64,000 nucleotides of DNA. Source: an uncultured Methanoregulaceae archaeon. Lineage in GTDB: Archaea; Halobacteriota; Methanomicrobia; Methanomicrobiales; Methanospirillaceae. Positions within the stretch are counted from its first letter, which is position 1; every line of letters starts with the position of its first letter. Below are positions 1 to 64,000 of the stretch, in pieces. The notes beneath the pieces are model-generated. The model worked only from the letters and a program-made list of their open reading frames with translations. It was not told where the DNA came from and made no database searches. The translations under genes and the position numbers were made by a program. The stretch covers positions 128,001 to 192,000 of the forward strand of contig CAWJAX010000002.1 in assembly GCA_963841015.1 (NCBI GenBank), given 5' to 3'.

Positions 1-1
1 C

Positions 2-166
2 CCGATGGTTGGATTCCTGCTCGCAGTCCTGTATGCTATCATCCGGGAAGTCAGGATGCCCATTGAGCCAAAGAACACCCCGGTTACTATCCTGAAAGAG
101 CGTTTTGCAAGAGGACAGATAACCGCAGAAGAGTTCGAAAAAGGAAAAGAAATTTTACTGAAATAG
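2..166 (+). CDS. SHOCT domain membrane protein, 3' part (5' end outside window)
   Basis: Frame 2 reads ...GFLLAVLYAII...ILKERFARGQITAEEFEKGKEILLK*, a SHOCT motif after a hydrophobic helix. Confidence 0.75.
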   Translation, partial: PMVGFLLAVLYAIIREVRMPIEPKNTPVTILKERFARGQITAEEFEKGKEILLK

Positions 167-451
167 AGCGGGTGGCCTGCTCAGAAAATAGTATTTTTGT
201 ACCAGATCCGTTTGTCCCGTACTCCCCGCATTTTCACCTGACGTCATAAAGCTGAAACAGGTACCGGAAAAGGTTGCGGTCGATGGGATCCGCGGTGGTG
301 GAACCGGGGTTGGGGATACCCCCGGAGGACTATCAGGAACCGCCGGCTTTGAAGCACTGCCATAATTGCCGCGGTTACCGGTGCACCCGGCAATGCAGGA
401 ATATGCCAGTACCATCATGACAAGGACCAGAACCGGGTGCCGAAGTTTCAT
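155..451 (-). CDS. Small putative lipoprotein
   Basis: Hydrophobic N-terminus ending IAGCT, then a Pro-rich linker. Confidence 0.45.
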   Translation of the reverse strand: MKLRHPVLVLVMMVLAYSCIAGCTGNRGNYGSASKPAVPDSPPGVSPTPVPPPRIPSTATFSGTCFSFMTSGENAGSTGQTDLVQKYYFLSRPPALFQ

Positions 452-665
452 AAGCGTGTTTGGGATCCTTCATGGTAATAAGGATACCTGCCCTGTCTCT
501 TTCTATCGGCAGGATCTTCATGCCGTGAACCGGGGAGGCTTGTCACCACCCGGGTCGTCCCGGTTGAACCGGGTAAGGTGGCCCTATGAAAAGCGTATTA
601 TCAGAACAGGCAGCATCCTTACCGGAACGCGTTTGTCCATTGCGTACGTGACGGGATCCTATCTC

Positions 666-1652
666 ATGACAGTTGCAATCCATATCCAGAACCTGACCCG
701 GCGATTCAACGGTCTTATCGCCGTGGACAATATATCCTTTGATATCGAAGCAGGCGAGATTTTTGGCCTTCTGGGCCCCAACGGCGCCGGCAAGACGACA
801 ACCCTCTCCATGCTCTCAACTATGCTCAAACCAACATCTGGTTCAGCTACGGTAAATGGCATCGATATTGAACGCGACGAGGATGGCGTCAGGAAATCCA
901 TCGGCATTGTCTTCCAGGACCAGAGCCTTGATGAAGAACTGACCGCCTGGGAAAACATGGACTTCCATGGACGGCTCTACCGGATCCCTGCAGATATTCG
1001 AAAACAACGGATCACCGAGCTCCTCAACCTCGTTGAGCTGGAAGACCGTCAGCATGACATAGTGAAAACATTTTCCGGAGGGATGCGGAGACGCCTCGAG
1101 ATTGCACGCGGTCTTCTCCACCATCCTGCGGTCCTGTTCCTGGACGAACCCACCCTGGGCCTTGACCCCCAGACCCGCAATCACCTCTGGCAGTACATTG
1201 CAACCCTTGCAAAGGAAAAGGGAATCACCATTATCCTCACCACGCATTACATGGAAGAAGCTGACCGGTTGTGCAACCGTGTCGCTATCATCGATCACGG
1301 GAAGATCATTGCCCTTGACACCCCAAAAAACTTAAAAGATGGCATTGGCGGGGATGTCGTGACCATCCGCTCGCCGGACCCGGCAGCAATTATCGCAGCC
1401 CTTTCTGAACCATGGATCACCCGCGTGGAACAACACAACGATGAAGTAGTTGTCAGCCTGCAGAACGCCGAACAGCATATCAGTACTATCGTAACCCTGC
1501 TCAACACAAACCGGGTCCCGATCGAGTCCATAGCCATCCACAAGCCAACCCTTGAGGATGTGTTCCTCTCCTTTACCGGAAAAACCATCCGTGAAGAAGA
1601 AGCGGACACTAAAACGAACATGAGGATGTACCAGAAGATGGTGAGGCATTAA
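666..1652 (+). CDS. ABC exporter ATP-binding subunit (DrrA-like)
   Basis: Walker A GPNGAGKTT, signature FSGGM, Walker B LFLDEPT, H-loop TTHYM. Confidence 0.95.
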   Translation: MTVAIHIQNLTRRFNGLIAVDNISFDIEAGEIFGLLGPNGAGKTTTLSMLSTMLKPTSGSATVNGIDIERDEDGVRKSIGIVFQDQSLDEELTAWENMDFHGRLYRIPADIRKQRITELLNLVELEDRQHDIVKTFSGGMRRRLEIARGLLHHPAVLFLDEPTLGLDPQTRNHLWQYIATLAKEKGITIILTTHYMEEADRLCNRVAIIDHGKIIALDTPKNLKDGIGGDVVTIRSPDPAAIIAALSEPWITRVEQHNDEVVVSLQNAEQHISTIVTLLNTNRVPIESIAIHKPTLEDVFLSFTGKTIREEEADTKTNMRMYQKMVRH

Positions 1653-1654
1653 TC

Positions 1655-2405
1655 ATGGACATCGTTTACACGATCTGGCTCCGGAATATGAAACGCTTCC
1701 TCCGGTCAAAGAGCCGGATCATTGGCAGCATCGCGATGCCGCTCTTCTTCCTGCTCTTTTTAGGAGTCGGCCTGAATGCTGTCGTACCAGCTGCCCGGCC
1801 TGGGGGAAAACTACATCGTGTTCCTGATACCGGGTATGATCGCCATGAGCGTGCTGTTCACCTCTGTTTTTTCCGGGATCCAGGTCATCTGGGACAAACA
1901 GTTCGGGTTTTTGAAAGAGACACTTGTTGCACCGGTCTCACGGCTTGAGATCATGTCAGGACAGACCCTTGGCGGGGCAACCACTGCCGTCATCCAGGGA
2001 TCCCTGATCCTTGTCCTGTCAGTTTTGGTCGGGTTCCCGATAGCAAACCCGGCCGGTTTTCTCATAGCTCTTGCATTCATGGTCCTGATCGGTATATCGT
2101 TCACCGCGTTTGGCATTGCAATTGCTTCACGCATGGAAGATATGACCGGTTTCCAGCTCATCATGAATTTTGTCGTCTTCCCGATATTCGGCCTGTCCGG
2201 GGCACTCTTTCCCATCAGCTCTTTGCCGGCGTGGATGATCCCGCTTACCCTGCTCGATCCCCTGACGTATGGGGTGGAGGGGATCCGTTACGGTCTTACC
2301 GGTGTATCACAGATTAATCCGCTTGTCTGTGGTGCGGTCATCGGGGGGTTCACCATGGTGATGACAATCCTTGGGGCATTCCTGTTCAGGAAAATCAGGA
2401 TCTGA
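1655..2405 (+). CDS. ABC-2 permease (DrrB-like), +1 frameshift near 1787
   Basis: ORFs 1655 and 1776 join into a multi-TM permease with GFLKETLVAPVSR; extra C in gtaccag. Confidence 0.9.
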
Positions 2406-2629
2406 AAAGAAGGTTTTATTCTTAACAGCTTGGCAATCGTTCTTTTCAGGAGAAGGATGTGTTCATGGAAAAAGGAGAATGCCCTTCTTTGTTTTTTCAC
2501 CATAACCGGGTGAATTGCATTGTACCAGGAATCCCATAAATGGCCGTAATTTCAATTCTGCAGCATATAACTGCGAATTTTTTTGTAGTCAAGGGCTGTT
2601 TAATTAGGGGATACATCACAACTACCTGC

Positions 2630-3460
2630 ATGCAACCAGAAAAGAAGACCGAAAAGATCCCTCTTCTTCCCGTTCTTGCAGGGGCTTTGATACTCATCCC
2701 CTTCCTCCTTGTCGCAGGGTGCACAGGGGAGACACCTGAACCCCGGCTGAGCGGAACCGGATGGACCCTTACGGGCTATGTCCCCGATGGCACACTTATA
2801 CCTGCCCTCACAACGACAAAAGTCACCCTCGATTTCGGTAAGGATGGTCAAATCACCGGTACGGCCGGGTGTAACCGCTACTTTGCCTCCTATGAGGTGA
2901 AAGGCACAGCGATCACTATCGGTCAGGCAGGATCTACCCTGATGTACTGCGGTGAACCGGGCGTGATGGACCAGGAGAGTGCCTACCTTGCCCTCATCGG
3001 TAACGCAAAGACTGTTGGGATCGATGGTGACCGGCTCACCATGGCAGATGCGAAGGGTACACCAATCCTCATATTTACAAAGACCGTTCTGCCAGCGCAG
3101 GAACCCCTTGTCGGTACCAACTGGATCCTGGAATCCTTCCATACTGCAGATGCAGTATCCTCGGTTCTCGCCGGGACATCCATCACCGCAGTCTTTGGTC
3201 CGGATGGAACTGTGTCTGGTTCAGCCGGGTGCAACCGTTATTTCGCCTCATATACCATGACCGAAACATCGCTTTCGATCGGCACGGTCGGGTCAACCAA
3301 AATGGCCTGCGGAACACCGGGCATGATGCAGCAGGAAAGTACCTACCTGTCGCTCCTCAGCCAGACAAAGACCTACACCATCAGGGGTGACCAGCTCACC
3401 CTGGCAGACGCGAAGGGCACACCCATCTTATCGTATGCAAAATCGGTCCTGCCCGCATAA
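2630..3460 (+). CDS. Lipoprotein with two META (HslJ-like) domains
   Basis: VAGCT lipobox; two copies of L.GT.W.L...G.AGCNRYFASY...ST.M.C. Confidence 0.9.
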   Translation: MQPEKKTEKIPLLPVLAGALILIPFLLVAGCTGETPEPRLSGTGWTLTGYVPDGTLIPALTTTKVTLDFGKDGQITGTAGCNRYFASYEVKGTAITIGQAGSTLMYCGEPGVMDQESAYLALIGNAKTVGIDGDRLTMADAKGTPILIFTKTVLPAQEPLVGTNWILESFHTADAVSSVLAGTSITAVFGPDGTVSGSAGCNRYFASYTMTETSLSIGTVGSTKMACGTPGMMQQESTYLSLLSQTKTYTIRGDQLTLADAKGTPILSYAKSVLPA

Positions 3461-3566
3461 ATAAAGATACAAGACGGTTGTGCGTTGAACCAGCGAAACG
3501 CATATTACTCCACAATGATATCATCAGACTATCCCTGTTGGGATATGGTCAGGAGATGAACAAAAA

Positions 3567-3800
3567 ATGAAGAAAACCCATGAAAAAGAACATATGGCCG
3601 TTGCCAAGGTAGTCGAGTTAATCGGCAGTTCACCCGACGGTTGGGAAGCCGCAACCGCAAACGCCGTGGAGGCAGCAGCCCAGACCATCCGGAATATCAA
3701 GGGTGTAGATGTCAGGCGATGTACAGCAAAAGTAGAGAACAACAAGATTGTGGAATATCGTGCTGTGGTGAAAATCGCTTTCATCGTGGAGAGAGAATAA
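3567..3800 (+). CDS. Dodecin family protein
   Basis: VAKVVELIGSSPDGWEAA...A.QTIRNI...VEYRAVVKIAF. Confidence 0.9.
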   Translation: MKKTHEKEHMAVAKVVELIGSSPDGWEAATANAVEAAAQTIRNIKGVDVRRCTAKVENNKIVEYRAVVKIAFIVERE

Positions 3801-3890
3801 TCCCCTCTTTTGGATTTTTTTTGGGGGCTGTCCTTTTGTCTTCCCTTCAAATCCTTATCCTGCCGTGCTCGTGACCGATCATCGGGAAAC

Positions 3891-5060
3891 TTAGTCCAGA
3901 TCATACTTATCTGATATCTTTGAGAGTTCCACACGGTAACTCTGGTTCAGGCTTCCTCCCATCTGCTCGAGTTGCTTCATTCTCCTTGCATCACCATATT
4001 CAGTACTCACATCCAGGACTTTTTTTCCTCCAATCAGGTGGATGACACGCGGATTTTGTGATATACTGAAACCGCCATAACCGGCATCAGGTTCATAGGT
4101 TATGATGGTCGGTCGAGTTGTCTCGATATAGGCATAGCCGGTATCATAAAAACTATACCGTGAGGAAGATTTCACCCCAACCGCCATGTGGCCGGGAAAT
4201 TCGAATAACACGGTTTCATACCCCAGTTCATTCAGGATATACGCCAGCAGGATCGACTTGTCTGCTGCTGATCCCTCATTGTTATGCAGGATTTCATAAG
4301 GAAAGTACCAATCTGTTTGCGTCCTGACATACCTGTTCCCGTTGTTCGGAATACGCTGGACCAGGCTTATGGCAATCTTTGCCTGGTCATCGCCCGTGAC
4401 TGATCGTTTGCGGATCATGTCAATGAAGGGCAGCATAAATTCATTCTGGACCGTATTTTCCAGAAGGTCCATGATCACCCCGTTATCAGGATCGTAGTAA
4501 AAGGAATGGCTCTTGCCGGAGAAAAAATCCGATAAACCGCCAAATGTTGTAAAGCTCAGGGATCTCCGGTTACCCTCAATAAAATATGAGAACGAGGTGG
4601 TCTTTGGCGATCGCAGGTAATCCACCTCGGAAAGGGTTGTTACCAGGGGGGCTGGGCTCTGGGGTGCCAGAGAGGGAGAAGACTGGACGGGAACCTCACT
4701 GGTGACAGCGGGAGGAGAAATTATTGGGGAAGGTACACTCAGGGAGGGAAGAACCTGGGAGAGAAAAAGCAGAACTGCTGCCGCCACCACGATGATTATC
4801 ACACCAAAGAGTATCCGAAGAGACGGCCGGGGAATTTTTTTTGCCGGTTTTTTTTCCCGCTGGTAGGTGTGGGGTGTTTTCCAGTAAGAAAGAGTGAGCT
4901 TGCCCTGGTCCACCGTGTACTGGACCAGATAATCGTAGGGATCACCGTAAAAAACAGTTTTATAGGTATTCCTGACCCATCGCTGTGGTTTTGAGTCCTC
5001 TTTCACCCAGTCAGGCAGATCACGATACCTGACCGGTTCCCAATCGTCAGCGTGCGTCAT
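3891..5060 (-). CDS. Membrane-anchored transglutaminase-like domain protein
   Basis: TM helix, P/S-rich stalk, FPYEIL...GSAADKSILL...HMAVGV...YIETT. Confidence 0.7.
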   Translation of the reverse strand: MTHADDWEPVRYRDLPDWVKEDSKPQRWVRNTYKTVFYGDPYDYLVQYTVDQGKLTLSYWKTPHTYQREKKPAKKIPRPSLRILFGVIIIVVAAAVLLFLSQVLPSLSVPSPIISPPAVTSEVPVQSSPSLAPQSPAPLVTTLSEVDYLRSPKTTSFSYFIEGNRRSLSFTTFGGLSDFFSGKSHSFYYDPDNGVIMDLLENTVQNEFMLPFIDMIRKRSVTGDDQAKIAISLVQRIPNNGNRYVRTQTDWYFPYEILHNNEGSAADKSILLAYILNELGYETVLFEFPGHMAVGVKSSSRYSFYDTGYAYIETTRPTIITYEPDAGYGGFSISQNPRVIHLIGGKKVLDVSTEYGDARRMKQLEQMGGSLNQSYRVELSKISDKYDLD

Positions 5061-5495
5061 TTTTCAGCGAACCCCGCCGGATTTTTTCCCCTGTAAAACC
5101 TGGGCAAAGAAAATCAGTACTTTGTTATGTAGTAGGATGATAACAGCGTCCGGATAAAAAAACTGTTTGGTTCGTGGTTGCCGGCCAGATATGCCTCCCG
5201 GCACGTATGCCTTCGTTACTGCACCCACACGGTTCCCTGACGAATTCTCCCCCTTTTAAAAAATCCCTTCCCTCGAGAAATGACCACGCACCAGATCGCC
5301 TGCATAATTTTTACCCGTGTCCTGGTATTCCCCATAAAAAGTATACAGAATACCTCCACCATCCCTGCTCCGGTAGTTTTTGTTTAAAAAAAAATACCTC
5401 CTCCCTGGTTCTGATATGAAGATTAGCAACCATGACCACAAACCACTTGGCACCTTGCGTGCAACCTGTTCCGCAATACGTTCAGGTTTTTTAAA

Positions 5496-6594
5496 ATGAA
5501 CACATCTGATTCCCAATGCGGAGAGGCGCATTCCTATACCCTGAAACAGCTTGGCTGGACAGAAGAACATACGCAGGCATTTTCAAAATATACCGGACCT
5601 TACGTGCCCGGTCGCGTGGCCTGCCGGCAAAAAACCGTCTGGGATGTTTTTATCGAGGGGGGATCTGTTACCTCCGGGATTTCCGGAGCCCTGAGAAAGC
5701 TCGGCCGCTTTCCCGCAGTGGGCGATTTTGTCGTGCTGCTTCACCAGCCGGAAGCCGGCTCCTCGACTATCGTTGATATCTTACCGCGGAAATCTGTATT
5801 CACGCGGGGAACTTCCGCAAAAGAAGGCACAGACCAGGTCATTGCGGCTAACATCGATATCGTGTTTATTGTCACTGCAGCCGGTCATGACCTCAACGCA
5901 CGGAGGATCGAACGATACCTTGCGATCGCCCATGCGTCAGGTGCAAAACCAGTGATCGTGATCAATAAATCCGATCTTACGGACGACCCTGCACTGCTGA
6001 CTGATGAAATTATCCCGGTTGCATCCGGTATTCCGGTTATACCCATTAGTGCCATCAGTGGTGATGGGATCCCCCGGCTCGAACCATTCCTTACCCCAGA
6101 GACAACAATCGTACTCATCGGTTCATCCGGTGTCGGCAAGTCTACGCTGATCAACCGGTTGCTGGACCGGCCCATCCAGGAAACTTCCGTTATCCGGGAC
6201 TATGACGGGAAAGGCCGGCATACAACGACCGTACCGGCAGCTCTTCATTATGAAGAGCGGGGCACTCATGATCGATAATCCCGGGCTTCGGGAGGTTGGA
6301 ATTGGCACGGCATCAGCCGGGATTGGCGAAACATTTCCGGATATTCTAAAACTTGCAACCGGATGCCGGTTCTCGGATTGCCGGCACGAGCAGGAGCCGG
6401 GCTGTGCTGTGCAGGAAGCAGTGAAGAGTGGAACACTTTCTTCACCCCGGTTGGAAAATTATCACCGGCTCATGCGGGAACTTGCATTCGAGCAGGAGAA
6501 AGCCGAGATCGGGCTTGTGCGGTCCGAACGAAAGCGGTGGAAAGGTATCACAAAACTCGCAAAGGAGATCTCTAAAAGGAAAGGGGATTTTTAG
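5496..6594 (+). CDS. rsgA: Ribosome small subunit-dependent GTPase A, +1 frameshift near 6234
   Basis: Circularly permuted GTPase order NKSD, GSSGVGKSTL, GRHTT, DNPG, plus C-terminal CRFSDCRHEQEPGC zinc site. Confidence 0.92.
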
Positions 6595-6673
6595 AGCATC
6601 CAGGTATGTTTCATTTTTGATGAGAATCACAATCCATTGTGTGGTATTTTAAAAAAAACAGGTATCTTAAAAA

Positions 6674-7705
6674 TCAGTATTTCTTTGAGAGAACCACAAA
6701 CCCGAGTACGAGTGCTCCCAGTACCACCATTGTGTCGAGAGGTGAAGCCTGGGTTGTCGTGGTCGGCCAGGGCGTCGGTACCTTTTTCGTGCTGGTTCTC
6801 ATGACGGTAGTTGTGGGACTACCTGCAGGCCGGCTGGTGGCAGCAGCGGTCTGAACTGCACCGAGGTCTGCATTCACCTGTATCGTTGTTCCGCTTTTGA
6901 CAATTACGCGTTCGGACCAGTCTCCGTAGCCGGTTTTTGAGATCAGTACCATATGATATCCCGGTGAAACATCGTCTACGGTATAGGGTGTTATTCCCAC
7001 GTATACCGAATCCAGGGAGATCTTGGCACCGGAAGGACTTGAGGTGATTTCAATACTGCCGGCCTGATCGGTCACGATCTCAAACCGCAGATCACATTCA
7101 ATGGTACCGAGAGGATCCACAACACACACCTCATAGGAATCAGGAGTCGTGTCGGCAAGATCAATTTTTCCCAGGATTTTTGTCGAGGTCTGTGAGGTGA
7201 TATCCGCGGTAATGTTGGTACGGCCCGCTTTACGCAGGTACATACTATCAATATCTGCCAGACCCGTACCCACAACAGTAACGATACCGGTGGAATTCGC
7301 CTGTGCACTTGTGGGGGATATCGACGTCAGCGTGATCGCGTTTTTTATCGTAAATCCATCGTACAACACCGCTTCCTGCAGATCCCGGTTTCCCACAACG
7401 ACATCCCACTCTCCTGCAGTAGCGCCGGAAATGGGAAACGTACAGGTAAGCGAGGTATTTGAATATGCAGTGACCGTTGCCGAAATATTTGCTTCTCCGG
7501 CCTTCATAAGCCGGACTTTTCCGAGACTTGTGGTTACATTCAGTCCCGTACCGTTTATAACAACACCTCGTACCGACGCCCCGTTATACCCGTACGCCGG
7601 AGTAACGGAGGAGATGCCTGGCGTATCAAGTGCTGACACCGGTACTGTAACGGAAAGTAGCAGTACTATCCCTATCATGCACAGCAGGAAAAATTGTTTT
7701 TTCAT
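6674..7705 (-). CDS. Cell-surface protein with IPT/TIG-like repeats, PEGA domain and C-terminal sorting-type anchor
   Basis: Signal peptide, ISSVTP/LTSISP starts, ITSSPSGAKISLD..GITP (PEGA), Thr-rich linker, TM plus KKY. Confidence 0.8.
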   Translation of the reverse strand: MKKQFFLLCMIGIVLLLSVTVPVSALDTPGISSVTPAYGYNGASVRGVVINGTGLNVTTSLGKVRLMKAGEANISATVTAYSNTSLTCTFPISGATAGEWDVVVGNRDLQEAVLYDGFTIKNAITLTSISPTSAQANSTGIVTVVGTGLADIDSMYLRKAGRTNITADITSQTSTKILGKIDLADTTPDSYEVCVVDPLGTIECDLRFEIVTDQAGSIEITSSPSGAKISLDSVYVGITPYTVDDVSPGYHMVLISKTGYGDWSERVIVKSGTTIQVNADLGAVQTAAATSRPAGSPTTTVMRTSTKKVPTPWPTTTTQASPLDTMVVLGALVLGFVVLSKKY

Positions 7706-8058
7706 GGTAATACTCCCATCAATGATCACACAATGAAGGAATTTTGACAGGAGATCCATATATAATCAATTCATGGTTCTGGTTAGACGTTTGATAAACG
7801 GGGGATCGTGCACTTTTTTTCGTCTCAGTCCCGGTATCCTGCTTCGTCATCTTTGCATAATCCCTGCATTGAAAAACCGATATTTACCAGGTCTTTGAGG
7901 GTGATAATATCCTGTCTTCCACTCCTCAAAGAAGGCACGCTCCATTCCATTTCTTCTTTAATTCAGGGAAAAGTATCAAAAAACGATCTGTCGTAATTTC
8001 TGGCAAATTTCCTTGTGGGGCGATTTTTGTTTGTCGATCTATCCGGTTATTTTTTCAT

Positions 8059-8442
8059 TCATGGTAGTTCAAAATATTTTTTCGTATGGACACAAAAAAT
8101 TTTATTCTCATGAATCCATCGTTGTTTTTCGTGTTTCAGGAACTTTCTGATGCCGTTTTTCTCGATAAATTCCAGGTTTTCAATCATACTCATCCCATAC
8201 CTGGTTTTGTATCTTTTATCCAGATCCCTGAGTCTTTTGCAGGGATACTTTTCGCAGGTAATTGAGCAATATTTCATCCCTTTTTCTTTCAGGACTTTAC
8301 AGTGCTTAATACTACATTTCCGGCAATAACCAGAGTGGCTTTCGTCCATCCCTCTGCATCCGGGACAGGTATTTTTCTCTCTCAAATATCCTGAACAAAT
8401 GGCGCAGTTCATTCCGCAGGGCGCGATTAATCTTGTTTTCAT
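8059..8442 (-). CDS. DUF3795 Cys-rich protein
   Basis: IAPCGMNCAIC...CPGC...CSIKHC...YC..CEKYPC. Confidence 0.85.
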   Translation of the reverse strand: MKTRLIAPCGMNCAICSGYLREKNTCPGCRGMDESHSGYCRKCSIKHCKVLKEKGMKYCSITCEKYPCKRLRDLDKRYKTRYGMSMIENLEFIEKNGIRKFLKHEKQRWIHENKIFCVHTKKYFELP

Positions 8443-8443
8443 A

Positions 8444-9151
8444 TCATTTTACCATTGCTTTTGTTTTTAGATCTTCCGGCATTTTTTCAATGGCATAGCG
8501 CAAAGCGGTGCGGGGCATCCTGGTTTTGTTTTTCATTACATACTCAAAGACCTCGTTCTGATGCGCTTCACTGGTGGCTTTCAGCATCCAGCCATATCCT
8601 TTTTGCACCAGATCGTCGCGGTCCAACAACAAAATATCGGCTATCTCAAAAATATCCGGTAAAAATTTTCCCTGCCGTGCCGGAATTATCAGTGTTACGG
8701 CGGATGCTCTTTTAACCCAGCGATTGTCGGACCTGGCCCACTTTTTCAAATTGTTAAGATGTTCAGGATACATTTCCACAAAAGTGCCGATAGTGTGATT
8801 GCACAAGGTGTCGCAGGATGCCCAGTTGGAAACATACGTATTCACCCATTTTTCAAATACCGTAAAATCGGCTGGCTCAAAGTTTTTGCGGACAAGATAG
8901 GCAAAATGGCAGGCGATAAACGACTCTTCCATATACCCCGACTGCCACAGTTCTTCGCACAGGGCAAATACCGCCTTTTTATCCATGGCAAAAATTTCCT
9001 TATCAAACGCTTTGCAAATCCTGGTGACAACAGCTGTCTTAACCCCGTAAATTTTCACGTTTTCCTTAAAAAAATTCTGCCCCGTGGACGCGGTATGCGG
9101 GTCGCTGTTTTGTCTGAGTTCCTGACGGATTTGCCGGATGATTCCCTTCAT
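8444..9151 (-). CDS. DNA alkylation repair protein (AlkD-like)
   Basis: NWASCD, W..S.NRWVKRA, DLVQKGYGWML, RTALRYAIEK. Confidence 0.9.
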   Translation of the reverse strand: MKGIIRQIRQELRQNSDPHTASTGQNFFKENVKIYGVKTAVVTRICKAFDKEIFAMDKKAVFALCEELWQSGYMEESFIACHFAYLVRKNFEPADFTVFEKWVNTYVSNWASCDTLCNHTIGTFVEMYPEHLNNLKKWARSDNRWVKRASAVTLIIPARQGKFLPDIFEIADILLLDRDDLVQKGYGWMLKATSEAHQNEVFEYVMKNKTRMPRTALRYAIEKMPEDLKTKAMVK

Positions 9152-9516
9152 GGTTAATTTTTATCTTTCCCTTTCCACCATGTTAGTTTTTTTGGGTTAC
9201 GGGTATGGTTTTTGGCAAAACAGCCTGCTCTCTGGTGATAAAAATACGGCTATGATCGGGTATCTGGCAAAACCTGCACCAACTCCTGCCTCTGGTAGAG
9301 AGAATGACCACACCAATAAAAAAGACAATCCCTCTGGCAATTTGCCAGGTCGCTGATTTACCTGTAATCGGCGTGCAATTAGCAAAACTAAAAAATTGGT
9401 TTGATGTAGACAAGATCAGAGCACACGGAATCCTTCCTGTCGGATTACGAACCGCAATATAGATAATTGCTCCCGTTGATCAGAAAACAGAGATCGTACG
9501 CGGTTGTGAAAAAAAC

Positions 9517-9809
9517 ATGGAAAAGAGACAGTATCCGGAATACAAACGTCTGATATTCCGCATCCATGCCCTGCGGCAGATGTTCCAGCGCCGGATCTCA
9601 GATAGTGAAATTCATGAAATTCTGGCAAAGGGGTTTATCATCGAGGATTATCCTGAGGACACTCCCCATCCCAGCTGCCTTGTATCGGGCATTGTTAACA
9701 ACCGTCCAATCCATGATACAATAATGTAGACCACGAAGCAATTGTTATCACAGCATATGAGCCCGACCACGAAACCTGGTCGGGAGATTTTACCCGGAGG
9801 AGATCATGA
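9517..9809 (+). pseudogene. DUF4258 toxin-like gene, frameshifted near 9716
   Basis: HALRQMFQRRI...IIEDYPED.PHPSCL..G...RPIH; IVITAYEPD..TWS.DFTRR continues in another frame and overlaps the next start (ATGA). Confidence 0.75.
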
Positions 9810-10048
9810 AATGTGTTATCTGTAAACACGGGCAGACGAAAGAGGGGGTGACAACCGTTACCTTCGAGCGTGACGGCCTGACCTTGGTTGTCAAGGAAGT
9901 TCCTGCCAGGATCTGCACAAACTGCGGGGAGGATTATGTTGACGAACAGGTTTCTCATGAGATCCTGGGTATCGCGGAACGCATGGCGAAGAGCGGAGCG
10001 CTGGTGGATGTCCGGAAATACGTGGCAGGATATGCCGGAACATGCTGA
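9806..10048 (+). CDS. YgiT/MqsA-type zinc finger antitoxin
   Basis: MKCVICK.G...VPARICTNCGEDY. Confidence 0.9.
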   Translation: MKCVICKHGQTKEGVTTVTFERDGLTLVVKEVPARICTNCGEDYVDEQVSHEILGIAERMAKSGALVDVRKYVAGYAGTC

Positions 10049-10387
10049 TACCCTCTGATTCATTGTCTGGTATTCCGAATGAAATTGTCCTTCGAAGGGT
10101 ACAAGAGAGTTTTTCCCTTTGAGGGTCCTGTTTTTTAAGAAGAGCCGATGGCGTGGGGTTTTCTCTCTGGAATTCTGCGGTAGTGCCGACAGAGGAGAAT
10201 TCCCGAAAAACCGGTTTTCTGGCAAGGATAAATACAACGCGGCGGGAACTTCCGGGAAAACCGGACTTGCAGATGAAAATTGTGGTCAAAGGAGGATTTG
10301 GGGACGGAACGTGCGGCAAAAGGGAGTCCGGCCACATTAAGGATCCAAAATCAGCGGTTGAGTACGGGGACCGGGGAAAAAAAGGGA

Positions 10388-11080
10388 CTATGAGAGAACA
10401 TTTGTTGCGGTAATCCTGGCAGGTGCAGTCTTTGTGAATGGCACGGTGACACCACCGGACGGTTTCATCACAATGTTCATTTCAGTGTTGGCAGGTACCG
10501 GGGCAACATAAAACGTAATCTCGGCCTGATCACCGGGATTCAGTGTTGTGACTTTGGCAGTGCCGGTTTTTGCGGTAAAAAAACCTGTAGAGGTCCTGGT
10601 ACTGTAGAGGAGGGGTACCGGGAAGGTACCGGGGGTAGAAAAGACAATCTGCATCTTTGTCACATCCAGTGCCGGACTGCAGGGGTCAAGACCAAGGGTG
10701 AACCTGATCTCGTCAATACCCGCGGCCGGATCCGATGCACGACCAATGACATTGCCAGTCATCCTGATGCCGGGAGCAGGCTGTTCACTGCCCGTGCATA
10801 CGGTTCTGACTGACGGGGAGGCGGGAACCGGTGCGGTATCCCGTGTCTGCGCCGGGACCGGTACGGTAACCGTTACATAGACAACCCGGGGCGTTGGCAT
10901 TGCGAGGGGGAGATGTACATTCCCAAACGGTGAACCGGATGGCGTGACCGAAGGATTGCCTTTCACACCCTCTGGAGCCGGTGGTATGGCAGGGTTGCCC
11001 GTGTCCTGCGTGGTGCATCCCGGCAAAAATACCATCGCGATAAGGAGAACTGAACAGATGAGTATTCCACAGGTGCGCAT
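10388..11080 (-). CDS. Lipoprotein with archaellin-like C-terminal domain
   Basis: LPGCT lipobox, Pro-rich linker, then MTGNVIG...IDEIRFTLGL...LDVTKMQIVFST...LNPGDQ. Confidence 0.6.
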   Translation of the reverse strand: MRTCGILICSVLLIAMVFLPGCTTQDTGNPAIPPAPEGVKGNPSVTPSGSPFGNVHLPLAMPTPRVVYVTVTVPVPAQTRDTAPVPASPSVRTVCTGSEQPAPGIRMTGNVIGRASDPAAGIDEIRFTLGLDPCSPALDVTKMQIVFSTPGTFPVPLLYSTRTSTGFFTAKTGTAKVTTLNPGDQAEITFYVAPVPANTEMNIVMKPSGGVTVPFTKTAPARITATNVLS

Positions 11081-11230
11081 GACTGAGGTGATATCATTAA
11101 AATGATTAATATTAATCCATCCGTCTGGTTATACCCTGTACCCTTATTATGCAAATGCCAGAGACGAATCGGCCTTTACCCGGCATATTTTCCGAAGGGA
11201 TGTGGTCGTTTCACCCTGTTCCTCCTTGTC

Positions 11231-11740
11231 TCAGATATCCACGATCTCTCCCGATCGCGTTACTGTATCGATGAGCGCTACGGTACTCCTGCCGGTCAGG
11301 TGCCCGTACACCTCGCCAGGATTCACGATGAGCAGCGACCCCTCTCTCCTGATTTCCGGGCGGTGGGTATGACCATACACCAGCAGGTCGAGCGAACCAC
11401 ACGCCGTAAGCGTCTCCGGCAGCTCCCGATCATTGCCGTGCAGGAGCGCAATCCTCATCCCTCCCAGATCGATACGGGCAAAGGTTCCCGTGATCTTCAT
11501 GGAGGGAAGCATGCCGGATTTTCTTTCAAGGAGTACCTTGTCCCCGTCATTGTTCCCGAATACCCCTGTCAGGGGTGCCTCCAGTTCTTTCAGGGAATCG
11601 ATCATGAACGGGGATATGAAATCTCCCGCGTGCAGGACATGCTCCACGCCCCGGCTGTTGAACAGTGACACGGCTTTTTTTGTCTGCACGATATTATCGT
11701 GAGTATCAGACATGACACCAATGAGCATTCTTTCCACCAC
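11231..11740 (-). CDS. Metallophosphoesterase (YfcE/MJ0936 family)
   Basis: SDTHDN, HAGD, GNND, LHG, GHTH, NPG motifs. Confidence 0.93.
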   Translation of the reverse strand: MVERMLIGVMSDTHDNIVQTKKAVSLFNSRGVEHVLHAGDFISPFMIDSLKELEAPLTGVFGNNDGDKVLLERKSGMLPSMKITGTFARIDLGGMRIALLHGNDRELPETLTACGSLDLLVYGHTHRPEIRREGSLLIVNPGEVYGHLTGRSTVALIDTVTRSGEIVDI

Positions 11741-11839
11741 GGTTCCATCGTCCGGGAAGGTGATAATTATTTGCCGAATGATTGGGACTGAATCTCCGGC
11801 TTTTAGACTCTGGCACTTCCGGAGACCACCACTCGTTTA

Positions 11840-11962
11840 TCAGAACCAGTGAAAATAAAAATAGTTCAGGATAAACGTTACAAAAATGAGGCCCACGATA
11901 ACAAAGGCACTTACGGTAATAATATCCAGTTCATCAGAAAGGAGGAACCTGCGACGCTTCAT
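11840..11962 (-). CDS. 40-aa single-TM small protein (not in ORF track)
   Basis: MKRRRFLLSDELDIITVSAFVIVGLIFVTFILNYFYFHWF*. Confidence 0.5.
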   Translation of the reverse strand: MKRRRFLLSDELDIITVSAFVIVGLIFVTFILNYFYFHWF

Positions 11963-12141
11963 ATAAGGTAATTTTACTACAGTCATTATTTATCAACTTC
12001 CCTAAACTATGCTATGAAGGCCGATTGAGCTCTGAGCTGTTTTTATGAATACTGCCATCACCTCTGGTGGGTCCCATAATCGCATGTACCCATAACCCCG
12101 TACAACAAGCGTATTCGCAGCCTGTTCCTGATGCAGTCTTC

Positions 12142-12297
12142 CTATCTGAACACACTGATTTTCTGCAGGATATACCTGCGAACACTGGCATCTTTCTCGC
12201 CTTTAAGACGCAGTTTAAGAATGTCCAGAACCGTTTCTTCCGTCATGACGAAACGTTTCCTGGAGATCTTTCCAACCTGCTGTAAATGAGTTATCAT
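12142..12297 (-). CDS. Small hypothetical protein
   Basis: Short basic ORF MITHLQQVGK... Confidence 0.4.
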   Translation of the reverse strand: MITHLQQVGKISRKRFVMTEETVLDILKLRLKGEKDASVRRYILQKISVFR

Positions 12298-12460
12298 GCC
12301 AACCTTTTTTTTACGAGCAGGTATAACGAGAGAACTTCTCAATAATCTTTCCCCGTGTTATAAGATTTGTTACAAAAAATGAAAACAAATCGCGACTACA
12401 CGAGGTTCAGGACAGGCTGTCAGGGAGGGCAGGATCGCAGCCACACCCGGGTTCTGAAGT

Positions 12461-12916
12461 TCAGACCTGGTGCATGGTGCGTTCATTGTAGAGCCAGCCA
12501 ATAACTATTCCAAGAAGGAGAAACCTTGCTGCATTAAACATTACCCCGATGAGGAAGTAATACCGGGAATCAAAAGAATTACTCATCCCAAAAATACTCT
12601 GAGGAACATCGATCAGGATTACAGCAATTACCATGGCTATAACGCTTATAATAACGGATTTCAGGATTGGATTCTTTGATGGAATCTTATCAAAATAAAA
12701 AAGCAGGACATAACTGACACATAATCCGATAATCATTCCCATAAGCAAAGAGGCAACCCAAACCGTCTGAAGGCTCCAGTTTGAATAGGCAGCTCTATAC
12801 TCCGCAGCGATGGGAAGCAGGGACGTTGCGATAGTAGTTGCCCAGAATACCAGTCCTCCCGCAATAGTCAGTTTGAGCACTTTTTTTGAAGTGATGGGCG
12901 AGCCTGCTTTTGGCAT
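12461..12916 (-). CDS. Four-TM membrane protein
   Basis: Four hydrophobic segments. Confidence 0.75.
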   Translation of the reverse strand: MPKAGSPITSKKVLKLTIAGGLVFWATTIATSLLPIAAEYRAAYSNWSLQTVWVASLLMGMIIGLCVSYVLLFYFDKIPSKNPILKSVIISVIAMVIAVILIDVPQSIFGMSNSFDSRYYFLIGVMFNAARFLLLGIVIGWLYNERTMHQV

Positions 12917-13208
12917 TGTGTTTGTCTTTTTAAAATTTCTCTTAAGAGATTAAATTTTATTGTATTTCTGGCAGAAAAATCAGTTTTTTTAACATTAAAA
13001 ATGAAAACGCGGCTGAAATTTAAAAAAAAACCGGATTTGAAGATCAACCTTGTGGCCAAATTGGGTTGCAGGGATGGAGTGTGCTGCAAAATGTGGAACT
13101 TTGTGCAAAGAACACTTTCACCCGCCCCGGCTCGGGCATTATCTGCCCTGGGTCTCTGATGTGTATTACACTATGCGACCGGCCCGGGAAGGTGACATTG
13201 AGTAAAAA

Positions 13209-13754
13209 ATGAATTTTGAAGATATCCACACTATCGAAGACCTGGCGGTGGTTTCAGAAGCAGTTGTCTGGCAGCATTTTGAACAGTTAGCGGCCTTCAT
13301 CTTTGAAAAAAATGGGTTCAGGGTCAAAGTAAACACCGTAAAAACCCATCAGAAAACAAAAAGACAGTATGACGTGATCGCCTGGAAGGGCAACCAGACC
13401 TTCCTCGCAGAATGCAAGAAATGGGCAGGCAACCGCTACCGGCTGTCAGCACTGAAAAAGGCGGTTGAACAGCATAAGGAACGAACCCTGTTTTATGCAG
13501 CGGTCACAAACGAGGATGCGATCCCCCTCCTCGTCACCCTCATCGAAGAGGACATACGGTTCTATGAAGGAGTTCCCATCGTGCCTGTCCAGAAGCTCAA
13601 CGGATTTGTCAATGAACTGGACGGGTACGTACAGGGGAATTTCTTTTGGGATTGTGAAGATGACATTTCGTATAATGACGATATGTCCTTTGAAGATAAT
13701 CGACCCTGTGAAGATTACCTGCCTTTACCTGACACCAGGTCACCACTCCCTTGA
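13209..13754 (+). CDS. Mrr-like restriction endonuclease domain protein
   Basis: WQHFEQL..IF...GF, QYDVIA, LAECK: a PD-(D/E)xK pattern. Confidence 0.8.
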   Translation: MNFEDIHTIEDLAVVSEAVVWQHFEQLAAFIFEKNGFRVKVNTVKTHQKTKRQYDVIAWKGNQTFLAECKKWAGNRYRLSALKKAVEQHKERTLFYAAVTNEDAIPLLVTLIEEDIRFYEGVPIVPVQKLNGFVNELDGYVQGNFFWDCEDDISYNDDMSFEDNRPCEDYLPLPDTRSPLP

Positions 13755-13761
13755 TCTGGCA

Positions 13762-13786
13762 ACATACTCATTGCCAATGAGTATGT
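13762..13786. promoter_or_regulatory. Palindromic operator-like site upstream of the PIN module
   Basis: ACATACTCATTG-C-CAATGAGTATGT, perfect 12-bp arms. Confidence 0.5.
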
Positions 13787-13845
13787 AAAAAATAATGCAA
13801 TCTTTTATCGGTTTTAGATAAGAATAGTGAAGCAGGGAGTCCATT

Positions 13846-14293
13846 GTGAAAATATACCTGGACGTATGCTGCTTATGCCGACCTTTTGATAATCATCATT
13901 AGACAAGGATCAGGCTTGAAACCGAGGCCATTCTTGCGATCCTCAAACACTGCTCACTTGACTGGGAGATGGTCACCAGTACCAGCAGTATTGTACGAGA
14001 TTGGTCTCATAGGTGATCCGGTGAGAAGATCTCATGTCATGCAGCTGACCCGCCGTGCCCGAAAGACGCTTCGGGTTGATGAAGTCCTGTTGTCGCGGGC
14101 AGAAAAAATTCAAGAGACCGGGATCATGGGTATGGATGCCATCCATATTGCATGTGCGGAGAAAGCCGGTGCGGTCTTTCTGACTACGGATGATGAGGTG
14201 ATAAGGATTATGAAGAAGCATACCCCAGATATATTAATACGGGTCGATAATCCGTTGCGCTGGCTGATGGAGTTGAACCATGACAGAGAGTAA
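13846..14293 (+). pseudogene. PIN-domain toxin with in-frame stop and frameshift
   Basis: GTG start, KIYLDVCCLCRPFDNHH*TRIRLETEAILAI, then ...MDAIHIACAE...FLTTDD...NP..WL. Confidence 0.8.
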
Positions 14294-14486
14294 GACAATT
14301 GCCCAGATCCAGAGCGAAGGGTACGATGCCCTGGTAAATGCCCTTGGACCGGAGGATGCAGTGCGGTTTATAAGGAGTTTTGATCCCGGGAGCGGAGACT
14401 ATACCCAGGAACGGAAGAAATACCTGAAGAAGAAGACGGTAAAGCAGATTGGAAAAGAGATTCTGGCGCTGCAGAAGACCTCTTGA
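14280..14486 (+). CDS. Putative antitoxin partner of the PIN gene
   Basis: Overlaps PIN 3' end; GYDALVNALGP.DAVRFI..F..GSGDYT.ER. Confidence 0.7.
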   Translation: MTESKTIAQIQSEGYDALVNALGPEDAVRFIRSFDPGSGDYTQERKKYLKKKTVKQIGKEILALQKTS

Positions 14487-14640
14487 TCCTTTTTTATATC
14501 TTCCGGTTCATCCCAGTTCATCCTCTGCTGCCATGGTTTTGTCGATGAGCATGACCGGGTTGCAGGTGGCGCAGTAACGTTCCCTCCCGTATCCTTTTCC
14601 TGATTCCCCGGTGTATTTTTCAGGACAGTCCCCTCTCCAC

Positions 14641-15040
14641 TCCGGCACGTTCAGGAAGAACCCGTCCACAAGGGTTTTTGTCCTCCAGGACATGAATCAA
14701 TAGCGATAGCATGAGGACCATGAGAAAAGGGATTTTAGTTTCGAAAAAAGGGACAAAGGAAGGGTATTTCCCGATATTTATTGATGACCGGGATTTTGTG
14801 CATTCCGTGCTGGCAGAAGCCATGGAGCAATGGAAACAGCACAAGACACACGATGCCGTGCACGACGGGATGGTGTTTTTCGAGATTGCCAATGCGATCG
14901 GAAAGGAGAGGACGAAATCTCATCAGTTCATAGGTGCTGAATCGATTCCCGAGAGGGAACTTGAGGCGGGGTTTACCCAGGCGTCGTATATTTTCGCGGT
15001 GGATTTTAAGGAAGGTAAGGTCAGGAAAGTGAAATAGGGG
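14641..15040 (+). repeat. Direct repeat copy 1 (paired with 19102-19650)
   Basis: Near-identical gene plus a shared upstream segment starting TCCGGCACGT. Confidence 0.9.
14711..15037 (+). CDS. Hypothetical protein (paralog of 19173)
   Basis: Clean 108-aa ORF, duplicated in the window. Confidence 0.75.
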   Translation: MRTMRKGILVSKKGTKEGYFPIFIDDRDFVHSVLAEAMEQWKQHKTHDAVHDGMVFFEIANAIGKERTKSHQFIGAESIPERELEAGFTQASYIFAVDFKEGKVRKVK

Positions 15041-15146
15041 GGAAGACCCGGATAAAAAGACCATGAATCCCGTTGATTGAGTTGATGCTCATTTGGGGCT
15101 TTTTTTCGCCCCTCGCCAGAGTGTGCCCAAAGAGGCACAAAAATAA

Positions 15147-16298
15147 TTACTGCCCGGTTCCCCGTGCGATGATCCTGAGGTAATCGGCAAAGAGATATTT
15201 CTTGTATCGTTTTTTCCCGGTGATCTCATGGAGAATTTCCAGTTTTTCGAACTGGCCTGCCAGATCATAGGCAGGCTGGTGACTGATACCAAGCGCTGAA
15301 CTGATATCGGCAACGGTGACGACAGGTTTTGTGAACAGGAGGTCGAGGAGCCGGACGGCATTCAACCCCCCGGCATTATTTTTGATAAGGGTACCGGTGA
15401 GCCGTTCCTTGAGGGTGATGATCTCCCTGGCATTGGCAAGAGCTTCTTTAGAGACTTCGATAATGCCGCGGAGGAAGAATTTCAGCCACGATTCCCAGTC
15501 TCCTTCGATCCGGATTTCCTGGAGCAGGGAATAGTATTCTTCCCGGTGTTGTTTTAAGTAGATGCTCAGGTACAGGAGAGGTCGGGCAAGGATGCCTTTC
15601 TGGCAGAGATAAAAGGTGATGAACAACCGTCCCATCCGGCCGTTCCCATCAATGAACGGATGGATCGTCTCAAACTGCGCATGAACGAGCCCGATCTTGA
15701 TCAGGGGAGGAATCCGGTCATCGGCCATGATGAACGCTTCGAGATCGGCGAGCAGTTCCGGCACCTTTTCCGGGGGCGGCGGAACGAACGTCGCGGAATG
15801 CAGGCTGGAGCCGGCCGGACCGATCCAGTTCTGTACCGTGCGGATCTTTCCTGACTCTTTCCTGCTGCCGCGTGTCCCCCAGAGGAGGACACGATGGATT
15901 TCCTGGAGAATCTCCACAGAAAAGAGCTCGTGGCTCGTGCGTGCGAGTCCCTCATCCATCGCCCGGATATAGTTGATGACCTCTTTGACCTCGTTGATGT
16001 CATCAACGGGGACCATATCTGCCTCGAACTCAAGCACGCCCTGGAGCGATGCCTGCGTTCCTTCGATCTGAGAACTGAGCAGCGCCTCTTTTTTTACGTA
16101 CATGGCGACGAAGAGATCTGCGTTTGGGAGAACCGTTGTCATGCCGTCAAGACGTGCGAGGGCGCGATCTGCTTCCGAGAGGAGGTGATGAAGTTCGTCA
16201 TCGAAATGGACCGGGGGATCCGGGGGCAGGGGTTTAGGGATATATGCCTGGTATCCTCCTTTCTGGCGTACCGTGATTCCCATCCGGCTTTCAGTCAT
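15147..16298 (-). CDS. Fic family protein with C-terminal HTH
   Basis: HPFIDGNGRMGR Fic motif; SSQIEG inhibitory motif. Confidence 0.95.
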   Translation of the reverse strand: MTESRMGITVRQKGGYQAYIPKPLPPDPPVHFDDELHHLLSEADRALARLDGMTTVLPNADLFVAMYVKKEALLSSQIEGTQASLQGVLEFEADMVPVDDINEVKEVINYIRAMDEGLARTSHELFSVEILQEIHRVLLWGTRGSRKESGKIRTVQNWIGPAGSSLHSATFVPPPPEKVPELLADLEAFIMADDRIPPLIKIGLVHAQFETIHPFIDGNGRMGRLFITFYLCQKGILARPLLYLSIYLKQHREEYYSLLQEIRIEGDWESWLKFFLRGIIEVSKEALANAREIITLKERLTGTLIKNNAGGLNAVRLLDLLFTKPVVTVADISSALGISHQPAYDLAGQFEKLEILHEITGKKRYKKYLFADYLRIIARGTGQ

Positions 16299-16906
16299 AA
16301 TTCTTCTTCTCCAGAATATCCGTACAGTTTCTTCTTGTAATTCTGGCCAGCCAGAGTTACACACGATTGTTATGGTTAAATTCTGTTTAACCAGAATAAG
16401 ATTGTTGCGCACAGGGGAACCTTGCATGGCACAAAAATGGTGAAATTTTTTTAAAAGAACGAGTGGATCCGTGTGCATTCCGCCACCTTACGCCGGAGTG
16501 CCATGGAGCGGACCGATCCCCCGCAATTCTCTCCTTTTTTGCCAAAATACGCCCAGATACCCCCATCTTCAAGGGAAGGCAGCCAAAGGGTTCCAGGGCT
16601 CGATCTCCTCTTCAATGGGCTAAAGGAGGTGCCTGATGAAAACGAGCTCATGTTTGGGGGGTCGGATTCAGGTTATATTAGAGGTTATTTTGGCAATCAG
16701 GGCTGTTTTTGGGCATTTCTTTGAAAAGGAGAAATCGGGGCGTTTTACGGGTTTTTCCGGGAGAGGTTTTTGGGAAACGGAGGCTGAACCGGGCCCGGAT
16801 TGGGGGTGAGGGAGATGCAGTGGTGTCGTGATGGTGTTTTTATTCCCCGGGAACCGGGATTGAGAGATTCCCTTTTCTCCCGAACGAATCCCGATAGTAT
16901 CGTATT

Positions 16907-17356
16907 TTACGTTTTATTTTTCAATCCCTGGGCAAATGCCCGTGCTGCTGCCAGGTCGTTCTCATCCGGTCTTCCCTTATTGATTCCCCCGAAGAGCTTC
17001 AGAGGACCGACCGTATCCCATCCCTTGCAGCAAAATTCATCCAGAACCACGAATCCCCGGTTTGCCAGCTTTTCCTTCAGGGCGTTATGATGCATCTTTC
17101 CATCGCCAGAGGTAGAGAACACAAAAGCCTTTTTCTGGGTCACGGGCGGCAGCGTCTCCACAAACTGGAAGAGCGTCTTGTGGTGTTTCCCAAAATAGAT
17201 CCCGGACCCGAACCCGATCAGGTCCCAGGTCGCGAGCGTTTCGGGTTGCGCCTTCGCGATTTGGACAATATCCGCTTCCAGCTCTTCTGCCATCACCTTT
17301 GCAACTTTTTCGGTATTCTGGTGATGAACCGAGGTATAGACAATCATTGTTTTCAT
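16907..17356 (-). CDS. Flavodoxin family protein
   Basis: YTSVHHQNTEKVA, GFGSGIY, FSTSG, GRPDE.DL..A..F. Confidence 0.9.
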   Translation of the reverse strand: MKTMIVYTSVHHQNTEKVAKVMAEELEADIVQIAKAQPETLATWDLIGFGSGIYFGKHHKTLFQFVETLPPVTQKKAFVFSTSGDGKMHHNALKEKLANRGFVVLDEFCCKGWDTVGPLKLFGGINKGRPDENDLAAARAFAQGLKNKT

Positions 17357-17673
17357 GAGGGCTCTCCATCCTTGTATTAGAATAGGCTCCTTGTTTTTTA
17401 TAGTGCTGGTTTACCTCCAATTAAAAAAAATAGTTCCTGGATTATGCCAAATGTTGCTTGATCATTTTTGAACATATGATCCTGTCATCTTTTTTTGCCT
17501 CTGGAGAAACCCCAGGAATACGAAAGGAAAAGTAGCACGAGCACCATGAAAAATTCAGGTTTTTATAATCTCTTTTTTTAAAGGAAAAATCATCCCTGGC
17601 TGATAAACCCGGGTCATGCCTTCTGATTCATTTGGACTGGCAGAACAATAATTCTCAGATTCGTTTCTTCGGG

Positions 17674-17796
17674 TTAATGATCCAGTGTACAAGGATCGGA
17701 TTTTTCACTGTTTTTATGTGTACCATTCGAAATATGAACATCACATTCTGTAAGATATTGACATTTGCTGCAATCAGATAATGTTTTGATGACCAT
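17674..17796 (-). CDS. 40-aa Cys-rich small protein (not in ORF track)
   Basis: MVIKTLSDCSKCQYLTECDVHISNGTHKNSEKSDPCTLDH*, with upstream AGGGG RBS and TATA-like box. Confidence 0.45.
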   Translation of the reverse strand: MVIKTLSDCSKCQYLTECDVHISNGTHKNSEKSDPCTLDH

Positions 17797-18067
17797 ATTC
17801 CCCTTTGGTTGTTACCATCACGGGTGTTATCCATATAACCATTGTGATAATTTTCAAATTTTGGTTTCAAAAGTGATGTGTTCAAAAAGCATGTATCCGT
17901 CATGGATGCTTCATATGATGTTCCCATTTTTAACCCGACAAAAAAACCACCGCAAAAAAAAGAATCCGGTACAGCTGTTCTGCCTTCAAAGAAGCACATA
18001 CATTCGTTATAGTGGCATAAATCCTGAATGATGGTGAATATACCTGCCGAATACAATTTCCCGGGAA

Positions 18068-18511
18068 TTATGATCCCTGGTTACCCCGGATCTTCTTTAA
18101 GACAACTTCAGCAATCTCATGTTCAGTAATTTTTATTTCTTCCCTGACCGGAAGGGACCAGCCGATAATATGATCGATCATCGCCGTTCCTTTAATCTCC
18201 AAAAGAATATTCCCTTTTTTTATCAGACTCACAAACCCTTCGAAAAGGGCGAGATTGTGAGAGGTAAGCGGGACTATTATCTCAATACTGTCACTTGCCG
18301 GGATATCCATTTTGCTTGTCTGACCGCTGGCAATCTCTTTTTCCTGAGTACCACTCCGAAAATAAACAATGAACGGGAGTGCCCGTACTGTCGCCCCGAA
18401 AGGATTGGGATTTTCAATTTTGAGAATGACATCGAAATCTATAGATGAAAGGTGAAGGGCCCGGATTTTCACCCCTTTAATAGTAACGACAGGCTCACTC
18501 AGGGTTTGCAT
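18068..18511 (-). CDS. LEA type 2 / WHy domain protein
   Basis: L.IENPNPFG motif, beta-rich pattern. Confidence 0.8.
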   Translation of the reverse strand: MQTLSEPVVTIKGVKIRALHLSSIDFDVILKIENPNPFGATVRALPFIVYFRSGTQEKEIASGQTSKMDIPASDSIEIIVPLTSHNLALFEGFVSLIKKGNILLEIKGTAMIDHIIGWSLPVREEIKITEHEIAEVVLKKIRGNQGS

Positions 18512-18754
18512 GTCAGACTGTTTTACTCATAAAGCCTATAAGTATTTTAGTACCAGGTTAATTCCTCTCCGGAGTTCCCACACTCCTTTGCCAGCTGGTA
18601 TGATAATCGGATTTCCCGGAGCCGTGGTGCTCATCCAGGGAACCAGAAAATAGGGAACCAGAAAATATAATTTTCCAGTACCCGGCTTAGTATTCACCAG
18701 TTGGAGCGAGTACATTGATTTTGTATTTTCAGGGAGATGGAGGGCAGGATTTAT

Positions 18755-18922
18755 TCATCTTGCATTTTTTACATCCATCTTCACCCTGTTACAGCACTTC
18801 GGACATCGGACATGAACCGGCTTCCTCGATCGCTCCAGGCTGGCGAGCCGTGACCCCATGTACGTCCACTCATAATTACATTGATGGCAGGTGACCCGGC
18901 AGGATGTGTAGAGGCAATCCAT
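18755..18922 (-). CDS. Small zinc-ribbon protein
   Basis: TCHQCNYEWTYMG...VRCPKC. Confidence 0.65.
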   Translation of the reverse strand: MDCLYTSCRVTCHQCNYEWTYMGSRLASLERSRKPVHVRCPKCCNRVKMDVKNAR

Positions 18923-19101
18923 AGGGTGTAATCGAACAGAATCTGATATGAGTGCAATGCGAATGAAGGGTGAAAGTGTCTGCACACGATAAAGAAGGGG
19001 GGTTTTGAAATACGGATCCCATTGACAGGAGTTTGCGCTCAACGGGGCTGTGCCCCTTACTGCGGTGGGCTGCCCGGAACGCACGGTTCCCGACCTGAAA
19101 C

Positions 19102-19650
19102 TCCGGCACGTCCAGGTGGGAGCGGTCTCCACAAGGGTTTTGTTCTTCAGAACATGAATCCTTAGCGATACCATGAGAACCATGAGAAAAGGGATTTTAG
19201 TCTCGAAAAAAGGAACCAAGGAAGGGTATTTCCCGATATTTATTGATGACCGGGATTTCGTTCATTCCGTTCTGGCAGAAGCCATGGAGCAATGGAAACA
19301 GCGTGAGACAAAAGATGCCGTGCATGACGGAATGGAGTTTTTCGAGATTGCCAATGCGATCGGAAAGGAAAGGACGAAATATCCTCAGTTCATAGGTGCT
19401 GAGTCGATTCCCGAGAGGGAGCTTGAGGCGGGGTTTACCCAGGCGTCGTATATTTTCGCGGTGGATTTTAAGGAAGGGAAGATCAGGAAGGTAATTGCCA
19501 ATGCGATCGGAAAGGAGAGGACGAAATCTCATCAGTTCATAGGTGCTGAGTCGATTCCCGAAAGGGATCTTGAGGCGGGGTTTAACCAGGCGTCGTATAT
19601 TTTCGCGGTTGATTTTGCGGGAGGGAAGATCAGGAAGGTAAAATAGGGGG
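19102..19650 (+). repeat. Direct repeat copy 2, with internal 147-bp tandem duplication
   Basis: ATTGCCAATGCGATCGG at 19347 and 19494. Confidence 0.9.
19173..19646 (+). CDS. Hypothetical protein with duplicated 49-aa C-terminal block
   Basis: IANAIGKERTK...GKIRKV occurs twice in frame. Confidence 0.7.
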   Translation: MRTMRKGILVSKKGTKEGYFPIFIDDRDFVHSVLAEAMEQWKQRETKDAVHDGMEFFEIANAIGKERTKYPQFIGAESIPERELEAGFTQASYIFAVDFKEGKIRKVIANAIGKERTKSHQFIGAESIPERDLEAGFNQASYIFAVDFAGGKIRKVK

Positions 19651-19696
19651 ATTATTGGTAAGGGGTGGAAAATGAAAGGAAAATTTAAGGAGAAGA

Positions 19697-21600
19697 TTAT
19701 TCAATTTCGTGTGCTTCAATCAACTCATTCATCCCGGCATTTTTAAGAATTGCGTAAGTCGGTTTCATATTTTCGAAAATTTTTGTCGGAACAAAAATGC
19801 ATAATCCATCTCGGCCGCGTGTCATCAAAACACGATACGCATTTTTTCTGATTTGATGGGGATCATTAATTTTATTGGTGGTATTCATTTTGAAATTCCA
19901 CCGTTTTCCATCAAAGATAAAATCATCTCCCCACACCAAAATGGAAAAATCAAGTTCTAATCCTTGACATTCAAACTCAGTAGCAGGACGTGAAAGGGCG
20001 CAACAGGATTCTGGATCAGTAGATGGGGCATTAAACCACCGGTTTACCCGAAGATTTTTAGTTCGTTCGAAATGCAATTGGTTGTCGATTCCGATTGATT
20101 CTAAATTTTTTGCATATCGCGAAGCAAGTAATCCAAATTTTTCATTTTTATCGTTTTGATACCGCAACCTAACATATCTTTTAGCGATTTCCAAATCCGA
20201 AGTGATGTAAAGCGGGTAACCGGCTCCAATGATCTTTTTCGATAATTCTACTAATTCAGGAAGATTGTTCGTCGGCTCACTCAGAAGAATCTCAACCCAC
20301 TTGTGGAGATCTTCTGCTAAATGAGATCGAAGAGAGACCGTCAAATTTAATAGAGGTTCGATTCTGCATTTGACATTCTGCGATTCAAATACATTTAAGA
20401 GATGTTGAGGGCAATGGACAACCCAATTGTTTTGTTTACCCGAATTGACCGCCTTTGCCCATTGGGATAAGCCGGCTTCTTCTCCACTGTAAATTTCTTG
20501 CCCCTCACCTACTAGACCTAATTACGACACACCAATCAGGGATCCGTTCTGCGATGGAGATGAGGAGAGAGGGTTCTGATGCTTTGATTTTATGCTTCTT
20601 TTCAACTAATTTTTCATCCCATGCTCTTTGGGCTTCATCGAAAATGATTATGTGTTCAAGAGGAATTGTATCCGGACGTTTGATAGCATGATAAATGACA
20701 TATTTTTTCATGCCTTGAACAAATGTTGAACTATGAAGAGCATCCTGTAACACATCTACGAGCGGACCGTTACCTGATAAAAAAACAACGGGAGCTCCTA
20801 ATTTTCTTCCATCTCTTTCAACCCTAAGATCATTCAATCGGGGTTCATGAGCGATCTGCAAACCCACGAGGGTTTTTCCTGAACCCGGAACCCCTGTTAA
20901 TAACACCAAATGTCGTGTTTTGGTTTCTGCTGCGGTATGAGCAATTTGGGTGATAAGTTCAACGGTTTCTGGAATTTTTGCGCTTGCAGCCTTTCGAATT
21001 TGTGGGAGAGGAAGATTGTGGTAAAGAAGATAAGCCGCTTGAATTAGACTAGGTAGAGGTGCATATTCGCCTTTTGTCCATTTGTCGGGATAAATCTGGG
21101 GGCCAATTTTTTTACGACAGAGTTCCACAAGTTCTTTTCCTAATATCCTTGGTGAGAGGATGGTTACACCATTAATCTCTGATCGTTCTGCATTGCTTCG
21201 AGTTAAAACAAGAATTGGAATGACTTTTAATTCATGGCATTCAGAATGATAATTTTTTAGATCTCTTGCATACGCCGCTACTTGATCAATATCAGATTCG
21301 ATTGCGGACACTTTACCTTTGAATTCAATTACAGCAACAATTCCATTTTCAAGAATAATCACATCGGGCCGTCGGCCTTGACGTGGTAATTCATATTCAA
21401 AAATTACTGTAAACGCTTTGGCCTGCTCTTCTTCTGAAAGCATGTATTGTCCTTCGCGTTGTACAGATCGGAATGCTAGAATCCCATGCTCGAATTTGAG
21501 AAATATTATGATCCTGCAAAAACTCTTCTATGGTTTGACGGATGATTCGGGGTTCTGCTTGGACAAATGAAGGTAAATCGGAGAGCCAACCGTATTCCAT
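19697..21600 (-). CDS. DUF2075 (Schlafen-group helicase-like ATPase) with N-terminal nuclease-like domain; frameshifts near 21462 and 20520
   Basis: RRPDVIIL...IEFK, GVPGSGKT, FDEAQR, EFECQGLELD, NAYRVLMTRGRDG across three ORFs. Confidence 0.85.
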
Positions 21601-21739
21601 TTAGACACACTCAATAAAACAAGTGATTGTTATGTCAAACGATAATACTACTTTTTTTATTCATTGAGCAAATAATGAAAAGTCTTTACTTATTTGATGG
21701 CTAGACCACATGGCGAGGGTCGATAAGCCCAAATACTTC

Positions 21740-22120
21740 TCAATACCCTCGCTTCCCCGGCACAACCCCCCGCACCCCGCCTCTCGGCTCTTTCACATCC
21801 CCAACATATCGCGGAATCATATGACAATGGCAGTGCATAACGGTCTGCCCGGCCGCTTTACCAATGTTGAACCCTATGTTGTACCCGGCCGGTCGAAAAT
21901 TCTTCTCAATCACTTCTTTACACTCATCGATCAAAGTAAGCAACTCCTGTTTCTCCTCAACAGTCAGGGAAAAATAATCAGCCACATGCCGGAATGGGAT
22001 CACGAGCAGGTGCCCATTGCTGACCGGGTAGCGGTCCCAACGGGCATAGATAAAATCGTTCTTCACTACAATGTCATCCGACACGGGATTGCAGAACGGG
22101 CATTTCACGGGATACTCCAT
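21740..22120 (-). CDS. HIT family hydrolase
   Basis: CPFC, D.YPVS.GHLL, AAGQTVMHCHCHMIPR, PRGGVR. Confidence 0.93.
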   Translation of the reverse strand: MEYPVKCPFCNPVSDDIVVKNDFIYARWDRYPVSNGHLLVIPFRHVADYFSLTVEEKQELLTLIDECKEVIEKNFRPAGYNIGFNIGKAAGQTVMHCHCHMIPRYVGDVKEPRGGVRGVVPGKRGY

Positions 22121-23262
22121 GCATCGAACCCCCGGACCTCAATAAGATATTCGCATTTTTCACCGAGCCGTTCCAGTGCCACATCCTGCCAGCCGGGCAC
22201 TGTTTCCGGTGAACCGATCAGAGCGAGATTAATCTCCCGGGAAAATCGCTTGGGATAGACATCGTGCATGCTGTCCCAATACGTGGCAATCGCATCAGAT
22301 CTCTTGTCGATAAACGCCGGTGAGGGAATCATGTCCCGTTTTTTCCCATTGACACTCTCCAGTGACGGCAGTAAGTTCCAGAGATTGTTATTCTTCCAGA
22401 CCGTGAAGGGAATCATGTGATCCACATGGAGCTTCGCAATATCGTTGATCGGCTTTCCGGACCAGACACATTCAAGGGCATGACAGTTCTGGTACAATTT
22501 CGTATAGACCTGTCGTGCCTCACTCACCGCCCGGCTGGTTTCCGGTACGGTTCTTAATGTTTCCATAACCGAGGCGACCGCGACCGATCCCCCGCTTGCC
22601 TTGCTCGTAAACTCTGCCCATTGATAGACCAGCGAATCATCGCCGGAGATGAAACTCCCCAGGTACTGGAATACCCAAAACAGATCGTTCCGGAACGAAA
22701 ATGTCCCGGAATAATGTACGACCGATTCCTGATCGAACGGTGTTCCAACAGGTATCCGTTGGGCATCGTTGTTATACGTGAAAACAGAGAAATCCCGGTG
22801 TCCCTGCGAGCGGCCCAGGTGTTTCATTGGCATGGTGGTTATCGTGGTTTTGAGTTTTACAATTAATGTACTGACCGTGGAAGAAATTTCAGGTGGGATG
22901 GATCCATTCACGTAGTCGTTATAGAAAACCGAGAAGCCACCTTTTCCTGCATAATAATCCGTTACTTCTTTGAAAAGAGGCCGGAAGGAGATCCTCTTTT
23001 GGAGGGAATCTTCTTTTTCTCCATGCATTTGTGGTAAAAATTCCTGGCTTTCAATAATGGGATAATAATACAGGAGCCATTTCTCAATGAGAAGCCCAAG
23101 AGGGAGAGAGACAAGATCCCCGGCCTCTTTTCTCAGGTGCTGGAATTCCTGCGAGACCTCAATGACGCTGCGTAACAGGGCAAACTTATAGGTCGTATCT
23201 TTGCTGTCCCGCTCAATAATCGTATTGATCGTTTTGAAATTCTGGAGATCAAACGATTCCAT
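22105..23262 (-). CDS. HNH endonuclease domain protein
   Basis: N-terminal TTYKFALLR; CVWSGK...HVDHMIPF...NLWNLLP...VNGKKRD. Confidence 0.88.
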   Translation of the reverse strand: MESFDLQNFKTINTIIERDSKDTTYKFALLRSVIEVSQEFQHLRKEAGDLVSLPLGLLIEKWLLYYYPIIESQEFLPQMHGEKEDSLQKRISFRPLFKEVTDYYAGKGGFSVFYNDYVNGSIPPEISSTVSTLIVKLKTTITTMPMKHLGRSQGHRDFSVFTYNNDAQRIPVGTPFDQESVVHYSGTFSFRNDLFWVFQYLGSFISGDDSLVYQWAEFTSKASGGSVAVASVMETLRTVPETSRAVSEARQVYTKLYQNCHALECVWSGKPINDIAKLHVDHMIPFTVWKNNNLWNLLPSLESVNGKKRDMIPSPAFIDKRSDAIATYWDSMHDVYPKRFSREINLALIGSPETVPGWQDVALERLGEKCEYLIEVRGFDAWSIP

Positions 23263-23339
23263 AGTGAAAAGATATCAGTCAATGCTCTTGCTCTTTTCTA
23301 TTTGCGGATGGAATTTCCGGGGCTAGCCCACGCGGCAAG

Positions 23340-23365
23340 GGGCGGAGCCCCGATGAGCGTCAGAC
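23340..23365. repeat. 26-bp dispersed intergenic repeat (second copy 28664-28689)
   Basis: GGGCGGAGCCCCGATGAGCGTCAGAC identical at both sites. Confidence 0.8.
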
Positions 23366-23367
23366 CC

Positions 23368-25253
23368 TCACTTCCCCACCGCATCCCCGCTCGCCACCAT
23401 CCTCTCGATGAACTCATTCTCCTTCGAATACGTCACAATCAGAACATCCGACGCCCGGGTCATTGCAACATACAGAAACCGCTGTTCCAGATCCCTATCC
23501 GCAGGAGTACGTGGCTCAAACAGATCAGCCCACATCACAAAGACGACCCGGTACTGGAGACCTTTGGCAGAAGCCACGGTCTGGACCTTAATCGACTGTT
23601 CAAAAACTTTCGTGCGGGAATAGTAATCCTCGTTCAGCCACGTGACCGGAGCGAGGGTGCCGAGGTCTTTGAGGAAATTTTTAAAAATCTCATTGTCTTT
23701 GTAGGGTTTTTTGACGTAGAGAATTCCAATCTCCTGAGGCTGTAATGTTATTTGGATCTCGTTGAAGGGAACATTACCTTCAAGAAGAACTTTTGATATG
23801 CTGACAATCCGCTTACATTCATCAGCATGGTCTTTGCATTTAAGGAGAATCGGTTTTGGTCCCCGCCGGATGGCCTGGCTCGGATCTACCGGAACAATCG
23901 AGATGGAATCTTCGTTGTTCTTCACATTTTTCGCCGTGAAATGTGCAGCGAGCTGAAGGATCTCCCGGGTATTCCGGTAATTCCGGTCGAGATCAAATGC
24001 CTGAATGAATGGTCCTGCCCTGCTGCTTTGATGCCGAGCGATTTCCAGCTCACAGAATCCGATGAGCCGAATTCCCTGGTTGCCATCACAGACGATCAGC
24101 AGATCGCCATCAAGAGGATCGTTCAGTGCTTCCAGAATACAGGAGAACCAGATCGGGGGGAAGTCCTGAGCCTCATCCACAAGGATCGCGTCATACTTCC
24201 GGGAATCCCCGGCATGGTTCTGGAGATGCTCCAGCAACCGGCTTCCCAATGCTGCATCATCTTCAAGTTTCCCGGTTGAAGGATCTTCCTTCCGGGATGA
24301 ATTCCATTATGCTTCACCCACCCATCGAAATGAAACACATTGATCCTGGGATAGTCCTTGAGAACATGTTTCAGGTACACACTCAGGACAACATTGTAAC
24401 AGAGCAGCAGGATCTTTGCTTCGGGATCCCGTTCATGCAACCATTTTGCCCGTGCGATAAGAAGAACAGTTTTCCCGGATCCGGCAACTCCATAAATAAT
24501 CCGATGTCCTTCACCAATTTTCCGGGCATTATTCTCCTGCTTGCGATCAAGAACGACAAGATCAAAACATTGCTGAGCATCTATTTCTGTCAGGGATTGT
24601 CGAAGGAATATAACTGAGAATAATTTCCGGGTGAATGATGGATCGGAGCACATCCACCTGTTCGTGATGAAAACGGTGTGATTGGCCAGTAGGGATCAAA
24701 AAACCGCATCAGGGTATTTCGGATCTCCTCGGCAGATGCATTTTCAAGCGCAACCAGTTCATCCCGGAACAGGGTATTATCCATCTTGAAAATTTCCGAA
24801 ATGTTCTGATCCTTGCGCCGTAAAATATTATCCCGGGAAATATTGGATAATACTACAAAATGACAGAACGGGAAGAAGAATTTATTTTTCCGGGGGCCTT
24901 CCTGATGGAGAAGCAGAGAGCGATTCGGACTTCTCTCACATGCCCTGGCCAGCCTCCACATATAATTCCGGGCCTGTTCGAGAGGATGAATCTCCTGCCG
25001 TTCGCGATTATCGAATATTAACTGTTATTTCAGAATGATTCCCTTTGACGATATCGTCAAGATACCAGCCTTTCACTTCAATAATTATTACCCCGAGATC
25101 CGGTGCGATCACAATAAAATCGGGATGACGGTTGTCGATGTTGGGTTCATAATAGATGAGATAGTCATCAGGAAGTTTTTTTAAAATAGCGAATGTTCGT
25201 TCTTCTCCCCGGCTCGCCTTTGAAGACAGGCGATCAGGGATACATTCAGCCAT
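23368..25253 (-). CDS. NERD nuclease fused to UvrD-like helicase, multiple frameshifts
   Basis: GE..F..L, PDFIVI...IEVKGW; GVAGSGKT; VDEAQD; NYRNT; SAKGLQY; LYVAMTRA. Confidence 0.85.
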
Positions 25254-25468
25254 TTTTAATTACACCAATTGTAAAATTGGGTCTTTATCGATGAATAATA
25301 TTTGTATTATTTTAACCGTGAATGAAATTTTTACGCTCTCTTGATGATATTGATTTAGAGAAATTAGAATGCCCCAATTTTAAAGTTCTCAAAATAAAAA
25401 TTACGTAAACGACACCTTTAACATAATCATTGAAAATAAAAAGCTATCAATACATATTGAGGTAATAG

Positions 25469-25895
25469 ATGACCAGATTCTGCCCTTATTGTGGAAAACC
25501 AGTTACCGATGATATCACAAAAATATGTTCAAATTGTGGAAAAGATCTTTCAGATACACCAGTCGTTGCTACCGCTCAGATAAGTACTTCGATGGATCGG
25601 CAGGAAATATTAGGGCGGGCAATCCCTTTTTTTGCAGCCAAAACCTATGCCGTTCAAACCCAAACAGATTATGTAATTGCATTTGAATCACAAAATCGCG
25701 ATGTGAGACTGGGTAATTTTTTTAGTGCTCTGTTGTTTGGGACTCATCCCCGCAGTAATTTACTATTATTGGTTTACCCACAAACATCAGGTCACGGTTT
25801 CCCTGAGTGGACCCACCGACACCAAAGTCACCGCCATTGGTAATACCGGACAGGCAAAAAATGATGCTGCAGAATTTATGAGGACGTTACAATAA
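25469..25895 (+). CDS. Zinc-ribbon membrane protein, frameshift near 25706
   Basis: FCPYCG...ICSNCG; the other frame continues with TM WVIFLVLCCLGLIPAVIYYYWF. Confidence 0.7.
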
Positions 25896-25914
25896 TTTAT
25901 TTCAAGCACTTTTT

Positions 25915-26382
25915 TTAAGATGATTTTTTAATCGTATACGACTTCTCATCAATCAAAGAATTATCCTCGCAGGCTAGTTTTTTCTTAATAGAGTAAGTTT
26001 TCGATAAAATGTAGATTCCTGCACCAGAAATCAATAATAAAACTGCGAGCCATTGACCGTTGGTAATCGCCCAATATCCACCCCCTATTCCAAAGCCTAA
26101 AGCTATTCCTGCAAGAACCCTGCAGAGATGTTGAATTATCAGAACTTTTGTTAATCTTCGTAATTGAGATAATAATGCAAATAGTAAGGCAAAAAAAATA
26201 CTTTCATATCCGGACGGTTTCAGGAAAATCAAAACCAATAACGCTGTCGGGTAAGCCAATAAGCATCCGGCACATAATCTCCTGTTGAACAAAACAATAA
26301 CGTCGTCATCAAAACAGGGACGGTTAGGATGATGAGAAAGTAAAAGTTCTTTAAATTCTTGCGGATTTAAAGACATTCGCAT
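25915..26382 (-). CDS. Membrane protein (DUF2085-like)
   Basis: LSHH...RLCAGC followed by TM helices; AT-rich. Confidence 0.65.
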   Translation of the reverse strand: MRMSLNPQEFKELLLSHHPNRPCFDDDVIVLFNRRLCAGCLLAYPTALLVLIFLKPSGYESIFFALLFALLSQLRRLTKVLIIQHLCRVLAGIALGFGIGGGYWAITNGQWLAVLLLISGAGIYILSKTYSIKKKLACEDNSLIDEKSYTIKKSS

Positions 26383-26504
26383 ATGATAATAATCGAGCAA
26401 CTTGATAATTGAGTCTTTTGATTATTGAGGACCAATTCGGATTCTAAAAAAAATCCAACCGCACATTAATCCCCACCCCTCCCCAATCCTGACAGTGTGA
26501 ACCC

Positions 26505-26921
26505 ATGACCGAACAATCGTTTATTACCTGCCTGAATGCACACAACTGTTTCGACCCGTGCTGTGATGCAGAATGCCCAAAACACGCAAATCCCGATGAA
26601 CCGTGCAGAGTCGGGCAGGGGAGCAGGAAGTGCTTCAGGATCGCGTGTCCGACCTGTAAAAATTTTCTGGAAAAAGAGAACGCTGACAAATACACCGATG
26701 AAAACCTTTTACTCGAAGTGAAGAACCTGACCGACGGAATATTTACCGATCTTGATCCTGAAAATGTAGGGCGACCATTGCTTGTTGTTCTGATTGGTGA
26801 TGAGGGGTACTATTACCGGAAGTCACCGGCATTTGATGGTGACTATGATAGCCTTATTACGAGTCTTGGTTATGTAATTGACGATTTGAAAGAGCGTTCA
26901 CCGGGTCAGGATCCCCTCTGA
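26505..26921 (+). CDS. Hypothetical protein with Cys-rich N-terminus
   Basis: Nine Cys in the first ~55 aa. Confidence 0.6.
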   Translation: MTEQSFITCLNAHNCFDPCCDAECPKHANPDEPCRVGQGSRKCFRIACPTCKNFLEKENADKYTDENLLLEVKNLTDGIFTDLDPENVGRPLLVVLIGDEGYYYRKSPAFDGDYDSLITSLGYVIDDLKERSPGQDPL

Positions 26922-27059
26922 AAAACAGTCTCCGATGGAGAATCTTAAGGGTAAAAGAATAGATCTCCTTCAGTAGTTTTCGTGAAATTCCAGATCCTCA
27001 AAACAAGCCTTTTTCCCTTCCACACCCACCAATCCATCCATAAAAACGATCCCCCTCCC

Positions 27060-27228
27060 AAACAGGTTTAAACAGGCCGGTTTTCCTGCCCTTAAAACCG
27101 TTCATTCCCGATTATAAGCCCAATAATCACAAATCCGGAAAAACATGCCCAAAAACGCCCCATTCAGGCCGGTCAGAAAAGACTGGGCCAAAACAAAATA
27201 TGCCCTATTTTGAGCCCAGATTGCCATT
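27060..27228 (+). repeat. ~169-bp non-coding direct repeat, copy 1
   Basis: AAACAGGTTTAAACAGGCCGGTTTTCC...CAGATTGCCATT matches 28785-28952. Confidence 0.9.
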
Positions 27229-27450
27229 CCGGGCAATATTTGGATCATAGGTAGTTCGCAGGTCCAAAAAGGAGATCTCACCGTCGGAGGTCCTCTGGCT
27301 TCAGGATTATGTTGATCCCGTTGTACGAAACCTGGACCGCCAGGGAGAACTTTTACGATGTTCGCGGGTCCGTATGCATTCACCGGCAGGGTCCGGCCCG
27401 TTACCGGGATCCACAACACCTATCAGCTCGTGCGTCAAAAAAATGGACAT

Positions 27451-28035
27451 ATGTCTAAAAAAATAGACATCAATGAGAATGATCTGAGTGTACTTGCGCT
27501 CTTCACTGGCGGGTACGACCGGGAATACTATATCCGGGAGATCAGTACGGTCCTCCCGCTGAGTCATGGGACCGCCCAGACGATTCTCGAACGGTTTGAG
27601 AAAAAACTCGTGCTCGCATCGACCCTCAAAGGAAAAACCCGGATCTTCCGGATCAAGCCCGGGGAGATCGCGGTCCAGTATTTCATTCTCGCCGAACAAT
27701 ACAAAAAAATTGCATTCATGGAAGAACGACCCTATGAAACGGAAGTGCTGAACAGGATAGATCCCTTCACCGATGGCATCACCCTCGTCTTCGGGAGCTA
27801 TGCAAAGGGTACAGAAACACAAGAATCCGATCTCGATCTCCTTGTCGCGGGGCACTGTGATGAGGAAAAGATCTCCCGGGTGGGAAAAATGTTCGATAAA
27901 GAGATCAGTATCCATCGATTCGCGGAAGATGTTTTTTTGAAAAACGACCCGCGGGACACTCTTCTCATCGAAGCAAAAAAGCATCATATAGTCTGGAAAA
28001 ACCCGGAGCGTTTCGTCCGTGAGGTGGTCCGGTGA
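27451..28035 (+). CDS. wHTH-nucleotidyltransferase (MNT antitoxin)
   Basis: YYIREI HTH; VFGSYAKG...ESDLDLLV. Confidence 0.9.
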   Translation: MSKKIDINENDLSVLALFTGGYDREYYIREISTVLPLSHGTAQTILERFEKKLVLASTLKGKTRIFRIKPGEIAVQYFILAEQYKKIAFMEERPYETEVLNRIDPFTDGITLVFGSYAKGTETQESDLDLLVAGHCDEEKISRVGKMFDKEISIHRFAEDVFLKNDPRDTLLIEAKKHHIVWKNPERFVREVVR

Positions 28036-28514
28036 AGAACAAGCTGTCCTGGTGTGCTGATGCAAAAAACGGGATCATGCTTGTCGAGCCAAACAACGAT
28101 GTTGCACTCGCGTATCTTAAGAAGTCCGGGGATGCGATGGAGGCCATGCATTCCGTTGTTTCCCATGACTGGAAAATTTCCGCCGGGTACTATTCCCTGT
28201 ACTTCTCGCTCTATGCAGTGCTGATGAAAGCCGGCATAAAATCGGAAAACCATGTCTGCACAATCGAGATCATGCAGCACATTCTTGCGGATTTTTTTAC
28301 CCGGGAGGAATGTAAATTGATGGAACGGGCCCGGCACGCACGGGTCGAGTCCCAGTACTATACCACAAGCGAGATCCCTGCCGCATTTGAGGATACCCTG
28401 GCAAAACAGGTCCCGCGTTTCCTGGTGAAATGCCAGGGAATTGTAGACCGGATGGATGCAAAAAAGATCCAGAAAATCCGGGAGATATTCACGGAACAGG
28501 TGAAACGAAGGTAA
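28032..28514 (+). CDS. HEPN domain protein (toxin)
   Basis: GYYSLY..LYA.L...GIKSENH; R....Y motif (RVESQY); overlaps the MNT stop. Confidence 0.88.
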   Translation: MKNKLSWCADAKNGIMLVEPNNDVALAYLKKSGDAMEAMHSVVSHDWKISAGYYSLYFSLYAVLMKAGIKSENHVCTIEIMQHILADFFTREECKLMERARHARVESQYYTTSEIPAAFEDTLAKQVPRFLVKCQGIVDRMDAKKIQKIREIFTEQVKRR

Positions 28515-28784
28515 TATTCTCTTTTCAAAGAGATGGACACTCAACAGATGCTGGTGCTAAAATGAGCGTCCCTTTACCAATCATGCTCACCCTGTTGCCG
28601 TCATAAATTTTTTGGCATTCTCATTTATTATTGGACCCCCGGGTCCCGGCCCCTGCTGGCTGTGGGCGGAGCCCCGATGAGCGTCAGACATATCCGGCAT
28701 AGATCGCCAAAAACACCATCTCCGAAACCAGGTGCTCCCCCGCTATCAGGAGGTATAATGGGTCTATTAAGATATCCACAAACA

Positions 28785-28952
28785 AAACAGGTTTAAACAG
28801 GCCGGTTTTCCTGCCCTTAAAACCGTTCATTCCCTATAAAAAGCCCAATAATCATAAATCCGGAAAAACATTCCCAAAAACGCCCCATTCAGGCCGGTCA
28901 GGAAAGACTGAGCCAAAACAAAATATACTCATATTGAGCCCAGATTGCCATT
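28785..28952 (+). repeat. ~169-bp non-coding direct repeat, copy 2
   Basis: Matches 27060-27228 with scattered substitutions. Confidence 0.9.
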
Positions 28953-29228
28953 TTGAGCCTTATTTAGTACATAAGAGGAGGACAGGTCAGGAAAGTGTAC
29001 TTCTGGTCCGGCATTTCAAAAATTCCGGGATACTTTTATTTACCTGAAGCCCTATCCCTCACGTGTAAAACCCTGAAAGGATATGCAGGAATGAAGGCAT
29101 GCATCGATCCTGGCCTTCTCACACCATGATGATCCGACCTGATTTTAAAGAGTAGTACCAGAGCATGCAATTGATCGGTATCACCATCGTGAACCCTGCC
29201 CACAGGGAAAACATGAGGTGAATGAAGC

Positions 29229-30728
29229 ATGTCGGAACTCTACAAAAAAATGATTGACGAAGCTATGGCTGCCCAGCGGGCAGATGTGGGCATGGTCAAA
29301 AAGAAGCGAGGCCAGGCATTTGTCATCGATGATGCCAAGGTCTATCTCGATGCGGTAAAGCAGATGAAGGCGGCCGGGGACCAGTCAAAGGCGGTCTTCC
29401 AGCTGCATACCGAATCGGTAAAGGCGCATTTTGAATCCCTGGAAGCACTCACCAGGACCGTCCGACCGGAAGACGACCCCTTTGTTGAGCACTACCAGAC
29501 CCCGGTTGTGATGGAGATACTCTATGACCAGGATCCGGCATTCAGGAAGAGCATCGATGCGTTCGTACAGGCCATCGGGAAATCAGAAGCACTGGTCGGG
29601 AAGGAGGCCGCACGGCGCTATTCCGGGTTCTACGGGCCGACCTGCGTGGTGGACTTTGCCCTTATCCCGGGCAGCACCAGCAACGTGGTCAACCAGATCC
29701 TCCGGAAAGTGAATATTCCGGTTGCCCACAAGCAGGCAATCCTTGCCTCCAAGTCGTGGGGGATGAACACGTCCTATGGCATTGGGGAGGTCTTTGCTCA
29801 CGAGACGGAGAAAGGAGCAACCCTTGCCGATGCCGTGAAGGCAGAGATCGCGATGCTCAAAGATGTTTATGACAAGCCGGTGGAGACACAGGGTAAGCTC
29901 ATGGATGCAGCCGGCATGAACTCGTTTGACTGCCGGAAGTACATGGCGGATTACCGGAAGAAGATGGAACACACGGTAAAAGCCGCGGTTGACGATGGCG
30001 TGCATTATGGCAATATCGTCACGATCCCCGCGTACTGTGTCGGGGACATCGCCCATCACATCTCCCAGTCGACCTTCAACATGTGCAAGGATGATGTTAT
30101 CATGGCGACCATCGAGGCTGCAACCGAGGTCATGGACCTGAACCTCAGAAATGCCATCCCGAAATTCAGGAACGAGTACGACATCCTCTCGCTTGCAACG
30201 GGTGCATCGGCCTGTGCTGCCGAATACCTCCTTGAGCTCGACGGGTTCAACGCGATCATGATTGTCGACCTGCTTACCAAGCGGTGGCATAACTATGTCC
30301 AGCTCTACCCGACCCGGGGTGCAGCCGCGGAACTGCACAACTGCGACTTCATGGATATGATCTACCGGGGCTGGAAGTACCTCGACAAGGCACGCCGGGC
30401 CCAGGATGGTGAACCCGGGATGCTGAAGCCGAAAGTCGGGATCTTCGATGTCGATCTCTCCCCCATCCACAAAAACGAGGTCCTCATGAACCCGCAGCGC
30501 TACGCCTACCCGGCCTGTGCCATCACGGTCCGGGCATCGGCAATGCTGAGACTCTCGGATTACCCGTGCCTCCTCACGAGTGAACCGGTGACCGCCACGC
30601 TCATGACCAACATTATTGCCCTGCACAAGGAGATCGCTGCTGCCCCGGCCCGGATCTGCAAGGACTGTGCATCGGCAGCACTCATGGATTTCCGCCACTG
30701 TTACTGCCAGTGGAAAGAGGCGGTCTGA
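29229..30728 (+). CDS. DUF2193 family methanogen protein
   Basis: LYKKMIDEAMAAQRAD..., DDPFVEHYQTP, C-terminal CKDC...CYCQWKEAV; GAGGTG RBS. Confidence 0.85.
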   Translation: MSELYKKMIDEAMAAQRADVGMVKKKRGQAFVIDDAKVYLDAVKQMKAAGDQSKAVFQLHTESVKAHFESLEALTRTVRPEDDPFVEHYQTPVVMEILYDQDPAFRKSIDAFVQAIGKSEALVGKEAARRYSGFYGPTCVVDFALIPGSTSNVVNQILRKVNIPVAHKQAILASKSWGMNTSYGIGEVFAHETEKGATLADAVKAEIAMLKDVYDKPVETQGKLMDAAGMNSFDCRKYMADYRKKMEHTVKAAVDDGVHYGNIVTIPAYCVGDIAHHISQSTFNMCKDDVIMATIEAATEVMDLNLRNAIPKFRNEYDILSLATGASACAAEYLLELDGFNAIMIVDLLTKRWHNYVQLYPTRGAAAELHNCDFMDMIYRGWKYLDKARRAQDGEPGMLKPKVGIFDVDLSPIHKNEVLMNPQRYAYPACAITVRASAMLRLSDYPCLLTSEPVTATLMTNIIALHKEIAAAPARICKDCASAALMDFRHCYCQWKEAV

Positions 30729-30755
30729 TTATTTTTGTTATGGAGGTGAAAAAAG

Positions 30756-30968
30756 ATGAAATGTTACGTGTGTGCAAAGGAAGGAAAAGAGAGTGATGCC
30801 GTTGCTGTATGCATTGCCTGCGGTATGGGGACGTGTATGAAGCATACCATCCGGAAAGAAGTGGATGTCTGGGAAGGGAGTTATCCCCTGCCCTCCCGCA
30901 AGCTGCCAAAGAAGATGCCACGGATGCTCTGTCCGGACTGTAATGCCGCGTATGGAGAGGCAAAGTGA
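30756..30968 (+). CDS. DUF2180 zinc-binding protein
   Basis: MKCYVC...AVAVCIACGMGTC..H...LCPDC. Confidence 0.85.
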   Translation: MKCYVCAKEGKESDAVAVCIACGMGTCMKHTIRKEVDVWEGSYPLPSRKLPKKMPRMLCPDCNAAYGEAK

Positions 30969-31708
30969 TGGCATCGCTGGCAAAACGTTGTGTTGCCGAA
31001 ATGGCGGGAACCGCACTGCTCGTGTATTTCGGGGCTGGTGCTGCTGCTATCACGCTGATGATTGCAGAAGGTGCTCATCCTGCGACACCGTTTAACATCG
31101 GTATTGGCGAACTCGGAGGGCTGGGCGACTGGTTCGCGATCGGCATGGCTTTTGCCATCGTGATTGCTGCGGTGATCTATTCCATGGGAAGAATCTCCGG
31201 AGCTCATATCAACCCGGCGGTCACGATTGCGCTCTTTGCAACAAAGAGGTTCCCCGCCGGTGAGACCGGGGCGTATGTCATCGTCCAGTTGATAGGTGCT
31301 GCCATCGGGAGCCTGCTCTTTGCTGCAACCGCCGGCATGGATGCGGTCACCATCGGCGGGCTCGGGGCAACCGCACCGTTTCCCGGGATCGGGTACGGGC
31401 AGGCAATCCTTGCCGAGACCATCGGCACCTTCGTCCTGATGCTGGTTATCATGGGCATTGCGGTCGACAGCCGGGCACCGCAGGGATTTGCCGGGCTGGT
31501 GATCGGGCTTACGGTGGCAGGAATGATAACAACACTGGGCAATATCTCCGGGGCATCACTCAACACGGCGAGGACGTTTGGTCCCTACCTGATCGATTCG
31601 GTACTGGGAAGACCTGCACCCTGGGAGTTCTTCCCGATCTATATCATCGGGCCGATTGTCGGGGCGGTGGCAGCGGCATTCTTTTACGACTGGATCGTAA
31701 CGGAGTAA
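30965..31708 (+). CDS. MIP/aquaporin channel
   Basis: ISGAHINPAVT and SGASLNTARTFGP (second NPA reads NTA). Confidence 0.93.
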   Translation: MMASLAKRCVAEMAGTALLVYFGAGAAAITLMIAEGAHPATPFNIGIGELGGLGDWFAIGMAFAIVIAAVIYSMGRISGAHINPAVTIALFATKRFPAGETGAYVIVQLIGAAIGSLLFAATAGMDAVTIGGLGATAPFPGIGYGQAILAETIGTFVLMLVIMGIAVDSRAPQGFAGLVIGLTVAGMITTLGNISGASLNTARTFGPYLIDSVLGRPAPWEFFPIYIIGPIVGAVAAAFFYDWIVTE

Positions 31709-32102
31709 TTTTCCTTCATCAATTTTTTCGTTTCTCCAAAAGTGCCCATGGGTGGCTGAATTTTCTTGCGTGACTAAAAAGTCGTACTGTAACCACACCT
31801 ACATAAAAATGGAGTTTCGCCTCCCGACAGGTGCTGTTAGCGGTGATTTTCAGCTCCGAAAACGTCCCCGATTTCCAAACAAGCAACGGAGCGGGGAATC
31901 CCAAATCATTCAGGCTGTTTTTTCACGAATGAGTGATATTTGATGGTCGGGAACCCTTCAGGAGAAGATAGTCTCCAACATAGAAGCGGTGCAGGTGCAA
32001 GAGCAGGTTTGTAAGCTGTTTTGTGGGGAATTCCCGATCCCGGAAAAAAGCCTTAGGTATGCCGGGAAAAACATCAGGCAAAAATGCTGGCCAGAATCCC
32101 TC

Positions 32103-32386
32103 TCAGATCCTTCCGTATTTTTTATGAGCCTGCTCAGTAGTCATGATCTCGTTGATGATAATTACCTGATCACGAGGATAAAAGAATACGGTATACCGAT
32201 AGGACACATGCATCCGGTAGCGTTCTTTTGGCATAGTGAGCCGTTTTATATCTCCGTGTGCATGCGGATGGTCGGCAAGCCGATCTATATGTTCTCCTAC
32301 AATACGGCGATCTTTCTCCGGCAGATTTACAAGGAACTTTATTGCCCGTTCCGTGATTTCTATGTTCAGGAAATCACTTCACTCAA
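32103..32386 (-). pseudogene. RelE/ParE-like toxin, start disrupted (not in ORF track)
   Basis: SDFLNIEITERAIKFLVNLPEKDRRIV...HP..GDIKRL...YRMHV..RYTVFF...AHKKYGRI*; the TTG start is out of frame because of an AGTGA duplication. Confidence 0.75.
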
Positions 32387-32610
32387 AGACCAAGATCCTT
32401 CTTTACCCGGTTCCACGACACCGTCTTTTCAGTATCATCGATCACATCGAGATCAGCAATGAGCTGCAATCGCTGGTGATCGGTGATCAATTCGGCAATC
32501 GTATCATCAAAGGTCTGACCCGGTTTTCGCAGCCGCGAGAGTGTTGCCCACGTGCTCGGTGTCAGGGCGACTCTCTTGGTTGCGATTTCTCCTTCCTGTG
32601 CTTGTGCCAT
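32383..32610 (-). CDS. Antitoxin (VapB/RHH-like)
   Basis: TKRVAL...TW..L..LRKPGQTFDDTI.EL; SW..VKKDLGL tail typical of RelB-like partners. Confidence 0.8.
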   Translation of the reverse strand: MAQAQEGEIATKRVALTPSTWATLSRLRKPGQTFDDTIAELITDHQRLQLIADLDVIDDTEKTVSWNRVKKDLGL

Positions 32611-32804
32611 ACATTCACCTTCCCATGATTGGTATCAGACAAATTTACAAGTTGTCTAATCGTGACAATATTTACATGGTTGACATTCTCGCGCAATAAA
32701 GGTGGTGGTGGACCTTTAACCCGGTACCAGAAAACCAGGCATAAAAGGTTGTATCAATAGGTTGCGTTACCCTGATCCGGAAGTGATCGCCACCTGTTCT
32801 ATGC

Positions 32805-34325
32805 TCATGCCGCCACAGAACCCAGTTCAGCCTCAATCTCATCCAGCAGTTTCCGGACCTGTGCAATCTTGGCTTTCACCGATGTACCGGACTCAAATGC
32901 GGATCCGGCGTCCTTTATGTCCGTTGTCCTGCGCCACTGGCCCAGCACGTCCTGCAGGCTCTGTCCGATGAAGGTAGTACCGCTCCTGGCTTCGACAAGA
33001 CCTATCAGCGTCTGTTCACCGCTCGGCGTGATGACCGGGATGATCCAGATCTCCTGACCATCAATGACATACATGATCGGCTGGACTACCTCCAGCTCAG
33101 GCGCCTTTGCAACTTCCGGGTGCTGGTGGACGTTCTGCGATGCCCCCAGGTCGTTATAATAGCCCGGTGTTTCATGGAAGGTGAACTTGCCGGTCCTGAC
33201 ATCGGTCAGCATGTACCCGACCATGGACGTGTCCGTCCCGGGGTTCGATACCGTGCCGAACCAGTAGAGATTGCCGTCGTTGCCGTTCACGAGAAATACA
33301 TCAGGGCCGTCAATACCGGAGAGTATCTTGACATCACGCTGTCCCAGGACAGAGTTCCACCAGCCGAGCTGGTAGCGGCCCCACCAACCGATCCATTCTT
33401 CGGTGGTGATCTCGCTCCACACGCGCTGGATCCATGCAGGCTGTTTTCCGAGGCGGTAAAAGTCCACAGAACCGCTCACCGGGTCGATGGTGGCAACGCC
33501 GACCGGCCGTTCCCCGATAATCCCGTAGAGCATGGGTTCTGCCAGCTGGATAACATATTTCGGTTGCATCGTATCGTCAAGCTGGAACGAGGTTTCCATC
33601 TGCAGGAACTCCGGGTGCTGTTCCCACACGCGGCGGTTGACATTGTTTCCGAAAAGGGCACCCCGGGTAGAGATCATGCGGCTGACGGATACTCTCTGGG
33701 CTTCGGCTTTCGGGTCCTCGGCATTGACAATAACGTAACCCCCTGTGCCTTCATCCGCATACGACCATGCTTTGATAAAAAATCCGTCGTAATCGAGGGG
33801 AGTGATCCAGACAAGGGTACCGTTCAGGGTCTGGATATCAGGTTCAGCAATCTGCGACTTGTACCCGAGCGAGCCGATGACCTTGTCACTACGCCACCTG
33901 GCGGTCTCATAACTGACCAGCCGTATATGGCTGCTGTTGATAATTTCGGACGGGCCGCGGGCAACCGTCACGTTTGGTGCCGCTGCCAGCTGGGTTGCCG
34001 TCATGGCAGAAAGAATAGTAATTAAACAGAACCAGAAGACGATGATCACCGCCAGGGACACTCCGGAGACCACCGCTCCTTTCTGGTGGTTGGCAAGAGC
34101 GCTGTTCACACCAAGGGCTATTGCCGCGTTGACCAGGAACCAGAGCAGCAGATTGAACCCGGTGAACGGGAGCTGGATGATATAAAGCACGATAAAACTG
34201 CCGACCGCTGCTGCTATGGCAAGGCCCGCTCGTTTTTTGATATACCGGTTTTGGAATATGTCCGGCGAGACGAAGAAATAGAGGAGCCCGGTGAGGATCA
34301 CCACACTGAGGAACATAAGGTTCAT
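32805..34325 (-). CDS. Membrane protein with large extracellular domain
   Basis: Four N-terminal TMs, 506-aa clean ORF. Confidence 0.75.
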   Translation of the reverse strand: MNLMFLSVVILTGLLYFFVSPDIFQNRYIKKRAGLAIAAAVGSFIVLYIIQLPFTGFNLLLWFLVNAAIALGVNSALANHQKGAVVSGVSLAVIIVFWFCLITILSAMTATQLAAAPNVTVARGPSEIINSSHIRLVSYETARWRSDKVIGSLGYKSQIAEPDIQTLNGTLVWITPLDYDGFFIKAWSYADEGTGGYVIVNAEDPKAEAQRVSVSRMISTRGALFGNNVNRRVWEQHPEFLQMETSFQLDDTMQPKYVIQLAEPMLYGIIGERPVGVATIDPVSGSVDFYRLGKQPAWIQRVWSEITTEEWIGWWGRYQLGWWNSVLGQRDVKILSGIDGPDVFLVNGNDGNLYWFGTVSNPGTDTSMVGYMLTDVRTGKFTFHETPGYYNDLGASQNVHQHPEVAKAPELEVVQPIMYVIDGQEIWIIPVITPSGEQTLIGLVEARSGTTFIGQSLQDVLGQWRRTTDIKDAGSAFESGTSVKAKIAQVRKLLDEIEAELGSVAA

Positions 34326-34555
34326 ACCGGTACCCCACTCCCGGATGGCAGGTAATTATTCCCGGCCTGGAATTCCGGATTCGATCCCGTCCCGTTTCTG
34401 ACCGTGAGGTAAACAGGATACGTACCTGTGCGCATTCTCATTGCTGAAAGTATGCAAAAACAGGGTATTAAGGATATGTCCCGGTTTGACCGGATACCGT
34501 ACAGACCGCTGTCCCATCAGATATCCGAAGTTCCCGGGAAGTATGGCAGACAGGG

Positions 34556-35635
34556 TTACCCGGGATTCTTTTTAGGAGTGTATCCATGGCCGTGAATTGC
34601 CCTGCATCCCGGGTCCAGGGCAACGGCCTTATCCTGCGAGACATCTGCTTCCTCCTGCCGGCCAAGACACCGCAGGGCCTGTCCACGGGAGTACCACGCT
34701 TCGGCATCACCAGGGTCGATGGCGATTACCCGGTCATAGGAGAGAACCGCTTCGGCATACCGGCCAAGAGTCCCGAGTGCAACGCCGCGATTGTACCACG
34801 CTTCGGCATATTCCGGCCGGAGGGTTGTCGCCACTTCGTAGGAAATGACCGCTTCATCCTGCCGATCGAGATCGCTCAGGGCAGACCCGTGGTTGTACCA
34901 TGCTTCGGCGTATTCCGGCCGGAGAGCGACTGCGGTAAAATACGATTCTGCCGCGTCTTGTGGGCGGCCGAGATGCATGCACGTGTTCCCGCGGTTGTTC
35001 CAGGCCTCAGCATACTCCGGCCGGAGTGCAACTGCCCGGTCATACGAGACAAGAGCCTCGGTATGCTGCCCGAGCTGTGCCAGGGTATTTGCCCGGTTGA
35101 ACCATGCCCCGGGAAGATCCGGGCTGGTGGCGATCACCCTGTCGTACGATCGAAGGGCTTCTGCATACTGGCCGAGGTTCATGAGCACATTCCCCCGCAT
35201 GTTCCACGCCTCTATGTCATCCGGGCTGAGAGCTGTTGCCCGGTCACAGGAATCAAGGGCTTCTGAGTCCCGGCCAAGGTTCGTGAGCACCCACCCCCGG
35301 GTGTGCCATGCCTCGGCAAAATCCGGTTGGAGAGCGACAGCCCGGTCGCAGGAGTCAAGGGCTTCGGCATTGCGGCCAAGATGCCCGAGCACCCACCCGC
35401 GGTTACTCCACGCCCGGAAGTAACCGGGGTCCGTGGCAATCGCCGTATCGCAGGCATCGAGAGCAGCAGGAAAAAGACCCAGGTTGCCAAGTGCGGCTGC
35501 ACGGCCGTTCCATGCCCGGGTGCAGCCCGGATCAAGGGAAACTGCCCGGTCAAACAGGGCGAGTGCTTCGGAATACCTCCGGTGCCGGAACTGATCAACC
35601 CCCCTGGTGATGTAGTCTTTTGCCTGTTCTTTCAT
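34556..35635 (-). CDS. Tetratricopeptide repeat protein
   Basis: About ten 34-aa repeats AW.NRG..L..LG...EA..SYDRA..L.P. Confidence 0.93.
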
Positions 35636-35833
35636 ACACTGCCCTGTCCTGTCCGGATTATCACCATTCCGATCCCTGCCCGGACAAAAAACCTTCCTTC
35701 CCCCGTCCAGCCCGTACCTGCAGCCTGTATAGGCACAAAGGAGAAGTACCCTCAACTTTTTATCGTTTTGGATGCATCATCAGATTATTCTCTCACCATA
35801 AATAACAATGAAAATACTCCAAAGAGGTACCGT

Positions 35834-36229
35834 ATGAAAAAACCAGCAAACCCAACAACTTCCGTTCAACAAAAGCCCGACCCGCACACAAACACATCGG
35901 ACGGGGAAAGCGCCGTGCTCGCGACGATCGCGGCGATGCCGGAACCGGATCGCGTCATAGCCTCGCGGCTCCATGCGATCATCAAAGCCGGTGCGCCTGT
36001 TCTCTCGCCGAGATTCTGGTACGGGATGCCCGCGTATGCAAAGGACGGCAAAGTAGTCTGCTTCTTCCAGGGCAGGGAGAAATTCAAGACGAGGTACGCG
36101 ACGTTCGGCTTTATGCACGAGGCAAACCTCGACGAGGGGAATATGTGGCCGGTCGCCTTTGCGCTGAAAAAGGTGACTGCCACCGAAGAGGAAACGATCG
36201 CTGCGCTCGTGAAGAAAGCGGTGCGATGA
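35834..36229 (+). CDS. DUF1801 (YdhG-like) protein
   Basis: [21 protein letters not shown]...[19 protein letters not shown]. Confidence 0.88.
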
Positions 36230-36365
36230 GGACGAAAACCGCTACAACCCTGGTGAAGCCGATGTATTACACGGCTGGTCTCTAAAATTTTCCTCAATCA
36301 CATCTTTTCACGAAATCGACTTGGTGCAGGTACAACCTGGCGGCTTCTTCTCAATCGAAACCATA

Positions 36366-36581
36366 ATGGACACTGACAACGACAAAGATATGATGACATC
36401 TCAGGCAGCACCCCGGGTGCGAAAAGATCATCCTGCAAAAAAATCTTCCGCTCAACAAAAAACAACAGAAGGCGAAGGAAAAAACATCCTCTATGCCGTA
36501 TCAGAGCACTCTCTTTGTGGATTTCTGGAAGATGAGCCGGACATTTACTCGGTGTCGGATCTGAAAGTCAGGTACCGATGA
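36366..36581 (+). CDS. Putative antitoxin
   Basis: Acidic tail SE.SL..FLEDEPDIYSVSDLK; ATGA overlap with the toxin. Confidence 0.7.
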   Translation: MDTDNDKDMMTSQAAPRVRKDHPAKKSSAQQKTTEGEGKNILYAVSEHSLCGFLEDEPDIYSVSDLKVRYR

Positions 36582-36907
36582 AAGCAAAAATTATCCTGAT
36601 CCATTTTCCTTTTACGAATCTGACCGATTTTAAACTTCGACCGGCACTGGTCATTCATGAGAGCGAAAATGATGTGGTTGTTGCATTTATATCTTCAAAA
36701 ATTCCCGGGCATCTCCAGGATTCCGATTTCGTGATAGCAAGGGATCATCCTTCTTTCTTTTCCACCGGGCTGAAGGTTTCTTCAGTGATAAAATTCGATA
36801 AGATTGCAACCGTATCAAAAGATCTCATTGAAGGTGAGATCGGTGAGATTTCCCGTGATCTGGCCGATGAATGTAACCTCCTCTTATGCCGGATCTTCAT
36901 TCTTTGA
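36578..36907 (+). CDS. PemK/MazF family toxin
   Basis: FPFTNL...KLRPALVI...VAFISS...GL..SS.I..DKI.TV. Confidence 0.9.
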
Positions 36908-36913
36908 TAGTAT

Positions 36914-37080
36914 GGAGAAATTCAAGACGCGGTACGCGACGTTCGGCTTCATGCACGAGGCAAACCTCGACGAAGGGAATATATGGCCGGTCGCCTTTGC
37001 GCTGAAAAAGGTGACTGCCACCGAAGAGGAAACGATCGCTGCGCTCGTGAAGAGAGCGGTGAGCTGATGACGAAAACCGC
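36914..37080 (+). repeat. Duplicated 3' end of the DUF1801 gene (copy of 36076-36242)
   Basis: GGAGAAATTCAAGACG...GACGAAAACCGC repeated with few substitutions. Confidence 0.92.
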
Positions 37081-37110
37081 CACCTGGTAGTGAAGCCGGG
37101 GTAATTCGTA

Positions 37111-37497
37111 TTACCGGAGGGTAGTGCTGGGAATGGCCGATTTCAGGGCAGCATGAATATCTGACTCCCTGAACGGTTTACCAATAAAACCGTCGGCAGG
37201 TACCTTTTTTGCCCGTTCAAGATCTTCTGCCCTGGCAGAAGCGGTGAGAAATATTATCGGGATCGGAGCTGACTTTTTCATGGCAATTGCTGCATCAATC
37301 CCATCGGTTTGACCGTCAAGGGTGATATCCATCAGGACAGCATCGGGTCTCTTTTCTTTTATGAAATCTATCGCAGCTTCACCGGACGCCACTTTACCAC
37401 ACACGGCATATCCCAAAGAAATAAGACAAATTTCGATGAGCTGCTGGATGATGATATTATCTTCAACAATAAGGATCTCGAGAATTGCATTTATCAT
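37111..37497 (-). CDS. Single-domain response regulator
   Basis: ILIVED, PDAVLMDI, DG, FLTA, KPF. Confidence 0.92.
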   Translation of the reverse strand: MINAILEILIVEDNIIIQQLIEICLISLGYAVCGKVASGEAAIDFIKEKRPDAVLMDITLDGQTDGIDAAIAMKKSAPIPIIFLTASARAEDLERAKKVPADGFIGKPFRESDIHAALKSAIPSTTLR

Positions 37498-37783
37498 AAA
37501 AATTCCCGGTGGGTCTCGTTGTTTACATAATAAATATGAGCGTTTAAATTATTTTTTATTTAATTTTTTTCGGAAGATGAGAAAGATAGTAAAAATTTCA
37601 CTTTTGGTACAATCGTCGGATAATGATGAAATATATCCGGTTCTCCACTGGAAATAAAGGGGTTTATATAATTTATAAAGAAGTCAGATATTCTGCATTA
37701 TTTTACCCTTTTAAGAAAATATTACCGGCAGATTTACCAAAAAAATTCTTCCTCCTGCATTGAGGGATTTTCAGTAATTGCCG

Positions 37784-38170
37784 TTACCTGTTTTTTTCCA
37801 AAATGTGCCTATCTTCCTGCAGCACCGGCTGCCCGTCGCACCGGACCTCGACGATACGGTCATCGGATACCAGGAAATACTGCCACGTTTTCCAGGGGGA
37901 GACTACCCAGATCTCCCGGGATACCACGGGAGTTTTCGGCACCGTGCGGAGCTGCTGTATCGCTTCGGTGAACATCCTTTCGATCTCCTGCGGGTTGCTG
38001 ATATGCGTGCGTATCCTCCTGACCCGGACAAATACCGTGCAACCGGTGATGAAGAGGATAAAATTGTAGTGCGATCTCTGCAGGGCCGGGTTGTCCAGGA
38101 CTACTCCCCGCCGGTTTGCAATCTCCTGTGCCGCGGCAATCGCCATGAGCGGCTGGGGGCCCCTCGTCAT
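37784..38170 (-). CDS. Hypothetical protein, possible degenerate Hjc/PD-(D/E)xK fold
   Basis: RG..A...A..RG, YNFIL, VFVRVRR, REIW. Confidence 0.55.
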   Translation of the reverse strand: MTRGPQPLMAIAAAQEIANRRGVVLDNPALQRSHYNFILFITGCTVFVRVRRIRTHISNPQEIERMFTEAIQQLRTVPKTPVVSREIWVVSPWKTWQYFLVSDDRIVEVRCDGQPVLQEDRHILEKNR

Positions 38171-38454
38171 CTCCGCTCGCCTCCGCTGCCATCATGCGTT
38201 CCCGTGCCATCACATGTTCCCGTATCTTCTGCATCCCCCTTGCGGCATTGCCGTGCCCCGGGACGGTTCCACGCACTCCTCAGCTCCCTCTTGACCGGCC
38301 GCGTCCGGATGCTGACGTTATAGAAATGATTCCCCGTCTTAGACACGATCACCCGTTCCAGCGTCTGACCATGGGTGACGACTCCCCGCTTCACAATATC
38401 CGGGATGAGGTACAGGGGAATGTCCCGCTCGATCTTCGCCGGTCGCCGGGGCAT
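38167..38454 (-). CDS. Hypothetical protein
   Basis: Overlapping start/stop with both neighbours. Confidence 0.55.
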   Translation of the reverse strand: MPRRPAKIERDIPLYLIPDIVKRGVVTHGQTLERVIVSKTGNHFYNVSIRTRPVKRELRSAWNRPGARQCRKGDAEDTGTCDGTGTHDGSGGERR

Positions 38455-38636
38455 CAGGAACGCCCCCGTGTATCAGGGTTAAGGGGTTGTGATGGTCTGG
38501 TTGTCCTGTCGTCAGGGGAAGTTCCTGCATAGATTCTTACGGCGAGGGCGAAAAACCGGGTACTCCCGTTTCTTCTCGTCTGATTTATTGCGATCCTGGA
38601 GGATCTCGTTGTAGTGGTTTTTTGGCTGGTTGTCAT
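38454..38636 (-). CDS. Small hypothetical protein
   Basis: TGATG coupling to the next gene; GTGA RBS. Confidence 0.45.
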   Translation of the reverse strand: MTTSQKTTTTRSSRIAINQTRRNGSTRFFALAVRIYAGTSPDDRTTRPSQPLNPDTRGRS

Positions 38637-39467
38637 GGATAATCACGGGTGAAATTAATCAGTTGTTCTTTTGTGCGGGGTAATTTTTACCAGAGCGGGA
38701 GTGTATTTGCCTGCATCGCTGGGACGATAACGCCGGGTTCTGCAGCGAACACGCCAGAGTGTTTGGCCGGGTATCGTTCAAAGGTCACACCGTACAGGAT
38801 AAACGGCAGGTGACCTGCCAGGTACGCAAAAACCCTGGACTATGGCAATCACCGGAATTCCGGCGCTTACTGACTATCAGCAAAAAAGGTATAGAGGGAG
38901 AAGATGGGGGAATGGTCGCTCGTCAGCCGGTAGCGCCTGGTTGTATGCATTGCATGTACGATGTTAAGCGGGATTGCGGGCAGGAGGACTTTCTGTGCAA
39001 TAACCGGGAGCAGGAGCTTGTGCACCACTGCTATGACTTTTGCTTTAAGGGCCTTTGCTGCCTTTTTTGCCCGGTCGAGCAGGTTTTTAAAAAATTCCCC
39101 GATCATCGTTACGGAACAGTCAGGCACTCGTGAGAATTTAAATTGAGATGACCCAATCAGCTCGATGAATGGTATGTCTGACGAATGTATTTTTATGGAA
39201 TTGTTCCTGGGGCAACCGTTGGGGATGAAAAATAAGAGAGAACGACACGCGGATCATTGTCTTGCCGGAATACTCAGAATGGTTCTGGATTTGCCGGTGA
39301 ATTGCTGAGGATTGTCTGCAGGTCGTTAGAGAGTGGTGGATGTCTCTTTTTTTGTGAATCCGAATGGGGACCATGGTAAAGGTTGCCACATCGTTGAAGA
39401 TGCCGTGTCCCCGGATGGTTGAAGGAGGTGCATCTCCAAAAATCACCTGTTGAACAAAAATAGTGCG

Positions 39468-39504
39468 CCTCAGCCGGGCACCGGGACGTGATGTTCGATT
39501 CTGT
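39468..39504 (+). repeat. 37-bp direct repeat, copy 1 (copy 2 at 44340-44376)
   Basis: CCTCAGCCGGGCACCGGRACGTGATGTYCGATTCTGT, 2 mismatches. Confidence 0.85.
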
Positions 39505-39665
39505 TGTTTTTTGGAATATGCGATCCAATCCGGAAAATTCCTTTTACAAAAAACCGATAAAATTAGCATATTGAATGGAAAAAGGCCCTGATAACCTCCC
39601 GGTTCAGACCGGCTTTTCGTAAGACAATATTTTTGTTCTTATCAACCACATCTGCTAATTGCCCC

Positions 39666-41444
39666 ATGGAAACCAGTACCCTCCTCCTGGTAATCGTACT
39701 TGCGGGAACCATCATCCTCATTGTAAGCAACCGGGTACGGATCGATCTTGTTGCTGTCCTTGCAAGCCTTGCTCTCGCCTGGCTTGGCCTAATCACCCCG
39801 GTGGAGGCGGTTTCCGGGTTTGCCTCAAACGCCGTGATCGCAATGGCGTCCATAATGATTATTGCGTACGGGATGGACAGAACTGGTGTAACGTTGCGTC
39901 TCGCCAACACCATCATGAAATATGCCGGAACCGGTGAGCGCCGGATCAACGCAACCATAGGGATAACGGTCGGTCTCTTCTCTTCGGTAATGCAGACTAT
40001 TGGCGTAGCTGCCCTCTTCCTTCCTGCAGTGAGGAGGATCGGGAAGCAGGCCCGTATTCCTGTCTCTCACCTGATAATGCCGATGGGGTTTGCAGCTATC
40101 CTTGGAGGGAGCATGACAATGATCGCATCCGGCCCGTTAATCGTATTAAATGACCTCCTTCTGCAGGCCGAAGCAGAGCCCTTCTCCCTCTTTGCTGTCA
40201 CCCCTGTAGGCCTCCCCCTCCTCATCGCCGGGATTGCTCTCTTTGCCCTGGCAGGAGATCGCCTCCTCCCGAAGAAAGAGGAGGCACCCTACGGACCTAC
40301 AATCGCTGAGATCTGGGGGATTGATCACCCTGTCAGAACCTGTACCATCCCCCCATCATCTCCGATCATCGGAATGACCCGTGAGGACGTGTCCTTCAAG
40401 ACCCGCTATGGTCTCGATCTCCTTGCCATACGCACCCATAAAGATATCAGTGTTGCACCCTCGCGATTTATCCGCCTCGAACCTGGCACGGAGCTCGCAT
40501 TCCTCGGATCCGAGGAGGTATTCCTGCAGTTTATCAATGAATCCGGCTGTATACCCTCCGGAGAACGATCTGGGTTAAAAGAGATCCTGGATGGTGAAGA
40601 GTATGGATTTGCCGAGCTGATCGTCCGGCCGAAGGCGTCGATTATCGGAAAGACCCCCCGGGAAATCAGGTTCCGGCAGACGTTCTCGATCGAGCCGATC
40701 ATCCATCAGCAAGGACAGACTGAAACGCGGGCTGATATCTCCAACAAACCCCTTGCAGCAGGTGATACCATTGTTGCCTTTGGATCATGGGACACCCTGA
40801 GGCACCTTGCCTGGCACCAGGATCTTGTGCTCGTAACCCCTCCTGAAGGGGACGGTATAAGACATAATAAGGGGTATCTGGCGGTCCTGATCTTCGCTGC
40901 CGCCCTCGGTCTCACTATCACCGGCGTCCCGATCTCCCTTGCCCTTCTCACGGGGGCAGCCGCGTCTGTTCTCTTCGGTGTCCTCAACATCGATGAGGCG
41001 TACCGGGCTGTCGATTGGAAGACGATAATCCTCATTGGCGGTCTGATACCCCTTGGAATTGCACTGGAAAAGAGTGGGGCGGCTTCAGCTCTCTCCGATT
41101 CCCTGATCGAAGTCCTTGCCGGATCCCATCCGATAATCATCATGTATGCTGTTGCCATCCTCGCAACCGTCCTCTCCCTCATAATCACCAACATCGCGGC
41201 AACAGTTCTCCTCGTTCCTCTTGTGATGCTTATTGGTACCGGGACAGGGACAGACCCCCGTGCTCTCGCCCTTCTCGTCGCGGTCTGCGCCTCGAACTCA
41301 TTCATCCTTCCAACCCACCAGGTAAATGCCCTCCTGATGGGGCCTGGAGGATATTCCCCGAAAGATTATCTGAAAGCAGGGAGCATCATGACCGTGATCT
41401 TCCTTGCAATAGCCGTAATGCTCATCTATCTCCTTATCAGATAG
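39666..41444 (+). CDS. SLC13 family permease with two TrkA-C domains
   Basis: R.DLVA, SGF.S.AV, LGG.MT.I.SGP, central RCK-C segments, FILPTHQVNALLMGPGGY. Confidence 0.9.
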   Translation: METSTLLLVIVLAGTIILIVSNRVRIDLVAVLASLALAWLGLITPVEAVSGFASNAVIAMASIMIIAYGMDRTGVTLRLANTIMKYAGTGERRINATIGITVGLFSSVMQTIGVAALFLPAVRRIGKQARIPVSHLIMPMGFAAILGGSMTMIASGPLIVLNDLLLQAEAEPFSLFAVTPVGLPLLIAGIALFALAGDRLLPKKEEAPYGPTIAEIWGIDHPVRTCTIPPSSPIIGMTREDVSFKTRYGLDLLAIRTHKDISVAPSRFIRLEPGTELAFLGSEEVFLQFINESGCIPSGERSGLKEILDGEEYGFAELIVRPKASIIGKTPREIRFRQTFSIEPIIHQQGQTETRADISNKPLAAGDTIVAFGSWDTLRHLAWHQDLVLVTPPEGDGIRHNKGYLAVLIFAAALGLTITGVPISLALLTGAAASVLFGVLNIDEAYRAVDWKTIILIGGLIPLGIALEKSGAASALSDSLIEVLAGSHPIIIMYAVAILATVLSLIITNIAATVLLVPLVMLIGTGTGTDPRALALLVAVCASNSFILPTHQVNALLMGPGGYSPKDYLKAGSIMTVIFLAIAVMLIYLLIR

Positions 41445-41458
41445 AAGGATGAAAACAT

Positions 41459-42825
41459 ATGATCATCCACCAGTTTTTCATACCGGGGCTTGCTCACAGC
41501 TCGTACATCGTTGCCGGGAACCGGTCCTGTGCGGTCATCGATCCGGAACGCGATGCCGGACGGTATATTACCGCCGCACAGGAGATGGGACTTCGGATCA
41601 CCCATGTCCTGGAAACGCACCTGCATGCAGACTTCATATCAGGGCACCTCGACCTGGCCGATGCGACCGGCGCAGGTATCTATATGTCCCGGTCCGCATA
41701 CTGCGGATTTCCCCATACCCCTCTCGCTGAAGGGGATGAGGTGCGTCTTGAAGACATCCGTTTTTCAGTCATAGAGACGGCCGGACATACTCCCGAACAT
41801 ATCTGTTACATTGCAACGGATACCACACGCGGTCAGACACCGGTCGCCCTCTTTTCCGGTGACACACTCTTTGTTGGCGATGTCGGGCGGCCTGACCTCT
41901 TTTTGGGGAGAGCAACAGAACTTGCCTCATCCCTCTATGACAATCTGCATACCAAGATCATGACCCTCCCGGACGAGTGTGAGGTCTATCCTGCACACGG
42001 AATGGGATCTCTCTGCGGACGGGCGATGGCAGCAAAGCGGACAAGCACAATAGGGTATGAGAAGAAGTACAACTACGCCCTCCGGATCAGGAGTCGCGAG
42101 GAGTTCATCAGTGCACTCACTTCCGATATGCCTGCCGCCCCGGATCACTTCCTCCGCTGTTCTGAGATCAACAGGGCAGGTCCTGCACTGATGCGGGACC
42201 TCATCCAGCCAGTACCCGTCCAGCCGAAGTCGCTTGCAGACCGTATCCGGGCAGATGATGTAATCGTTCTCGATGTCAGAAGTTACCTTGCTTTCTCTGG
42301 CATGCACATCCCCGGAGCCTGGCATATCGATCTCTCGGGAAACTTTGCTACGCAGGCGGGCTGGATCCTCCCCCCGATAAGGATATCCTCCTTGTTGTTG
42401 AGGATCGAAGACAGGCAGAAGAAGCGACACTCCAGCTCCACCGGGTCGGATTTGACCGGGTCACGGGGTATGCCGAAGGAGGAATGCTTGTCTGGGGAAC
42501 AGCTGCGTTGCCCATCAGCCGTGTCCCGGTCATCTCCCCTGAGGAAGCACATGCCCTGATTCGATCAAACGAGGCGGTCTTAATCGATGTCCGCTCACGG
42601 GAGGAGTGGCAGGCTGCCCGTGTAGAGGGATCGATCCACATTCCCTGGCACGATCTCAGAACCCGGTACACCGAACTTGATCCTGCACAGCAGTATATTG
42701 TCATGTGCCGGGGGGGACAGCGTGCGAGCATCGCGGTAAGTATCCTGAAGATGCACGGATTCAGCCGTATTTTAAATCTTGGTGGCGGATACACGGCCTA
42801 CCAGAGGGCAGGATCGGTACCATGA
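41459..42825 (+). CDS. MBL-fold persulfide dioxygenase-like protein with rhodanese domains; frameshift in C-run near 42370
   Basis: ETHLHADFISG, GHTPEH, GDTLFVGDVGRPDL, LDVR, CRGGQRA. Confidence 0.9.
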
Positions 42826-42877
42826 TGCGAAACCTGCTATTAGTGGAAAGCATTTCCCCTGCTTGTGGAGGATATTG

Positions 42878-43402
42878 ATGACAGAATGGTTCATGATGGC
42901 GTCCTGGTCCCCCTACATCGTCGGTGCCGGGATCGGCATACTCATCTGGCTGGCGTTCCTGCTCTCTGACCGCCCGCTTGGTTGTTCGACAGCATATGCC
43001 AAAACGGCCGGTATGGCTGAGTCCGCAATCTCCCGTAAGAAGAGCGAAGTGATGCCGTACTATCAGAAGTTTACGCCGACAATCGATTGGCAGTGGATGC
43101 TCATCATCGGGGTGCTGATCGGAGCGTTCCTGTCTGCATACCTCTCCGGCACATTTACGCTCCTGATCGTGCCTCCTCTCTTTGCTGCGGAGTTCGGGAC
43201 GGACCCGATCTTCCGGTCCATTGTTGCCCTCCTTGGTGGCATGGTGATGGGGATTGGAGCCCGCTGGGCCGGAGGGTGTACATCCGGGCATGGGATATCC
43301 GGGACACTGCAGCTCTCGCTTGCGAGCTGGGTTGCGTCAATCTGCTTCTTTGCCGGCGGAATTCTGACCGCAGGACTCATCTATGGATTCTCATTCGTAT
43401 GA
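42878..43402 (+). CDS. YeeE/YedE sulfur-compound transporter subunit
   Basis: WSPY, GAR.AGGCTSGHGISG. Confidence 0.9.
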   Translation: MTEWFMMASWSPYIVGAGIGILIWLAFLLSDRPLGCSTAYAKTAGMAESAISRKKSEVMPYYQKFTPTIDWQWMLIIGVLIGAFLSAYLSGTFTLLIVPPLFAAEFGTDPIFRSIVALLGGMVMGIGARWAGGCTSGHGISGTLQLSLASWVASICFFAGGILTAGLIYGFSFV

Positions 43403-43410
43403 GGGGTGAA

Positions 43411-43971
43411 ATGATGGTATTTGAGCAGATCAGAATGGACAACCGGGTCCAGATTGTTCTCGGGCTTCTTACCGGCATCGTCTTTGGGTTCCTCCTGCAG
43501 AAAGGAGGGGTGACCGATTACGGGGTGATCATCGGCCAGCTCCTGCTCACCGACTTTACCGTCATAAAGATAATGCTCTCTGCTGTCCTAATCGGTATGA
43601 TCGGTGTCTATGCGATGAAGTCAGCCGGGCTGGTCCGGCTTCACTGCAGGGTGGGATCGGTCGGTGCAACTATAATCGGGGGGCTTATCTTCGGAGCGGG
43701 ATTTGCAATCCTCGGGTACTGCCCCGGGACCGCTGCCGGCGCGGTTGGATCGGGCGCGCTTGATGCAGCAATCGGAATGGTCGGCATCGCTCTTGGTGCC
43801 GGGATCTTCGCCCGGCTGTACCCGCGTCTCAACCGTTCGATCCTCAACTACGGGACCTTTCCGGCAGATACAATTCCGGAACTGGTAGGGATCCGTGCGG
43901 AGATTGTCGTGATAATTGTCGCGATTCTGATCGCTGGCTTCTTGTATATGCTCACCGTTTTGGGATTCTGA
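43411..43971 (+). CDS. YeeE/YedE family subunit
   Basis: GI.FGFLLQKGG, GGLIFG.G..ILGYCPGT. Confidence 0.9.
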   Translation: MMVFEQIRMDNRVQIVLGLLTGIVFGFLLQKGGVTDYGVIIGQLLLTDFTVIKIMLSAVLIGMIGVYAMKSAGLVRLHCRVGSVGATIIGGLIFGAGFAILGYCPGTAAGAVGSGALDAAIGMVGIALGAGIFARLYPRLNRSILNYGTFPADTIPELVGIRAEIVVIIVAILIAGFLYMLTVLGF

Positions 43972-44646
43972 TTGGTTCAATTCATGAGTGACTGGAGACC
44001 TCAGGATAAGCGATCCAATCCTTCTCATTTTTTTTCACTGTTTCGAAGATCGGGAACGCATCTCGTCTTGTGGACACTGAGGAACAGGACCGCAGCACTG
44101 ACGAATTCCCTGGAGACCCCGGTTTGTTCTGCAAGCCGGATCCTGGTTTGAAGTGCACTGCTTCCCGTCTTTATCAGATACAGACGTTCAGCGATTCAGG
44201 ACAGCACGACAACCCGCTTGAGCGAGTCGTAACATTTCAAAAGGAGAGTTGGCGTTCAAATCCTTAAAAAAGCACAAAATCAATGAAATACCTTCAAATT
44301 TTATTCAAAATCAAAAAAATAGCCTGATTTGAACCCAAACCTCAGCCGGGCACCGGAACGTGATGTCCGATTCTGTCGTATCATACCTTTTTTGAAATTA
44401 TGTGGAATTATGAGAGTTAATTGTTGGGATGTGGTACGACCAGGGCTTGCCGCGGTGCTCCTGCGCCAGCGGCTGCTTCGGCCCGCTCCTCCCATACCGC
44501 TCTGCGGAATGTTCGTCGCTGTTGATCGTACTCCTATTGTCTATCCGGCGCAGACAATGCATATCACAGACAGAGGGTATGTTCGAGGACTAAGCTGAGT
44601 ATCGCTCGTTATCCTCTAAACCCCATTTACCGCACCTTGTATATCC

Positions 44647-44982
44647 TCAACCCTGGAGATTGAATTCTGCTGCTTCTTTTGAGAGAAAATAACCAAGAAT
44701 GGTCCGGATGACCACTACCACAGCGAGATTGATCAGCTCCTCCTGAGACGGAGTGGTAATTGTTGTCAGGATATCAGCTGCAATCAGAAATTCAAGACCA
44801 AACACGATCTTATCCGTCAGTTCCCGGCGGATTACATTATAAGTATACGAGCCCTTCCGGAACTCCAGAATAATGACTTTGACGATCGCTTTCAGACCGC
44901 CGTAGATGATGAGGACTGCCCCGGCAATTCCGAGGACAAGTGCAAAAAAATAGATGATCTCAAAGAATGCCGGAAATTGCAT
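44647..44982 (-). CDS. DUF1622 membrane protein
   Basis: GLEFLIAADIL.T...P...L...V.IRT.L.YFL.KE. Confidence 0.88.
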   Translation of the reverse strand: MQFPAFFEIIYFFALVLGIAGAVLIIYGGLKAIVKVIILEFRKGSYTYNVIRRELTDKIVFGLEFLIAADILTTITTPSQEELINLAVVVVIRTILGYFLSKEAAEFNLQG

Positions 44983-45149
44983 ACACACTGACAGGTGCGG
45001 GGTACCTGATGAATTTTTGGATACAGTTCAGATTATCTGATGAAATTTATTAACAATGCTGACAGGTTGAAAACAGTGACAAAACCGCCCCCTTGAGGAA
45101 ACAGATGAGATAGATTTCAAACAGATAGAGGGTTTAAAAAGGGGGTATC

Positions 45150-46397
45150 CTACACCCATCCCCTGACCTTCATCGCTTCCACGACATGTTCCACGGCGAG
45201 GCTGTATGCGGCTCTCCTCAGGGAGATGTTGTTCTTAGTCGCCATTTCATACACTGCCCGGTACGTTTCAGTCATCGTTTTTTTGAGACGAGTGTCTACC
45301 GTTTCTTTGTCCCAGTGATCCATATTCAGGTTCTGGACCATCTCAAAATACGAAACAATGACCCCGCCCGCGTTACAGAGAAAATCGGGAATAATTGGTA
45401 TGCCCCGTGCGTGGAGATGATCGTTGGCTTCAGCGGTGATCGGGCCATTCCCGAACTCGGCAATGATTTTTGCCCTGATGCTGTCCATATTGTCGTGGGC
45501 AATAGCATTTTCAAGTGCTGCCGGAATGAGGATATCTGCGTCCAGCTCAAGGAGCTGTCTGTTGGTGATATCCTCGCCTGCTCCGGAGTTCCTGATTGAA
45601 CCTGTTTTCTTTTTATGATCCTTCAGTTTCAGAATATCAAGGCCGTCCCGGTTCAGGACCCCGCCCCGGCTGTCGCTCACGGCGATTATTCTGCAACCAC
45701 AGAGAGGATTTCCAAGCAACGCAGCATTTTCTCCTACATTCCCGAATCCCTGGATTGCAACGGTGGCTTTCCTGAGGTCAATGCCGAGGTCTTTTGCTGC
45801 CTCTTCGATGATATACCATCCACCCCGTGCGGTTGAGTCATCACGGCCCTCCGATCCGCCAATACTCATCGGTTTTCCGGTAACAACACCGAACGTGGTT
45901 TTACCCACATTATGGGAATATTCGTCCATCATCCATGCCATGGTCTGTGAATTTGTACCAACATCCGGCGCAGCAATATCACAATCCGGACCGATAAACC
46001 GGGCGATCTCCTGGATGTACGCCCGGCTCAGGCGTTCCATCTCACCTGCTGATAATTCCTTGGGATTACAGATCACTCCTCCTTTTGCGCCGCCCAGCGG
46101 GAGATGGTAGAGTGCACATTTCCAGGTCATGAGGGCTGCAAGAGCCCGGATTTCGTCAATAGTCACATCGGGATGAAACCGGATCCCGCCTTTGGTCGGG
46201 CCCCGGGCGTCGTTATACTGGACGCGGTATCCCTGAAATGCTCGTATGGTTCCATTATCCATACGGACGGGAATTGACGCATGATATTCCCGCACCGGCG
46301 TTTTTAAGAGTGCTTCCATATCAGACGAGAGTTTCATGTCGAGGGCACAGGCACATACATGCTTTTTAACCGTTTCAAAAAGATCTACATCCGCCAT
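45150..46397 (-). CDS. gdhA: Glutamate dehydrogenase
   Basis: RGPTKGGIRFHP, LGGAKGG, APDVGT, TGKP, QGFGNVG, PDFLCNAGGVIVSYFE. Confidence 0.95.
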   Translation of the reverse strand: MADVDLFETVKKHVCACALDMKLSSDMEALLKTPVREYHASIPVRMDNGTIRAFQGYRVQYNDARGPTKGGIRFHPDVTIDEIRALAALMTWKCALYHLPLGGAKGGVICNPKELSAGEMERLSRAYIQEIARFIGPDCDIAAPDVGTNSQTMAWMMDEYSHNVGKTTFGVVTGKPMSIGGSEGRDDSTARGGWYIIEEAAKDLGIDLRKATVAIQGFGNVGENAALLGNPLCGCRIIAVSDSRGGVLNRDGLDILKLKDHKKKTGSIRNSGAGEDITNRQLLELDADILIPAALENAIAHDNMDSIRAKIIAEFGNGPITAEANDHLHARGIPIIPDFLCNAGGVIVSYFEMVQNLNMDHWDKETVDTRLKKTMTETYRAVYEMATKNNISLRRAAYSLAVEHVVEAMKVRGWV

Positions 46398-46494
46398 ATT
46401 CGTCCGGTCCTATAATGGCTGTATATCCACGAAAACGGGTAAAAGGGTATCGATTATAACTGTTCCAGGCTCTCGTGCTGATATGCCGGTCTCT

Positions 46495-47130
46495 TTACCG
46501 GCCCAGCTGACGGAGGAAAGCGCTCTTATGGTTCTCGGATCCTCTCCGCAGGCTGGAATAAACCTGGGTGATGTCAGCCCTTGTTGTGTTGGCAAGTGCC
46601 TTGTCCAGGTCAGCAATATCCCGCACCTCGACAGCAAGCGAGGCCTCGAATGCACCGGTCCGGGAGGCATCTCCCTGTGCAGCAAGCGTTGTGTACAGCG
46701 ACTGGATGACCGGGTCGGTATACCCGGCCGATGCATTGCCGATCCGGTGGTCACCGAGGCCATACCTGTCGATGAGCAGCTGGACTTCGTTGTAGTGGGT
46801 GATCTCCGATGCAGCAATGTTGGAAAAGACTGGTACCGGATACATGCCGGCCCACCGGGCATACAGGTCGTGGGCAAGCTGCTCCTCTTCCCTCATGAAC
46901 AGGATATCAGCGATCTCAGCATCTGTCAGGGTCGTTGTATCTGACCGGGGCAAAAGAACCCCGGGATTCGTTCCCGGGCCGGTGCCCTGACCCTGGCCAG
47001 CCTGTTGTCCCTGCCCATATCCCGGCCGGGAGCTCTGTGCGGTACTCCCCATCCCGGACATGAATACAGCAATGATGACGATAACGACAATAATTACACC
47101 CCCAATCAGCAACCAGCTGGACTTCTCCAT
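46495..47130 (-). CDS. DUF2202 ferritin-like protein with N-terminal anchor
   Basis: MREEE.LAHDLY, F.NIA.SE..H, E..DIADL, GS.NH..AF. Confidence 0.88.
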   Translation of the reverse strand: MEKSSWLLIGGVIIVVIVIIAVFMSGMGSTAQSSRPGYGQGQQAGQGQGTGPGTNPGVLLPRSDTTTLTDAEIADILFMREEEQLAHDLYARWAGMYPVPVFSNIAASEITHYNEVQLLIDRYGLGDHRIGNASAGYTDPVIQSLYTTLAAQGDASRTGAFEASLAVEVRDIADLDKALANTTRADITQVYSSLRRGSENHKSAFLRQLGR

Positions 47131-47435
47131 GATGATATCACCAGTGAGTGCATGAGATAGAGCGATATATAAGGATTGGTTTTGCAAGAATCAGAACAGA
47201 CCGTTGAGATCGGGGTAGTGTAATCAGTTGATTACGAAGGACGCCTTTCAAGGAACATAAATGTTCCCTCCATTCCCCGCATTAAAACGCCCCGTTTGCT
47301 CTATACTTCTTCCAGCATCCTTTGTTTCCCGGAAATTCCTGGTTATAATAAAAGACCTTACTCCCGTATGTCCCATAGGAGTATGTCAAAGGGCCCCGCG
47401 ACAAGAAAACAAAAAACGAACAAGGAGAAAAAAAC

Positions 47436-47939
47436 ATGGCAGATTTTGTGCAGAATTCACAGACCAAAAATGCGGTTCGCATGCTTGCGAGCCCGATTGC
47501 AGACGTAACGGCGTTCAACTCGATTGTCCAGTCGGTCATCACCGACAACCCGTTTGCCTGTGTAGCCTATATGACCGCCGGGATAAACCACGACCCGGTA
47601 GAAAAGACCCGGGAAGCGTACACCGCACGGATCAACTACGAGGACGGGAATGCAAAGAACGTCGGTAACTGTTCCCACCGCTTCAACACACTCGCAGGGT
47701 TCAGCGCCGGGGTAACCGCGTTGCTGGCAGCCGCGGCAGTCACCACGGCACATGCCGGTACCGCAGTCCACGACCCGGCGGATGATGCATTCAGTGCAAC
47801 CCTCAGGTGCCACGATGCCAATGGCGAACTCTACCTGCTGAACTTCAGCCGTGACCGGGTTTCCCTCACGTCCTACTCGGACGAGGCCATCCGCACCGCG
47901 GTCGAGACCTGGGCGGACACCGTCCCGGCTCTTGCCTGA
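47436..47939 (+). CDS. Hypothetical protein, first gene of a compact cluster
   Basis: AAGGAG RBS, clean 167-aa ORF, downstream hairpin. Confidence 0.8.
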   Translation: MADFVQNSQTKNAVRMLASPIADVTAFNSIVQSVITDNPFACVAYMTAGINHDPVEKTREAYTARINYEDGNAKNVGNCSHRFNTLAGFSAGVTALLAAAAVTTAHAGTAVHDPADDAFSATLRCHDANGELYLLNFSRDRVSLTSYSDEAIRTAVETWADTVPALA

Positions 47940-47961
47940 GCATACCAGAGACGACACGACC

Positions 47962-48000
47962 CTGAGGAGAGGAGACCCGGTCTACCGTCTCCTCTCTTTT
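47962..48000 (+). terminator. Stem-loop followed by a T-run
   Basis: GAGAGGAGAC...GTCTCCTCTC then TTTT. Confidence 0.5.
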
Positions 48001-48036
48001 GTGGTCCTCTCGTTTCGGTACCTGGAGAGGACCGTT

Positions 48037-48201
48037 ATGGAAACCGAAGTTGCGGGAATCATCCTGGGGGCAGTGCTGCCCCTCTACCCGATGTTGTTTG
48101 TCATCTACCAGAAGATTGGCAGATATGACGAGATTGTTGAGGAGTTCAAAAAACTCCGGGCCGAACACGATGCCCACCGGGAGAATTTTCATGGAAACTA
48201 A
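48037..48201 (+). CDS. Small single-TM protein
   Basis: METEVAGIILGAVLPLYPMLFVIYQKIG...; GGAGAGG RBS. Confidence 0.65.
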   Translation: METEVAGIILGAVLPLYPMLFVIYQKIGRYDEIVEEFKKLRAEHDAHRENFHGN

Positions 48202-48666
48202 GATCATATCCCCCGCCGTTGCGCAGGTTATCGGCATATTCCGGGGAAAAGACGGCGGGTTTGAACCGCTCGGTCGCGATACACCGCTTACGGCCGATGA
48301 GGTAAGCCGTAACCCGATCTTCTATATCCTTGACCTGAACAGCGACACCTGCAGCGGGAACCTGATCATCGATGTGACCTACGATAACCTTTCACCCGTA
48401 CGGTTGCAGGACCTGCGGCGGGGGACCGATATCCCCCATGGGGTCCGGTTCTGGCCGGACTGGTTCGATATTCCACCCTATGAGGAGATGCATGACATTG
48501 ATGGCCGCCGGGTATATCCCCGGGCACCGGGTCTCCACACGGTGCAGATCCGGACCGCCGGCGGAAGTTTGCGCAGATGGGACGGGCACGGGACTTCAGC
48601 CCGGAGAATGGCGGGTACACCAGCCCGGTGTTTGAGCTATGGATTGGAGGGAGATACGGTGTTTGA
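48191..48666 (+). CDS. Hypothetical protein, frameshift near 48558
   Basis: METKIISPAV...VRFWPDWF...; the corrected frame ends GGYTSPVFELWIGGRYGV*. Confidence 0.65.
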
Positions 48667-48889
48667 GAACGAGGTGCTGACACGGTGTGCAATCGCCGGG
48701 ACGGGGATGGTGCTCGGGCTTATTGGTGTGCTGGCACATCTTCCCCTTCTTTTTCTCATCCTGCCGGTTGCAGTGGTCTTCCTGGGCATCGTTGCAGACC
48801 CCGAAGAGACCCATGCCGTGTGGTACGGGATGCTGAATACGCTCGGCATCTTTGATGTGTCTGCACTCTCACGCTGCGGAGAAGGGTGA
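48659..48889 (+). CDS. Small two-TM protein
   Basis: GTG start after GGAGG; hydrophobic. Confidence 0.55.
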   Translation: MFENEVLTRCAIAGTGMVLGLIGVLAHLPLLFLILPVAVVFLGIVADPEETHAVWYGMLNTLGIFDVSALSRCGEG

Positions 48890-49082
48890 ACTATATCCAG
48901 AAAAAGCATTACTTCTGGTTCGGCGAGGTGGGGATGGCGGGTGTACTGGCAGGAAGTTTGCGGTCCCGCTGGGGCTCTTCTTTGCAGGGCAGACCGAGAT
49001 CACGCTGGCATTCATCAGTGCTGCAGTGCTGTTCCTGCCGCTCTTCGTGTTCCTGCCCAAGGCTGATCCAGCGGAGCGATGA
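48886..49082 (+). CDS. Small two-TM protein, T-run frameshift near 48958
   Basis: GTGA overlap; ...AVPLGLFFAGQTEITLAFISAAVLFLPLFVFLPK. Confidence 0.5.
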
Positions 49083-49247
49083 AGGCGGATACGGATGCTG
49101 GTGATCGAGGCGTTCGGCAAGAACGGGCAGGTAAAAAAGGTGTTCTGGGCCGTGTTCACCGCCTTGGCCGGGCTGGTAGTGGCACGGATCATCGACCCGG
49201 GGACCGCCCGCCAGGTTGTATTGGCTCTTACGGGGATAGGCGTGTAA
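49079..49247 (+). CDS. Small membrane protein (start uncertain)
   Basis: MLVIEAFGKNGQVKKVFWAVFTALAGLVVARIIDPGTARQVVLALTGIGV*. Confidence 0.55.
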
Positions 49248-49425
49248 GCGACAACCGGACAGTTCTTGTCCTGGTGGGGGATATGCGGATCTCCGGTTCA
49301 TGCCTGCCCATAGCGGTACACGCATCCTGGCAGACCCGCCATTCCCCGCACGGGATTACGGAAGATCAGTCGCACGCCCAAAAAAAAGACAAAATTACCG
49401 GGATACCCGCGGTGCTTTCAAACGC

Positions 49426-49638
49426 TCACTTCTTTTCCAGTGCCTGCCGGATCATCTTTAAGGTCTCAACTTTGTGCTTCTTGTACCCGATCTTGAACTC
49501 TTTGTGCATGATCCGCTCATCGAGCTTGCGCATTACTATTGCCTTTCTTGTTGCTTCGTCGAGGGATTCCCACGCGGCCATCTCAGCCCATTTGGCCTGA
49601 CCCATATGCATTTCAATTTTTGAATCTTCCATTATCAT
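49426..49638 (-). CDS. Small helical hypothetical protein
   Basis: AAGGAG RBS; charged coiled-coil pattern. Confidence 0.65.
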   Translation of the reverse strand: MIMEDSKIEMHMGQAKWAEMAAWESLDEATRKAIVMRKLDERIMHKEFKIGYKKHKVETLKMIRQALEKK

Positions 49639-50082
49639 TTCGTGTAACTCCTTTTGGTGTATGGTGTTCTCATGGTTCTTTTTAAAATTCGGGTATTTCC
49701 GACGATGAAATGAAGAGGTATAGATATGTCTGACTCCTCCACGCTGACTCTTGACAAAATGGGGTGTACCAACTCATCGCATCACTCCAGAGAACTAGAT
49801 TATCTCTTCAGCAACGAACTCATATCAACATTACCAGGTGATGCAGATTTTGTTACAAAATCTGAAACGTATAACCAATGAAGTGCCTCAGACCGCGGAA
49901 ACACGCTGGTAGTGGGATCTGAGAATTATTATCGTATCCTTATCGGGCAATACCGGATCGGGTGCCCGGATACCGGAGCAGTTTTATAGCATAATGGGAT
50001 ATTACCAGAAAGGATTTCCCGATCATACGATATCCAAAAAAATAAGGAGTGGGGTATTATCCGGATAGTCACAGGAATCCCG

Positions 50083-50674
50083 GTGGGGGATACGCAGAAA
50101 CAACGGGATCTGATAGCCAGTCAGTGGGTGAAACTCAAAGAACCCAAAAATATGATGACCGCCATTCTCGCATCAGTTCCCTTCATGGCACTCAATACCA
50201 CGATCACCTTGTTGATCGCAGGTATGTTCGTGCCAGTCTCTCCCGAATACTGTGGAATAGACGGAACCACATTCTCGTTTCAGACAGACCTGCTTGCACC
50301 TGTTGCTTGGCGTAGTGGGAATACTTGTTGCCCACGAACTGATTCATGTACTCTGTATACCGGATTTTATCCGTTCAGATACTACCTGTATCGGAATAAC
50401 GTTTGGTGGCGGATTTGTGTATACGGAAGAACCCTTGACCCGGACACGCTTTATCATCATCAGCTTCGCACCGTTTATCGCCATTTCCCTCATCCTGCCC
50501 TTTATTCTGGGCATGCTGCATCTTCTCTCTCCGTTAATACTTGGTCTCATGGTATTGAACTCCCTGGGATCTTCAGTGGATATGTTGATCGCACTGCTTG
50601 TGCTTCTGCAGGTCCCCTCGAGAGCACATCTTGTTGCAAACGGCAGGGATACGTATTGGAAACCTGATGGATGA
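50083..50674 (+). CDS. DUF3267 membrane metalloprotease-like protein, frameshift near 50295
   Basis: HELIH zinc motif, TRFIIISFAPF, N..GSS.D. Confidence 0.75.
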
Positions 50675-50946
50675 GGTGGGAGTCGGGCTCGTTAAAAAGA
50701 GCGGTCAGGAAAAAATTTCGATACCCTCCTTACTGCCAATGAAGTAAATCTGAGGGCCTGAAAGATCCCTCTTATAATATCCATTCTTTAAGATTTCTGT
50801 CTGGAAATGAACTACTCATCCTTGTTTGACGATAATCAGCACGGATATTGACCATGTTCAGGTTTCGTTTTGTGACCTATGGTTCAAAAACGTAACAGAT
50901 ACGCTCATATGGTTCTGCTTTGAACCTTGAAGACGGAACACCTCAC

Positions 50947-51063
50947 ATGTACGCAATCGAAGCACAGAATCTCCGCAAGTCATTTGGGGACGTCATAGCG
51001 GTAGATGACGTCAGTATTGCCATTGAGGAAGGCGGTATCTTCGGGTTCCTCGGCCCGAACGGA
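50947..51063 (+). pseudogene. Truncated ABC ATPase N-terminus
   Basis: MYAIEAQNLRKSFGDVIAVDDVSIAIEEGGIFGFLGPNG, breaking off within Walker A. Confidence 0.8.
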
Positions 51064-51170
51064 GAATTTTTAAGAGCTCGATGCCGTTGATCTCCGGCAT
51101 ATCATAATCCACAATAATTGCATCAAAGGATTTTTCAAGCAGAATCTTAAGTGCTTCGGTTGCTGATTGA
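51060..51170 (-). pseudogene. Receiver-domain fragment
   Basis: SATEALKILLEKSFDAIIVDYDMPEINGIELLKIL. Confidence 0.7.
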
Positions 51171-51493
51171 CCTGAAACATATGCGGAAATTGGCGAAACG
51201 CCGACAGACCACGAATATGAGATTGCCTATAGAAAATACGAGTAGGTTTTCATGATTAAGCAGAGTAATCTGCTCTGTTTCTTATTCATTGTTGAATATC
51301 CAATGAGACAATTTTCAGTTTCCATCATTTTTAAAAAATCAGTATGGATGAAATGGAAACCTTTCTTTGTTGTGTTCTTCAACAGGGTCCTGTTGCATTA
51401 ACTGGACGAGCTTGCCGATTACTACACCGTTTCCTGCACCGTCTGCGATATCTGCTCTTGAAAGGGAATTAACGAATTTTTGAAAAGTAAATA

Positions 51494-52252
51494 TTACTGG
51501 TAGAAAGGAGGTTTGTAAGTCTCCTCACCATTGGCGTTACCGATAGTTCTCCCCGTGTAATACCGGAAGGACTGTACCATGTTCTCATAGGTGGCCTGGC
51601 TAAGTGTACCGTCGGGGGTCATCGTGTAAATCATTACCGGAATATACCCCTTCTCATTTGCCGAGGCCTTGTTACCGACCAAGATTACGGTCTTGGCCGG
51701 AGTTCCGGAATAGGGATCGCTCTTGGCATCAAACCGGACATAGGTGATCCCGTTATAGGTGACGGTAGATTCATCGAATACTGCAACGGAACTACGGATG
51801 ATATTCCGGATATTCTGGTCCACGCTGAGTGAAGTGGAGTAAGAGAAGATGGTCAGTGAGTCGGCAAGCTCGGTATAGTTGCCACTGTTGTCGTTAATGG
51901 TCCCGTTGGCCCCGCCAGTGGCCGGGTTGAAGACAGTTGTTTTATAGAGGATGTTGTTTTCGGACGTCGTCGCACGGATGGTTGTGCCAGCATACCCGTC
52001 CGGTGCGGAGATAGTAAAGAGAAGAGGTGTATCCTTGATGCTCTTCGGAAGGGGAACGGCGGGTGCTGTCGTTGTCGGCAGGGGAGTCATCGCTGTTGGT
52101 ACTGGAGTTGAAACAGTGGTCAGGCGTTCGGTTGGGACAGTCGTCGGCACCGGTGAAGGGGTCGGCTGGGGCTGGATGGTCTGGGTGCACCCGGCAATAT
52201 ACATTACTGCTATGACCACCAGAAAAAGGATAAAAATTGTTTTGTTTTTCAT
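51494..52252 (-). CDS. Lipoprotein with P/T-rich linker
   Basis: IAGCT lipobox. Confidence 0.8.
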   Translation of the reverse strand: MKNKTIFILFLVVIAVMYIAGCTQTIQPQPTPSPVPTTVPTERLTTVSTPVPTAMTPLPTTTAPAVPLPKSIKDTPLLFTISAPDGYAGTTIRATTSENNILYKTTVFNPATGGANGTINDNSGNYTELADSLTIFSYSTSLSVDQNIRNIIRSSVAVFDESTVTYNGITYVRFDAKSDPYSGTPAKTVILVGNKASANEKGYIPVMIYTMTPDGTLSQATYENMVQSFRYYTGRTIGNANGEETYKPPFYQ

Positions 52253-52515
52253 AGTAACACCATAATAGGCTGTGTTGAATACATGGGGGAAATCTGATAA
52301 TTCTTTTGATAGTTTTCAATTTTTGGAAACAGATGGGATAAACCGGGATAATCAGGCTGTTGTACATTTTTCCGTTGATGAAGCGTATGAACCAAACCCG
52401 CATCATCACCCTGCCACAATCAGACTGACAAAAAAAAGTATTGCGGGTACAGCCATTTCTTTGTTTGTTTATCTGACAATCCCAACATAATTTGTTTTCC
52501 AGGTACAGGAACGTC

Positions 52516-52890
52516 TCACTTCTGGACTTTAACTAAATCTCTCTTAATCGCCATTTTTTTGATCTTTTCACTGATATTTTCGCTGTTTTCCATGCGATGC
52601 CATTCCTCGTTGCTCATTCCCATAAAAAAATCGCATTCCGAACATTTTATCCAGGCTTCGTAATGATCCGGGAATTCTGCGTGAAGTGCCGGTTTTCCAC
52701 ACTGAGGGCATACTAGTGTTTTCCCCTTGATCGAAACCGTAACCTTGGTCTCACGGTCATGGGGTTCGATCTTTCCCTCACCGGGAACTGGCTTTGGGTC
52801 ACGGGTTTTTGCATCCGCTGATCCGTGGTGGGGCGCTACGCTGCCGTCACCGCGGGCTATCCTTTCCTGTACTTTTAATTTGTCCGTCAT
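52516..52890 (-). CDS. Zinc-ribbon hypothetical protein
   Basis: CPQCG...CSEC. Confidence 0.65.
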   Translation of the reverse strand: MTDKLKVQERIARGDGSVAPHHGSADAKTRDPKPVPGEGKIEPHDRETKVTVSIKGKTLVCPQCGKPALHAEFPDHYEAWIKCSECDFFMGMSNEEWHRMENSENISEKIKKMAIKRDLVKVQK

Positions 52891-53122
52891 AGTTGTTCAC
52901 TGGTTAAGCATCCGCTTTGCCAGCACCCAGGCAAGATGTGCCTTGAAGTCATCTGGGTGCATGGTTCCGGTCTGGCGGGTTCTGCCATGGGGTTTATCCG
53001 TAACGACCTCGTTTTCCCATTATCACCGGCCGGTAATAGAAATCATCAATCCCCTCGTGAGTTCTCAGCAATAAAGCAGGTGTTAAAACGGGTAGTTTAC
53101 AAAAAAAAGAAATTCCTGAACC

Positions 53123-53488
53123 TCACCGGTTTTCCGGGGAAAGTATACTGCCAATGTATTTCTGTATATAGCCGATGACAAATGGTGCCACAAGTGGTAT
53201 AATCATCGCCTGCATTTCATGCCCGAGACCTGGATGGCTTCGTTCCTCTTTTTGTCCAGCACAAGCACCAGGTGATGTCATCCGTGTAATAATTACATAA
53301 GCGGCTATTCCTCCAATAATCGCAGTAGCCGCTGCTGCAAACGGGTGCCTCCTGATCGTCCCGCCAACAGATCCGAGAGCACGGGAAGGTGCCTGGACAA
53401 CAGACTCTTTCAGCCGGCCGTAGGATTCGGCGATTAATGCTTCTGTTACAAGGAGGTCCTCTTCGGTAATCGATCTACGGTTTTTCAT
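53123..53488 (-). CDS. YqjK/DUF3618-like protein
   Basis: RRHPFAAAATAIIGG TM; third gene of a YqjD-E-K-like operon. Confidence 0.55.
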   Translation of the reverse strand: MKNRRSITEEDLLVTEALIAESYGRLKESVVQAPSRALGSVGGTIRRHPFAAAATAIIGGIAAYVIITRMTSPGACAGQKEERSHPGLGHEMQAMIIPLVAPFVIGYIQKYIGSILSPENR

Positions 53489-53849
53489 TTTTTATCATCT
53501 CCGTTGCAAGAGGTGTCTTCAGAACGATTTTTTGTGTCAGGAGCACGTACGCCATAATTCCGCCAATAATAAAGATAGCAATTCCCGTGATCAGCAGGGC
53601 AGCCCAGAAAGGTAATACCGTTGCAATAAGGAAGATTATACCCATCCAGACAAAAAGTGTGCCAGCTGCCAGTAAGGTAACAATGATCGAAAGGATCATG
53701 ATCCTTGAGATGAGCAGATTAAAAGGCTCAAATACATAGTACTGCAAAAACAAATCCGTTTTCTGCCGTATATAAAGATCGATGAATTTGAACGTCGTGG
53801 CAAACTCCGACTCTATTGAAGGTTCTTCGGTACTGGCAGCCTCATCCAT
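53475..53849 (-). CDS. YqjE-like (phage holin family) membrane protein
   Basis: Two TMs with LPFWAALLITG; operon context. Confidence 0.65.
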   Translation of the reverse strand: MDEAASTEEPSIESEFATTFKFIDLYIRQKTDLFLQYYVFEPFNLLISRIMILSIIVTLLAAGTLFVWMGIIFLIATVLPFWAALLITGIAIFIIGGIMAYVLLTQKIVLKTPLATEMIKNEKP

Positions 53850-53860
53850 GGGATCCCTCG

Positions 53861-54193
53861 TTAGTCGCGTGCTTTGAAGAGAAGCATGCCAATGATAGCT
53901 CCGATACCCGCTGCGATCAGGACCGAGGGAATTGGATGATCGATGATGATATGTTCTACAGGTTCAACCTTTTTATGATACTCAACTTCGATTTTTTTAA
54001 ACTCGATACCTGCTTCGTCCCTGAACCGGTTCATCCGGGACTCGACATCCGCCAGGATATTCCTGACATCATCGGTTTGTTCAGATACGTTAACATTCCG
54101 CAGCTTGCGGGCAGCCTGTTCAAGTGCATCAGCTGTTTGAACTTTCATCTGGTCTGTCTTTACAATCGTTGAATCAATCATTTTTTCCGCCAT
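53861..54193 (-). CDS. DUF883 (ElaB/YqjD-like) tail-anchored protein
   Basis: Helical N-terminus plus HPIPSVLIAAGIGAIIGMLL. Confidence 0.7.
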   Translation of the reverse strand: MAEKMIDSTIVKTDQMKVQTADALEQAARKLRNVNVSEQTDDVRNILADVESRMNRFRDEAGIEFKKIEVEYHKKVEPVEHIIIDHPIPSVLIAAGIGAIIGMLLFKARD

Positions 54194-54453
54194 TATCATG
54201 CAACTCCTTTGCCTGATAAGGTTTTTTTTAAATATCGTGATATAATAATTTTTTATACCCTTATCAGAGCAGGCTATCATAGTGTAAAACAATATATAAA
54301 TCTCCCTTGAAATTGCAAATTTTGAAACAATCCCTGGAATTTCCCCAGTTTCGAGTACAGGAAAAATATCGCTTGATCGTGTACAAAGAACCTGTAAGAA
54401 TCACTTCCCGTACACGTTATCGGGCTGCTGACTGGTCACCTCAATGGTAACAA

Positions 54454-55479
54454 TCAACCTTGGGAAGTCCCGGTCTTGGCATATTCTGCCTCTTCAGCGA
54501 GTATTTTATACCCGGTCACCGCGAGCGCGACGAGCACCGGGCCAATAATAAAACCCACAATACCCATAAACGGGACTCCGGCAAAGATGCCGATCATCAT
54601 CATGACCGGGGGTATTGCAACCCGTTTTCCCATCATCACCGGGCGGTAATAGAAATCAATCCATCCACTCAGAAGCGGATATCCCACAACAAGGGTGATA
54701 ACCGCACTCCAGGTTTGGCCGAGGCTCAGAAAATAGAAGGTGAAGAAGAGGATCACGATCTGGGCACCGATGAGCGGAATCAGCATGCCAAGACCGATCA
54801 ATGTTGCGAACAGGAAGGGATCATCAACACCCAGAAGGAAGAAGAACGGGATTGCAAGGAGAAATGCTATCAATGCAGCAGAAATCTGGACAATGATAAG
54901 AGCATAGATGGTATTGGCGGAAATTTCTGACATCCTGTCAACAGCCTGGCGAAGTTTTGGGGAAAGGGTACACGTCAGGGTGTCCCATATCTGCTCCCCG
55001 TAATACAACAACATGGAAAGTGAGAGAAAAAATATGATGATGGAAATAAGTGACTGCATGACATTGCCGGACAACGACAGGAGCGATTGCAGCAGTAACT
55101 GGATAAGTGTTTCAGGCATATTGGATACCTGTTTTTCCGTGAAGGTTGGCAGAAAAGCTGAAAAACCGGTATTTTTTAATCCGCTTACCATTGAGGTAAC
55201 CATGGTCCCGATATGGTCGATGCTGCCATACAATATGTTTGACGAGATCGATAGCACGAGCAGGATTACGAGGAGAACCCAGAGGGTAATGAAGGTAACG
55301 GATACTGATGGTTTTACCATTCCCGAAAGCCATTTATGAAATGACATAAGGGCGACAGCGATGGCAGCTGACCATATCAATACGGTCATGAGCGGCCAGA
55401 AAACCAGGATACAGACAATATAAATCGCAGCGATAAGGAGAACCACCTGCTTGTTTTCGCTTACCCTGATACGGTCCAT
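54454..55479 (-). CDS. AI-2E family transporter
   Basis: IPLIG, D.Y.RP..G, GIFAG...MGIVGFIIGP. Confidence 0.9.
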   Translation of the reverse strand: MDRIRVSENKQVVLLIAAIYIVCILVFWPLMTVLIWSAAIAVALMSFHKWLSGMVKPSVSVTFITLWVLLVILLVLSISSNILYGSIDHIGTMVTSMVSGLKNTGFSAFLPTFTEKQVSNMPETLIQLLLQSLLSLSGNVMQSLISIIIFFLSLSMLLYYGEQIWDTLTCTLSPKLRQAVDRMSEISANTIYALIIVQISAALIAFLLAIPFFFLLGVDDPFLFATLIGLGMLIPLIGAQIVILFFTFYFLSLGQTWSAVITLVVGYPLLSGWIDFYYRPVMMGKRVAIPPVMMMIGIFAGVPFMGIVGFIIGPVLVALAVTGYKILAEEAEYAKTGTSQG

Positions 55480-55610
55480 AAATATCAAATCTTTGGCATG
55501 AATTTTTCCTTGCTGCTCTCGAAACAGGGCAATTTCTTTATTGATAGTAACGTTAAATTTTCATTAAAATTTTATTTTTTTACCTGGCAAATTGGAACGC
55601 GAAAAAATAT

Positions 55611-55772
55611 TTAAAATGCCCCAAACAGGAAGGTAATAATCGCGATAATTATGAAGATAATTACCAGGATCTTCGCTATTTCCATAGAAAACCCGGCAAC
55701 CCCTCTGGCACCTAATATGTAGAACACTAATGCCAAAACCAGGAATACTACGGCGAGCCATATTAAATCCAT
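55611..55772 (-). CDS. DUF1328 (YtjA/UPF0391) small membrane protein (not in ORF track)
   Basis: [53 protein letters not shown]. Confidence 0.85.
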
Positions 55773-55784
55773 ACTCTTAACCTC

Positions 55785-56009
55785 CTACTTCTTCTTCAAA
55801 TCTGATCCGGCCTTGTGTACCGCAATTTTTGCGTCAGAAACCGCTTTGTGGACACCCATCTTTGCATCATCTGATACATTCTGTGCATCCTCTCCGGCAC
55901 CCTTCAGGGCATTATGTACGACTACCGATGCATCATCATATGCCGTATGTGCTGCCACGTTGGCGTCATCAGCGGCTTTGCTGGCTTTTACTTTTAGATT
56001 GTCCGTCAA
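55785..56009 (-). CDS. LEA-like protein with 11-mer repeats
   Basis: TTG start after GGGAG; KAADDANVAAH/TAYDDASVVVH/NVSDDAKMGVH/KAVSDAKIAVH. Confidence 0.7.
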   Translation of the reverse strand: MTDNLKVKASKAADDANVAAHTAYDDASVVVHNALKGAGEDAQNVSDDAKMGVHKAVSDAKIAVHKAGSDLKKK

Positions 56010-56289
56010 TTCGTTTTCAACTCCCTTCCCTGATATGATTTTCTTCAATACATTATCATAAAATTTTTTTATCCATATCAGAGTATGCCCTTTTTTAATA
56101 GGATAGTATATACTTCTAACCTCTTTTTGCAAAATCTGAAACAATCGGGAATTTCCCGTGCTGATTACAGAAAAAATGGGTATTCTGCTGATTTTTGATC
56201 TTTCAAATTTTATAATAAAAAGGGGGTGATCACTCATCTATTTATGTTGTTGGCGGTAATTTCAAGCACCTTATACAAGAAGGAATCAA

Positions 56290-56502
56290 TCATTTCTTTT
56301 TCTTCGATTTTGATCCTGACCCGTGTGCAGCGCTTTTAGGAGCAGAAACAACTTTGTGTTTTACCTCATCTGATGCTTTCGGTACTTTCGTTCCGGGATG
56401 TTCCAACTGGTCAAGCGAAGCGGTGACATCATCATGCATTTTAAGGGTGGCTTTTTCTGATGCTTTCTCTGCTTTCATGGCTTTGCTGTCTTTATCAGTC
56501 AT
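56290..56502 (-). CDS. Small hydrophilic (hydrophilin-like) protein
   Basis: K/S/A-rich; leader and RBS similar to the 56009 gene. Confidence 0.65.
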   Translation of the reverse strand: MTDKDSKAMKAEKASEKATLKMHDDVTASLDQLEHPGTKVPKASDEVKHKVVSAPKSAAHGSGSKSKKKK

Positions 56503-56983
56503 AATGTCTTCAACTCCTTTCCCTGACAGGTATCAATGGAATTATTTTATATCCAATAATCATTCTACCGACACCAGGGCAGACTGGAATAAGGTTGAAT
56601 GAATATAAAATTCTTATTTGTTTTTCCAAAATCTGAAACGAACAAGAATTTTTCGTGTTGAGTGGCTGAGAACGCGAAAAAGAACATATACAATTCCGCT
56701 GGTCATCATTCGTAGGTATCGGCCATATCTCTTACATCGTACTTGTAAACCGAGCTGACTGAAACATCCAAAATACCTTAAAAATACATTTCATTTTCAA
56801 TTTTTGTAATATCAAATAAGTTTTATATGCAAGCTCATCGTGTAGTGTCATACTCTTGTGTGGTTATTTGATCAGGTGAAATTTTCGGATAATCCGCTAT
56901 CCCATAAAAACAATTTCACCTGGGAAAAAAGAACTGCATTTGCGAGAATGATGGGCAATCTCAGGAAAAACTTGGTGATTTAC

Positions 56984-57661
56984 ATGGATGATTTAACTTC
57001 ACGAGATCAGGAAAAAGCACGGGAAAAGGACCTGAAAGCCGAACAGGACCGGCAGCGGGATGAGCAAAAAGCCCGGGAACAGGCTGCAGAAAAAGGACGG
57101 AAAGAGGAACAGGACCGGCAGAAGGAACGTGAACAGGCGACAGAGAAGGGACGGAAACAAGGACTGGAACAGGAACGGGCACGGCAAAAGGCAAAGGGAG
57201 GTTCGGGGGGGATCATCATCGCCCTCCTTGTTGTTATTGTTATCGTCTTCGCTGCTATTGCCTGGTTCTCACTGAGCGAGACGGTTACCGATGTAACCCC
57301 AGGAACCCCGTTACCGTTCACGACAAACTATGCGGTTTCATTTCCTGAAGGCCAGACAACTACCCTCGGCAATTCCCGCATCAACGTAATGTGGTTCGAA
57401 AACGAGCTCATTACGGATATTGATGGCGCCAAACAGAAACTGGTGGTAGGTGAGGAAAGAGTTTTATCTGAACGGCGAGGGGTAACAAAAGCACTTGGCG
57501 TAATCACGCTTATGGATATAAACTATGTAATTAACCTGAAATATAAAGGTGAACGGGACGGCCGGGCGTACTTCGATATGGCAGTCCACACCTCAAAACA
57601 GGTACCGGATATCCTCCTCAAACGGATGCTTCCCCCCGAAATAGATGCACGATCCCCGTGA
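56984..57661 (+). CDS. Single-TM protein with charged N-terminal repeats
   Basis: EQDRQ..REQA.EKGRK repeats, then a TM. Confidence 0.75.
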   Translation: MDDLTSRDQEKAREKDLKAEQDRQRDEQKAREQAAEKGRKEEQDRQKEREQATEKGRKQGLEQERARQKAKGGSGGIIIALLVVIVIVFAAIAWFSLSETVTDVTPGTPLPFTTNYAVSFPEGQTTTLGNSRINVMWFENELITDIDGAKQKLVVGEERVLSERRGVTKALGVITLMDINYVINLKYKGERDGRAYFDMAVHTSKQVPDILLKRMLPPEIDARSP

Positions 57662-57674
57662 GCGGAGGGTTTGC

Positions 57675-58364
57675 ATGAACATCAGGTATACAATCACATT
57701 TTTTGGAGTTCTGTGTATTGCACTCCTTTTCTCGGGATGCACCAATACATCCCCGCAAGTCCCGGCACCGACTCCGGTTCCCACTACCGCTGCAATGGTG
57801 ACACTCTCGCCAACCCCGACCGCAGTCCCCTTTCCGAATGCGCTGGCCCTGAATGAGTACGCCACCTTCGGGAGTGGGAATATGATCGGTAAGGCAACAA
57901 TCTACGGGTATGACATAAAACCAGGCTATAACTGGACGGCACCGTCATGGAACAGCCCCGGCGAGCAGGCAGCTGCATCCCAGCCGCTTGACATCCAGCG
58001 TGGTTATAACAGGGAAAAGCCTCAGGAAGGCAATACCTTCCTTTTCGTGCATGTCCGTGTCCTGAATACAGGGAAAAATGCCGTGTATGCTCCCTCAGCA
58101 AAACAGTTTGTGGTGAACAATAACGGGACGCTCTACAATTATTCGCCAGTCTATGGTTCCGATGTGATTATTGATAAAGTTCCGGGGACACAGTACGATT
58201 ACCAGATCGGGCGGGGCGGAACCGTCGGCTACATCCAACCCGGAGAAAGTAATGCTGCAGATGGCTATCTCATCTACGAAATACCGGCGACATTCTCTCC
58301 CAATACGACATACGTGGTAAGTAATCTCGACTATCAGAATAAGGCAGTATGGAAACTTGGATGA
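57675..58364 (+). CDS. DUF4352-like lipoprotein
   Basis: FSGCT lipobox; FLFVHVRVLNTG, IQPGE..DGYLIYEIP. Confidence 0.75.
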   Translation: MNIRYTITFFGVLCIALLFSGCTNTSPQVPAPTPVPTTAAMVTLSPTPTAVPFPNALALNEYATFGSGNMIGKATIYGYDIKPGYNWTAPSWNSPGEQAAASQPLDIQRGYNREKPQEGNTFLFVHVRVLNTGKNAVYAPSAKQFVVNNNGTLYNYSPVYGSDVIIDKVPGTQYDYQIGRGGTVGYIQPGESNAADGYLIYEIPATFSPNTTYVVSNLDYQNKAVWKLG

Positions 58365-58737
58365 TTGAGGATGTTCCTCTATTTCTTTCAGTCACCAGCC
58401 AGGGGGGTAGACGCGAAGATGTATCCGGTCCCGGACCTCCCGTTCGGCCAGTATCCCATCTCCTGACGCGAAGGCACTGCAAAAATCTTATCCCCTGGCT
58501 TCTTACCAGATCAAGCACCGTAGAGCTTTGATCCCGATACATGGAAACATAAGGCCCAGATCTTCACCCTCATGCTTGATGTCCACATCGGTGCGAGTGT
58601 CCCTGCTAATGCCAACCGAACGCAAACATGAATGTCGCTGTGAACATTCAAGTTTTTTGAACCATCTCTACAGAGTCCAATTCAGCGCAAATTATAAAAC
58701 CAAAGGTGATGAACAGACACTTTAACGGAAGTAAATT

Positions 58738-58902
58738 ATGGACTGGCTCTTAACGCTTGGTATACTGTTTATCATTATTGCCGTTATATTTGTAATTCTT
58801 GGATTTATCGGGAGAATAGCATGGACAATTGCAAAGTGGATTATTATCATCTTGATTATCCTTGCGTTAATTTCCCTCATCATGGGAAATCCCCTCTTTT
58901 AA
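58738..58902 (+). CDS. DUF1328-like small membrane protein (not in ORF track)
   Basis: MDWLLTLGILFIIIAVIFVILGFIGRIAWTIAKWIIIILIILALISLIMGNPLF*. Confidence 0.7.
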   Translation: MDWLLTLGILFIIIAVIFVILGFIGRIAWTIAKWIIIILIILALISLIMGNPLF

Positions 58903-58983
58903 CGAAGCGCTCGGTGAAATATTCCGTGCCACATACGAAAATACCCCCACCCTGTTAAATGCAAACAGGTGCAACTATGCAAT

Positions 58984-59174
58984 ATGTCAAAAATTAACCT
59001 GCAACAAACTTTGAAGAAACCGTTTTCAGAATGGACAGATGAAGAGAAATTATTTTTTTTCATGATTTATTAGGTCATCACCATAGGCCGCCACCAGGAT
59101 ATAGCGAGACGATGCCGGATAAGGTGATCTATTCTCCCGATGAGAACCTTTTGTATCGGTTGAGTAAAGATTAA
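58984..59174 (+). CDS. Small hypothetical protein (T-run frameshift near 59055)
   Basis: MSKINLQQTLKKPFSEWTDEEKLFF, then HDLLGHHHRPPPGY...RLSKD* in the shifted frame. Confidence 0.4.
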
Positions 59175-59583
59175 TTTCTGCTCAATGGCATTCAAAATAA
59201 TCCGCGATCCTTGAGATCTGCCAACAGAACGCGAATATGAGGGTCCATGACCATGTATGATGGTTTAATGATAAGGAGGTAGTGAGTCCATCATCCACCA
59301 TGGGCGATAATTCTCACAACCCCTCACACGTTTTTTTAATTGTTGGCCAAGTGTCATCCTGCCGTATAGCCAACATTTGTCTCCAGTCTTATAATTACAC
59401 TCTTTACATGAGATCAACCTGAACAGAGCCATACCTAAGGAATTAAAAGCACATGTATAATTAATTCACAAACCGCTGCGGGTTCGACAAAAGAACCCTT
59501 TGATTATATCCTCACTGCCACGAGAAGAAAACCAATAAGTTCAAAATAATAAAAATCATACAAACCTTTTGTGGTGGTCATGT

Positions 59584-59808
59584 ATGCCCTGGGTCTCATG
59601 CAAAATATGTAACGGTAAAGGACAAATCTCTGACCCGAAGCAACCAGGATGGGAAGCAAAAGAATTCGGACAAAAATATAGAGAATGTCCAAATCGTGAT
59701 TGCCTAAGTGGAAAAATTTACATTAGCAAATACACGTCCGATTTTCATAATCAGTATGTGCCATCAGATCAGGAAATAGCTGCCCAAAAAACGAGAATCC
59801 AACAATAA
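59584..59808 (+). CDS. Small zinc-finger protein
   Basis: CKICNGKG...CPNRDCLSG. Confidence 0.6.
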   Translation: MPWVSCKICNGKGQISDPKQPGWEAKEFGQKYRECPNRDCLSGKIYISKYTSDFHNQYVPSDQEIAAQKTRIQQ

Positions 59809-60097
59809 AGTAAAATACAATTTTATCGGTGAGGATATAACCATCCCTTCAGTATATGAGATCTGCCAACCGAACGTGAATATAAACGTCTTTGCAACAC
59901 TTTAAAAGAACAGGGCGGAAACACTCCGCCCATTATAGGTGTTTCCGGGTTCCTTCAAGGCATTGGAGAGCTCGTCCTTGGGAGTTGGGTCGCAGAATGA
60001 TAGTGTGGAGTCATCGCTCTGATGACGTATCGAAAAGAAAATACATAAAAACATATCTCTTCTTAACAAATCTGGAACGCCAATATGAAGATTAAAA

Positions 60098-60286
60098 TTA
60101 ATATTTTTTTATTCCTGTTTTTATTCGAAAAAGAACGTCAGCAGTTAATACAGGAATATTATGTTCAGATTCCATGTGTTCAATGAGTTGTCTTATGATC
60201 TCTCGTTCAGTTGTTCCCTTTACTTCGAAAGAACAATCCATGCCCAGATCTCCGCATTTAATTGAAGCCAATGGAATGCGTTCCAT
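60098..60286 (-). CDS. DUF1059 metal-binding protein
   Basis: KCGDLGMDCSF...TE.E....EH...EH. Confidence 0.85.
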   Translation of the reverse strand: MERIPLASIKCGDLGMDCSFEVKGTTEREIIRQLIEHMESEHNIPVLTADVLFRIKTGIKKY

Positions 60287-60499
60287 TTCATCTGATCCTG
60301 GTCGTCCTTCCGATAACAACTGCATTCCTGATCTCCCGTTTTGTTCTGAATCTCCATAAGTAAGAACACCCTATCTTTTTCCTATAAAAGAGGAAATGTT
60401 TAAGATTATTCCCAAGAAACAGATTTTGACACAAATTTTGAAATAATCAGAGAATATACCCCGCCCTCAGTATCTGCCAACAGAAAGCGGATTAGAGAC

Positions 60500-60775
60500 T
60501 CACAAGACGCGTTCTGTTGAAAATGAACATCCTTTAGGAAGAGGAATATCCCCGTCGGGATATGTCGCGCACCGCCGAGGTCTCTTCTCATAAATTCCAC
60601 AGGTGTTATCTGATTGAAGATGCGGGCAGATATTTTGAATCCATAAAATTTCCGTCACGGGATTATATTCCCACCCCCTGCATGCACAATATTCAATATC
60701 ATCAGGAGTTGCATTTGCAAGGTGAAGTACGACCCATCGGCAGCACTCTCCACAGTGTCGGCATTCCGGTGGCAT
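60500..60775 (-). CDS. YkgJ family cysteine-cluster protein
   Basis: CRHCGECC...CPHL...CGIYEKRPRRCATYP. Confidence 0.88.
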   Translation of the reverse strand: MPPECRHCGECCRWVVLHLANATPDDIEYCACRGWEYNPVTEILWIQNICPHLQSDNTCGIYEKRPRRCATYPDGDIPLPKGCSFSTERVL

Positions 60776-61012
60776 GGTAATTGTAAAAAATAGTATTTCG
60801 ATAATTAATGAAAATTTGCACGAATTGAAATCTGACAACAGAACACGAATATGACCATTTTATAATTTCTCATTCTGAATGACGATTACTACGGTACACT
60901 TTTTCATTACGCATAGTATATTTTTATAGATCCCTTAATTTTGAAAAATAAGGATAATTAGAGGGTATTTAGATATCTTCCAGAGGTAAAAGGTTATTAT
61001 TTTTATTGAATT

Positions 61013-61360
61013 CTAATCCTCCAAAAAGTCTGAGAGATGATATTTTTTTGTACTTAAATTAATAGTAACAGATTTTTCATTTTTTTTCGCATCACCGATA
61101 ATTTTTTCGATTCTTGGCATTAATTTTTTATAGACTTTCTCTTCTAATTCAGCCTTTTTTTTATTTTTGTCATCTATCCCTTTATCAAACGATATTTTGT
61201 AAATGGTTCCTAAAGTACCATAAGGATTCTTTACATCAATCAATATTTCTCCTTTATAGTCATTATCTGTAAGCCCTGTCTCTACTATACGAGGAGTTAG
61301 GAGAGTTAATTCATCGATATCAATCCAACTTTTCCCATCAGCCGTTTTTATCTTTGACAT
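61013..61360 (-). CDS. AT-rich hypothetical protein
   Basis: Clean 115-aa ORF between repeat copies. Confidence 0.65.
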   Translation of the reverse strand: MSKIKTADGKSWIDIDELTLLTPRIVETGLTDNDYKGEILIDVKNPYGTLGTIYKISFDKGIDDKNKKKAELEEKVYKKLMPRIEKIIGDAKKNEKSVTINLSTKKYHLSDFLED

Positions 61361-61582
61361 AAACGAGAATATAGTATATTCAGATAATAAAACATTCTTT
61401 TAAAAAAAGGGATATAACCCCTCGAGCCCCTGCTAACCGCTAACAGATCACGAATATGCGAGTTACATGAGAAGCAGGGTGTGGGAGACCCGATGAAAGT
61501 TGTGGAATATATGGATCCTCACAATGGTTATTAAATAATTTATTAATAAATTCTGGTCTATGTTTTACGCAAAGTGCTGGTC

Positions 61583-62005
61583 TTAGCTTTTATTGAGCAT
61601 TTCCCGTGCGAACTTTTTTGCGTTATCCAGGTCTTCGGTGCCGGGATGACCGCGGTTCACGAATAAAAATTTCCCTTTGCAGTGATAGCTTCCCATGACA
61701 GTGGCACCCTTCTGCTGCACCATATCCGCCATCACGGAGATCAGTTTTTGCCCTCCTGCAAGACTTGCCGCGGTGCCGAACAAGGCGACCTTGCGTCCCG
61801 TAAGGTTTCCGGACCCGATGAATTTCAGCATCGCCTCCCCTGGTTTACCACCATACGTACCACTGCCAAGGAACAGGAGCTGTGCGTCGTTTTGGGGGGT
61901 TGCCGCCACATCCATTGCCGTAATACCCACCTCTCCGGCGATGGCATCTGCCACTTTCCTGGTATTTCCACCCCGGGAATCAACCAGTACAGAAACTTCA
62001 GTCAT
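61583..62005 (-). CDS. Flavodoxin family protein
   Basis: SRGGNTRKVA, LGSGTYG, VALFGT, GHP..EDL..A..F. Confidence 0.9.
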   Translation of the reverse strand: MTEVSVLVDSRGGNTRKVADAIAGEVGITAMDVAATPQNDAQLLFLGSGTYGGKPGEAMLKFIGSGNLTGRKVALFGTAASLAGGQKLISVMADMVQQKGATVMGSYHCKGKFLFVNRGHPGTEDLDNAKKFAREMLNKS

Positions 62006-62114
62006 ATTTTCAAATGTATGATTATCTGCCTTAAAAATGATCGTGGTAACCCCATGGGGTTTTATTTTTTATGAAGTTCACCGGTCATACACTTCACGAG
62101 CTGAAGGACGATTA

Positions 62115-62685
62115 TTATTTTTTGTTGATCTCTTCCCTGAACCGGTGAAAGAGATCGTACATTGCCTGCCGGATTTCATTGCCAACATCCCCCCAGGATG
62201 TGCAGACCGGGGATGCCTGAGAGTCTGATTCTGTATCCCGGGGTACATCATCTCGTACTGTTTCCGGGTAAAATATCCGTACATACCCGGTAATTACGAC
62301 GATGAAAAAGACAAGGAGATACAAGATAGTCTTAACATTCAAAAACATGGCCGACATTCCGGGACCGTACCCACAGATCAAAGAAATCCAGCAGGATGAA
62401 GATCAGGCTGACGACCAGCAAGCTTCCCAGCCCGGAAATGAGCGGTCCCGGAATATTGAAGGGATATTGAAACGAGAAGAAAATATCGGCCACCATAAAC
62501 ACTATCCCCATCGTAATGATCAGGGTGAGGTTATCCATCAATAATTCGACAAATCCAAGCAGGAATGCATTGTGGAACCAGGATGCGAGATAGCCGAGTA
62601 TCACAAGGAGAACCAGAAATACGATAATACCGGTCAGGTCTGATATGACCGCACACCACGGGGATCTGTTGTTAGAGAATTTCAT
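62115..62685 (-). CDS. Membrane protein, +1 frameshift near 62371
   Basis: ORFs 62332 and 62115 join into a four-TM protein; extra C in gtaccc. Confidence 0.7.
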
Positions 62686-62731
62686 ACCGTACACCTGTTC
62701 TTTCTTATATCCGGGTAATTACCGGTAAAAA

Positions 62732-63544
62732 TCATATCCTTGTGATCAACTCACTCCGGGAAAAGATCCGGATTCCTGTCCAGATCAGGACGGCATCAAT
62801 GGCAAAGAACACCAGACCGACAAGGACTGCCACCAAAGGTGAAAGGAATAGCAGTCCCATACTCTGGGCAACCATCAGGAAAATAATCAGGATGACGAGT
62901 ATGCTGGATGCCTGGTAGGCTTCCATGAAAGTACTGACTCGTGTCGAGATGATCACCGTTGCCGAGACCCCGAGCAGGGCAACCGCGGGAACGACAAAGA
63001 TCATGAGGGCCAGCCAGCTCTCTGTCGGGAACCAGATCCTGCCCATGACCGGGTAGCCGGCAATGTTTGTCACAAGTGCAAAGATCAGGAAATTCACCCA
63101 GGTATACACAACAGCCGGAATGAATGAGGCAAAAAGTTTGCCGAGGAATAACTCTGCATCGGTTGCGGGTGTGTAGAGGAGGGCTTCCAGAGTCTTTCGC
63201 TCTTTTTCCCCGACAAATGCCTCTGCTGCTATCATGCACGAGAGGATCAGCGGCAGTATGAGGAAGAGCGGTGCGATGAGGTACCCGAGGATGAGGACAA
63301 TCGGGAATTGCGCGGGAGAGAGTGTTCCCATCTGTTCAAGAAAAGCCGCAGGAATGCTGGCAGACAATTCATCGAAAGAAGGCTGAGTGCTTCCCGTTGT
63401 GACGACAGCGATCTGGGTGATAAGAAGCGGAAGACCAATGGCAAATATCACGGAAAGCACGATAGCGCCGGAGACAGCAATACGGTTTTTTGCTACCTCG
63501 AAGAGATCCTTTTCCGCAATTGCCCGGATAAACTGCCAGTTCAC
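62732..63544 (-). CDS. ABC transporter permease
   Basis: FVGEKERKTLEALLYTP.TD.ELFLGK. Confidence 0.9.
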   Translation of the reverse strand: MNWQFIRAIAEKDLFEVAKNRIAVSGAIVLSVIFAIGLPLLITQIAVVTTGSTQPSFDELSASIPAAFLEQMGTLSPAQFPIVLILGYLIAPLFLILPLILSCMIAAEAFVGEKERKTLEALLYTPATDAELFLGKLFASFIPAVVYTWVNFLIFALVTNIAGYPVMGRIWFPTESWLALMIFVVPAVALLGVSATVIISTRVSTFMEAYQASSILVILIIFLMVAQSMGLLFLSPLVAVLVGLVFFAIDAVLIWTGIRIFSRSELITRI

Positions 63545-64000
63545 AGGACACTCCCTCCCTGGTCCTGGACGGCAAAATAAATCTCCTCAAGCGAGTAATC
63601 CCTCGGCGTGATTCGGAAGATCTCACCGCCATTGCTTACCACGATCCGGATCACTGCCGGTACAAGATCTTTTTGTGCAACCCTGATGGTTACCGTGGTA
63701 TCAGCCTGACTGTCAACAATTACCCCTTCCATCTCCCGTATCTTACCGATGACAGAAGACGGCGGGGGGGTGAGAAATTCCATTTCCACGGGCACTGCTT
63801 TCCAGAGTCGCTCCGTAAGATCATGGATACTTCCCTGGGCGAGAATCTTTCCTTTATTGATCATCGCCACGCGGGAGCAGAGGTGCTGGGCCTGGTTGAG
63901 ATTGTGCGTACACAAAAAAATTGTTTTTCCATTGTCCGCTGCGAGCTCCCGGATAATCCCCTCCACCTGACGTGATGCTTCCGGGTCAAGACCCGAGGTA
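63541..64000 (-). CDS. ABC ATP-binding protein, 3' part
   Basis: TSGLDPEA, LCTHNL..A..LC.RV, SLEEIY. Confidence 0.88.
   Translation of the reverse strand, partial: TSGLDPEASRQVEGIIRELAADNGKTIFLCTHNLNQAQHLCSRVAMINKGKILAQGSIHDLTERLWKAVPVEMEFLTPPPSSVIGKIREMEGVIVDSQADTTVTIRVAQKDLVPAVIRIVVSNGGEIFRITPRDYSLEEIYFAVQDQGGSVL

What the first reader, a model, noticed from the sequence alone, without database searches (positions are those of the whole stretch)
58607..61459. Cassette-like array of small genes punctuated by a 25-bp recombination-site-like repeat
Seen: seven direct copies of ATCTGCCAACAGAACRCGAATATGA, spaced 609, 645, 209, 402, 358 and 605 bp. Most intervals hold one or two short unrelated AT-rich genes in either orientation (DUF1328-like, Zn-finger, DUF1059, YkgJ, orphans), and several stop codons lie within ~55 bp of a copy. 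The spacers are gene-sized, so this is not CRISPR. Known: integron attC sites have RYYYAAC/GTTRRRY cores; the repeat has a similar core (TGCCAAC, TGACAAC, CGCTAAC), but most copies are single half-sites, and no integrase is in the window. Inference: an archaeal gene-capture array, either an eroded integron/CALIN or a distinct tyrosine-recombinase system acting on simple sites in trans.
Basis: partly seen in the sequence, partly recalled or inferred. Interest (0 to 1): 0.88.

Follow-up and report, generated by a model that had tools for sequence, protein, structure and literature searches.

The report
Gene-cassette array in a methanogen
A row of tiny single-gene DNA modules in a Methanoregula-type methanogen is separated by one conserved 25-30-base site at which related strains gain, lose and reshuffle the modules, so it behaves like an integron but has neither an integron's folded sites nor its enzyme.

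Summary
The repeat is real. Six clear copies and one decayed copy lie at the stated coordinates, all on the + strand (chance expectation 0). Two more decayed copies and an outlier at 51199 were also found.

The copies bound 0.2-0.6 kb AT-rich single-gene cassettes. The closest relative (G063, 91-94% identity) lacks five of them, and both junctions fall inside the repeat. The same cassettes occur in other genomes and in metagenome contigs, in other orders, again joined at the repeat.

Neighbouring sites always point the same way: 25 of 25 pairs in genome loci and 30 of 30 in metagenome contigs. Cassette genes point either way, 12 and 12. The left half of the site co-varies with the upstream cassette and the right half with the downstream one.

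It is not an integron. The site has no hairpin and no inverted partner, and there is no IntI. XerA is the only tyrosine recombinase found. No serine, Y1, Y2, IS110 or TnpB gene was found in this 94%-complete genome.

The motif is confined to records titled Methanoregula or close kin.

Best reading: site-specific cassette exchange by an unidentified enzyme acting in trans. This appears to be undescribed.

The parts
51196..51220 (+). Outlying copy of the site (CGCCGACAGACCACGAATATGA), 7.4 kb upstream of the array
   Evidence: Weight matrix from other genomes scores it 25.5 bits; also found
58607..58631 (+). Site 1 (TAATGCCAACCGAACGCAAACATGA). Homology with the left flank of G063 ends here.
58632..58995 (+). 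Cassette with a 54-aa membrane protein gene (58738-58902, +). Absent from the G063 array.
   Evidence: One search gives a weak DUF1328 hit. The same unit is found at 86-89% identity at G000:C5:110298, G041:C21 and G017:C21. In metagenome contigs it follows a site-2-type junction (table 5c).
58996..59020 (+). Decayed site (AACCTGCAACAAAC...); tentative
   Evidence: A metagenome contig joins 59001 directly to 60871, just after site 5 (table 5). The sequence is read.
59021..59215 (.). Short unit with no convincing gene
59216..59240 (+). Site 2; identical to the family consensus ATCTGCCAACAGAACGCGAATATGA
   Evidence: 47.5 bits
59241..59515 (-). Cassette with a 55-aa Cys-rich (zinc-finger-like) gene (59265-59432, -)
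   Evidence: The same unit lies at G000:C1:26625-26920, in G063:C2 (L070 4268-4567, with a site at both ends) and in G016:C67
59516..59537 (+). Decayed site (TGCCACGAGAAGAAAACCAATA)
   Evidence: An intact site sits at the homologous position in G016:C67 (L033) and G063:C2 (L070 4560)
59538..59860 (+). Cassette with a 74-aa Cys-rich gene (59584-59808, +)
   Evidence: absent from the G063 array
59861..59885 (+). Site 3 (ATCTGCCAACCGAACGTGAATATAA)
59886..60069 (.). Short unit without a clear gene; contains a GC hairpin (GGCGGAAACACTCCGCC)
   Evidence: conserved in G063
60070..60088 (+).
   Evidence: the homologous spot in G063 is also decayed
60089..60471 (-). DUF1059 cassette (gene 60098-60325, -)
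   Evidence: PF06348, E 1.1e-16. Paralogous unit at G000:C2:194004-194522. In a metagenome contig it is followed by the 55-aa cassette.
60472..60496 (+). Site 4 (ATCTGCCAACAGAAAGCGGATTAGA). It is the only copy with an inverted half-copy (CGCGTTCTGTTG, about 60509-60520).
60497..60829 (-). CxxCxxCC (YkgJ-type) cassette (gene 60500-60775, -). Absent from G063.
   Evidence: PF03692, E 6.9e-8. The unit is found at 85% identity in G066:C31. G063 has a hybrid site in its place.
60830..60854 (+). Site 5 (ATCTGACAACAGAACACGAATATGA)
60855..61434 (-). Cassette with a 115-aa ORFan (61013-61360, -), 29% GC
   Evidence: Only 6 relatives in 5.8 billion proteins. The unit sits in G041:C19 behind a different left context, and in a metagenome contig in front of the 55-aa cassette.
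61435..61459 (+). Site 6 (AACCGCTAACAGATCACGAATATGC). It is the last site; synteny with G063 breaks just after it.

Best explanation
The locus is a chromosomal array of mobile single-gene cassettes. Each cassette is 0.2-0.6 kb, AT-rich, carries its own promoter, and holds a gene in either orientation. Cassettes are separated by a simple, non-palindromic site of about 29 nt, (A)TC-TGCCAAC-AGAACGCG-AATATGA-(ACGT).

The most likely mechanism is conservative site-specific recombination between two such sites. Recombination between neighbouring direct sites would excise a circle carrying one site. Recombination between that circle and any chromosomal site would re-insert it and again leave direct repeats. 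The exchange point lies in the central, most conserved part of the site (about CAGAACGCG).

The enzyme acts in trans and is not identified. XerA is the only classical site-specific recombinase detected in this genome, but nothing links it to the site.

Shown: the modular structure, strain-to-strain gain, loss and reordering with junctions inside the site, uniform site orientation, and restriction to one genus.

Inferred: the circular intermediate, the conservative chemistry, and the existence of a dedicated enzyme.
For: 1. The closest relative, G063 (91-94% identity), has the same array but lacks window 58637-59863 and 60486-60841. At both junctions it carries a hybrid site made of the left context of one G000 site and the right context of another.

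2. Individual cassettes recur elsewhere bounded by the site. The 55-aa unit is found in G000:C1, G063:C2 and G016:C67. The 115-aa unit in G041:C19 sits behind the left context of site 2. The YkgJ unit is in G066:C31, and the 54-aa unit in G000:C5, G041 and G017.

3. Contigs of a freshwater metagenome (X2) join the same cassettes in other orders exactly at the site: 59240 to 58645, 60443 to 59223, 61407 to 59220, and 59001 to 60871.

4. Orthologous hotspots hold different cassettes in different species. At the DUF373 locus, G008 and G066 carry 1.5-1.8 kb of different site-bearing inserts where G000 has 22-40 nt.

5. Neighbouring sites less than 2 kb apart point the same way in 25 of 25 pairs in genome loci (33 of 35 if 5 mismatches are allowed) and in 30 of 30 pairs in 80 metagenome contigs. 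The longest cassette ORFs are 12 + and 12 - out of 24.

6. Among 136 sites, 17 pairs share only the upstream flank and 11 pairs share only the downstream flank.
- Positions -3..+6 agree 0.81 in upstream-sharing pairs, against 0.70 in downstream-sharing pairs and 0.69 in pairs sharing neither flank.
- Positions +15..+26 agree 0.86 in downstream-sharing pairs, against 0.61 in upstream-sharing pairs and 0.58 in pairs sharing neither flank.
- So exchange falls between about +7 and +14.

7. The ends of short BLAST homology blocks pile up at sites: 47 of 921 ends lie within 15 nt of a site, against about 1% expected by my estimate.

8. Cassettes look foreign. GC is 29-43% against 49% for the genome, and the 115-aa protein has only 6 relatives in 5.8 billion proteins.
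Against: - No recombinase could be associated with the sites. No recombinase-like ORF family recurs within 3 kb of sites in 119 loci, or in 80 metagenome contigs.

- Copy numbers of tyrosine recombinases, serine recombinases, IS110 and Y2 transposases across 108 genomes of the genus do not follow motif abundance.

- The site lacks the dyad symmetry that tyrosine and serine recombinases normally need.

- The two deletions seen in G063 could equally have arisen by slippage or homologous exchange across 13 nt or more of identity.

- Not every difference between G000 and G063 ends at a recognisable site. At C3:447.8-449.2 kb, a 1.37-kb against 0.24-kb replacement has borders about 180-230 nt from the nearest sites.

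- No circular contig was seen among the 80 metagenome contigs.

- The same motif also forms the 3' end of a conserved repeat of about 300 nt, the 'B element', with 5 copies in G000. This hints at another, primary role for the sequence.
Confidence: 0.5

Rival explanations
1. The motif is primarily a functional host element: a protein-binding site at the end of the ~300-nt 'B element', for example a regulatory, insulator or origin-like site. Cassette turnover would then be a by-product of ordinary homologous or microhomology-mediated recombination and slippage between its many copies. No dedicated recombinase would be needed.
For: - The motif is the conserved 3' end of a multi-copy, long-lived non-coding element. 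There are 5 copies in G000, and copies lie at the same kind of position in G008, G016 and G099.
- Single copies sit beside housekeeping genes such as PCNA, dapAB, TruD and DUF373.
- No recombinase co-occurs with the motif.
- The G063 deletions are flanked by 13 nt or more of identity.
- The site has no dyad symmetry.
- One G000/G063 replacement does not end at sites.
Against: - Homologous exchange does not explain why 55 of 55 neighbouring pairs are direct.
- It does not explain how unrelated AT-rich ORFan cassettes each came to carry a site.
- Site orientation is uncoupled from gene orientation (12 + and 12 -), which argues against a promoter or terminator role for the cassette genes.
- A- and T-runs are enriched on both sides of the site, not just downstream.
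- Distance to start codons varies from 46 to about 150 nt.
- The B element shows no conserved fold, no conserved ORF and no Rfam family.
Confidence: 0.27
2. The motif is the sub-terminal end of a family of non-autonomous transposable elements. These would be MITE-like derivatives of the B element, moved by a transposase encoded elsewhere or now lost. The arrays would then be nested or tandem insertions into one another's ends.
For: - B elements have weakly inverted termini (GGGGAAAATAAGCCC ... GGGTCGTTTTTTCC, about 10 of 14 matching by my reading).
- Sites carry variable lengths of B-like left context: 12 of 141 have about 60 nt of it.
- The genome holds other abundant MITE-like repeats, one with 74 copies.
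- One cassette in G089 carries a truncated ORF with an N-terminal Cys-rich stretch that I took for an IS1595-type transposase by eye; no family search was run on it.
Against: - Cassettes share nothing but the roughly 29-nt site.
- No second (left) end, no terminal inverted repeat and no target duplication is visible around cassettes.
- No inverted copies occur nearby.
- Y1, Y2, IS110 and TnpB families are absent from G000.
- The truncated ORF from G089 is absent from G000.
- DDE transposase families were not searched.
Confidence: 0.13
3. It is an eroded classical integron, that is, a CALIN whose attC sites have decayed to half-sites.
For: - The locus is an array of small ORFan cassettes separated by direct sites.
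- The AAC triplet in TGCCAAC resembles the RYYYAAC core of attC (a recalled consensus).
- CALINs are reported to be the commonest form of integron in archaeal MAGs (PMC9668308, passages read).
Against: - There is no inverse core or hairpin.
- The sequence, not the structure, is conserved over 22-29 nt. This is the opposite of attC.
- Gene orientation is mixed.
- No IntI is present.
- The main text of the archaeal-integron paper does not mention Methanoregula or Methanomicrobia. Its supplementary tables were not visible to me.
Confidence: 0.03

Closest known systems
Integrons, especially sedentary chromosomal integrons and CALINs (IntI, attI, attC), including the archaeal integrons of Ghaly et al. 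2022 (PMC9668308)
   Same: - Arrays of short, mostly ORFan, single-gene cassettes are separated by directly oriented recombination sites.
- Array content differs between close strains.
- Cassettes recur in other arrays.
- Single sites and small clusters are scattered in the genome without an adjacent integrase.
   Different: - The site is a conserved, asymmetric 25-29-nt sequence. It is not a 55-140-nt imperfect palindrome defined by its structure.
- There is no IntI and no attI/Pc platform.
- Cassette genes point either way and must carry their own promoters.
- The system is confined to one archaeal genus.
   Same: - Small gene modules are bounded by roughly 28-nt sites.
- They are moved by a housekeeping recombinase encoded elsewhere.
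- XerA is the only classical recombinase found in this genome.
   Different: - The site has no 11-6-11 dyad structure.
- It does not resemble the dif-like site found next to xerA in this genome.
- pdif sites alternate in orientation, whereas these are all direct.
SCC-type and tRNA-anchored cassette arrays built by large serine recombinases
   Same: - They form chains of cassettes that each end in a direct repeat of about 30 nt.
- The recombinase is often not adjacent.
- Strains swap cassettes at the repeats.
   Different: - No serine recombinase is present in G000, and none tracks the motif in the genus.
- There is no tRNA or other gene anchor.
- The repeat mimics the end of a non-coding B element, not a tRNA.
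Tandem integrative elements at one att site (tRNA-gene islands; archaeal SSV- or pTN3-type integrases, reviewed in PMC8371274)
   Same: - Direct repeats of an attachment sequence flank each inserted unit.
- The repeat equals the 3' end of a resident element.
   Different: - Units are 0.2-0.6 kb and encode no integrase.
- Dozens of different units share one site.
- There is no match in viral contigs.

Membership tests
Integron / CALIN | attC sites: imperfect inverted repeats (R''-L''...L'-R') that fold as single-stranded hairpins, with structure conserved rather than sequence | tested here: not met
   An inverted partner within +/-150 nt is found at 8 of 56 sites, against 10 of 56 and 10 of 56 for two control words. 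Fourteen ssDNA folds of 7 window sites on both strands give z from -1.86 to +0.88 and no shared hairpin. Sequence conservation is confined to -3..+26.
Integron / CALIN | IntI integrase (a tyrosine recombinase with the IntI-specific extra domain) in the genome | tested here: not met
   G000 has one PF00589 match. It scores 283 bits on the XerA model NF040815 (cut-off 220) and 97.6 bits on the integron-integrase model TIGR02249 (cut-off 265). The genome is 94% complete.
Integron / CALIN | Cassettes co-oriented and expressed from a common promoter | tested here: not met
   The longest ORFs of 24 cassettes are 12 + and 12 - relative to the site. In the window, 2 genes are + and 4 are -.
Integron / CALIN | Cassette gain, loss and shuffling with junctions inside the sites | tested here: met
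Xer/dif-dependent modules (IMEX, pdif) | A 28-30-nt site made of two 11-nt inverted arms around a 6-8-nt spacer (defined in PMC8371274) | tested here: not met
   No dyad is visible in the consensus and there is no inverted partner.
Xer/dif-dependent modules (IMEX, pdif) | The site resembles the host's dif | tested here: not met
   A dif-like 28-mer lies next to xerA (AATCCAGATAA-CTCTAA-TTATATCCAAT). Its right arm is the reverse complement of the left arm of the P. abyssi dif printed in PMC2958812. It shares at most 6 of 8 positions (GGATATAA against GAATATGA) with the cassette site, by my alignment. That this 28-mer is the functional dif is itself untested.
Large-serine-recombinase cassette arrays (SCC-like) | A serine recombinase is present, and the array is anchored at the 3' end of a tRNA or conserved gene | tested here: not met
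   PF00239 gives 0 matches in G000. It is found in 26 of 108 genomes of the genus, without relation to motif counts; motif-rich G008 and G066 have none. No tRNA lies in window 45000-64000.
CRISPR array | 24-48-nt repeats separated by 25-70-nt spacers | tested here: not met
   Spacings are 209-645 nt and hold genes. There is no relevant Rfam match.
MITE / IS end | Terminal inverted repeats, target-site duplication, and a cognate transposase | tested here: inconclusive
   No inverted copies flank the cassettes. Y1, TnpB, Y2 and IS110 families are absent from G000. DDE families were not searched. The B element has weakly inverted termini.

The most novel reading that the evidence does not exclude
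Methanoregula carries a previously unknown, integron-independent gene-capture system. Promoter-bearing single-gene cassettes would be excised and inserted at a simple asymmetric 29-nt site by a recombinase outside the known IntI, serine, IS110 and HUH families. Alternatively, the housekeeping XerA could be acting on a non-dif half-site, with the ~300-nt B element serving as the resident docking platform.
Probability: 0.35. Interest if true: 0.88.

Novelty: new variant of a known kind. Interest (0 to 1): 0.72.

Why it matters
Integron-like gene capture in Archaea has so far been reported only as classical integrons with attC sites (PMC9668308, passages read). Here a widespread peat and freshwater methanogen genus shows the same population-level behaviour, with swappable ORFan cassettes at hotspots, but built on a different and much simpler site and with no integron integrase.

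If a dedicated enzyme exists, it would be a new site-specific recombination system with a compact 29-nt target. That would be of interest both for how methanogens acquire accessory genes and as a genetic tool for archaea.

If no enzyme exists, it would be a clear natural case of a short conserved element organising a flexible genomic island by homology alone.

Either answer can now be tested, because the site, its exchange region, the cassette set and the polymorphic strains are defined.

Tried and rejected
**Transposon bounded by inverted sites.** Inverted site pairs 8-9 kb apart in G008 enclose housekeeping genes (asd, dapA, dapB, PCNA, primase; TruD, RibD), so they are not transposon ends.

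**Known RNA family.**
- Rfam at E up to 1 gave only two chance-level hits in window 56000-64000.
- It gave none on three B-element loci.

**B element as a structured RNA or a gene.**
- Alifold energy was about -6 kcal/mol, with weak single-sequence z-scores.
- Stop codons interrupt all frames in most copies.

**Terminator module.** A-runs and T-runs are enriched on both sides of the site.

**Second XerA half-site (GGATATAA) upstream of the site.** It was found at 9 of 111 sites, against 1-5 in control windows, which is too weak to count.

**A 'class C' primary-site type analogous to attI.** Only 12 of 141 sites fit a crude pattern, and they do not mark array ends.

**Candidate enzymes.**
- IS91/Y2: 2 of 108 genomes, both without the motif.
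- IS110: 15 of 108, not in G000 or G066.
- Serine recombinases.
- Extra tyrosine recombinases.
- None tracks the motif.

**Neighbourhood clustering of ORFs.** It returned only PAS kinases, an ABC ATPase, TPR proteins and the cassette genes themselves.

**A 16-kb segment between two B elements in G099.** It holds an MFS transporter, asparaginase, serpin and M13 peptidase, and no integrase.

**Virus or plasmid source.** There was no exact match in viral contigs.

**Expression.** No RNA holder was listed. The run guessed to be RNA (X20) gave only short contigs.

**Circular cassettes.** None of the 80 metagenome contigs has identical ends.

**Empty-site test at the DUF373 locus.** G000's short version looks like a secondary deletion, so it says nothing about whether a pre-existing site is needed.

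**Literature.**
- No paper in the library holds the 17-nt core.
- Searches for Methanoregula with integron or gene cassettes found nothing relevant.
- Supplementary tables were not visible to me.


Full report
**Observation**

Reading the sequence and the repeat finder give copies starting at 58607, 59216, 59861, 60472, 60830 and 61435. A shortened copy at 60070 reads ATCTG-GAACGCCAATATGA, with 6 nt missing. All are on the + strand, with exactly the reported spacings.

- The literal 25-mer with up to 3 mismatches finds 3 copies, against 0 in 100 shuffles.
- A weight matrix built only from 105 sites of other genomes finds 7 sites in the 64-kb window, all on the + strand, at 18-47 bits. It finds none on the - strand and none at 10 bits or more in shuffled windows. 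The seventh site is an outlier at 51199.
- Comparison with other genomes and with metagenome contigs exposes two more decayed copies, at about 58996 and at 59516. Each interval therefore holds one gene.
- Information content places the conserved element at -3..+26 around the 22-nt core, roughly ATC-TGCCAACAGAACGCGAATATGA-ACGT.

**Genes**

The cassette genes, in order:

| Gene | Strand | Family evidence |
|---|---|---|
| 54-aa membrane protein | + | only a sub-threshold DUF1328 hit |
| 55-aa Cys-rich protein | - | no Pfam family |
| 74-aa Cys-rich protein | + | no Pfam family |
| DUF1059 | - | E 1.1e-16 |
| CxxCxxCC / YkgJ-type | - | E 6.9e-8 |
| 115-aa protein | - | no Pfam family |

- The 115-aa protein has only 6 relatives among 5.8 billion proteins, all from metagenomes.
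- The flanks are a DUF4352 lipoprotein gene on the left and a flavodoxin gene plus an ABC transporter on the right.
- The array is 27-43% GC in a 49% GC contig.
- No tRNA gene lies in 45000-64000.

**Distribution**

- The window's genome (G000: 2.28 Mb, 5 contigs, 94% complete) has 12 copies with up to 2 mismatches to a 20-nt pattern. The reversed control pattern gives 1.
- Across 108 genomes of the genus, 64 have at least one copy. Ten have 7-21 copies, and many complete genomes have none.
- Genomes of other families of the order show only single 2-mismatch hits, at the level of the control.
- An exact scan of 596 Gb of prokaryote genomes with eight 19-mers gave 59 stretches.
  - 36 are in records titled Methanoregula or Methanoregulaceae, including one 'Methanolinea sp.' and one 'Methanomicrobiales archaeon'.
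  - 23 are singletons in unrelated bacteria. By my arithmetic about 35 are expected by chance.
- Viral contigs gave 0 matches. Metagenome contigs gave 120 or more.
- Arrays lie in low-GC patches in every genome looked at.

**Cassettes move, and the junctions are in the site**

*Comparison with the closest relative.* G063 (91-94% identity) has the same left flank and the same array order. It lacks window 58637-59863, which holds four genes or units, and 60486-60841, which holds the YkgJ cassette.
- At the first junction its site combines the left context of G000 site 1 with the right half and downstream sequence of site 3.
- At the second junction it combines the left context of site 4 with the right half of site 5.

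*Recurrence in other genomes.* The same cassettes occur elsewhere, bounded by the site.
- The 55-aa unit is in G000:C1, in G063:C2 (with a site at both ends) and in G016:C67.
- The 115-aa unit in G041:C19 lies behind a site whose left context is that of site 2.
- The YkgJ unit is in G066:C31.
- The 54-aa unit is in G000:C5, G041 and G017.

*Metagenome contigs.* Contigs of a freshwater metagenome join these units in other orders precisely at the site.
- The end of the 115-aa cassette leads to the 55-aa cassette.
- The end of the DUF1059 cassette leads to the 55-aa cassette.
- The end of site 2 leads to the 54-aa cassette.
- Position 59001 leads to 60871.
- The motif is shorter than the 31-letter words those contigs are built from, so assembly chimeras across it are unlikely. 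That last point is my inference.

*Same hotspot, different contents.* At one orthologous locus upstream of a DUF373 gene, G008 and G066 carry different site-bearing inserts of 1.5-1.8 kb where G000 has 22-40 nt.

*A larger rearrangement.* In G063 the whole 7-kb block from window 53122 to site 6 is flanked by two direct sites. It sits at another chromosomal position relative to G000, with one breakpoint directly after site 6.

*Block ends.* Ends of short homology blocks are enriched at sites: 47 of 921 ends lie within 15 nt.

**Geometry**

- Neighbouring sites less than 2 kb apart are in the same orientation in 25 of 25 pairs in genome loci (up to 4 mismatches). With 5 mismatches allowed the count is 33 of 35.
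- In an independent set of 80 metagenome contigs the count is 30 of 30.
- These pairs are not all phylogenetically independent.
- The longest ORF of 24 cassettes is + in 12 and - in 12. This is a crude ORF call.
- Uniform site orientation combined with random gene orientation is what insertion of circles into a site produces. It is not what a promoter, operator or terminator motif would show.

**Exchange point**

Among 136 non-redundant sites, 17 pairs share only the upstream flank and 11 share only the downstream flank.

| Site positions | Upstream-sharing pairs | Downstream-sharing pairs | Pairs sharing neither flank |
|---|---|---|---|
| -3..+6 | 0.81 | 0.70 | 0.69 |
| +7..+14 | does not discriminate | does not discriminate | does not discriminate |
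| +15..+26 | 0.61 | 0.86 | 0.58 |

- The left arm therefore travels with the cassette on the left and the right arm with the cassette on the right.
- Exchange falls in the most conserved central stretch, about AGAACGCG.
- The first G063 junction points the same way, between core positions 14 and 15. This rests on few variable positions.

**What it is not**

*Not an integron.*
- No inverse core or partner: 8 of 56 sites, against 10 of 56 for each of two controls.
- No common ssDNA hairpin: z from -1.9 to +0.9 in 14 folds. Site 4 alone has an inverted half-copy.
- Sequence rather than structure is conserved.
- No IntI is present.

*Not dif-like.* There is no 11-6-11 dyad as defined in PMC8371274. 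The site also bears no real resemblance to a dif-like 28-mer that I found next to xerA.

*Not CRISPR.* The spacings are far too long, and there is no Rfam match.

*Not the ends of a composite transposon.* Inverted pairs in G008 enclose housekeeping genes.

**Enzyme: unresolved**

- G000 has a single PF00589 protein, an XerA equivalog.
- G000 has no serine recombinase, Y1 transposase, TnpB, Y2 transposase or IS110 transposase.
- Across the genus none of these families follows the motif.
  - G066 has 21 sites, 3 tyrosine recombinases, no serine recombinase and no IS110.
  - G041 has 5 sites and 1 tyrosine recombinase.
  - Motif-free G059 has 7 tyrosine recombinases.
- No recombinase-like ORF family recurs near sites.
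- XerA is thus a candidate only by elimination.
- An enzyme of an unrecognised family, or one carried on an unbinned extrachromosomal element, is equally possible. DDE transposases and Cas1 were not searched.

**The B element**

- The motif is also the 3' end of a conserved non-coding element of about 300 nt. G000 has 5 copies, and G008, G016 and G099 also carry it. A T-run follows the motif.
- Some cassette sites carry about 60 nt of B-like left context: 12 of 141 by a crude pattern.
- B has no Rfam family, no convincing consensus fold and no conserved ORF.
- It may be the resident docking site from which the cassette sites derive, or it may point to a separate primary function of the sequence. 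This is the main reason I keep a sizeable rival.

**Verdict**

- The cassette-array reading is supported by three independent kinds of comparison: a close genome, distant genomes and metagenome contigs.
- The integron/CALIN label is rejected.
- Site-specific recombination by an unidentified trans-acting enzyme is the best-supported mechanism, at about 0.5.
- Homology-driven exchange at a functional host element is the main rival, at about 0.27.

I found no description of this site or system.
- No paper in the library holds the 17-nt core.
- Searches for Methanoregula with integron or gene cassettes found nothing relevant.
- I read passages of PMC9668308, and its main text does not mention Methanoregula.

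Earlier notes of this scan describe analogous non-integron cassette arrays in CPR bacteria and in a DPANN archaeon on other DNA. Those notes prompted the serine-recombinase and xerA-neighbourhood checks, both of which were negative here.

Noticed in passing
G000:C2:370463-371440 (L075 2585-3462), outside the window: About 560 nt downstream of the only tyrosine recombinase gene (the xerA equivalog) lie 11 copies, one every 95 nt, of a dif-like 28-mer AATCCAGATAA-CTCTAA-TTATATCCAAT. They form a 190-nt tandem repeat of two alternating units. The right arm is the exact reverse complement of the left arm of the published P. abyssi dif. A tandem array of dif-like sites beside xerA is unusual.
   Followed up: partly
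G000:C3:~499200-499470 (+), C5:~583290-583560 (-), C4:~17.1 kb, ~21.7 kb, ~37.0 kb (-); also L040, L045, L035, L101: The 'B element' is a conserved non-coding repeat of about 300 nt. Its last 25-30 nt are the cassette site, followed by a T-run and an A-run. It has no Rfam hit, no consensus fold and no conserved ORF.
   Followed up: partly
G000, 74 BLAST copies (e.g. C2:567497-567697, C3:825075-825276); L070 800-1035: A GC-rich dispersed repeat of about 210-230 nt, MITE-like, contains GGGGGAGCCACAGCGGCGGGGGTGAA. A related family of about 290 nt has about 7-10 copies. One of these elements occupies the 'empty' counterpart of a cassette locus in G063, and another does so in G000.
   Followed up: partly
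Genus-wide, e.g. G020:C1:688907-690763, G107:C1:1404059-1405901: In many genomes of the genus a serine recombinase of about 200 aa lies 1-2 kb from xerA. G000 has none and carries the dif-like tandem repeat there instead.
   Followed up: no
window 55974-56661: A tandem duplication of about 500 nt at 73-77% identity lies in a 34-40% GC patch between the outlying site at 51199 and the array.
   Followed up: no
window 61460-61520; L067 9883-9935; L041 ~235-280: A conserved stretch of about 45 nt (GAGATGCGGAAGACCCGATGAAAG-GTGTTT-like) follows the site in three unrelated loci. Its function is unknown.
   Followed up: no
window 53122-61459 versus G063:C1 (L067 2778-9882): In G063 this whole 7-kb block is flanked by two direct sites and lies at a different chromosomal position, next to the counterpart of G000:C2:126.1-126.5 kb. 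The flavodoxin/ABC flank lies 56 kb away and is inverted there.
   Followed up: partly
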